Below are positions 1-30,102 of a stretch of DNA of 30,102 nucleotides, piece after piece. The DNA is taken from positions 7,180 through 37,281 of the forward strand of contig JBHLLT010000028.1 of assembly GCA_048938855.1 (NCBI GenBank). The letters run 5' to 3'. The position numbers and the translations under genes are program-made. Under the pieces are notes generated by a model. That model had not been told where the DNA came from. It did no database searches and saw only the letters and a list, made by a program, of their open reading frames with translations. This stretch comes from Promethearchaeota archaeon (GTDB taxonomy: Archaea > Asgardarchaeota > Lokiarchaeia > Sigyniarchaeales > SOKP01). How positions within the stretch are numbered: position 1 is the stretch's first letter; each line of letters starts with the position of its first letter.

Positions 1-866
1 CCCATAAAAGAATCTCCTGCACCTACTCTATCAACAATAGGAGTGATATCATATTGAGGTCCATTGTAAATTTTATTCCCATCGTATAGAATCGCAGACC
101 ATGTATTAAGACTTGCAGAAATTGATCCTCTAAGAGTTATTGCTACTTTTTTCAAGTTTGGATATTGGTTTTTTATTTCTTTAACAACATATTGATAATT
201 CTCAGCTTCAAGCGTCCCAGATGTAACATCTGTATCTGGAGCTTTTATATCTAATACTTTTTCTGCATCTTCTTCATTACCGATAGCAATATCACAATAT
301 TTTACTAATTCAGGCATTATCTCCCTTGGTTCTTTTCCATATTTCCAAAGTTTACTACGATAGTTTAGATCACATGATACTGTAATTTTTCTCTCTTTCG
401 CAGTTTTTACAGCTTCGAGGCAAATATCAGCCATAATCTGTGAAATTGCTGGAGTAATTCCTGTCCAATGAAACCAAGAGGCACCATCAAAAATCTGATT
501 CCAATTAAAGTCTTCAGGATTAGCTTCAGATATTGCGGAATGCGCTCTATCATATATGACTTTACTCGGTCGAACAGAAGACCCAATTTCAAGATAATAT
601 AGTCCCATTCTATCCCCTCCTCTGACAATATTATTTGTATTTACTCCATACTTTTGAAGGAATTGAATACAAGCGTCACCAATCTCATTTTTGGGTAATT
701 TGGTAATGTAATCAACAGGAATTCCATAATTAGCTAAAGATACGGCAACATTAGCCTCTCCACCACCATATATAACATCGAATGAATGAGTTTGAACAAA
801 TCGTTTAAAATTTGGTGGAGAAAGTCTTAACATAATTTCTCCAAAGGTAACAACTTTTTTATTCAT
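1..866 (-). CDS. kdgK: PfkB-family sugar kinase, likely 2-dehydro-3-deoxygluconokinase (3' end runs off the window)
   Basis: Absent from the ORF track. Hand translation from ATG at 866 gives MNKKVVTFGEIMLRLSPP...GGGEANVAVSLA, and the PfkB signature IVDRVGAGDSFMG lies at the window edge. An AGGAG RBS lies upstream. Confidence 0.88.
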   Translation of the reverse strand, partial: MNKKVVTFGEIMLRLSPPNFKRFVQTHSFDVIYGGGEANVAVSLANYGIPVDYITKLPKNEIGDACIQFLQKYGVNTNNIVRGGDRMGLYYLEIGSSVRPSKVIYDRAHSAISEANPEDFNWNQIFDGASWFHWTGITPAISQIMADICLEAVKTAKERKITVSCDLNYRSKLWKYGKEPREIMPELVKYCDIAIGNEEDAEKVLDIKAPDTDVTSGTLEAENYQYVVKEIKNQYPNLKKVAITLRGSISASLNTWSAILYDGNKIYNGPQYDITPIVDRVGAGDSFM

Positions 867-1008
867 AATTATTGCTCCTTTCATGGAAAGATCTCAAAGT
901 TAATGTGGTTTTTCTAAAGCTAAATATTATTTATTGATATCTTGAAATATATAAGCTTTTAATTTAAATTTATATATCAATTTGATGAATTTAAATGGAA
1001 AAGGGAAC

Positions 1009-2931
1009 TTAAAGCTTTCCTAGTATTTTAACACGATAAATTCCATCTTTCTTTATTTGGATGGAAATTAATTGCTCGTCTTCATTTTTCTTAAATTCTC
1101 CTTCAGAAAGCTCAATTTCATAACCATCAGGAAATTGAATCTTAGGAACATATATAATTGTAGGGGCTGAAATCGTAGAATCTCCATTAAATTCAAAATA
1201 AAATGTTTTCTCTTTGTAGTTAAACTCCATTTTTAATGGTATTCCGGCGCAACGACCGAAATGTGGACGACAAAATCCTTCGATTGCTCTTCCACCACTA
1301 TTAATATCCTTAGGATCTAACTGTTGATCTTTACTGAAAATTGAGAGATCTTCGAGATTCCATAGATCACCCCATTGATTATTATTGTCAGCAGTATAAT
1401 TCCATTGAGTTGAATTAAGTAAATTCGTATCTAAAGCATTATATATCATATGGAGAAGCTTTATATGATTTTCCCATGCTATTTCTGGATTAGTTTTAAG
1501 CTTTTCATAAGCCTCCCTCTTGTTCATATCAAATGGAATACCAAATTCTCCTATTAAAGTGGGAACTCCATTATGTATTGATTTTGATATACTTTTAATA
1601 TGGTTTAATTGTCGTATGAACATATCTTGTACATTTTTTTTCCCCATTATAATCTTATCTGCGGCCATGTCATAACTCGCTTTAATCATCGGTCTTTTTG
1701 TACCCACACTTGGATCGTACCAATGTGTTGCATTTACTACATTATCTGGAACGGAAATATATAGTTTTTCACCTCTTAGAATTCTTATTGGATGACTTCC
1801 AAAAAAGATTATAGATTCAGGAAAAACTTCTCGAACACTTTTTGTGTAATTAAAAACAAATGGTGAGAGGTAGTCTTCAAAGAAATTTATTGTATGTTCC
1901 TGTTTTTTAGTAAAATAATCATTCTTTAAAATTATGGGAATTCCATGTTCATCTAACCCCCAAACGCCTTCTTTTTTCCAGATATCATCAGCCTTTTCCA
2001 GCCAACAAGAAATTCTCTCTTTATTTAATTCATCCCTCCTTGTCTCTTTCACACCAAATCTTTTAAGCTCGTTATATCCCACTGTCCTAGTAAATCCCGA
2101 TCCAGTTAACATAGCGTCTATTGGTGAAAAAGTATATCCAAAATCTTCTGAAAGTTTTTCAGCTCCAATTCCATCAACTCGCTTTTCAATCCAACCTTGT
2201 TCAGGTTCATTTAAAACCTCAAATCCGATAACATAGGGATTTTCTTTCACTCTTTGAGCCACTTGTTTAATTGCATTGAAGAAATGTTGTTGTAAATAAT
2301 CTTGAATATTTACTCCATTAATACTACAGGATTGAGCAAAATCTTTTCCACCAAAAAATAATGTCCACATTGTTCCATTAGCAAATCTAACAGCATTACT
2401 GGTCCAATGCATTTCTGGATATGAATGTGGATTATCAGGTTTATATCTATACTGCATGACTAAAGCAGCATCAGAGGCATCAAACTTTTTAAAATCTAAA
2501 CCTACCTTCTCAAAAGTCCAACCAGGAGCACCATCTCCTCCAGTCATTCTACTCCAAACATCTTGATGAGGATCTATGAATGTATAAAATTTATAACTTT
2601 CGGATATTTTTAGAACCTCTTCAATATAATCTAAATACTCTTTGTCGTACTGGCGCGGGCCTTTATGCTCTATTGCTTCCCAAGTTATTAAGAATCTAAG
2701 ACAATTAAACCCCCAATGCTTTAATCGTGTAAAATGCTCCTCAGCATCTTTTAAGGGGAATGGTCTTCCAACAAAGGAAACATCTTTATGATCACTAAAA
2801 TCAGTTTTAATATGAGTTGCTCCATTAGGATTAAAGGGAACTTTACTACTCCCACCTAGGTTGACTCCTCTAAGTAATACTATACGTCCTTCTTCATCCA
2901 CAAACCAATCATTTTTAGTTTTTAACTTCAT
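1009..2931 (-). CDS. Glycoside hydrolase family 5, endoglycoceramidase-related/steryl-beta-glucosidase-like, with C-terminal beta-sandwich
   Basis: Motifs LRGVNLGG, HQDVWSR, catalytic NEP, HWY, nucleophile GEFG and WNYT. No signal peptide. Confidence 0.85.
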   Translation of the reverse strand: MKLKTKNDWFVDEEGRIVLLRGVNLGGSSKVPFNPNGATHIKTDFSDHKDVSFVGRPFPLKDAEEHFTRLKHWGFNCLRFLITWEAIEHKGPRQYDKEYLDYIEEVLKISESYKFYTFIDPHQDVWSRMTGGDGAPGWTFEKVGLDFKKFDASDAALVMQYRYKPDNPHSYPEMHWTSNAVRFANGTMWTLFFGGKDFAQSCSINGVNIQDYLQQHFFNAIKQVAQRVKENPYVIGFEVLNEPEQGWIEKRVDGIGAEKLSEDFGYTFSPIDAMLTGSGFTRTVGYNELKRFGVKETRRDELNKERISCWLEKADDIWKKEGVWGLDEHGIPIILKNDYFTKKQEHTINFFEDYLSPFVFNYTKSVREVFPESIIFFGSHPIRILRGEKLYISVPDNVVNATHWYDPSVGTKRPMIKASYDMAADKIIMGKKNVQDMFIRQLNHIKSISKSIHNGVPTLIGEFGIPFDMNKREAYEKLKTNPEIAWENHIKLLHMIYNALDTNLLNSTQWNYTADNNNQWGDLWNLEDLSIFSKDQQLDPKDINSGGRAIEGFCRPHFGRCAGIPLKMEFNYKEKTFYFEFNGDSTISAPTIIYVPKIQFPDGYEIELSEGEFKKNEDEQLISIQIKKDGIYRVKILGKL

Positions 2932-3033
2932 TTATTTCACAAAAAAATTAATTTTCGAGAGTTACACTTTCTAATTAATTTTAATAATAATTTTTATTTT
3001 TTAATTTTAAAGGATTTATTATATTCCAAAAGA

Positions 3034-4638
3034 GTGAGTGATATTCAAAAAATTAACGTCATTCCTAAACCTGTTTCTTGGAACTTTAATTCGGGAGAGT
3101 TTACTTTAACAGAAGGAATTAGAATATATGCAGATGACGGTCTCTCGAAACTGGGTCTTTATTTAAAGAATTTTCTTCACTCTGCCACTGGATTTAATTT
3201 AACTGTTAAAGAAACAAATGAAAAATCTCACGTTGAACCTGCCATAATCCTTAAATTGACAAACAACAGAAAAAATCTAAATTATGAAGGTTATTCAATT
3301 GATATTAATACTAAAGAGATCAATATTACTGCGCCTTATGTTATAGGGATTTTCTATGGAATACAGACATTAAGACAACTTCTTCCTCCCGAAATAGAAA
3401 ACAGTGCTAAAATTAAAAATTTTGAATGGCGGATTCCCTGCCTTGAGTTGATAGATTTTCCACGATTTTCTTGGCGTGGATATATGCTTGACGAAGCACG
3501 ACATTTTCATGGAGTCAAAATTGTTAAAAAACTCTTAGATCTATTGGCTTTATTAAAATTAAACAAATTTCATTGGCACTTGACAGATGATCAGGGATGG
3601 AGGATTGAAATAAAGAAATATCCTAACCTTACTGATATAGGTTCAAAGAGAGAAGAAACACAAATTGGTTGTCGTTTTAGCAAAAAACGAGATGGAGTGC
3701 CTCATTCAGGATTTTACACTCAAGAGGATATTCAAAAGATTGTTAATTATGCGAATGAGAGATTTATTCAAATAATACCTGAAATTGATACTCCAGGTCA
3801 TATACGAGCTGCCTTAGCTTCATATCCCTATTTAAGTTGTAAGGGTTACCCTTTCAAGGTTTCTACACATTGGGGTTTTCACAAAGATGTATTATGTGTA
3901 GGGAAAGAAGAAGTATTCGAATTTATTGAAAATGTTCTAAAAGAATTGATAGATATTTTTCCTTCCAAAATTTTTCACCTAGGTGGGGATGAAGTACTTA
4001 AAAATAGATGGAAGGAGTGTTCAGATTGTCAAAAACGAATAGAAATTGAAGGTTTAGGGAATGAAAAAGACTTACAAACCTATTTTATTAGTAGAATAAC
4101 AGCATATTTGAATTCATTAAACAGAGAAGTTATATGTTGGAATGATGTTTTAGACGATAATTTAACCAAGAAAATTATTTGTCAATATTGGATTAGAAAT
4201 AAGAAAAAGGTTTTTGAGCATATGTTAAAAGGAGGAGATGTAATTATGACGAATTTTAAATATACTTATTTAGATCATTCTTATTCTTTCACACCACTTA
4301 AAATGGCTTATAAATTTGAACCTATTCCTAAAAATTTAGACGAACAATATCATAATCACATATTAGGATTAGAAGCTCCAATGTGGGGAGAATATATACC
4401 AAATGTTCAACGTTTGGAATGGCAAACATTTCCTCGCCTTGTAGCATTTGCAGAGATCGGATGGACACCGAAAAGTAAGAAAAATTATAGCTCATTTCAA
4501 TCTAGATTAAAATTTTTCACTAAGAGACTGGATATTCTTGGAGTTAATTATGCCAATCTCAAAAAAGTCAATCCAAACATTTTAAAACGATTATTTAAAG
4601 TCTTTACATTGTTTACAGAAGAAAAAGGCGGAATATAA
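3034..4638 (+). CDS. Beta-N-acetylhexosaminidase (GH20)
   Basis: Motifs DFPRFSWRGYMLDEARHF, HWHLTDDQGWR, PEIDTPGH and catalytic HLGGDE, plus an N-terminal GH20b domain. Confidence 0.93.
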   Translation: MSDIQKINVIPKPVSWNFNSGEFTLTEGIRIYADDGLSKLGLYLKNFLHSATGFNLTVKETNEKSHVEPAIILKLTNNRKNLNYEGYSIDINTKEINITAPYVIGIFYGIQTLRQLLPPEIENSAKIKNFEWRIPCLELIDFPRFSWRGYMLDEARHFHGVKIVKKLLDLLALLKLNKFHWHLTDDQGWRIEIKKYPNLTDIGSKREETQIGCRFSKKRDGVPHSGFYTQEDIQKIVNYANERFIQIIPEIDTPGHIRAALASYPYLSCKGYPFKVSTHWGFHKDVLCVGKEEVFEFIENVLKELIDIFPSKIFHLGGDEVLKNRWKECSDCQKRIEIEGLGNEKDLQTYFISRITAYLNSLNREVICWNDVLDDNLTKKIICQYWIRNKKKVFEHMLKGGDVIMTNFKYTYLDHSYSFTPLKMAYKFEPIPKNLDEQYHNHILGLEAPMWGEYIPNVQRLEWQTFPRLVAFAEIGWTPKSKKNYSSFQSRLKFFTKRLDILGVNYANLKKVNPNILKRLFKVFTLFTEEKGGI

Positions 4639-4760
4639 GAGAATCTTAAATTAAGTGTAGTTATTGAGTGGTTATAATTTATGAATTATTTACATAATCT
4701 TGAATTATTCTAGTTTTTATAAGGGTAAGAAATAACTTCATAATTTGAGTGTTGAATATT

Positions 4761-5621
4761 ATGGACAAAATTAGAAAAATTAAAGTTACTTTAAAAAGCA
4801 GACCAACCTTTGAAGGTGCTGGAGTTAGGTTAAAAAGAGCATTTGGGTATGCTGATGATTCATTAGATCCTTTTTTACTTCTTGATGATTTTCATTCAGA
4901 TAATCCCAGAGATTATATGGCAGGATTCCCATGGCATCCTCATCGTGGTATTGAAACTATTACATATATGTTACATGGAAAAGTCGAACATGGTGATAGT
5001 ATGGGCAATGGGGGTGTTATTGAAGCTGGTGATGTTCAGTGGATGACAGCAGGTTCTGGGATAATACATCAGGAAATGCCAAAGAAAGAAAATCACGACA
5101 CATTGCTTTGGGGATTTCAACTTTGGGCAAATCTACCAGCTTCACATAAAATGATGGATCCAAGGTATCGAGATATAAAAAGTTCTCAAATCCCTGAAAT
5201 TTCTCTAAATGATAATAAAGTCAATGTTAAGATAATTTCTGGAGAAATAAATGGAATTAGGGGCCCAATTCAAGATATAATTACAGATCCTGAATATTTG
5301 GATGTAAAAATTAGTCCACAATCTGAATTTCTTCATACTATAAGAGAAGGATACAATGTCATTGCATATACTATTGAAGGAGAAGGGTATTTTGATGAGG
5401 ATAAAAAAGAACTGGTAAAGGGAGAAACTTTAGTAATATACAGGGATGGTGACACAGTTAAGATAAGCACTGCAGATAGTGGCATACGATTTTTATTAAT
5501 ATCCGGTAAACCCTTAAAAGAACATGTAGCTTGGCGCGGACCAATTGTAATGAATTCCGATGAAGAATTAAGGGTTGCTTTTGAAGAGTATCAAAACGGT
5601 ACATTCATTAAACATAATTAA
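4761..5621 (+). CDS. Pirin family protein
   Basis: Motifs DPFLLLD, GFPWHPHRGIETITY, QWMTAGSGIIHQE and GPIVMN. ATG at 4761 is preferred over GTG at 4749. Confidence 0.93.
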   Translation: MDKIRKIKVTLKSRPTFEGAGVRLKRAFGYADDSLDPFLLLDDFHSDNPRDYMAGFPWHPHRGIETITYMLHGKVEHGDSMGNGGVIEAGDVQWMTAGSGIIHQEMPKKENHDTLLWGFQLWANLPASHKMMDPRYRDIKSSQIPEISLNDNKVNVKIISGEINGIRGPIQDIITDPEYLDVKISPQSEFLHTIREGYNVIAYTIEGEGYFDEDKKELVKGETLVIYRDGDTVKISTADSGIRFLLISGKPLKEHVAWRGPIVMNSDEELRVAFEEYQNGTFIKHN

Positions 5622-5768
5622 AACCTGATTTATAAAATAACTTTTTGTAAGTATAAGTATTGGGAGAAAAATCGAGAGCGTATTTTGGAAAATATTAAAA
5701 ATTTATAAGTTTTTTATTCTTTTTTTAAAAGAGTCTCTAAGTTATTCTAATTGAATTGGTGAATAATA

Positions 5769-6626
5769 ATCTCTAGAAATGATTTTAAGATTTTTGATGC
5801 ACATCTTCACACTTACGGAATTTTCCTTGATCCTTTTGAAGACATCATAAGCTATATGGATCATTATAATGTAGAAAAAGCCATAATAACAACAATTAAT
5901 AGGGCAAAATATCACCAAAAACAAAAAGAATATGCTTCAAAGATTGATGGAAGAGACAATTTTAATACTTATTTAGATGATTTTAAGAGTTTAATGCCAA
6001 AAGGACAATTATCTCATAAGGATGTTATTGAATTAGCAAAAAAATCACCAGAGAGATTTTATAAATTCTTCTGGTTCAATCCTAAGTTAAATCTAGAAGA
6101 AGAAGAAGAAAATTATAAGATTTTAGAAGACCATTTTAAAAAGGGATTTATAGGTGTTAAAATTCATGGCAGTTTTAACTTTTTTAAATTTCCAGAGGAA
6201 ATTTTTAAGTTAGTAACTTTCATGCAAAATTATGATAAAGAGTTTATACTTTTTATTCATTCTCATCCAAAAACAAGGTTTCATGATGGGTCTGAGCCGC
6301 AAGATATTGCAAAATTAGCAAAAAGATTCCCAGAATTAAAGATTATTGTTGGACATGCCGCTTATTGCATGGAATATGCTGTTCTGATTTCTGTAATCCT
6401 AAAAAAATTTGATAATATTTACTTTGAAACAAGTTGTTCTGCTTCATTAGGTATATATAATCTTATTAAAACAATAGGTCATAAGAAAATAATTTTTGGT
6501 TCCGATTCACCAACGACATCTACACTACCGATTGAAATTGAAAAGATTCTTTCGATTCCGAGAATATCAAATGACATAAAACAAAACATTTTCTATAATA
6601 ATGTATCAGACTTACTGAAATTATAA
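5769..6626 (+). CDS. Amidohydrolase-family (Amidohydro_2-like) metal-dependent hydrolase with a probable non-AUG start
   Basis: Motifs GVKIH, FIHS, IIVGHA, YFETS and IIFGSDSP. The N-terminal IFDAHLH metal motif lies in frame upstream of the track's ATG at 5856, bounded by an in-frame TGA at 5760. Confidence 0.85.
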   Translation: MSRNDFKIFDAHLHTYGIFLDPFEDIISYMDHYNVEKAIITTINRAKYHQKQKEYASKIDGRDNFNTYLDDFKSLMPKGQLSHKDVIELAKKSPERFYKFFWFNPKLNLEEEEENYKILEDHFKKGFIGVKIHGSFNFFKFPEEIFKLVTFMQNYDKEFILFIHSHPKTRFHDGSEPQDIAKLAKRFPELKIIVGHAAYCMEYAVLISVILKKFDNIYFETSCSASLGIYNLIKTIGHKKIIFGSDSPTTSTLPIEIEKILSIPRISNDIKQNIFYNNVSDLLKL

Positions 6627-6872
6627 ATTTCTTGGAAAAAAACACCAATTTTAGGTTTTATATTCCATTCTTAAATTGTTATCTATTTTATTCTGTTTAT
6701 CATATTTGTATGTAATTAGGTTATTAATGTGATAATTTATTATTTACTTATTATTAAAATCTGAAATAAAATCTTCATTCTCCTTTTTTATTTTCATTTT
6801 AATAATAAACCAATTAAAAGACAAATCCTATCTTATTATAATTAAGAAATTTAAATATTTTATGTGGATTAA

Positions 6873-7445
6873 GTGAGTTATTTAAGGGACAATAAAGTCT
6901 GGGAAGAAGAAGATAATATAAATTGGGATGTTGTAAAAATTTCGAAAGTTGACGACAAAATTATACGAAGACTAATAAATAACCTTAATTTACACAGCCC
7001 TATTTTATCACAAAACTTTTTTATATCTTTTGAAAGTTTGTTAAAACTGGGAAAAAAGATAGAACCTGTTCTCAATACTTATATTAAGGAGACTACTGAA
7101 ATTCATAATTTTAAAGTCGATATCTTTAATTTCATCCTCGACTTTGTAAAGAACAATACTCTTAAGTATGTTTTAGTACCTCAATTATATCATCCAGATT
7201 TTGTCACAAGAGCTCGGACTATACTAAAACTTGAATTGGGATGTGATATGAATTATCTCAAATTTATATTACCTCTTTTGAATGATCCTGACGACTCTGT
7301 TCGTTGGGCTGTCATTCGGTTTTTAAACGCTCATATTCACCTTATAAAAAATCCAATAGTCAATAAGGAGTTAAAATGTCATATTCAGAAGGAATTGAAT
7401 CCAGTAATTAAGGAGAAAATGAAGGACTTGTTTAAAAAAATGTGA
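6873..7445 (+). CDS. HEAT-repeat-containing hypothetical protein
   Basis: HEAT-like segments LYHPDFVTRART and LLNDPDDSVRWAV. Confidence 0.65.
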   Translation: MSYLRDNKVWEEEDNINWDVVKISKVDDKIIRRLINNLNLHSPILSQNFFISFESLLKLGKKIEPVLNTYIKETTEIHNFKVDIFNFILDFVKNNTLKYVLVPQLYHPDFVTRARTILKLELGCDMNYLKFILPLLNDPDDSVRWAVIRFLNAHIHLIKNPIVNKELKCHIQKELNPVIKEKMKDLFKKM

Positions 7446-7736
7446 GATGTTACTCGCTTTTAATTTTCTATTTTTTTTCAAATAGACTATTTAAAAATTT
7501 AAATTTTTCAAAAATATAGTTAAAGTATATTGAGAGAAAAAGATCTATTCGTTTATAAGAATCATAATATGTATGTACTTAAAATAAAAACAATAAAATT
7601 TCAAATTACATTTAAAAAGGTTGGAAATCATTAAGATAATAAGTTAAGAGTTATAATAATATAAATACTAAAAGTGATTAATTTACCTAATAGTTCAAGG
7701 TTTAATTAATAATTAAATTAAAAGTGTGTTAAGACT

Positions 7737-8270
7737 ATGTGTGCCAGTTATCACTTTACATTCAAGATTTTACTTTTAGGGGATGCTAGTGTCGGAAAAA
7801 CATCATTTACTAAAAGATATTGTTACAATATCTTTAATCCAAGTGAAAGACTCACAATTGGAGTTGACTTTCATGTCAAAACAATTGAATTAAATGGAAA
7901 GCGAATAAAATTACAATTATGGGATGTTGGAGGAGAAGAACGTTTCAGGTTTTTACTACCCACTTACTGTTTAGGCGCAAATGCTGCTTTCCTACTCTAT
8001 GATATTACTAGGCCTTCCACATTAGATAATATATCTGAATGGATAACAATTGTCAGGCAAAAAGGTGGACAAATACCAATTATGCTTGTAGGTTCAAAAT
8101 TAGACCTTGAAAGATCTCAAAGACAAATTCAAAGAGAATATGGAATACAAATTGCCGAAAAAAACGATATGGCTAGTTTTGTTGAAATTTCAGCAAAGGA
8201 AAATATCAATGTGGATAATGCTTTTAGAGTTCTTACTGAAATAACATTAGAAAAAACTGGCAACAGGTGA
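7737..8270 (+). CDS. Rab-like small GTPase (Ras superfamily)
   Basis: G1 GDASVGKT, G2 TIGVDF, G3 WDVGGE, variant G4 GSKLD and G5 SAK. No C-terminal prenylation cysteines. Confidence 0.93.
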   Translation: MCASYHFTFKILLLGDASVGKTSFTKRYCYNIFNPSERLTIGVDFHVKTIELNGKRIKLQLWDVGGEERFRFLLPTYCLGANAAFLLYDITRPSTLDNISEWITIVRQKGGQIPIMLVGSKLDLERSQRQIQREYGIQIAEKNDMASFVEISAKENINVDNAFRVLTEITLEKTGNR

Positions 8271-8274
8271 TGTA

Positions 8275-9237
8275 ATGGAAGAAACCGAATATTTGCCTCT
8301 CAGCCAATTATTTGATTCAATTGGCATCATTGAAAAAGGTATTGAAAGGATTTACCATTATCTCCTAGTGAATAAAAGAATTGATAATCTTAAGGAAGTT
8401 TGCGATCAATTTGGTCTCTCATTAAAAAGAGGTTATAAAATTTGCTCAGTTTTAAGTGATCTAGGTCTAGTCCAGATTTATGACAGACCAATGAAAATTC
8501 ATATAGCGAACCCAATAATGACTTTATGGCAAAATTTAATTAATAAACGAATTGAAGATCTTAAAAACGAATTTCAAGAAAAAAGTGAGAAATGTGAAGC
8601 TGCCATTGAAAGTTTCACAAGAAAATACAAAATGGACGAGGAGGTGATTCAAGAACCAGTTGAATTTATCAATTACAATATTAAGAATTTTGATGAATCT
8701 TATCACTCATTCTTAGCTCAAAGTGAAAGTAAAATTGCAATTGGCATTAGATATGATAATCCATTGATTGCATTAATAAAACAACATGGTTTTAATAAGA
8801 TACCTGATGAAATGAGCGAATCTATGAAAACAGGAATAGTTAGAATTAAAGATAATTTAAAAAATATCACTGTTCAAGTTATTTTTCATTCTGATGTTGT
8901 TAAGGAGCTTTTAAATAGTCATGAATTTGAACAACTTACTAAAAATATCGAAATTTTTAATTTGGAGTTTAAAAGTATTTTAATTCGTGTCACTGATGAA
9001 AATTTCAGTAATTTCAGTCTAACTGACAATGAAATAATTCAACCCAGCTTTGATCCCGCATTTGAGCTGATAGGAGTATATATTTCAAGAAATAAAAGTA
9101 TATATCAAATCTTTAATGATAAATTTAATCAAATATTTAAAAGTGGGATACCTCTTAAACAATTCTTATCGGATGATGATGAAATTAAAATAGAATCTCT
9201 TTCTGACACTCAGCAATTTGTTTTATGTATTATGTAA
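8275..9237 (+). CDS. TrmB-like transcriptional regulator (N-terminal HTH, coiled coil, C-terminal effector domain)
   Basis: HTH-like segment IYHYLL...LKEVCDQFGLSLKRGYKICSVLSDLGLV followed by a coiled coil, as in TrmB proteins. It starts 4 nt after the GTPase stop. Confidence 0.6.
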   Translation: MEETEYLPLSQLFDSIGIIEKGIERIYHYLLVNKRIDNLKEVCDQFGLSLKRGYKICSVLSDLGLVQIYDRPMKIHIANPIMTLWQNLINKRIEDLKNEFQEKSEKCEAAIESFTRKYKMDEEVIQEPVEFINYNIKNFDESYHSFLAQSESKIAIGIRYDNPLIALIKQHGFNKIPDEMSESMKTGIVRIKDNLKNITVQVIFHSDVVKELLNSHEFEQLTKNIEIFNLEFKSILIRVTDENFSNFSLTDNEIIQPSFDPAFELIGVYISRNKSIYQIFNDKFNQIFKSGIPLKQFLSDDDEIKIESLSDTQQFVLCIM

Positions 9238-9270
9238 TATAAAAATTAGAAAAATAAAAGATTGTAATTA

Positions 9271-10797
9271 TTACTTTTTCTTTTTTGCCATTGCTTTTCT
9301 AAACTTTTCAAGCATCTTTCTGGGTGTAACAGTAGGTCTTTCATATCTTTTTAAGTTTGATTTTATCCCAAAAAGATACTTTGAAATATCTTTCAATTTT
9401 TCCGTATCATATCTCATCATCATTGTTATCGTTTCCATTTGAGGACTACCGCCTCCATGGACTCCAGCGACTTGCATTAAACCTGCTAAATCAGAAACCA
9501 ATAAAGCTTCTATCCCTCTAAAGCAGCGATATATATATTCAGGCTTAACTCTTGGATTTCTTTTTAAGTACTTCATTGCAAGATCCCCTACTTCTTCAGA
9601 AAAGAACGAATCTTCAAAAGGTAGGGTAGCAACTAATCCTCCAGATAAATCTGCCAGAATTTTGTATTCTTCATATATATTTTCACCTGCTAATCTTCTA
9701 CCTGCGTTTGTAAGTATTTCATCCGGAATTTGCGTACCAGATGGAGATTTCTCTGAATGTCTTGCGCTTGACTCTCCAGCTGCAAAAACAAGTTCGGCAA
9801 TTCCTATTATGTGGGATAATTTATCTTGAACATGTGAAGCTTTTTCAATTCCATTATATTCTGCCACTAAAGCCGCTGCAGAAGCTAAAACTTCTGACAT
9901 AGCAGGCTTACATCCCGTATATGTATGACGATGATAATGAGCAAACATGAGAGCTAAAAAGCCAGCATAGGGTGTTTGTCGAGGGTCAGCATGACCATTC
10001 ATAAAAATCCGTTCATTTGGAACGAAAACATTGTCAAAAATAATAAAAGTTTCTGCGTCACCCATATGTAATGTAGGTACGTCAGCATGTTTACTTTTTC
10101 TTTGATAAGCAGGTCTTGTGAGTAGTTTAACACCCTCCCAATCTCCCGGTAACGCAAATGCTACAGCATAATCTTTGTCTTCTGGACCCATATACCTACA
10201 TGGAACAACAATAAACTCATCAGCATAAGGTGTGTTTGTAATATTAATTTTACACCCTCTGACGATAATGCCGTCTTCTCTTGTTTCAATAACTCGTAAG
10301 TATTGATCGAGGTCCTCTTGTTCATGTGGTCTTTTTAAACGGTCCCCCTTAGCATCTGTCTGCGCACAGCTTGCTACGATATCCCGATCTTGAAAATATT
10401 CTAAGTATTTTAAGAATCTTTTATAATAATCTGTTCCAAGAGCTTGATCCATCTCATAAGTTATGATGGATAAAGCATTCATCGCATCTATTCCCATACA
10501 TCGTTGTATACAGCCTCCAACTCGATGACATAAAAGACGTGTCATTTTTTGCTTTTTTAATAAATCATCTTCACTCTGGTGAATGTGACAAAATCGGTTT
10601 ATTTTTTTACCAGTTAAGTGGGAAGTTGTAGTACATAAATCTTCATATTCAGGGTCGTGTGCTCTATCAAAAGTTTCCCTAACAATATTCATCCCACCTT
10701 GAATACGTGGGTCGTCTCTACCTACTCTTTCCTCACCGATATATATATTCGGCTTCATTTTTTTTAAATCTTCAACATATTGTTCAAATGTGCGAAT
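9271..10797 (-). CDS. 4-hydroxybutyryl-CoA dehydratase / 4-hydroxyphenylacetate 3-hydroxylase (AbfD/HpaB) family FAD/[4Fe-4S] enzyme with a probable non-AUG start
   Basis: Cluster-ligand motifs GGCIQRC and YHRHTYTGCK, plus QTDAKGDR, FDNVFVP and HGGGSPQ. A family-typical N-terminus (IRTFEQYVEDLKKMKPNIY) continues in frame upstream of 10758. Confidence 0.88.
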   Translation of the reverse strand: MRTFEQYVEDLKKMKPNIYIGEERVGRDDPRIQGGMNIVRETFDRAHDPEYEDLCTTTSHLTGKKINRFCHIHQSEDDLLKKQKMTRLLCHRVGGCIQRCMGIDAMNALSIITYEMDQALGTDYYKRFLKYLEYFQDRDIVASCAQTDAKGDRLKRPHEQEDLDQYLRVIETREDGIIVRGCKINITNTPYADEFIVVPCRYMGPEDKDYAVAFALPGDWEGVKLLTRPAYQRKSKHADVPTLHMGDAETFIIFDNVFVPNERIFMNGHADPRQTPYAGFLALMFAHYHRHTYTGCKPAMSEVLASAAALVAEYNGIEKASHVQDKLSHIIGIAELVFAAGESSARHSEKSPSGTQIPDEILTNAGRRLAGENIYEEYKILADLSGGLVATLPFEDSFFSEEVGDLAMKYLKRNPRVKPEYIYRCFRGIEALLVSDLAGLMQVAGVHGGGSPQMETITMMMRYDTEKLKDISKYLFGIKSNLKRYERPTVTPRKMLEKFRKAMAKKKK

Positions 10798-10923
10798 TTT
10801 TATTCACTCTTTATATTATTTAATTTAGTTAAAATTAACACATTATAGTAAATCGAAAATATGTTATAAACTCAATGTTTAAAATAAAAAAGTTCTTGTT
10901 TAAGTTTGGAATAGAAAATTGTG

Positions 10924-12969
10924 TTAACTCATCAATTTCTGTATTTTTTTAATAAAAATGTCGTTTATTAACAATTCTATTGAAGGATGGTCTTTTAATT
11001 CAACCACTCGATTAGTATTATAATAGATATTTATTATTTCCCAAATTTTATTAGAAGATTTTATAGACTCAACGAATTTTGTCAATTTCTGGTTAGCAAA
11101 ATATGTCTGTCCCTTAAATAAATAACAGACTGAAAAAGGAGTAACTGATTGCATTAGGATTGTATAATCACCAAATTTAGCACGATCAAGCCTTTTTGCA
11201 AAAAGTTCTCCACTAAAAGAATCAAATGCGCTAAGAAATCCACTTATTAAATCTTCTTCAAAATCCCATTCTTTTGTAAAAGAATTTGAAAATAAAGGAA
11301 ATCCTCCTTCTCCGATAATAAGAAGTAACACAGGTATTTCTTGAGATGGCTCAGTAGGTTTTACGACACGCTTTCCTTGCATCCGATCTATAACTCCATC
11401 TACAGATGCTAGCTTTATGCGTTCTGACATTGGAATTTTTTCCTTTTCAAGATTTTTCCAGAAATTTAATTGATCTAACAAATTATCATGCTCATTTGAA
11501 ATCTTAATAGATAATAAGTTGAGACCATGGAGTTCAGCAATTTGTTGAGCTTGTGTTAACAATTCTTCTGCATCTTTGATTTTAGCTTGTATCAATGCCA
11601 ATTTGCCTTGTAGCAATTTAATTTCTGCTAACCATAAATATGCATTTTGCTTCTCAGCAATCTTAGATATACGTGATATTAATGGATTTAATTCTTCCAA
11701 AACTTCTGAATTATTTGTCATCTCTAATTCCTCTAAGAAAATTTCACTTAAACTAACCAATGCTGAGAGATATAAATGAGGAGTAGCGATTTTATCTTCA
11801 GTAATTTGTTTTAATAATAATTCTGCTTCAGTTCGATTACGGATTCGACCACTACTTTTCAATACTAATGCTTTTGCAACCATATACACTTGATCAAAAA
11901 CTTTACTATTACTTTGATTGGTAAAATGTTCTAATTTTACTAGATTTAATTCTGCTTGTTCTTGTGATTTGTTATCGAGATTGGTAAGAATCAAATAAAA
12001 GAGTGAAGAGCTTACTCCATAGGGAGAATTATACTTTTCCGCAGTTTCCATACTAAGTTGTAAGTATTTTAATGCTTCATCAATTTCTCCTTTCATTCTA
12101 TAGGTTGAGCCAATACTCATGGTACTTTCAATGAAATCTTCCATATATCCTTCTTTTTTAGCAAGTTTAGCTGCTTTATTATAATACTTTAAAGATCTGT
12201 CTACTTCACCTTTTTGTTTATAAATAGCACCTAAAAGATGATATATTCGAAGTTTTATAGCAATGCTAATTTCTTGATTATTAACAAAACCTTTTACTAT
12301 CCTTAATGATTGATCAAAATCTCCCTTCTGAAAATGAATAAGCCCTATTAAATAAAGGCTTGATACAATTCCAATTTGATTACCTAATTCTTCTCGTATA
12401 CTTAAACTCTTATTTGCATAATCTAAAGCTTTATTTAGCTCACCTTTATAAATATACATATCTGCTACTTCGTAATATAGAAAAGCAAGATCAAGTGCTT
12501 TTTTTTGGCTTTCATGTAGTTCTAACCATTGAAATGCCAATTCCAATGCTTTATTATGCTCAGTTTTATAGTGATAGGCAAATGATTTAATAAGTAAGCA
12601 ATCAGCTTTTTGATTTTCATCATAAGAATCGATTAATAATCGTTCCGCCTCTGAAATATATTGTAAAGCATTTTCTGCTTTTCCAAGAAATAAAACATAT
12701 GCTTTTATGATTAAAGCATCAATTGTTTTTGAGGAAATACCTATTTTTGTACTTAATAGGTATGCTCTTTCTCCTAATTCTACTGCTTCTTTATATTTTT
12801 GTTGATAAGAATACAATTTCCCTTTTAATATTAGAAGTTCTACATGTTCATTTGTATTTTCATCTATTTTTTTTTCTAAAATTGTAATTAATTGAAATGC
12901 TTCATTAAATTTCGCTTGATTTATTAATTGTTCCACATTATTGAATTCTTTGTCCATTAAGTCTGACAA
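10924..12969 (-). CDS. TPR-repeat protein with C-terminal longin-like domain
   Basis: Multiple TPR units (e.g. YIYKGELNKALDYANKSLSIREELG). The C-terminal VLLLIIGEGGFPLF...LISGFLSAFDSFSGE...LDRAKFGDYTIL matches a longin-type beta-beta-alpha-beta-beta-beta-alpha pattern. Paralog of the genes at 26267 and 28280. Confidence 0.8.
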   Translation of the reverse strand: MSDLMDKEFNNVEQLINQAKFNEAFQLITILEKKIDENTNEHVELLILKGKLYSYQQKYKEAVELGERAYLLSTKIGISSKTIDALIIKAYVLFLGKAENALQYISEAERLLIDSYDENQKADCLLIKSFAYHYKTEHNKALELAFQWLELHESQKKALDLAFLYYEVADMYIYKGELNKALDYANKSLSIREELGNQIGIVSSLYLIGLIHFQKGDFDQSLRIVKGFVNNQEISIAIKLRIYHLLGAIYKQKGEVDRSLKYYNKAAKLAKKEGYMEDFIESTMSIGSTYRMKGEIDEALKYLQLSMETAEKYNSPYGVSSSLFYLILTNLDNKSQEQAELNLVKLEHFTNQSNSKVFDQVYMVAKALVLKSSGRIRNRTEAELLLKQITEDKIATPHLYLSALVSLSEIFLEELEMTNNSEVLEELNPLISRISKIAEKQNAYLWLAEIKLLQGKLALIQAKIKDAEELLTQAQQIAELHGLNLLSIKISNEHDNLLDQLNFWKNLEKEKIPMSERIKLASVDGVIDRMQGKRVVKPTEPSQEIPVLLLIIGEGGFPLFSNSFTKEWDFEEDLISGFLSAFDSFSGELFAKRLDRAKFGDYTILMQSVTPFSVCYLFKGQTYFANQKLTKFVESIKSSNKIWEIINIYYNTNRVVELKDHPSIELLINDIFIKKIQKLMS

Positions 12970-13098
12970 AAACCTATTTCCCCTTTTAATGAAATATGCG
13001 TAATTGATTTACTTGAAGGAATCTTAATGAAAAAGAAGAAGAAAATTTTGCTTAAAAGACTTTGTAATAGTTTTTTTTTAAAATAAGATTTTTCTACT

Positions 13099-15336
13099 TT
13101 AGAATTCAAGAAGATTAATTGGCCTAAAAAGAAGTTTATTCACTAGACTAAAATCATCAAGAATTTCAGCAGGTCTAATTGTAGAAAAGTTTTGTTTGGA
13201 CTCACAATACTCTTTAGATGATAAGGGATATGGGAATAAGCATTTAATACATGTTTTGTTTTCATTACATTTGATACAACTTCTTTTTTGCATTTTTAGT
13301 GTTTGCGACTGATTAATGTTTTTTACAATTTCCTGAAAGGAATTGCCAATTTTTCCTATAGGCTTGGAATACCAACAAATTCGAATTGAATCATCATTTT
13401 CTATAATTGCTGTTTCTAAAGTCCGGCAATTTGCTTGATTTTGTGTCCATCTACATAAATGTTGAAAGTGAGGCAATGGTTTACTATCAAATAAGGTTTC
13501 GAGTATATCTTCATTTTTTGAAAGCTCTATTAAGTAATTGTAAAGGGTTTTAGTGTCTATTGTTTCATAATCTACACTAATTAAATATGGTAGATCGCTT
13601 AAACCTGTGCTATATTCCTCCATTATTCTATAAGTGTTTTTTAATTTTATAGGAAAACCAATTAGATCGCCAAAAAGGTCTGCTCTCACAGATTTTAAAG
13701 CAGGAATACCAGCAATACTTTCACGATAGTACGATTCATAAAAAGACGTAGGAGAAAATTCATTATTAAGAATCCTTCTATTTTTTTCATATAATTTTTT
13801 ATATTGCAATTTATTTGAATAAATTTGTATTATTGGGCCATTTATAGCAAGATTTTCTTGTAGCCATTTCACAAGAGACGACTTCATGTAATCAGAATTG
13901 ATTATTGCATTATCAAAAAAAGGTTTAGGTTTTGAACGTTTTGTATTTAAAGATAATATTTTAATAATATCAAAATCAATTACCCTATTATGTTTTATAG
14001 CAGCACATTTTAGAGATAATTTTATTTTATAAACATCAAAGGGAAAATCGTTTTCAGTAAGAACATTATTTTTTCCTCCCATTGGTTTAATATTATAACC
14101 GCATTTCTTATGGTTCTGATAAATAGGTGTGCCCTTGTAGATATGGAATATATTATGAGTATAAAAATCAATATCTAATTGATTTATTAATTCGATGGTC
14201 TTTTGAGCATTCTTTATTGATTCACCAGGTAATCCAATCATAATACTCGCATATACTTTATCAATTCCTATTTTTTTAGCATAAGATGTCATGTGCTTTA
14301 ATTTTTCAATATATTGAATCTCCTTTCCAAAATCTTCAGAATTAATGTCTCCTGGAGGCCTTACCTTCCCTATTGTATTTAAAACTCTGGGTACTGCACT
14401 TTCAAGAGAAAATCCTATTGAAACAAACCCGGCTTGTTTCATCAGATCTAATAGTTCTTCGTTAACTTTATCGCATCGAGTAGTACAGAGTAAAGGGATT
14501 TTTATATCATTCTCAATTATGGCTTCACAAATTATTTTAGCTCTTTTAGGGAGAATCGTAAAGCTATCATCAACAATAGGGACTGCCCCAGTAAATTTTT
14601 TATATTGGTTAATGAGATTTAATTCGTCAATTACTCGATCTATTGAATGGAAAAAAACATTTTTCTTACTCATAACAGCACAATTACAATAAATGCAATT
14701 TTGATTACAACCTCTACCTGTTATTATACCTATTGGAAATGCCCTTGAGATAGGTATAACTCCTGAAAGATACGGAGAAGGATATTTGTCAATATAATTT
14801 TTAATTGATAGATTTGAGAGAAATATATTACTTTCAGGATTAGTTTGAATATTATTTTTTTTTCTAAATGTAATCCCTTTTATCTTAGAAAAATCCACTT
14901 GATTCAAATTAAAATCATTATTCGCTAAATTATTTAACAATTCCAGAACAATTTCTTCACCTTCACGTCTTACACAGACGTCAACACTTCTGATCATTTC
15001 CATAATTTCTTTAGGCTGTACACTAGGTGTAGGACCTCCAAAGATAATTATGACGTCAGAATTGGACCCTTTTATACCTTTACTAATTAGTGCACACTGC
15101 ATAAAATTTGTATCATAAACTGTAAATCCAATTACTTTAGGTTTATATTCCATCAATTTCTTTACGCATTCGGTTACATTACAAGAGTCCTCAGAAATAA
15201 ATTGTTCAACTTCAAATCCATGTTTCTTTAAATAGGCAATAATGTATGCTGAACCTAGATGATGTCTAAAATTAGTAAAGTATAAATCTCCACCAGAAGG
15301 AAATACCATCAAGAGATCAATAGGTTTTTTATTCAA
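13099..15336 (-). CDS. Cobalamin-binding radical SAM enzyme with C-terminal SPASM-like Cys-rich domain
   Basis: B12-binding N-terminus (HLGSAYIIAYLK, VIGFTV, IIFGGPTP, VRREGE) and radical SAM motif GRGCNQNCIYC, followed by DDSFT, FSLES and IMIGLPGE. The C-terminus reads C...C...IRICWYSKPIGKIG...CIKCNENKTCIKC...YC. TTG start. Confidence 0.9.
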   Translation of the reverse strand: MNKKPIDLLMVFPSGGDLYFTNFRHHLGSAYIIAYLKKHGFEVEQFISEDSCNVTECVKKLMEYKPKVIGFTVYDTNFMQCALISKGIKGSNSDVIIIFGGPTPSVQPKEIMEMIRSVDVCVRREGEEIVLELLNNLANNDFNLNQVDFSKIKGITFRKKNNIQTNPESNIFLSNLSIKNYIDKYPSPYLSGVIPISRAFPIGIITGRGCNQNCIYCNCAVMSKKNVFFHSIDRVIDELNLINQYKKFTGAVPIVDDSFTILPKRAKIICEAIIENDIKIPLLCTTRCDKVNEELLDLMKQAGFVSIGFSLESAVPRVLNTIGKVRPPGDINSEDFGKEIQYIEKLKHMTSYAKKIGIDKVYASIMIGLPGESIKNAQKTIELINQLDIDFYTHNIFHIYKGTPIYQNHKKCGYNIKPMGGKNNVLTENDFPFDVYKIKLSLKCAAIKHNRVIDFDIIKILSLNTKRSKPKPFFDNAIINSDYMKSSLVKWLQENLAINGPIIQIYSNKLQYKKLYEKNRRILNNEFSPTSFYESYYRESIAGIPALKSVRADLFGDLIGFPIKLKNTYRIMEEYSTGLSDLPYLISVDYETIDTKTLYNYLIELSKNEDILETLFDSKPLPHFQHLCRWTQNQANCRTLETAIIENDDSIRICWYSKPIGKIGNSFQEIVKNINQSQTLKMQKRSCIKCNENKTCIKCLFPYPLSSKEYCESKQNFSTIRPAEILDDFSLVNKLLFRPINLLEF

Positions 15337-15450
15337 CTATGTTCATCCTTCTTTAGAATAATGTTTTAACAATTTTTTTTTGGATACTTTAAAATTAAAA
15401 ACAAAATAAAGAATTAATAAAATCTTGTTAATTATTGAGACAAACCTAAC

Positions 15451-15720
15451 TTAGCGCCCTATAGTTTCATAGTTATCCATGACGTCCATAATAACAACTA
15501 AATTCTTTTTGTCAATTTTCTTATCGGTAATTTCTTTTTTAAATACTTCTTCAAGATGGCGCATAATAGCTTCTTTTTCCATTTCTTTTGCCATTGAATC
15601 TTTAATGACACGGATTATCTTCTTTCCTATAGTCTTACCATATGTAGACTTAATAAGTTTTGCTGGAGATTCTTTTAAATTTAGATTCCATTTTCTACTT
15701 TTCTGCTCATTTTCAGACAT
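15451..15720 (-). CDS. Small helical protein A (89 aa), candidate precursor/substrate ending MDVMDNYETIGR
   Basis: ATG at 15720 with a GTGA SD 5 nt upstream. Gapless paralog of 15922..16170. Confidence 0.85.
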   Translation of the reverse strand: MSENEQKSRKWNLNLKESPAKLIKSTYGKTIGKKIIRVIKDSMAKEMEKEAIMRHLEEVFKKEITDKKIDKKNLVVIMDVMDNYETIGR

Positions 15721-15739
15721 TTTAATCACTTTAAACTTT

Positions 15740-15830
15740 TTGAATTTCGCAATTAAATTACTAAATCTAATTAATAAATTTAATACAATATAGTATTTTC
15801 ATAAGTATAAAAATATTATATTTTTTTGTT
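15740..15830 (-). promoter_or_regulatory. Promoter/5'UTR of small protein A (duplicated copy 1)
   Basis: Minus-strand A-rich BRE-like tract, TTTTTATA box, ATGAAAATACTATA and AATTGCGAAATTCAA. All are shared with 16188..16283. Confidence 0.7.
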
Positions 15831-15908
15831 AAATTTCATTTAACTCGGTTTTCGATTTTGAAAATTTAAAAAAATTAATTGATCCAACTAAATTATTTAT
15901 TCAAACTT

Positions 15909-15920
15909 AAAAAAAAAAAA
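15909..15920 (-). terminator. Oligo-T terminator after small protein B
   Basis: Run of about 12 T on the minus strand immediately after the stop at 15922. Confidence 0.6.
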
Positions 15921-15921
15921 T

Positions 15922-16170
15922 TTAGCTACCAATAGTTTCATAATTACTCATAAGATCCATCATCTTTGTTATATCGGAGAGTGTTATCTCTTCTGCTGCT
16001 ATTTCTTGTTCAAGACATCTAGCTAAACATTCCTCAACTTGACTTTGATCTTTATCCTCTTTCATGCAATCTTTAAAGCAATTTAAAATTTTATTTCCTA
16101 GCTCTTCCCCCCAATTATCAATAATAAGATCTTTAGTAGATTTTTCCAAATCTTTTTTCCATCCCACCAT
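15922..16170 (-). CDS. Small helical protein B (82 aa), candidate precursor/substrate ending MDLMSNYETIGS
   Basis: Paralog of 15451..15720, with two CxxxC pairs (CFKDC, CLARC). Confidence 0.85.
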   Translation of the reverse strand: MVGWKKDLEKSTKDLIIDNWGEELGNKILNCFKDCMKEDKDQSQVEECLARCLEQEIAAEEITLSDITKMMDLMSNYETIGS

Positions 16171-16187
16171 TCATCACATCTAAATTC

Positions 16188-16283
16188 TTGAATTTCGCAA
16201 TTTAATTATTATACAATTTTAATATTTCTAAATCTATCACACTATAGTATTTTCATTTGTATAAAAATATTTTATTTTTTTGT
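16188..16283 (-). promoter_or_regulatory. Promoter/5'UTR of small protein B (duplicated copy 2)
   Basis: Plus-strand blocks ttgaatttcgcaatt (16188-16202), tatagtattttcat (16243-16256) and gtataaaaatatt (16259-16271) are identical to blocks at 15740, 15789 and 15805. Confidence 0.7.
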
Positions 16284-16392
16284 CAATTATGTGAAAAAAA
16301 AATTTTATTCAATTTTCATAATATACTTGTTTGGCTCGATTTTTAAAAAAAAAAAGTATTATAAATTATCCGAACTCTATAAATCCCATGAA

Positions 16393-16647
16393 TTAGTAAA
16401 TTGCTCGATTTCTGACATTAATCCTATTCTTTATGTCTTCAATTCGTTTTGCTTCTTTAAGATAATTAGCGTTGTATTTAGCTTTATTTAAAAGTTTTCT
16501 TAAAGCTTTTTTTTGTGGTTTCTCCCGTTTGCTAACTGCTATTTCCTCATGCTTCTCCTCTTCCATAGGGAGTTCTTCAATAATTATAATCTCTTCCAAA
16601 ACAACACTATATTTAAGTTCATTATTCTTATCTAACACTTGTATCAT
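16393..16647 (-). CDS. Hypothetical protein (84 aa; acidic N-half, basic C-half)
   Basis: Strong SD GAGGTGA 7 nt before the ATG, and a T-tract downstream at about 16345-16355. Confidence 0.65.
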   Translation of the reverse strand: MIQVLDKNNELKYSVVLEEIIIIEELPMEEEKHEEIAVSKREKPQKKALRKLLNKAKYNANYLKEAKRIEDIKNRINVRNRAIY

Positions 16648-16752
16648 TATACTTTCACCTCTAATTTATTATTTTAAATTTCTAATTCCAAACCTAAATT
16701 TCTCAGGATTATAGCAATAATAACCAAAAGATTGTTTGCATCTATTTACTGC

Positions 16753-16935
16753 TCATTTCTTTTCTATTAAATCTACCTCATCATTGGTAGAATTATTTTT
16801 TCTGCTGATTACTTCAATTTTCTTAAATGGAATAAAAAAGCTGACGCATTTTGATTCTTCCTGAGGATTTTCTTTATGAAAAATGTAAAAAAATTCCTTA
16901 AAATCGGAAACTGTTTTTTGCTTAATTTCAGTCAG
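16753..16935 (-). CDS. Hypothetical 60-aa protein with putative CTG start
   Basis: Absent from the track. SD GAGGTG is followed by CTG-ACT-GAA-ATT..., giving (M)TEIKQKTVSDFKEFFYIFHKENPQEESKCVSFFIPFKKIEV...LIEKK* in the same orientation as its neighbours. Confidence 0.4.
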   Translation of the reverse strand: MTEIKQKTVSDFKEFFYIFHKENPQEESKCVSFFIPFKKIEVISRKNNSTNDEVDLIEKK

Positions 16936-17164
16936 ATTTTACCACCTCTTTTAATATGCTTTTTCTTACCTTGGACTTCAATTATAAATAGATTAACTTT
17001 ATATTTTTAGTTTACTGTACTGAACTTTAGGTGGAATCTTAGACAAATATTGGACAATCCAAAATTAACTTAAATGAAATTAATTTGCGTATTAAAAGTC
17101 CTGAAATCAAAAAATTTATGAGTTTAAGCTTTTTTATAGAAAAAAATCCAAAACATGGTTTACT

Positions 17165-17737
17165 CTAAGAATCACCTAGTTCCATATCAGAAGATAATGC
17201 TTTGAATTTTTCATATAATTCATTTATAATTGCGTTAAAAGCCTCAACGACGCCTTGGCCTGTTTTAGCAGAAGTTATATAATATCCTAAAAATTTATGC
17301 TCTGATACTATTTTTTTAATAGGTGAATTATCTAAATTCTTTTCATCAATTAGATCAACTTTATTAGCAAATAATACGACAGGAATTTCGCCACAAAATT
17401 GTATAATATCACTATACCAATTTGATATATGTTTGAAGCTTTCTTCACCAAGATCATTCTTTTCAAGACTGTATACTATTATAGCCGCTCTACTATTTTT
17501 AAAAAAGGATGGTCGCAAAAAATTGAAATCATCTTGGCCTGCAATATCCCAAAATAATAATTTAATATTATCCTCATTTATATCTTTGAGGAATACAGAA
17601 AATTGAGCCCCAATTGTTTTAATATAGTCTTCGTGAAATCCCCCTTGAGTGTATTTTTTTATGAGAGAAGTTTTTCCGACTCTTCCATCTCCAACTACAG
17701 TAATTTTAAAATTAAATTTTGCCCCTGTACTACTCAT
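17165..17737 (-). CDS. Rab-like small GTPase (paralog of 25330..25875)
   Basis: Motifs GDGRVGKT, TIGAQF, WDIAGQD, NKVD and TSAK. Confidence 0.93.
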   Translation of the reverse strand: MSSTGAKFNFKITVVGDGRVGKTSLIKKYTQGGFHEDYIKTIGAQFSVFLKDINEDNIKLLFWDIAGQDDFNFLRPSFFKNSRAAIIVYSLEKNDLGEESFKHISNWYSDIIQFCGEIPVVLFANKVDLIDEKNLDNSPIKKIVSEHKFLGYYITSAKTGQGVVEAFNAIINELYEKFKALSSDMELGDS

Positions 17738-17777
17738 GAGAATGCCTTAACAAATGGTATTAGAGAATATTAATTAA

Positions 17778-17810
17778 TGTAAGATTAGGTTTATAAAAAT
17801 ATAAAACTTT
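17778..17810 (-). promoter_or_regulatory. Conserved promoter of GTPase paralog 1
   Basis: Plus-strand tgtaagattaggtttataaaaatataaaacttt is similar to 25916-25948. Each begins 41 nt upstream of its start codon and contains a minus-strand TTTTATAT box. Confidence 0.6.
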
Positions 17811-17904
17811 GTTTTATTGTTTTAATAATCCACCAAAAATAATAGACAAAGTCGGTAGAGAGTAAAAAAAAAAGTGTGAAGACAACAACCTAATTTTTTC
17901 TTAA

Positions 17905-18099
17905 AGGGTGGGATTGTAGGCAGCAAATCGCCCTAATTAGTAAGAATGTCTCGATTCTATACTTTAAAATCAGTAGATTGTTCTTCCTTAATTATAATAA
18001 GAAATAGAGAGCTCAAAATGTTGCCTGTTAGACAAACCATTGAGCTCTCTGCCAAACCTACAGCCCTACTCTCCCTCATTTGGCTGCCTATCTCTCCCA
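17905..18099. ncRNA. Putative structured RNA/DNA element of unknown family
   Basis: GC-enriched island. It has long-range complementarity between 17909-17928 and 18078-18099 and a perfect 11-bp inverted repeat at 18006-18016/18040-18050. Confidence 0.5.
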
Positions 18100-18189
18100 T
18101 TTTATACTGTTGTATATTATATGGAAATTTCAGAAAAATTTGAAAAACTCAATTAATACTTTAATATAAAATTAGCATGGATAGTCTTA

Positions 18190-18245
18190 TATGGATTTTT
18201 GTATAGAATTCCAAGTGGACTCCTATAAAAGTTTTGGAATCCATA
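18190..18245. promoter_or_regulatory. Palindromic operator-like element upstream of the wHTH-TPR gene
   Basis: TATAGAATTCCA-ag-TGGACTCCTATA (18202-18227, 10/12 palindromic) flanked by TATGGATT and AATCCATA. A TATA-like TTTTTATA follows at about 18248. Confidence 0.5.
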
Positions 18246-18298
18246 CATTTTTATAGAATTTACTCCACATTAAACTTGAAAACAAAAAAAAAAAACTT

Positions 18299-20245
18299 AT
18301 GTTGACAGATACAAATATAATCAATTACCCTCCTAAGGAAATTTTAGAACCCCCCTCTAAAATCAGTAAGCCAAATTTTGAACTAATTATACTTTGGATG
18401 TTAAATAACAATAATTTTTGTACAAGTGCAAACTTTTTAGAAATTAAAGATTTGAAGTCAAAACCTGTATTATCTAAATCAACTTTATATAATTATCTAA
18501 AAGGTCTAATTGAAGAGGATTATATAACTAAAAGTAAATATAATCATTACAAAATTAGTTCTAGAGGTAGAGATAGATTTTATGAACTATCTCAAGCTAA
18601 AAACAAAAAAAGAAAATTGAATTTTCCTCCAGATGTGATTCTAAGAAAACGTAACTATAATCATTGGATTCTCTGGATGTTATATAATAATACTTATTGT
18701 AAATGGGCTGATTTCTTAAATGATCCACTTAAAATAAATCAATCCTCATTATCTAAAAACATGAACTTGCTAATGAGTCAAGATTTTATCAGAAAAGAAG
18801 ATAAAGAATATAGGATTACGCAGTTAGGGAAAATTGAATATTCTAATATGTTAAGAGTCTACGATTTAGACAGGCAGTCAATCTTGGAGGAAGAAGGAAA
18901 AAGAATTAAGGAAATAACCATAACAACTATTAATTTTTTCAAGAAATTTAACATAAAAGATGAAGATATCCGATTTCGTTTTTTAAATAATGTGTTAAAA
19001 TTACCTTATGAGAAAGTTAAATCTTCTATAGATTCTGAAGAGGATTTTCATAAGATTTTATTATTCTTAGCTATAAATCACCCAGATCAATACCCATTTT
19101 ATATTTCTTCTGAGGACTTTTCTCAAGATTATAATATAAACCATGTTAAACTCAAATTTATTATCCTCCGAATTGTTGAGGAAGATATCTTTCCCATAAA
19201 ATTTTTCAAATTAGCACAAAATCAACGTGAAATCTATTATTTCCAGGAAAATGAAAAATTAGAAAGGATGCTAAATGCTATTGTGGAAGATCATATAACT
19301 AAATTTTCATATTTAAATAATCTTTATGAAGCTACTCCCTATGAAATATCTCCATTGACCATGGAAAGAACAGTTGCAGCGATTTTAGAAGAAATTTGTG
19401 TGAATCTGTTTGATAATGGATTAAAAGAATCATTGCGGAAATTTCTACCGGAATATCTTAATTATTTAGCATATAAAATTGAAAAGGAAAAGAAATTAAT
19501 TGATACTTATGATAAGTTAGAGGGACTAATATGGCAAGAAATACAAGTTTATAATTTTAAAAATGATTCAGGGAAAAATGAATTTAATAAAGCGCTTAGT
19601 GAAATCGATGAAGCTATTAAATTAGATCCAAAAAATGTTGATTTACACTATTCTAAAAGTAAAATTCTATATGATAATGGTGAATATAAACAAGTATTAA
19701 GTTATTTAAACCAAATGCTTACAGATTTTCCTCAAGAGGAGAAAAACATACAGGTAAAAAGAGCTTATATTCTTAAAGAGATGAAGGATGTAAAAACAGG
19801 ATTAGAAATCATCAATTATTTAGTTGGTAAATACCCGGAAGATGATGATCTTCGTAATTATAAAGCTTTTTGGCTGCAATATTTAAATAGAAAAGAGGAA
19901 TCTATAAAAATTATTAAAGATCTTATAGAACGAGCTCCTAATAATGCAACATATCATGATAGTTATGGTGAAATCCTAATGTTCTTCAAAGATTATGAAA
20001 ATGCTATTAGTGAGTTCCTTAAAGTAATAAATATTAGTAGTGGTGATTGGTACCTTTACCAAACCAATATTAAAGTTGGGATTTGTTATAGAGAAATTGA
20101 AGATTATGAAAACGCGATAGAATATCTCCAAAAAGGTAAAGAATTAATAGACAAATCCTCCAGTGATCTCGAAGAAAGAGCAAAATGGATTACGATCGCG
20201 AATTTATTCTTAGCTGAAATTGAACATTTAAAAGAGGAATTTTAA
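18299..20245 (+). CDS. Tandem winged-helix plus TPR protein (putative transcriptional regulator)
   Basis: Two internal repeats of the form N[YF]PP..I...ILWML.NN..C...FL...S[TS]L....L......Y.I[ST]..G, and C-terminal TPRs (YHDSYGEILMFFKDYENAISEFLK). Confidence 0.8.
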   Translation: MLTDTNIINYPPKEILEPPSKISKPNFELIILWMLNNNNFCTSANFLEIKDLKSKPVLSKSTLYNYLKGLIEEDYITKSKYNHYKISSRGRDRFYELSQAKNKKRKLNFPPDVILRKRNYNHWILWMLYNNTYCKWADFLNDPLKINQSSLSKNMNLLMSQDFIRKEDKEYRITQLGKIEYSNMLRVYDLDRQSILEEEGKRIKEITITTINFFKKFNIKDEDIRFRFLNNVLKLPYEKVKSSIDSEEDFHKILLFLAINHPDQYPFYISSEDFSQDYNINHVKLKFIILRIVEEDIFPIKFFKLAQNQREIYYFQENEKLERMLNAIVEDHITKFSYLNNLYEATPYEISPLTMERTVAAILEEICVNLFDNGLKESLRKFLPEYLNYLAYKIEKEKKLIDTYDKLEGLIWQEIQVYNFKNDSGKNEFNKALSEIDEAIKLDPKNVDLHYSKSKILYDNGEYKQVLSYLNQMLTDFPQEEKNIQVKRAYILKEMKDVKTGLEIINYLVGKYPEDDDLRNYKAFWLQYLNRKEESIKIIKDLIERAPNNATYHDSYGEILMFFKDYENAISEFLKVINISSGDWYLYQTNIKVGICYREIEDYENAIEYLQKGKELIDKSSSDLEERAKWITIANLFLAEIEHLKEEF

Positions 20246-20258
20246 AAAAAAAAAAAAA
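20245..20258 (-). terminator. Oligo-T terminator for pepF in a convergent gene junction
   Basis: Long plus-strand A-run just past the pepF stop at 20275. Confidence 0.5.
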
Positions 20259-20274
20259 TAAAAAGAAGTTAGTT

Positions 20275-22065
20275 TTATTCTTTTTCTACAAAGTTTTCTA
20301 ATTCATCTATTTTATCAGATAAGAATTTAATTCCTTTTTCCCAGAATGAAGGATCACTTAAATTGATGCCAATTTCAGCTAACATTTCTTCTGGAGAAAG
20401 TGAACTCCCAAGAGAAAGTAATTTAAGATATTTTGGAACGAATTTTTCCTTTTGTTCAAGATATAATTGATAAATTGAAATGACTAGAAGATTAGCCATA
20501 TTATACGCATAAACATAGAAAGGGACTTGAAGAAAATGAGGGATAACAAAACAATAATTTGAATATTCTTCATTAATATTCACTATCGAATTTCCAAACA
20601 TCATTTCCATTTCCTTTACAAAAGCATTTTCATATTCTTTAGTTGTAGGTAACTTTTGTTCCAATAAATTATGAATTACATTTTCAAACTTATAGAAAGC
20701 GTTTTGCCTATGGGAGGTACTAAAATTTCTTTCAATAAAATTGCATAACAATAATACTTTTTCTTCTTTGGAAAGATTCATATCCATTAAATAATCGAAA
20801 GTCAATATTTCATTGAATACTGAAGCAATTTCTGCAACAACAAGGGAAATGTCAATATTTATAAAATTTTGGTTTTGTTGAATATAATACGCATGAAATG
20901 CATGGCCAAGTTCGTGAGCTAAAGCACTTACAGAACTAACAGTATTCTCAAAATTGACAAAAACAAACCCGTAGTGTTTTTGTTTTCCATGAGCACAAAA
21001 AGCACCTCTATTTTTTCCTTGTCTCGGTGTTGCATCAATATGATTTAACTCAACCATTTTATCTACAATATTTTTAAACTCGGGGTAAAATTTAGTAACT
21101 GAATCTTTTATTAATGTTATAGCTTCTTGATAGGTGTATTTCCTTGTGACTTTTCCAACGGGACAATAGATATCAGATATATGTAATTCAGGAAGATTTA
21201 GAAGCTTTTTCTTTATAAAGTAGTATTTTTCAACAATATTATAACTTTCTGTTGTGACTTTTTCGACAACTTCAACAGTTTCATCGCTTATTTCATTTTC
21301 TAAGTTCCTTCTTGATATAGGTTTTTTAAAATTCTTCCGTTTGCTTTCTAAATCCCAATTTTTTAAGATATTATTATAAATATGGGTAAAAACCATTTCG
21401 TGTTCTTTATATTTACTCATCATTGTCTGTAAAGCTTTATATCGAAGATCCTTGTTACCTTGATACATATAAGAAAAAAGCTCAGCTTCAGTTAATTTCT
21501 TCATTTCATCATCTACTTCGAAATCGAATAAGAAACTACTTTTTAATTCACTATAAAGCTTTTGGAATCCACTAACTCCGGTAATATCTTTCATTAAAAT
21601 TATTTGTTCTTCTTTTTCTGAAAGTTGGTGAGCCTTTTTCAATCTATTGAATTTTAAAGCATGTTTATATTTTTTCAATTCTGGAGAATTAATTAATTCT
21701 TCAAATTTGATATCTGAAATTCTATTTAGCTCCAAATCAAAAAACAAGAGTTTTTCTTGAATTAGAACTTTAAATTCATCTATTTTAGCAAAAAAAGATT
21801 TAACATCATTGTTTAAACGATTGATTCTATAGAGTAATGATGAATAAGTATCGAAGTAAAATAGTTTCTCTAAAATATCCTCATACTGTTTATAAAATTC
21901 AAGGAGTTTTTTTGAAGTTAAGGAAGGGTCCTCCAATTTTCCTTTGATTTTTAAATTAAAATTTTCAGCTTTATTTTCTAATTCTTTAATATCTTTCTCT
22001 ATTTGTGGATCAGTTATCCCTGTATAGAAATCACTTAAATCCCATTTGATGATTTCTTGTGTCAT
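20275..22065 (-). CDS. pepF: Oligoendopeptidase F (peptidase M3B)
   Basis: N-terminal WDLSDFY, GKNRGAFC, zinc motif AHELGHAFH, AEIASVFNE and HF...FYVYAY. ATG at 22065 is preferred. Confidence 0.9.
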   Translation of the reverse strand: MTQEIIKWDLSDFYTGITDPQIEKDIKELENKAENFNLKIKGKLEDPSLTSKKLLEFYKQYEDILEKLFYFDTYSSLLYRINRLNNDVKSFFAKIDEFKVLIQEKLLFFDLELNRISDIKFEELINSPELKKYKHALKFNRLKKAHQLSEKEEQIILMKDITGVSGFQKLYSELKSSFLFDFEVDDEMKKLTEAELFSYMYQGNKDLRYKALQTMMSKYKEHEMVFTHIYNNILKNWDLESKRKNFKKPISRRNLENEISDETVEVVEKVTTESYNIVEKYYFIKKKLLNLPELHISDIYCPVGKVTRKYTYQEAITLIKDSVTKFYPEFKNIVDKMVELNHIDATPRQGKNRGAFCAHGKQKHYGFVFVNFENTVSSVSALAHELGHAFHAYYIQQNQNFINIDISLVVAEIASVFNEILTFDYLMDMNLSKEEKVLLLCNFIERNFSTSHRQNAFYKFENVIHNLLEQKLPTTKEYENAFVKEMEMMFGNSIVNINEEYSNYCFVIPHFLQVPFYVYAYNMANLLVISIYQLYLEQKEKFVPKYLKLLSLGSSLSPEEMLAEIGINLSDPSFWEKGIKFLSDKIDELENFVEKE

Positions 22066-22190
22066 AAAAGAGAAAATAAACAAATATTATTTGAATTTTA
22101 CTAGGGATTTTCAAATTTGCTAAAATAATTATTGAAAAATTTCCTCACAAATCAAAATGTAAAATAAATCATTTGCTATTAATATAAATA

Positions 22191-22667
22191 ATGACAAACA
22201 TTGAGATACCCTATAATAAGAATACTATTAATCCTATTGATGATTATACAGAGGTTAAAATAAGTGATATTCATGGATTAGGATTATTTGCTAAGAAATT
22301 TATTGCCAAAGGGACAATTTGGTGGCATGCACGCCCACAAGATGTACTAATTATTACAAAAATTCAATTCTTAACTCTAGATTCTTCGTATAAAACGTCT
22401 ATAACGAATAGCTTTATGGAGAATCTTCTTACTTATTCCTATTATGACAGAGATCTTGATGCTCTAATTTATTGCTTGGATAACTCTAGATATGTAAACC
22501 ATTCATTAAATGCTAATTCTGGAGCATCGGAAGATGAAAATGGTTTTTGCGCTGTTGCGATAAAAGATATTTATCCAGGAGAAGAAATTACTGAGGATTA
22601 TTGTAAATATACCTTCTGTTCATGGTTAAAAAAATACAAAAAATACTTTGATCCAAGCTGTTGGTAA
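22191..22667 (+). CDS. SET-domain protein (putative lysine methyltransferase)
   Basis: Motifs SDIHGLGLFA, RYVNHSLNAN and DIYPGEEITEDY. Confidence 0.88.
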   Translation: MTNIEIPYNKNTINPIDDYTEVKISDIHGLGLFAKKFIAKGTIWWHARPQDVLIITKIQFLTLDSSYKTSITNSFMENLLTYSYYDRDLDALIYCLDNSRYVNHSLNANSGASEDENGFCAVAIKDIYPGEEITEDYCKYTFCSWLKKYKKYFDPSCW

Positions 22668-22720
22668 AAATTTTAAAAAAAAAGAATTGATTTGTTAGCA
22701 TATCCCAAGTCTCTATACTA

Positions 22721-22972
22721 CTACGCTCCACCAGCCATTAGAATCAAAAACATTAATGCTATTTTCCATCCGCCTGCTAAGAGAAATATTCCAACAATTA
22801 ATGCAATAATTAAATAGCATGTTAAAAAGAAATTATCAGTTTTATTAACTAATTTCCCTTTACAGTGCGGACATTGATATTTACGATTAGTAGCTGAAAG
22901 TGGACTCCAATTGACTTTGACTTTGGGATAAACATATTCCTTACAGTTCACACAATATAGTTGTTTTACCAT
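22721..22972 (-). CDS. Small Zn-ribbon membrane protein
   Basis: CVNC...CPHC followed by a hydrophobic C-terminus with one or two TM helices. Confidence 0.65.
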   Translation of the reverse strand: MVKQLYCVNCKEYVYPKVKVNWSPLSATNRKYQCPHCKGKLVNKTDNFFLTCYLIIALIVGIFLLAGGWKIALMFLILMAGGA

Positions 22973-23414
22973 TTGTGTTCATAACTCCTATTTGTTAATT
23001 TTATTATAGGTAAACTTCGGTAAATAGTTTCTGATAAGTAACTTATTGCGAAGTATGAACTAAAAAGAAAGGAGTAGAATTTATATTATTAACTTATAAC
23101 TTAATTTTATGAAATTTATCAAGAAGATAAGATGGGTAAAAAACCTAAGAGAAGAAGAACAAAATATTAAAAAAAAATTATTTAATAAGTGCTTGGATAG
23201 AACTATATCCAATATTCCTTATGATTAATTGTGATTTTTCTTTGCTTTTCATTTTTATCAACCTTTTTTTTCTTATTCTTAATATGTATAGACTTCGATA
23301 TATAGTTTATATTATGGAACTTTTTGTGAAGTTCGAATATATGGGAAACAATTTAAATAGTTAATTAACCTAACTATCATTGAATAAAGAATTTAGTACG
23401 CGAGTTCATAAATT

Positions 23415-25307
23415 ATGAGTGTTATTAACCATCCTCCTGATGAAATTTATAAGACACCTAAATTTGGAAAAAAAAATTTCGAGCACATTATCCTTTGGAT
23501 GTTGAATAATAATGATGAATGTCAGTGGTCTGATTTTACTGAAAAACCATTAGAACTTCGTTTATCTACATTATCTAAATATCTTTCTATGTTAAAAGGG
23601 AGAGGCTATGTTGATAATTATGCTCGAGGCCATTACCGAATAACACCTGAGGGTCAAAAGAGATTTAACGAGATCTCAGGGGCTCTTAAGAAGAAGCGTA
23701 AGTTGAATTATCCTCCTTCTGTGATTATGAGAAGAAGAAATTATGATCATTGGATTTTGTGGATGGTATATAATAATAGTTATTTGAAATGGTCTAATTT
23801 TCTCGAAGATCCTCTCTCTATTAATCAATCTTCTTTATCTAAAAACATGAATTTGTTAATCGATAAAGGACTTGTATTGAAAGAAAATAAAAGATATCAA
23901 ATTACACAATCGGGTAAGTTAGAATACTCAAGGATACTCCAGAATTATGATTTAGATAGACAATCAATTTTAGATGAAGAGACTAAAAGGATTGAAGAGA
24001 TTACTAAATCAACATTAAATTTCTTTGAAAAATACAAAATCGAAAATGAAGATATTCAATTTAGATTCCTTAATAATGTACTTAGACTTGACTATACAAG
24101 AGTCAAACCGATGTTAACTGAAGAGGAAGAGTTCCATAAAATATTACTTTTCATTTCTATGAATCACCCTGATCAATATCCTGATTACATTGCACAGGAA
24201 GATTTTTCAAACATATATGGAATTAAGAAATCAAAACTTGAATATTATATTGACGAAATAGTAGAGAATCAAATATATCCCATAAAATTCTTCAAATTAA
24301 TTGTATCAAAAGACAAACAATATTACTTTCAGGAAAATGAGAGATTAGAAATAATGCTAAGAGCCATTACAGAAGATTATATCACCAAATTTAATTATTT
24401 AAACAAATTATTTTCAAGATCTTTAGATATCCGTGCCACTCTAGATAATATCTTAGAAGATATATGCAAAATGCTATTTAATGAGAAATTAAAAGAACCC
24501 TTAAGAGATTTTATGCAAGATTATATCAATTATCTGGCTTATAAAATCGAGGCAAAAGTTGAGTTAAAAGAAACTTATGATAAATTGGAGGGAATTATAT
24601 GGCAGGATATGATAGAGATATTTACTACCAAAAGTAAGGCCCCGGATGAGCAATTTGAGAAAAAGATTAAAGAGATTGACATTAAAATTAAGGATGATCC
24701 AGAAAATCTCGATTTATATAATTCTAAGATAGGGATTTTAATTTATTATGAGAAGCTTTATGATGTAATAGATTTGTTAGATGATATGTTAGAAATTTTC
24801 CCTGATTACGAATTAGATATAAAGATGAAGAAAGCATCAGTTCTCAGAAGATTACGAAAAATTAAGGCTGGACTAGATATAATTGATGACCTAATTAGCG
24901 AATATCCTGAAAACACAGATCTTCTTAATTATAAGGCGTACTGGTTGCATTATATGGATAAAAAAGAAGAAGCAATAGAAATATTGCAAAATCTTACTAA
25001 AAAAGTAACCAATAATGGGACTTATCATGATACATTCGGGGAAATATTGATGTATTATGAAGAATATAAAGATGCAGTTAATAAATTCCAAAAAGCAATA
25101 GAAGTGGCTGCAGACGAGTGGTATATTAATCAAACATACATTAAACTAGGAATTTGTTATAAGGAACTTGAAAATTACGATTTAGCTGTTGAAAATCTTA
25201 AAAAAGGTAAAGAATTAACAAAAAAGAGTAAAGCTGATGATGAAACAAAGCAAAAATGGCTCACAATTGCAGATCTCTTCCTGGCAGAGATTATGCAACT
25301 TGAATAA
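23415..25307 (+). CDS. Tandem winged-helix plus TPR protein (paralog of 18299..20245)
   Basis: Same double-wHTH repeat and shared blocks INQSSLSKNMNLL, YDLDRQSIL, NHPDQYP and TYDKLEG, plus C-terminal TPRs. Confidence 0.8.
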   Translation: MSVINHPPDEIYKTPKFGKKNFEHIILWMLNNNDECQWSDFTEKPLELRLSTLSKYLSMLKGRGYVDNYARGHYRITPEGQKRFNEISGALKKKRKLNYPPSVIMRRRNYDHWILWMVYNNSYLKWSNFLEDPLSINQSSLSKNMNLLIDKGLVLKENKRYQITQSGKLEYSRILQNYDLDRQSILDEETKRIEEITKSTLNFFEKYKIENEDIQFRFLNNVLRLDYTRVKPMLTEEEEFHKILLFISMNHPDQYPDYIAQEDFSNIYGIKKSKLEYYIDEIVENQIYPIKFFKLIVSKDKQYYFQENERLEIMLRAITEDYITKFNYLNKLFSRSLDIRATLDNILEDICKMLFNEKLKEPLRDFMQDYINYLAYKIEAKVELKETYDKLEGIIWQDMIEIFTTKSKAPDEQFEKKIKEIDIKIKDDPENLDLYNSKIGILIYYEKLYDVIDLLDDMLEIFPDYELDIKMKKASVLRRLRKIKAGLDIIDDLISEYPENTDLLNYKAYWLHYMDKKEEAIEILQNLTKKVTNNGTYHDTFGEILMYYEEYKDAVNKFQKAIEVAADEWYINQTYIKLGICYKELENYDLAVENLKKGKELTKKSKADDETKQKWLTIADLFLAEIMQLE

Positions 25308-25329
25308 TAATAGAATTAAGTTATTCTTA

Positions 25330-25875
25330 TTATGTTACATTTAAATTATTATAATATAATTTTTCTATTATTGTATTAAAGGCTTTAATTACTCCTTGTC
25401 CTGTTTTAGCAGAGGTAATATAATATCCGAGAAAGTTATTTTCTTTGACTAAATTTTGAATTTTGGTTTCAATTAAATTATCTTTATCAACCAAATCAAC
25501 TTTATTGGCAAATAAAATTACGGGGACATTACCACAGTGCTTTTTTAATTCATTATGCCAATTTGAAATATGATTAAAACTATCTTCGCCCAGATCATTC
25601 TCCTCAAGACTGTATACTATTATGGCTGCTCTACTCTCTTTATAAAATAAGGGATGAAGAAAATTAAAATCATCTTGTCCTGCTATATCCCAGAATATTA
25701 GATTAATTGTATTTCCATTAATCTCTTTATCATATCTAGAAAACTGGGCACCAATAGTCTTGATATAGTCTTTTTCAAAAGTACCTTTCGTAAATTTCTT
25801 TATTAGAGAAGTCTTACCTACTCCTCCATCTCCTATTATTGATATTTTAAATTCATATTCCTGAGGATTAGTCAT
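25330..25875 (-). CDS. Rab-like small GTPase (paralog of 17165..17737)
   Basis: Motifs GDGGVGKT, TIGAQF, WDIAGQD, NKVD and TSAK. Confidence 0.93.
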   Translation of the reverse strand: MTNPQEYEFKISIIGDGGVGKTSLIKKFTKGTFEKDYIKTIGAQFSRYDKEINGNTINLIFWDIAGQDDFNFLHPLFYKESRAAIIVYSLEENDLGEDSFNHISNWHNELKKHCGNVPVILFANKVDLVDKDNLIETKIQNLVKENNFLGYYITSAKTGQGVIKAFNTIIEKLYYNNLNVT

Positions 25876-25915
25876 TAGATAAACACATATATCTCAAATT
25901 ATATTATGTATCTAT

Positions 25916-25948
25916 TGTAAATTTAGGTATTGTAAAATATAAAATTTT
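25916..25948 (-). promoter_or_regulatory. Conserved promoter of GTPase paralog 2
   Basis: Plus-strand tgtaaatttaggtattgtaaaatataaaatttt matches 17778-17810. Confidence 0.6.
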
Positions 25949-26266
25949 AGCTAAATTTATTTAAGGAATAATATTAGTTCTTTATTTTTTAACCTATAAT
26001 TCAATTGATACCTTATTTTTTGTTATGAAAGTTTCTGTAATTAAAGTTTCAAGTATTGGAAAATATCTTACAAAAATTGATTGATTTAATTGAAAAGATT
26101 TAAGTAATTTTTGCTAAATTTTATCTTCTTTTTGGAATTGTTCTTTAAAATATTTTTACTTTCTGATGGGTATAACAATAATTTAAGTCTAGATGGCAAA
26201 TGTATTCACTTGATTTGGATTATAAAAATATGAATAGATTAAGCTAATATTATTTTAAATCTAGTG

Positions 26267-28219
26267 TTAAACGAAGTTTTTTTGAATAAAAATCTCTTGT
26301 ATGAGAGACTCTAATGAAGGAATGTCTGTTGTGTCAATTTTTCTATTCATTTGATAAAATTTGTTAAAACGATCCCATAATTCTTTGTTACTCTTTATAT
26401 TTGTAATAAATGACTTTATTCTGTTTTGGGCAGAATAAGATTGACCCTTGTATACATAACACATTAAAAAAGGTGAGATAGAGTTCATTAGGAGTGTGTA
26501 TTCTCCGAAAGAAGCACGATCAAGCCCTTGGGAAAAGACTTCGTTGATAAATGTATTAATAGCAGTAAAAAACCCTCCAAAAAGGTGATCTTCAAACTTT
26601 TTATCCGTGATAAAAGACTGAGAGAAAAATGGGATACCACCCTCTGAAACAATCAATAGTAAAACCGGTTCTTCATCGGAGAGTTCCGGAACATCGACTT
26701 TTTGTTTTTTTACCATATTTTTTATTTGCTCATCTAGTCTGGAAAGTTTCAAGCGTTCAGATAAGGGTGCTTCTGATTTCTTTAACTTCTCCCATATCTC
26801 TAATTGTCTAAGTAATTCATCATGTTCAAAGGAGATTTTCATTGCCAAGCGTTTCATATTATAGGTTTCTGCTATCTTCTGTGCTTGAGTCAAAAACAAT
26901 CGAGCCGATTTTATATCAAAATCTAGTAAAGCTAATCTAGCTTTAAGTATAAAAGTTTCACAGAAAACTAAATAAGAATTTTGATTTTCCGCGATGGTTA
27001 ATAATTTGGTAATGTAATGATTTAATTCGGCCAAAATCTCATTATCATTATCAATATGATATTCCATGAGAAGTATGTCACAAAGATGGATATGAGCAGC
27101 GATAATAAGATCAAAGGCTATTGTATCAGTTTCTATAAGTTCTTTGAATAATTCTTCTGCTTTTGCTTTATCTCGGATTCGAGAACTTGTTTTTAAAATT
27201 AGGGCTTTAGCGAATTTGTAACCAATATCAATTCCATTGCCTCTTTTCTGGCTATAAATATCTTCCAAACGATGAAAATATTTTTGAGCTAGCTCGTTAT
27301 CTCCATGTTCAACAGTTAAGATTATCAAACTTACAATGGGGGCCTTTATATCAAACCAACTGTGAGGAAGTTGTTCTAAAAGATTTATACTCTCCTCTGA
27401 ATGTTCCACAGCAAGTTCATATTTACCCATTTCACCATATAAATCCCCAATATTATTTAATACAATTGCGATATTAAACCTAGTTTTTATCTTTTTAAAT
27501 AATTCTAAACTCTTTATGTTATATTGCAAGCTTTTATCAATTTCACCAATAGATAAATAATATGCTCCAAAATAGAGTTGACATAAAGCAATCCAGCAGT
27601 GATTAAATTTAATTTCCTTGGCAAGAGATAATGCTTTTTCGATATGCTCCCTGCAAAGATCAAAGTTGCTTTTTACTCGCAATAAATAACTCGCCATTAA
27701 AAGATTAGCCCAGACGATTTCGAATGATTTATCTAATTTTTCTTGCGAATCTAATATCCACACTAGAGATTTCTCAACCATTTCTATTTTACCACCATGC
27801 AATCCAGCAAAAGCTTTTGTTACACTTAAACGAGCTTTCCTTTGAGTTATAATTTCTTTTGACACATTTGAAATAGATTTTAATACTAACTCAGCATTCT
27901 CACAAAGTTTGAATGCCTGCTCAAATTTACCAGCCAAAGCTGATCCAGTAATAATAAAATATAATCCATCAAAAGATTGGAGATTATCATTATATTTTTG
28001 ACCTTCTTCATACATGTTCTCGCCTAAACCAATGAGATCTTCGCCATTATTATGATCAAAAAGAATTAACCCCTTAAGAAACTGAAAATAACTTTTTTGC
28101 TGAAGATTAAGCCCATTATATTGACTTGGATCGTCTAATATTTCAAGAGCTTCATTTAACTTACCCTCATCAAATAACTGCTCCGCTCTTGTTAATTTCT
28201 TTAGGTCTGGCTTGTACAT
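26267..28219 (-). CDS. TPR-repeat protein with C-terminal longin-like domain (tandem copy 1)
   Basis: TPRs (LNNIGDLYGEMGKYELAVEHSEESI) and C-terminal VLLLIVSEGGIPFFSQSF...LFGGFFTAINTFINEVF...LDRASFGEYTLL. Confidence 0.82.
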   Translation of the reverse strand: MYKPDLKKLTRAEQLFDEGKLNEALEILDDPSQYNGLNLQQKSYFQFLKGLILFDHNNGEDLIGLGENMYEEGQKYNDNLQSFDGLYFIITGSALAGKFEQAFKLCENAELVLKSISNVSKEIITQRKARLSVTKAFAGLHGGKIEMVEKSLVWILDSQEKLDKSFEIVWANLLMASYLLRVKSNFDLCREHIEKALSLAKEIKFNHCWIALCQLYFGAYYLSIGEIDKSLQYNIKSLELFKKIKTRFNIAIVLNNIGDLYGEMGKYELAVEHSEESINLLEQLPHSWFDIKAPIVSLIILTVEHGDNELAQKYFHRLEDIYSQKRGNGIDIGYKFAKALILKTSSRIRDKAKAEELFKELIETDTIAFDLIIAAHIHLCDILLMEYHIDNDNEILAELNHYITKLLTIAENQNSYLVFCETFILKARLALLDFDIKSARLFLTQAQKIAETYNMKRLAMKISFEHDELLRQLEIWEKLKKSEAPLSERLKLSRLDEQIKNMVKKQKVDVPELSDEEPVLLLIVSEGGIPFFSQSFITDKKFEDHLFGGFFTAINTFINEVFSQGLDRASFGEYTLLMNSISPFLMCYVYKGQSYSAQNRIKSFITNIKSNKELWDRFNKFYQMNRKIDTTDIPSLESLIQEIFIQKNFV

Positions 28220-28279
28220 AAAATTATCTGATTTGGATTATAGACTTATGAATAGATTAAGCTAAATATCATTTTAAAT

Positions 28280-30100
28280 CTAGTGTTTTATGAGGTTTTT
28301 TTGGATAAAAATCTCCTGTATGAGGGACTCTAATGAAGGTATATCCCTTATGTGAATTTTTCTATTCATTTGAAAAAATTTGTTAATAACTTCCCATAAT
28401 TCATTATTACTCTTTATTTCATTTATAAATGACTTTATTCGGTTTTGGGCTGAATAGGATTGACCCTTGTAAACATAACACATTAAAAAAGGTGAGAGAG
28501 AGTTCATTAGAAGTGTGTATTCTCCGAAAGAAGCACGATTAAGCCCTTCAGAAAAAACTTCGTTAATAAAGGTATTAATAGCAGTAAAAAACCCTCCAAA
28601 AAGGTGATCTTCAAATAATTTATCCTTTATAAACGATTGAGAGAAAAAAGGTATACCACCTTCTGAAGCAATTAATAGTAAAACTGGTTCTTCATCGGAA
28701 AGTTCTGGTATCTCAATAGCTCGTCTTCTTACCATTTTATCCATTTGTTCATTCACTCCAGCGAACTTCCAACGTTCGGTTAAAGGTGCCTCTGATTCTT
28801 TTAGCTTCTCCCATAAGTCTAAATGTTTAAGTAATTCATCATGTTCATAAGAAATTTTCATTGCTAAGCGTTTCATGCTATAGAACTCTGCAATCTTCTG
28901 TGCTTGAGTTAAAAACAAGCGCGCTGATTTTGTATCAAAATTTATTAAAGCTAATTTAGCCTGAAGTATGAAAACTTCACAAAAAACAAAATATGAATGT
29001 TGTTTTTCTGCGATAGTTAATAAATTGGCAATGTAATGATTTAATTCCGTTAAAGTCTCATTATCATTATCAATACGATATTCCATGAGAAGTATTTCAC
29101 AAAGATGGATATGAGCTTTTATAATAATACCAAAATATATAGTATCAGTTTCTATAAGCTCTTGTAATATTTCTTGTGCTTTTGCTTTATCTCGAATTCG
29201 AGAACTTGTTTTTAAAATTAGGGCTTTATCAAATTTGTAAATGAATTCAACATCATCGTTTCTTTTTTGGTTACGAATATCTTCCAAACGATGAAAATAT
29301 TTTTGAGCACGTTCGTTATCTCCATGTTCAGCGGCTAAGGTAATTAAACTTTCAATAGGGGTTTCTATATTACAATAAGGGATCTGCTCGTAAAGATTTA
29401 TACTCTCCTCTAAATGTTCCACAGCAAGTTCATATTCACCTCTTTCACCATATAAATTCCCCATATTATTTAATAGAATTGCAACATTAAGACCTTTACC
29501 CTTAATCTTTTTAAATAATTCTAAACTCTTTATGTAATATTTCAAACTTTTATCCATTTCGCCAATAGTCATATAATATGCTCCAAATTTATGATGACAC
29601 AGTGCAATCCAGTTGTGATTAAATTTTATTTCCTTTGCAAGAAAAAATGCTTTTTTAAGGTATTCTCTACAAAGATCAAAGTTGCTTTTTACTCTCCATA
29701 CATAAGTCGCCATTAGGATATTAGCCCAGACAATTTCAAATGATTTATCGAATTTTTCTTGTGAAACTAAGATCCACTCTAAAGACTTCTCAACCAACCC
29801 TACTTTACCACAATACAATCCAACAAAAGCTTTTACTACACTTAAACGAGCTTTTCTTTGAGTTATAATTTCCATAGACACATTTGAAATAGAGTTTAAT
29901 ATTGACTCAGCTTTATCAAAAAATTTGAACGCTTCCTCATTTTTACCAGTTCTAACTAATCCAATAATAATGAAATATAATCCATCAAAAGATTGGAGTT
30001 TATTATTACATTTCTGACCTTCTTCATAAATTGTCTCGCCAAAACCAATGAGATCGTCCCATTTATTAAGATACCAGAGAATTAATCCCTTAAGAAACTG
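28280..30100 (-). CDS. TPR-repeat protein with C-terminal longin-like domain (tandem copy 2; 5' end outside the window)
   Basis: The frame stays open upstream of the track start at 29881 to the window edge (QFLKGLILWYLNKWDDLIGFGE...), collinear with copy 1. Confidence 0.82.
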   Translation of the reverse strand, partial: QFLKGLILWYLNKWDDLIGFGETIYEEGQKCNNKLQSFDGLYFIIIGLVRTGKNEEAFKFFDKAESILNSISNVSMEIITQRKARLSVVKAFVGLYCGKVGLVEKSLEWILVSQEKFDKSFEIVWANILMATYVWRVKSNFDLCREYLKKAFFLAKEIKFNHNWIALCHHKFGAYYMTIGEMDKSLKYYIKSLELFKKIKGKGLNVAILLNNMGNLYGERGEYELAVEHLEESINLYEQIPYCNIETPIESLITLAAEHGDNERAQKYFHRLEDIRNQKRNDDVEFIYKFDKALILKTSSRIRDKAKAQEILQELIETDTIYFGIIIKAHIHLCEILLMEYRIDNDNETLTELNHYIANLLTIAEKQHSYFVFCEVFILQAKLALINFDTKSARLFLTQAQKIAEFYSMKRLAMKISYEHDELLKHLDLWEKLKESEAPLTERWKFAGVNEQMDKMVRRRAIEIPELSDEEPVLLLIASEGGIPFFSQSFIKDKLFEDHLFGGFFTAINTFINEVFSEGLNRASFGEYTLLMNSLSPFLMCYVYKGQSYSAQNRIKSFINEIKSNNELWEVINKFFQMNRKIHIRDIPSLESLIQEIFIQKNLIKH

Positions 30101-30102
30101 AA

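Follow-up and report, generated by a model that had tools for sequence, protein, structure and literature searches.

The window, the whole stretch of 30,102 nucleotides that was analysed, carries on its minus strand four genes that form a cassette. Two encode small precursor-like proteins: B (15922..16170; 82 aa, with a tail ending NYETIGS) and A (15451..15720; 89 aa from its ATG), a Cys-free paralogue of B with a tail ending NYETIGR. The third encodes a 745-aa enzyme (13099..15336) that begins at a TTG, a start position shared by its orthologues, and the fourth a 681-aa TPR protein with a C-terminal longin/roadblock-like domain (10924..12969). An earlier note on this DNA had described the first three as co-oriented genes, and their coordinates and strand are confirmed; its limits for the cluster, 13099-16283, were too narrow, in that they missed the downstream TPR gene, which belongs to the unit.

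Aligned without gaps from their common Trp, A and B are identical at 25 of 79 positions and at 9 of their 12 final residues, and their tail codons differ at synonymous third positions (AAC/AAT, ATA/ATT, GGG/GGT), all as the earlier note had reported. Its further claim, that amino acids and not DNA are being conserved, survives on grounds other than its own. Taken alone, the pair has a modest excess of identity in the tail (a run of at least six has a P of about 0.035 by shuffling), and conserved residues share their codon about as often in the tail (3/7) as in the body (7/14), which leaves the codon argument weak. The conservation of NYETIG stands because the wider family keeps it, plus R, K or S, despite diverged bodies: it is constant in A, B and four further 50%-cluster representatives, and the bodies of these six are mostly 22-53% identical (one pair reaches 87%). 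A and B are the only ORFs with such tails in the 3.95-Mb genome. They are the products of an old tandem duplication, in which some 110 bp of DNA upstream of the gene was copied too (local score 126 vs a shuffle maximum of 77): the promoter/5'UTR-like segment upstream of B (16173..16286, minus strand) contains a conserved GCGAAATTC element at 16190-16198, which recurs at 15742-15750 in the duplicated segment upstream of A (15725..15832, minus strand). A sigma-70 promoter scan was set aside, its model being unsuited to archaea.

The small proteins belong to a family without a name, with no counterpart in Pfam, NCBIfam or the ESM Atlas, so that the earlier note's concern that they might match a known unrelated family was not borne out. 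Among 50%-identity representatives there were 191 matches, nearly all of 56-107 aa, and these share a conserved helical leader, which in B spans about aa 8-55 and contains two CX3C motifs, and a tail that is variable, uncharged and rich in Val/Ile/Thr. The V/I/T content is 34% in the final 10 residues and 19% in the body, and charged residues fall from 35% in the body to 9%, a compositional shift not found at ordinary proteome C-termini. Val or Ile occurs within the final 8 residues of 128 of 139 tails, and 34 of the 139 have no aromatic residue within the final 12; such tails would fit aliphatic methylation of the kind performed by PoyC and BotRMT (PMC11285071). Most Asgard tails carry an aromatic-x-T/S motif (29/42, against 2/31 among the bacterial tails, which are free-form and aliphatic), frequently ending in V/I/A-G; in the commonest form the aromatic residue occupies position -5 and T/S position -3, and both A and B carry the motif. 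In 30 of 42 Asgard tails Gly lies at, or within two residues of, the C-terminal end. The family alignment shows no double-glycine site at the junction of body and tail. The genes occur in 2-3 tandem copies, and mean column identity is 19-24% for the small proteins and 47-67% for the enzyme. The tail looks like a RiPP core, as the earlier note had supposed; its choice of NYETIG as the modified core does not extend to the family, since tail type tracks enzyme clade and NYETIG is limited to one such clade, being a local allele and not a universal motif. At two bacterial loci an ORF resembles the leader but lacks a tail; readthrough was considered for these and rejected, because their stops (TAG and TAA) are followed by further stops and there is no sign of recoding.

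The enzyme opens with the two domains claimed for it, a cobalamin-binding domain (14938..15264, aa 25-133) and a catalytic radical SAM domain (14185..14727, aa 204-384), both above the Pfam cut-offs. An N-terminal Rossmann B12-binding domain followed by a radical SAM domain with CX3CX2C (C210/C214/C217, invariant across 37 homologues) is the layout of class B radical SAM enzymes, and the nearest folds to this half are CysS, MgmA, TsrM and TokK. The position aligned with TokK Trp76, the hydrophobic residue that radical methylases place beneath cobalamin at its lower face (PMC12931638), is Thr/Ser here, beside an invariant Asn; this placement is alignment-based, the model having no cofactor, and it means that methylase activity is not assured. 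Among NCBIfam models, small-molecule enzymes score as well as RiPP enzymes, all far below cut-off, HpnJ and HpnR included. Searches of this genome for CobS and CbiB came up empty, a result too weak to build on.

The earlier note had read the C-terminus as a SPASM domain. Its end is indeed SPASM-like (13204..13455), with eight near-invariant Cys (628, 637, 654, 687, 690, 696, 699, 711) and a fold that agree with SPASM, but the model TIGR04085 reaches 17.8-22.4 bits against a curated cut-off of 27, in some orthologues only, and the half as a whole joins a degenerate radical SAM barrel to this SPASM-like end. The eight-Cys pattern is one that we take to resemble the fully ligated anSME. The barrel includes a cluster-less radical-SAM-like beta/alpha module (13477..13929, about aa 470-620); it lacks CX3CX2C, so that, judging by the motifs, catalysis must come from the B12 radical SAM half. 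Fold matches to the C-terminal half were anSME, SuiB, PqqE, CteB and ChlB (Z 5.9-6.5), values near 6 being middling by the tool's own scale; TigE also appears among the fold matches of the enzyme (Z 5.6). Foldseek returned nothing at E <=0.001 (best anSME, E 0.004), and searching PDB sequences with a profile gave no match; the best Atlas fold matches were daptide RiPP recognition proteins (TM 0.54-0.62).

A complex model of the enzyme with B scored 0.61, whereas no control exceeded 0.00; the mark used is attained by 58 of the 80 solved complexes and by 2 of 110 mismatched pairs. The runs share at least 41% of contacts, with a partner pLDDT of at least 59, and the confident contacts join residues 8-49 of B to enzyme residues 465-468, 577-582, 612-620, 633-634 and 725-736, such that much of the predicted leader-binding surface lies on the degenerate module. 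In the model, the helical body of B docks on the C-terminal half of the enzyme as a leader would, in keeping with the role the earlier note gave it. That note had looked to such a model for the position of the tail, but the tail of B was left unplaced.

Across 161 genomes of the class, a member of the precursor family is present in 28 of 28 enzyme-bearing genomes and in 0 of 133 others, as the proposed association predicted; because these same loci supplied the sequences for the precursor HMM, the positives are partly circular. The HMM recovered two held-out genomes and missed one member. A family member lies within 3 kb of 70 of the 77 distinct full-length enzymes; the other seven comprise three near contig ends and four in a Desulfobacteraceae clade, where Nif11- or NHLP-like precursors adjoin the enzyme instead. 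Homologues of the enzyme thus usually do have an adjacent partner, but one with a NYETIG tail in a single clade only. These distributions support the view that small proteins and enzyme form a dedicated pair. The cluster had been called Asgard-archaeal, which is too restrictive, since relatives of the cassette occur in anaerobic bacteria, where they often adjoin TIR-TPR proteins or sensor kinases.

In Loki-type Asgard archaea the small genes, the enzyme and the TPR gene are one unit, gained and lost together. The TPR gene is found in 22/22 cassette-bearing and 0/32 other genomes of the genus, three relatives have empty cassette sites, and the TPR proteins of cassettes form one clade (100/100). 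Distances between TPR proteins correlate with those between enzymes at 0.88, in a comparison whose controls, two host markers, are themselves in poor agreement (r 0.35); physical linkage alone could explain the co-inheritance. WITFR-type cassettes cluster together in both trees, and by its resident genes one of their hosts lies near this genome. Two neighbours, an 84-aa ORF at 16393-16647 and a Rab-like gene, were rejected as cassette members because both occur at the empty site too. No protease, exporter, lipid gene or cofactor gene is conserved in or near the cassette, and no C39 peptidase was found in this 97%-complete genome. S8 and M4 peptidases are sporadic near some loci; a host protease might conceivably remove the leader.

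We consider the odds slightly better than even that this is a RiPP-type cassette of writer and substrate, in which a leader guides a radical reaction on the tail, C-methylation being the most likely one. That the small proteins are substrates of the enzyme is very probable; if so, tail methylation is the reasonably likely outcome, and a crosslink, from an aromatic residue to Thr and the leading alternative, has lesser odds, as has any other radical chemistry. On the genomic evidence, A and B would be one precursor family travelling with the enzyme. On the modelled evidence, the helical N-terminal body would be a leader held by the C-terminal half, whose catalytically dead barrel plus SPASM would substitute for an RRE and which probably holds two fully Cys-ligated [4Fe-4S] clusters, structural or for electron transfer. 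By the chemistry of class B radical SAM enzymes, the B12/radical SAM half would generate a 5'-deoxyadenosyl radical and abstract hydrogen from an unactivated tail carbon, to which it would most likely pass a methyl group taken from methylcobalamin, with Ile80 or Thr79 of B the likeliest sites. In the last and weakest step, the co-inherited TPR/longin-like protein may recognise the product, and the cassette would then serve signalling rather than supply an exported antibiotic; we place the chance that the TPR protein binds precursor or product somewhat below even.

A different chemistry, a three-residue cyclophane joining an aromatic to a C-beta (Tyr77-Thr79 in B) as in triceptides, alone or together with methylation, is suggested by the aromatic-x-T/S motif of the Asgard tails, since triceptides are defined by this spacing (PMC11499958), the commonest register equals that of FxSxx-COOH, and those systems likewise combine a peptide, a radical SAM-SPASM protein and TPR/TIR proteins (PMC7159879). 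The non-Trp lower-face residue of the enzyme points the same way. We nevertheless judge the cyclophane improbable, because the motif is rare in bacterial tails, a quarter of the family has no tail aromatic, the catalytic half is well conserved, and the SPASM-bearing barrel lacks the catalytic cluster motif. To our knowledge, triceptide synthases have no cobalamin domain. That the enzyme acts instead on a lipid, a cofactor or another protein, as GDGT ring synthases, HpnP/HpnR and MgmA do, with the small protein as an accessory subunit, carrier or regulator, would explain why modelled contacts are restricted to the helical body, why NCBIfam scores favour no RiPP enzyme, and why two bacterial loci have tail-less ORFs. 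A subunit, however, is unlikely to fall to 19-24% identity while its enzyme keeps 47-67%, or to occur in tandem copies with compositionally distinct, clade-specific tails; canonical Nif11/NHLP-like precursors replace the small proteins in one clade, the surroundings of the cassette show no conserved genes for lipids or cofactors, and this possibility seems to us slight. The twin CX3C motifs of B, with a weak Tim10/DDP match (E 0.005, below cut-off), recall helical hairpins of the small Tim chaperones, which would adjoin the enzyme by chance. We rejected a Tim10/DUF842 identity, the matches being below cut-off and driven by Cys spacing, and the idea is effectively refuted by strict co-occurrence with the enzyme and by the lack of Cys in A; among the 42 Asgard members, twin CX3C is confined to 9, and Cys is altogether absent from 15.

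Methylation and crosslinking are both compatible with another fate of the product, which we regard as possible but not probable: an uncut, folded intracellular protein with a modified C-terminus that the TPR/longin-like protein would read before acting on Rab-like GTPases. The earlier note had thought a folded protein modified at its tail an equally good fit. TPR grooves commonly bind free C-termini. A conserved protease, exporter and double-glycine site are all lacking, most Asgard tails end at or near Gly, the TPR clade follows tail type, the C-terminal domain of the TPR protein is longin-like (TM 0.70), and Rab-like genes flank the site. Set against this, the genome has 38 Rab-like matches and 17 TPR-longin paralogues, and the flanking Rab gene is present also without the cassette; some bacterial loci adjoin membrane sensor kinases with extracellular-type propellers, which fits an exported peptide, and three NYETIG-clade cassettes have an S8 peptidase in their vicinity. 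More speculatively, and in our view rather unlikely as a whole, the cassette could be a self-contained Asgard writer-reader signalling module, in which a cobalamin- and reductant-dependent enzyme would mark the small protein's C-terminal tail, and a cognate TPR/longin protein, specific for tail type, would read the mark and relay it to Rab-like GTPases, while in bacteria this pair of writer and substrate would be linked to TIR-TPR proteins or to sensor kinases.

The cassette looks like an undescribed system for modifying the tail of a small protein, possibly a signal. Literature searches on Asgard RiPP radical SAM enzymes and on archaeal cobalamin radical SAM plus SPASM plus precursor, which left most subscription papers outside their reach, gave no description of it, and SPASM is absent from two recent review articles on B12 radical SAM enzymes. 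If our reading is correct, the cassette adds a RiPP-like class that has a new leader family and an enzyme layout for which no description turned up, a B12 radical SAM enzyme fused to a dead radical SAM-SPASM module for leader recognition. The closest prokaryotic relatives of eukaryotes would then have a system for modifying peptides, and possibly for signalling, that can be put to the test. A single catalytic scaffold seems to take very different tails, which suits engineering. Because the cultivated Lokiarchaeum ossiferum carries precursor and enzyme, with a TPR gene adjacent, existing cultures are open to examination.

A short precursor with a conserved leader and a variable core, encoded beside a maturase, is the general arrangement of RiPPs, and several known systems resemble this one in part. 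PoyB/PoyC and BotRMT1-3 (PMC11285071) likewise have an N-terminal cobalamin domain plus radical SAM, a long leader and an aliphatic core rich in Val/Ile/Ala/Gly/Thr, a likeness that is striking in the bacterial members here. They differ in that the core here is about 6-20 aa, the enzyme has an extra pseudo-radical-SAM/SPASM half, and its cluster motif is CX3CX2C where PoyC has CX7CX2C. Unlike those of proteusins, the leader is not of NHLP/Nif11 type (there is no NCBIfam leader match, and the precursor profile does not match an NHLP-like peptide), and there is no double-glycine site, C39 exporter or epimerase. FxSxx-COOH systems and triceptides (PMC7159879, PMC11499958) share a fast-diverging small protein with a C-terminal aromatic-x-S/T and a radical SAM-SPASM protein with TPR or TIR-TPR partners; here, however, the catalytic half binds B12, the motif is absent from most bacterial members, the cassette has no zincin peptidase, AP-ATPase or MoxR-vWA, and no triceptide/FxSxx-COOH maturase model is among the best 25 NCBIfam matches of the enzyme. 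ApyD of the aminopyruvatide pathway (NF050148), likewise a B12 radical SAM enzyme of a RiPP pathway, gives the second-best NCBIfam score, but membership was rejected at 101.6 bits against a cut-off of 750, over the N-terminal half only and without the partner enzymes. The substrate words TVGG and TIGSVS of TvgB/TigE (PMC10878394) resemble the TVG and TIGS tail ends here; we rejected membership for want of a GYW motif, and the present system also differs in having no N-terminal RRE, a single rather than repeated motif and a cobalamin domain. The C-terminal half shares its barrel-plus-SPASM fold with anSME, SuiB, PqqE and CteB (Z 6.0-6.5), whose barrels, in contrast to this one, have the CX3CX2C loop. 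Membership in the daptides was likewise rejected: there is no invariant C-terminal Thr, and no MpaC/D/M/P genes (dehydrogenase, aminotransferase, methyltransferase, site-2 protease) are present. The daptide protein MpaB/DapB (bioRxiv 10.1101/2023.03.08.531785) nonetheless has a fold like that of the C-terminal half and is non-catalytic, binding the leader and presenting the C-terminal core; here, with no RRE seen, the corresponding module is fused to the catalytic enzyme and keeps its eight Cys.

The small proteins adjoining the 745-aa B12-binding radical SAM enzyme constitute a family that is tied to this enzyme. The precursor-like genes B (82 aa, 15922-16170) and A (89 aa, 15451-15720) and the enzyme gene (13099-15336) are open reading frames on the minus strand, with the lengths and common orientation reported in the earlier note. 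Related records are Promethearchaeota (Lokiarchaeia) genomes, in agreement with the Asgard origin given in the note, which had proposed that the enzyme modifies the NYETIG tails of A and B and had named co-occurrence as a check. A full-length enzyme orthologue is present in 28 of the 161 genomes of the class, and in all 28 a relative of 60-100 aa adjoins it (27 recognized by profile, positives that are partly circular because the profile was built from the same loci, and one by translation); by profile, the family is absent from the 133 genomes without the enzyme. The profile recovered two held-out genomes and missed one member. Metagenome and genome scans located enzyme homologues of about 30-44% identity in Bacteroidales, Aminicenantes, Desulfobacteraceae, an Armatimonadota genome and Lokiarchaeum ossiferum, and a family member lies within 3 kb of 70 of the 77 distinct full-length enzymes. 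Three of the seven exceptions are near contig ends, and four form a single Desulfobacteraceae clade with other precursors nearby (a Nif11-leader peptide above cut-off, NHLP-like peptides below). Among 1.84 billion 50%-identity cluster representatives, the precursor family has 191 matches, the best 150 of which are nearly all 56-107 aa. A sample of 400 genomes from the phylum has the full enzyme in only two families, where its occurrence is patchy (21/53 in the genus).

Gene arrangements vary among the homologous loci. Two Desulfobacteraceae clusters (L082:164-14184 and L171) contain two enzyme copies, several more B12 radical SAM genes, and Nif11- and NHLP-like double-glycine precursors, and Aminicenantes arrays (L107:875-10435; also L106, L112, L167) interleave two or three enzymes with up to three precursors bearing GFIVP-like tails. 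The cultivated Lokiarchaeum ossiferum (L159:5471-10193) carries a TPR gene, a precursor with the tail FVSIG and the enzyme, and offers a usable experimental handle.

A and B stem from a duplication in which about 110 bp of upstream DNA was copied as well (score 126; shuffle maximum 77). From their shared Trp they are identical without gaps at 25 of 79 positions, as previously claimed, and they share nine of their final 12 residues, a likeness that, for this pair taken alone, is mildly beyond chance (P about 0.035). The claim that the tail is conserved at the amino-acid level draws little support from the pair itself, in which the tail is not enriched in synonymous changes relative to the body, but is upheld by the wider family: NYETIG is unchanged in A, B and four other representatives whose bodies are mostly 22-53% identical. 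It is, however, one clade-specific allele and not the motif of the family. Upstream of the precursor start, at a distance of about 10-30 nt, 23/23 aligned Loki loci carry a GCGAAATTC-like element; its copies are at 16190-16198 and 15742-15750 (minus strand) and in L002-L023, L061 and L062. This genome has just 18 copies of the exact 9-mer, and the element is possibly a regulator site or 5'UTR element.

Members of the family share a helical pattern and one nearly invariant Gly over roughly their first 55 residues, and the tail is free. Val, Ile and Thr account for 34% of the last ten residues vs. 19% of the body, and charged residues for 9% vs. 35%, in 139 representatives that are mutually related, such that we place weight on effect size and give no P value; ordinary proteins of this genome display no such shift. 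An aromatic-x-T/S motif, often with V/I/A-G at the end, occurs in 29 of 42 Asgard tails, and 30 of the 42 end at or near Gly, whereas bacterial tails are aliphatic (motif in 2/31). Enzymes beside NYETIG-like tails form one fully supported clade, whose sister is the WETVG/WVTVG type. These features match a RiPP precursor in which core and maturase vary together, although kinship alone would also yield such tracking. Leader-only, tail-less reading frames directly precede the enzyme at L120:5729-5962 and L128:2-265 (at L120 with a 1266-aa gene upstream, NRPS-like by eye), and two long precursor variants (P0155, 208 aa; P0177, 147 aa) have a Cys/His-rich N-terminal extension before the leader.

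The enzyme has B12-binding and radical SAM domains above Pfam cut-offs and approaches no NCBIfam family (best, 118 bits against a cut-off of 600; ApyD, 102 against 750). Its model (pLDDT 84) matches CysS, MgmA, TsrM and TokK. Residues 438-745 folded alone (pLDDT 91) match whole anSME, SuiB, PqqE, CteB and ChlB with middling Z of 5.9-6.5 over 208-237 residues; of the best eleven fold rows, all but one, viperin, are radical SAM proteins bearing SPASM/twitch-type extensions. The C-terminal half has eight near-invariant Cys at its end, in keeping with the SPASM assignment in the earlier note, although by sequence TIGR04085 stays below its cut-off, and it lacks the CX3CX2C loop; we infer that it is a dead second radical SAM barrel carrying two clusters, both fully ligated. 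A 280-aa reading frame with a SPASM-like end directly precedes a 483-aa B12 radical SAM gene in another Asgard family (L278:1008-4054), possibly a split form; a divergent 220-aa protein there is TPR/longin-like by eye, and no precursor was detected at this locus.

The complex model of the enzyme with B scored 0.61, vs. 0.00 for the best of three controls, at a mark reached by 58/80 solved and 2/110 mismatched pairs; at least 41% of contacts recur between runs, and partner pLDDT is at least 59. The contacts predicted with confidence lie between B residues 8-49 and enzyme residues 465-468, 577-582, 612-620, 633-634 and 725-736, and the tail of B is not placed. The model supports binding of the leader of B by the C-terminal half.

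The earlier note's gene set of A, B and enzyme omitted a fourth member, a downstream gene (10924-12969) beyond its coordinates that encodes a 681-aa TPR protein whose C-terminus is longin/roadblock-like (TM 0.70 against a Fuz_longin_1 cluster). Three relatives lack the cassette, and there an HpaB-like gene directly follows an 84-aa reading frame; gain or loss at this site has therefore involved B, A, enzyme and TPR gene and nothing else. A TPR match of at least 50% identity is present in 22/22 enzyme-bearing genomes of the genus vs. 0/32 others (best 46%), which include one whose 84-aa frame is 74% identical to that of the window. TPR proteins encoded in cassettes, those with shuffled gene order among them, group as a single clade (100/100) that excludes 11 paralogues from this genome; the Lokiarchaeum ossiferum neighbour falls outside it on a long branch. 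TPR and enzyme distances correlate (r 0.88; partial r 0.77 given two resident genes, themselves in poor agreement), and WITFR-type cassettes cluster in both trees, co-tracking that linkage alone could explain. The 84-aa frame (16393-16647, minus strand) has no Pfam or NCBIfam match and is conserved beside Rab-like GTPase genes in 34/54 genus genomes, independently of the cassette. The window is dense in small GTPase genes and TPR proteins (7737-8270, 17165-17737, 25330-25875, 18299-20245, 23415-25307, 26267-30100), and the genome holds 17 TPR-longin-like paralogues and 38 Rab-like matches.

We propose that the C-terminal half would bind the precursor leader while the enzyme would carry out radical chemistry on the tail. 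We favour C-methylation, given that the catalytic half belongs to class B, that Val/Ile residues of RiPPs are methylated by PoyC and BotRMT (PMC11285071), that Val/Ile is near-constant in tails (within the last eight residues of 128/139, vs. 71% of ordinary C-termini), and that a quarter of tails lack any aromatic residue. Against it, the position aligned with TokK Trp76 is Thr/Ser. The main chemical rival, a triceptide-like aromatic-to-C-beta crosslink (PMC11499958), would suit the Asgard aromatic-x-T/S motif but is ill-suited to most bacterial tails.

As to the product's fate, the cassette has no conserved protease or exporter, and a search of this genome turned up no C39 peptidase. Both observations would favour a protein that stays uncut inside the cell, where the TPR partner would read it. 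Set against this, a 1095-aa S8 peptidase gene directly precedes the second precursor at L061, with homologues near other NYETIG-clade cassettes (L062, L137), three cassettes in all, although none was found in this genome. L061:5657-18184 itself holds two complete tandem cassettes with different tail types, each with its own TPR gene. Signalling-type genes lie within 1 kb in 19 of 32 distant loci with enough flank, a raw count from few independent events; they encode two TIR-like/TPR subfamilies on either side (Bacteroidales), hybrid histidine kinases or kinase-TPR proteins.

Literature searches found no published description of the cassette, for which enzyme-precursor pairing, leader/core anatomy, domain content and a four-gene unit are established. 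It fails membership of the proteusin-type, daptide and FxSxx-COOH systems; judged from sequences and models, its operation may resemble that of a proteusin-type B12 methylase system to which a daptide-like recognition module and FxSxx-like partners have been joined. The daptide leader is bound by MpaB, which is non-catalytic and delivers the C-terminus to an enzyme (bioRxiv 10.1101/2023.03.08.531785), and enzyme residues 438-745 resemble in fold the Atlas clusters named daptide RiPP recognition protein (TM 0.54-0.62). The FxSxx-COOH system provides a precedent for a peptide, a radical SAM-SPASM enzyme and TPR/TIR proteins together (PMC7159879).

Follow-up and report, generated by a model that had tools for sequence, protein, structure and literature searches.

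The logic of class B radical SAM enzymes is methyl transfer via B12, and the majority of those characterised are methyltransferases; that of SPASM/twitch radical SAM enzymes is to handle electrons and cross-link peptides by means of auxiliary clusters. The seven-cysteine SPASM motif reads CX9-15GX4C, a gap, CX2CX5CX3C, a gap and a final C, to which an upstream cysteine is added for full ligation. TokK (7KDX), CysS (9N1B), the PhpK family, ApyD and PoyC are class B enzymes in which an N-terminal B12-binding domain precedes the radical SAM core. Several of the SPASM enzymes anSMEcpe (4K36-4K39), SuiB (5V1Q), CteB (5WGG), PqqE (6C8V) and ChlB (9GM3) modify small peptides encoded next door, and in the PqqE/PqqA and MftC/MftA systems, which have no B12 domain, the SPASM enzyme modifies a small peptide in its C-terminal tail. 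B12-binding and SPASM/twitch radical SAM enzymes are handled as separate subgroups (PMC9477430; PMC9204698).

The window analysed here, a stretch of 30,102 nucleotides from a Promethearchaeota archaeon (contig JBHLLT010000028.1), contains a gene in which features of both subgroups are combined. The original prediction of a B12-binding domain, a radical SAM core, a spacer and a SPASM-like domain fused in one open reading frame holds up: Pfam identifies the first two modules, and hhalign and fold comparison support the SPASM domain. The literature searched yielded no published description of a B12 and SPASM fusion (one may exist elsewhere), and on that basis the combination has not been seen among studied enzymes and is new relative to them. 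We favour the reading, with a probability of about 0.68, that the product is a four-module peptide-modifying radical SAM enzyme composed of a class B unit and a SPASM-type half with no SAM site of its own, and that the small protein encoded upstream is its substrate. Coordinates of the features are shown in Table 1.

Table 1. Features of the enzyme locus, in window coordinates.
Feature	Coordinates	Strand	Description
Enzyme gene	13099..15336	-	745 aa, TTG start, stop-free translation; four modules
Cobalamin (B12)-binding domain	14938..15264	-	Residues 25-133; Pfam PF02310, E 3.1e-17, 63 bits (cut-off 32.1)
Radical SAM core	14185..14727	-	Residues 204-384; Pfam PF04055, E 2.4e-18, 67 bits (cut-off 29.5)
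Spacer half-barrel	13477..13935	-	Residues ~468-620; AF2 model and fold matches
Divergent SPASM domain	13117..13476	-	Residues ~621-740; eight conserved Cys, Cx2Cx5Cx2C
Small ORF A	15922..16170	-	82 aa, C-terminal NYETIGS; candidate substrate/precursor
Small ORF B	15451..15729	-	92 aa from GTG (89 aa from ATG at 15720), C-terminal NYETIGR; second candidate substrate
TPR protein	10924..12969	-	681 aa, 129 nt downstream of enzyme gene; Pfam TPR_12, MalT-like TPR

Module order and the class B unit

The modules are arranged in the order B12-binding Rossmann domain, radical SAM core, cysteine-free alpha/beta half-barrel and divergent SPASM domain, with nucleotides 13099-13500 encoding residues 613-745. 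Both N-terminal domains exceed their Pfam cut-offs, and the core carries a CxxxCxxC motif (C210/C214/C217, nucleotides 14686-14709) that is invariant in 42 of 42 Asgard homologues and in 36 of 36 archaeal and bacterial sequences. Judged by these sequence features, the first two modules probably form a cobalamin-dependent (class B) radical SAM unit. The closest PDB sequence relatives of the radical SAM core are AprD4, CysS and TokK. Partial matches are also seen to the NCBIfam class B families PhpK, ApyD, HpnJ, KedN5 and BchE, the best being to PhpK, at 117.7 bits where the cut-off is 600; the match to ApyD, a family of RiPP enzymes, scores 101.5 bits against a cut-off of 750. No named B12-radical SAM family in NCBIfam (these five, rSAM_ocin_1 and others) reaches its curated cut-off with the enzyme, and none does so with any of 10 distant family members.

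All of these class B matches lie within residues 12-416, and none of the class B family models covers residues 420-745. A Pfam scan of the enzyme identifies no domain past approximately residue 420, and residues 420-745 are assigned to no SPASM, Fer4 or zinc-finger family by Pfam or NCBIfam, whether the query is the protein itself, 36 C-terminal halves or the 10 distant members. An unassigned region between the radical SAM core and the cysteine-rich part does exist, as had been noted from the sequence, but it spans about 200 residues (~420-620) rather than the ~170 first estimated.

The C-terminal half

The eight C-terminal cysteines are present in HLCRW (C628), ANCRTLETAIIENDDSIRICWYSKPIGKIG (C637, C654), CIKCNENKTCIKC (C687, C690, C696, C699) and YC (C711), all of them strings quoted in the original prediction and found in the translated reading frame. 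The Cx2Cx5Cx2C spacing it gave for C687-C699 also holds, and the complete spacing is C628-x8-C637-x16-C654-x32-C687-x2-C690-x5-C696-x2-C699-x11-C711. The order and number of cysteines fit the SPASM motif, with deviations in the first spacing, which is 16, in the last, which is x2 and not x3, and in the glycine of GX4C, which is absent in this clade; distant family members carry D-G-S-I-x-P-C, in which the glycine is present.

All eight cysteines are invariant in the 42 Asgard homologues and are kept in 35-36 of the 36 archaeal and bacterial sequences, among which the bacterial homologues have just 26-31% identity across the C-terminal half. The conservation holds across Asgard archaea, Bacteroidales, Aminicenantes and Desulfobacteraceae. 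Seven of the cysteines are near-invariant when the set is extended to 201 sequences; the eighth is cysteine in 123 and alanine in 64, where sampled rows have a cysteine two residues upstream (CRWSxxxCPA). Conservation of this kind, as read from the alignments, is far from chance. As in the SPASM enzymes, eight cysteines suffice for two fully ligated clusters, and two auxiliary [4Fe-4S] clusters are the most likely occupants.

The Pfam SPASM family itself (PF13186) does not recognise the domain. There is no match at E <= 10 for the enzyme, none in the 36 C-terminal halves and none at E <= 0.1 among the 10 distant members, and a six-frame PF13186 search of the same genome found four other SPASM proteins and missed the enzyme reading frame. 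An HMM of residues 596-745 retrieved nothing above noise from PDB sequences (best E ~1), and no SPASM protein. The domain was compared by hhalign with an alignment of 34 Asgard SPASM domains that pass PF13186. The close family aligns with true SPASM at P 1.3e-3 (57 columns), and P is 2.6e-4 over 91 columns; the extended family aligns in the canonical register with a probability of 89.9% (P = 1.7e-6). None of the permuted (40 by column) and reversed controls scores above 15.9, and the real alignment scores 25.6. The register matches SPASM at the beta-hairpin, the G-x-[IV]-G stretch and the CxxC. Comparisons of the C-terminal half with three SPASM-enzyme subgroup alignments were not significant, and significance is reached only with the pooled, more diverse SPASM alignment. 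A protein-language-model search places PF13186 in 19 of the 30 named neighbours.

Residues 421-745 were modelled with AF2 at a pLDDT of 86 and a pTM of 0.86, whereas residues 596-745 alone give a low-confidence model (pLDDT 63). A VIA fold search with the 421-745 model returned only radical SAM enzymes in its top 13 matches (wide search) and top 18 (second look), every one of the SPASM/twitch kind except viperin. The best matches are the five SPASM enzymes named above, at Z 5.9-6.7 with 207-237 residues aligned, covering both the half-barrel and the cysteine-rich domain; anSMEcpe has Z 6.7 over 229 residues with an rmsd of 5.0, and unrelated folds score no higher than 3.7. A VIA Z of 6-7 lies in the range that the tool calls 'middling', and the query is a predicted structure. 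Foldseek finds nothing in the PDB at E <= 1e-3, and anSMEcpe appears there with a probability of 0.66-0.75. Modelling as a zinc finger or other non-SPASM fold had been named as one outcome that would count against a SPASM domain; the predicted structure instead has SPASM/twitch enzymes as its best matches, at moderate Z-scores, and in it the SPASM fold packs onto a half-barrel of the radical SAM type. The SPASM-like nature of the C-terminus is thus supported by profile comparison, fold matches, language-model neighbours, and cysteine conservation and spacing, with PF13186 giving no match.

In the AF2 model the spacer is a cysteine-free half-barrel of alternating beta and alpha elements, and the VIA alignments to anSMEcpe, SuiB, ChlB, CteB and PqqE run across it; viperin alone gives Z 5.0, over model residues 53-254. 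The spacer has no sequence-level or language-model link to radical SAM cores, and by fold only does it appear to resemble a radical SAM core that has lost its SAM cluster. A second CxxxCxxC in this pseudo-barrel is found in none of 151 family members of at least 650 residues. The few extra CxxxCxxC matches in family members fall in the SPASM region. The suggestion that the spacer is a degenerate second radical SAM fragment fits the predicted fold, which aligns with radical SAM half-barrels. The other suggestion, a peptide-recognition (RRE/PqqD) element, found no support: the enzyme has no PqqD match, and the predicted fold is alpha/beta, not wHTH.

With a half-barrel followed by a SPASM domain, the C-terminal half of the model resembles a further SPASM-type radical SAM enzyme, in degenerate form, joined to the class B one. 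It differs from the SPASM enzymes in that its SPASM-adjacent half-barrel has no CxxxCxxC, the working SAM cluster being located about 250 residues upstream in the class B unit with the B12 domain, in its Cx2Cx5Cx2C motif, and in going unrecognised by PF13186.

Candidate substrate, mechanism and alternatives

Two small open reading frames lie upstream of the enzyme gene on the same strand, ORF B at a distance of 114 nt; they are paralogues (E 1e-15), and a T-tract follows the stop codon of ORF A. Of 37 related archaeal and bacterial loci, 36 have a member of this small-ORF family on the enzyme-gene strand, which makes peptide maturation the most likely role of the enzyme. No other gene is linked to the enzyme in archaea as well as bacteria, and the small ORF is duplicated along with the enzyme, with multiple copies in the window and in loci L005 and L026. 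The encoded proteins (57-100 aa) have a conserved helical body, the N-terminal part of which can be aligned across archaea and bacteria, and hypervariable C-terminal tails: NYETIG[R/S] in the window, and W-x-T-V-G, FVIVG and similar sequences in relatives. Reading the tails by eye, a recurrent pattern is seen of an aromatic residue or His followed two positions on by T/I/V/L/S, as in WVT, WAT, WET, YET, FVI, FIT, HLI, YTI and FIV, with HIV occurring twice in one tail. A linked small gene with a leader-like conserved part and a variable core resembles a precursor gene, and the small protein encoded upstream is probably the substrate.

This arrangement is like that of PqqE/PqqA and MftC/MftA in having a small gene directly upstream and a candidate site at the extreme C-terminus of its product. 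It is unlike them in the size and conserved helical body of the small protein, and the window shows no sign of a separate gene for a PqqD-like chaperone. Nor does PqqD match any of the 36 C-terminal halves; the distant member P0148 has a weak C-terminal PqqD-like match (E 0.012), and another distant member has a PqqD-like open reading frame nearby, judged by reading its sequence. The Asgard locus has no dedicated protease, transporter or clear RRE, and its neighbouring genes encode TPR and small (Ras-family) GTPase proteins. A homologue of the TPR protein is found by tblastn in 26 of 26 Asgard loci and adjoins the enzyme gene wherever the contig shows the position. A Bacteroidales TPR neighbour was considered as an ortholog and rejected, the similarity being generic to TPRs.

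In the mechanism we propose, the C210/C214/C217 cluster in the first half-barrel would cleave SAM. Canonical SPASM connectivity is the model for assigning cysteine sets to two clusters; by analogy with it, C628/C637/C654/C699 would hold one auxiliary [4Fe-4S] cluster and C687/C690/C696/C711 the other, and these could serve as an internal electron relay, for example in re-reduction of cob(II)alamin. The helical N-terminal ~60 residues of the small protein would act as recognition leader and its short hydrophobic C-terminal tail as the site of modification. The chemistry is the part of this scheme of which we are least sure; our preferred guess is that tail residues undergo C-methylation in a B12-dependent reaction.

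With the same architecture and a peptide substrate, the enzyme might form a C-C or C-heteroatom cross-link in the tail instead of, or besides, methylating it; this could, for example, be a three-residue cyclophane on an aromatic-x-x sequence, with the SPASM clusters accepting the electron of the radical intermediate as they do in SPASM cross-linking maturases. We regard this as the main alternative but do not favour it. The repeated tail pattern and the peptide cross-linkers among the closest fold matches (SuiB, CteB, ChlB, PqqE and TigE) point towards it, but such a pattern may arise by chance in hydrophobic tails, and methyl transfer predominates among characterised class B enzymes. A substrate other than a peptide, such as a lipid, a tetrapyrrole or a phosphonate-like small molecule, with the small protein as partner, chaperone or regulator, seems improbable. 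The partial matches to PhpK (a P-methyltransferase), HpnJ (hopanoid) and BchE that suggest it are far below the family cut-offs and confined to the generic B12 and radical SAM part; and while the missing protease and exporter, the TPR and Ras-family GTPase neighbours, and a small protein that is larger and N-terminally more conserved than many RiPP leaders are all consistent with a non-peptide substrate, the two-domain linkage of the small ORF, its multiplication with the enzyme and its precursor-like tail argue for a peptide.

That the C-terminus is something other than a two-cluster SPASM domain, whether a module that binds zinc or is purely structural or a twitch-like domain holding just one auxiliary cluster, we consider improbable. 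Its invariant cysteines number eight, not four, in SPASM-like order and spacing; hhalign finds the SPASM register with 90% probability; and the fold matches are to SPASM/twitch proteins rather than zinc fingers, with SPASM clusters as language-model neighbours. These observations stand against the lack of a SPASM match in Pfam and PDB sequence searches, the low confidence of the domain modelled alone, and the capacity in principle of a paired CxxC...CxxC to hold zinc. An extension of the four-module reading, which we think rather unlikely, is that the family represents a new class of ribosomal-peptide modification in Asgard archaea and anaerobic bacteria, with cobalamin and three [4Fe-4S] clusters in one polypeptide performing a combined or new reaction. 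Such an enzyme would have arisen when a class B radical SAM enzyme and a SPASM-type maturase were fused, the SAM site of the maturase having decayed, and might, for example, carry out coupled methylation and cross-linking of a small folded protein at its very C-terminus; the Asgard product could then act with the always-adjacent TPR protein and not as an exported antibiotic.

Family distribution and implications

The fusion was called unusual in the original prediction, which holds for the enzymes characterised so far, yet it is not an isolated case: the architecture family comprises at least 425 clusters at 50% identity, none of them named. About 70 homologue clusters have lengths of 733-749 aa, and 37 full-length loci were collected across Asgard archaea and bacteria. 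Within the Asgard phylum the enzyme is present in 3 of 121 genomes, a patchy spread such as an accessory biosynthetic cluster would be expected to show. The short hits returned by the representative search start, for the most part, within the radical SAM core and have the appearance of truncated gene calls. A metagenome scan with the single protein recovered one locus, and no small ORF lies upstream in it.

A family carrying both cobalamin and auxiliary clusters would be a natural test case for their cooperation and could help to explain how class B enzymes re-reduce cob(II)alamin; it also appears to retain a second radical SAM barrel as a fossil. This variant of SPASM escapes current domain libraries, and automated annotation therefore undercounts such enzymes. 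No RiPP of this kind from Asgard archaea was found in the literature searched, and the system would rank among the very few peptide-modification systems proposed for these organisms. Because the candidate substrate is encoded next door, the peptide question is directly testable. The cultured Candidatus Lokiarchaeum ossiferum has a homologue (locus L024), so that the system can be studied in a living organism.

The enzyme and its cysteine-rich C-terminus

The 745-residue enzyme agrees in length with approximately 70 homologue clusters of 733-749 aa. Its N-terminal half contains B12-binding and Radical_SAM domains (see table of features), and a Pfam scan identified no domain beyond approximately residue 420. 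NCBIfam returned only partial class B matches (PhpK, ApyD, HpnJ, KedN5, and BchE among others), all far below threshold and each ending near residue 416. The enzyme passes the sequence-level tests for a putative class B radical SAM enzyme, and it appears to work like one joined to a SPASM module. Identity with any named B12-radical SAM family was rejected because the NCBIfam matches fall so far below their cut-offs.

Features of the enzyme locus and its surroundings
Feature	Position	Strand	Details
Enzyme ORF	13099..15336	-	745 open codons, TTG start
B12-binding domain	residues 25-133		Pfam, 63 bits (cut-off 32.1)
Radical_SAM domain	residues 204-384		Pfam, 67 bits (cut-off 29.5)
Small ORFs A and B	15922..16170; 15451..15729	-	82 aa and 89-92 aa; paralogous (mutual match E 1e-15); directly upstream of enzyme gene
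TPR protein	10924-12969	-	681 aa; homologue in 26/26 Asgard loci, adjoining enzyme gene where contig shows
84-aa ORF	16393-16647	-	further upstream; kept in 12 Asgard loci, 42-85% identity
M3-family oligopeptidase F	20275-22083	-	~5 kb from enzyme; recurs in 8 Asgard loci
TPR / Ras-family GTPase / wHTH+TPR group	10924-12969, 26267-28219, 28280-29881; 17165-17737, 25330-25875	-	
Remaining genes of the same group	18299-20245, 23415-25307	+	

The original prediction described an eight-cysteine C-terminus encoded at 13099-13500, which corresponds to residues 613-745; this is borne out, and every string that it quoted is present in the 745-aa translation. The cysteines—C628, C637, C654, C687, C690, C696, C699 and C711—are all unchanged in 42 Asgard homologues, and are kept in 35-36 of 36 sequences in a set including bacterial homologues with just 26-31% identity across the C-terminal half. 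This conservation far exceeds chance. The sole exception, an Aminicenantes copy (L026, 1782-3962), has lost the CxxCx5C stretch through a 13-residue deletion; its frame is still open and two tandem small ORFs lie upstream, so that the gene may be either decaying or a variant with a single cluster.

The Pfam SPASM model PF13186 gave no matches to the enzyme, to 36 C-terminal halves of the family or to 10 distant members; a six-frame search of the window's genome with this model found four other SPASM proteins and not the enzyme ORF, and a profile of residues 596-745 retrieved no SPASM protein from PDB sequences. Using hhalign, the SPASM-like domain of the close family was compared with an alignment of 34 bona fide Asgard SPASM regions, each above the Pfam cut-off, and scored 25.6 (P 1.3e-3, 57 columns); the extended family of 201 sequences reached Prob 89.9% (P 1.7e-6) against the same alignment, and the C-terminal half matched pooled full-length SPASM enzymes with Prob 42% (P 2.6e-4, 91 columns). 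The highest score among reversed and 40 column-permuted controls was 15.9. The register is the canonical one, with the cysteine-ending beta-hairpin ...DDSIRIC paired with ...dGdV.PC, PIGKIG paired with fGNI, and then, after a helix, R.C..C paired with the start of CX2CX5C. PF13186 is also present in 19 of the 30 named clusters among language-model neighbours of residues 590-745 (score 0.94). The predicted order of elements—Cys, Cys, beta-hairpin, Cys, long helix, CxxCx5CxxC, and a Cys in a helix—agrees with SPASM topology.

Residues 421-745 were modelled with AlphaFold2 from an alignment of 36 sequences, giving a confident prediction (mean pLDDT 86, pTM 0.86). Foldseek returned nothing at E <= 1e-3 but ranked anSMEcpe with a probability of 0.66-0.75. 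When the model was compared with 48,161 representative chains using VIA-align, all of the first 13 places were taken by radical SAM enzymes, and all of these except viperin are of the SPASM or twitch kind: SuiB (Z 6.2) and anSMEcpe (Z 6.1, 236 aligned), then ChlB, CteB, PqqE, BtrN, TigE, viperin, MoaA, SkfB, BlsE, SpeY and EpeE. Unrelated folds first appear at Z 3.7. VIA-align of the Foldseek candidates gave the same picture in 18 of the 18 best rows (anSMEcpe Z 6.7, 229 aligned, rmsd 5.0). The Z scores for this predicted structure are moderate; what gives them weight is that the best hits are exclusively radical SAM enzymes and that unrelated folds score distinctly lower.

We conclude that the cysteine-rich C-terminus is a divergent SPASM domain. 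Homology and fold place it with SPASM, and the number and order of its cysteines fit, but the curated Pfam model fails and the motif spacing deviates, and it is therefore filed as a divergent variant and not as a plain member. Its Cx2Cx5Cx2C signature is common to the wider family. The SPASM-like tail of the original prediction is supported by hhalign, fold matches and language-model neighbours, with PF13186 itself giving no match.

A predicted second barrel and an unnamed family

The spacer (approximately residues 468-620) is predicted to consist of alternating strands and helices. Alignments to SPASM enzymes span both the spacer and the cysteine-rich part (model residues 53-319 against anSMEcpe 2-386), and the C-terminal half, as modelled, therefore resembles an entire radical SAM enzyme of the SPASM type with a Cys-free barrel. 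Viperin, which is without a SPASM domain, aligns with model residues 53-254 at Z 5.0; generic or designed TIM-like folds reach at most Z 3.7. No family member of at least 650 aa has a second CxxxCxxC in the barrel-like region, and neither profile-profile nor language-model searches found a sequence-level link between the spacer and radical SAM cores. Two roles had been suggested for the spacer: a degenerate second radical SAM fragment is the better supported, at the level of predicted fold, whereas the alternative of a peptide-recognition element gained no sign of an RRE.

A profile of the C-terminal half was run against 1.84 billion representative proteins and matched 425 clusters at E <= 1e-3 and 183 at E <= 1e-10, the bulk of the 425 being 700-890 aa long with the cysteine-rich domain near residues 600-750. 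Nine of ten distant members have N-terminal B12-binding and Radical_SAM domains by Pfam, although in P0110 the order differs; for the tenth, P0149 (476 aa), Pfam gave no match, and none of the ten reached a curated NCBIfam cut-off. Given these cluster counts and domains, the fusion of B12-binding, radical SAM and SPASM-like domains is a real, sizeable and unnamed family. One JGI record of the family carries a SPASM label.

In a survey of species-representative genomes, members of the close family came from Hermod-, Loki- (Promethearchaeota), Hod- and Thorarchaeota, one source being the cultured Candidatus Lokiarchaeum ossiferum; homologues at approximately 40% identity came from Bacteroidales, Rikenellaceae, Aminicenantes, Desulfobacteraceae and "Hebobacterum". 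The distribution is patchy, with the gene present in 3 of the 121 genomes sampled from the phylum and in neither of two congeners of the window's genome, which fits an accessory gene set. Three tandem paralogues are present in Aminicenantes (L031, 1167-8223) and Desulfobacteraceae (L035, 14-5414).

In the literature searched, B12-binding and SPASM/twitch enzymes are handled as separate subgroups (PMC9477430; PMC9204698), and no paper describing their fusion was found. The parts of the enzyme are already known; this literature describes neither their conserved combination, nor the predicted relic of a second barrel, nor a dedicated small-protein partner common to archaea and bacteria.

Small proteins and proposed chemistry

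Each of the two small ORFs has its own upstream A/T-rich block and is followed by T-tracts; the products end in NYETIGS (82 aa) and NYETIGR (89-92 aa). Related loci have a small ORF of 57-100 aa at the equivalent position, and the Asgard and bacterial proteins can be aligned as one family, with a shared helical N-terminal body, in which an [FY]-G...[GA] segment is conserved, and short, variable, hydrophobic tails (W-[VAE]-T-[VA]-G, FVIVG, WVTLGG, IFLS, GFIVP, PHIVAPHIV). An HMM of the family matches 36 of 37 related loci, in every case with the same orientation as the enzyme gene, including three loci outside its building set: L020, at a contig edge; L021, with gene order peptide-TPR-enzyme; and L031, with three copies (863-1066, 5684-5863 and 8220-8432) around its enzyme paralogues. 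In public data the family has neither name nor Pfam domain, and its records read 'hypothetical protein'. No other gene is linked to the enzyme in archaea and bacteria alike, and the most economical reading of this linkage is that the two are a candidate precursor/maturase pair.

The analysis shows the domain content, cysteine conservation, SPASM homology and fold similarity, and gene linkage. By analogy with established class B and SPASM enzymology, a cluster on C210/C214/C217 would cleave SAM to a 5'-deoxyadenosyl radical, cobalamin would be held in the N-terminal domain, and the eight cysteines would carry two auxiliary [4Fe-4S] clusters, which the canonical SPASM connectivity would predict on 628/637/654/699 and 687/690/696/711. 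The reaction is the least certain step; our favoured guess is that B12 is used to C-methylate tail residues that are beta-branched or hydrophobic, and that the auxiliary clusters conduct electrons within the protein. The chief alternative, and a serious rival, is that the enzyme cross-links the small-protein tail, as the closest fold relatives of residues 421-745 are cross-linking enzymes and an aromatic-x-(T/I/V/L/S) pattern recurs in the tails. That the substrate is not a peptide, or that the C-terminal cysteines serve a non-cluster role, we regard as minor rivals.

Neighbouring genes

The M3-family oligopeptidase F could be a leader protease or a plain neighbour. Bacteroidales loci have a TPR protein of 715-787 aa directly upstream of the small ORF (L025, 2717-5080, with equivalents in L027, L028, L030 and L036), unrelated to the Asgard TPR protein; its N-terminus reads as TIR-like (..DIFISYRQKD..), and Pfam gave TPR repeats only. 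At L079 (559-7197), the sole distant locus examined for context, the upstream small ORF is absent, and the 880-aa member P0139 is clustered with 657-aa and 442-aa proteins, a 103-aa ORF that looks PqqD-like by eye, and the beginning of another radical SAM gene. The 84-aa ORF of the window matches no Pfam family; its product is acidic in the middle and basic at the C-terminus, which ends ...NVRNRAIY. Paralogous TPR proteins, small GTPases of the Ras family and wHTH+TPR proteins are also abundant in the window.
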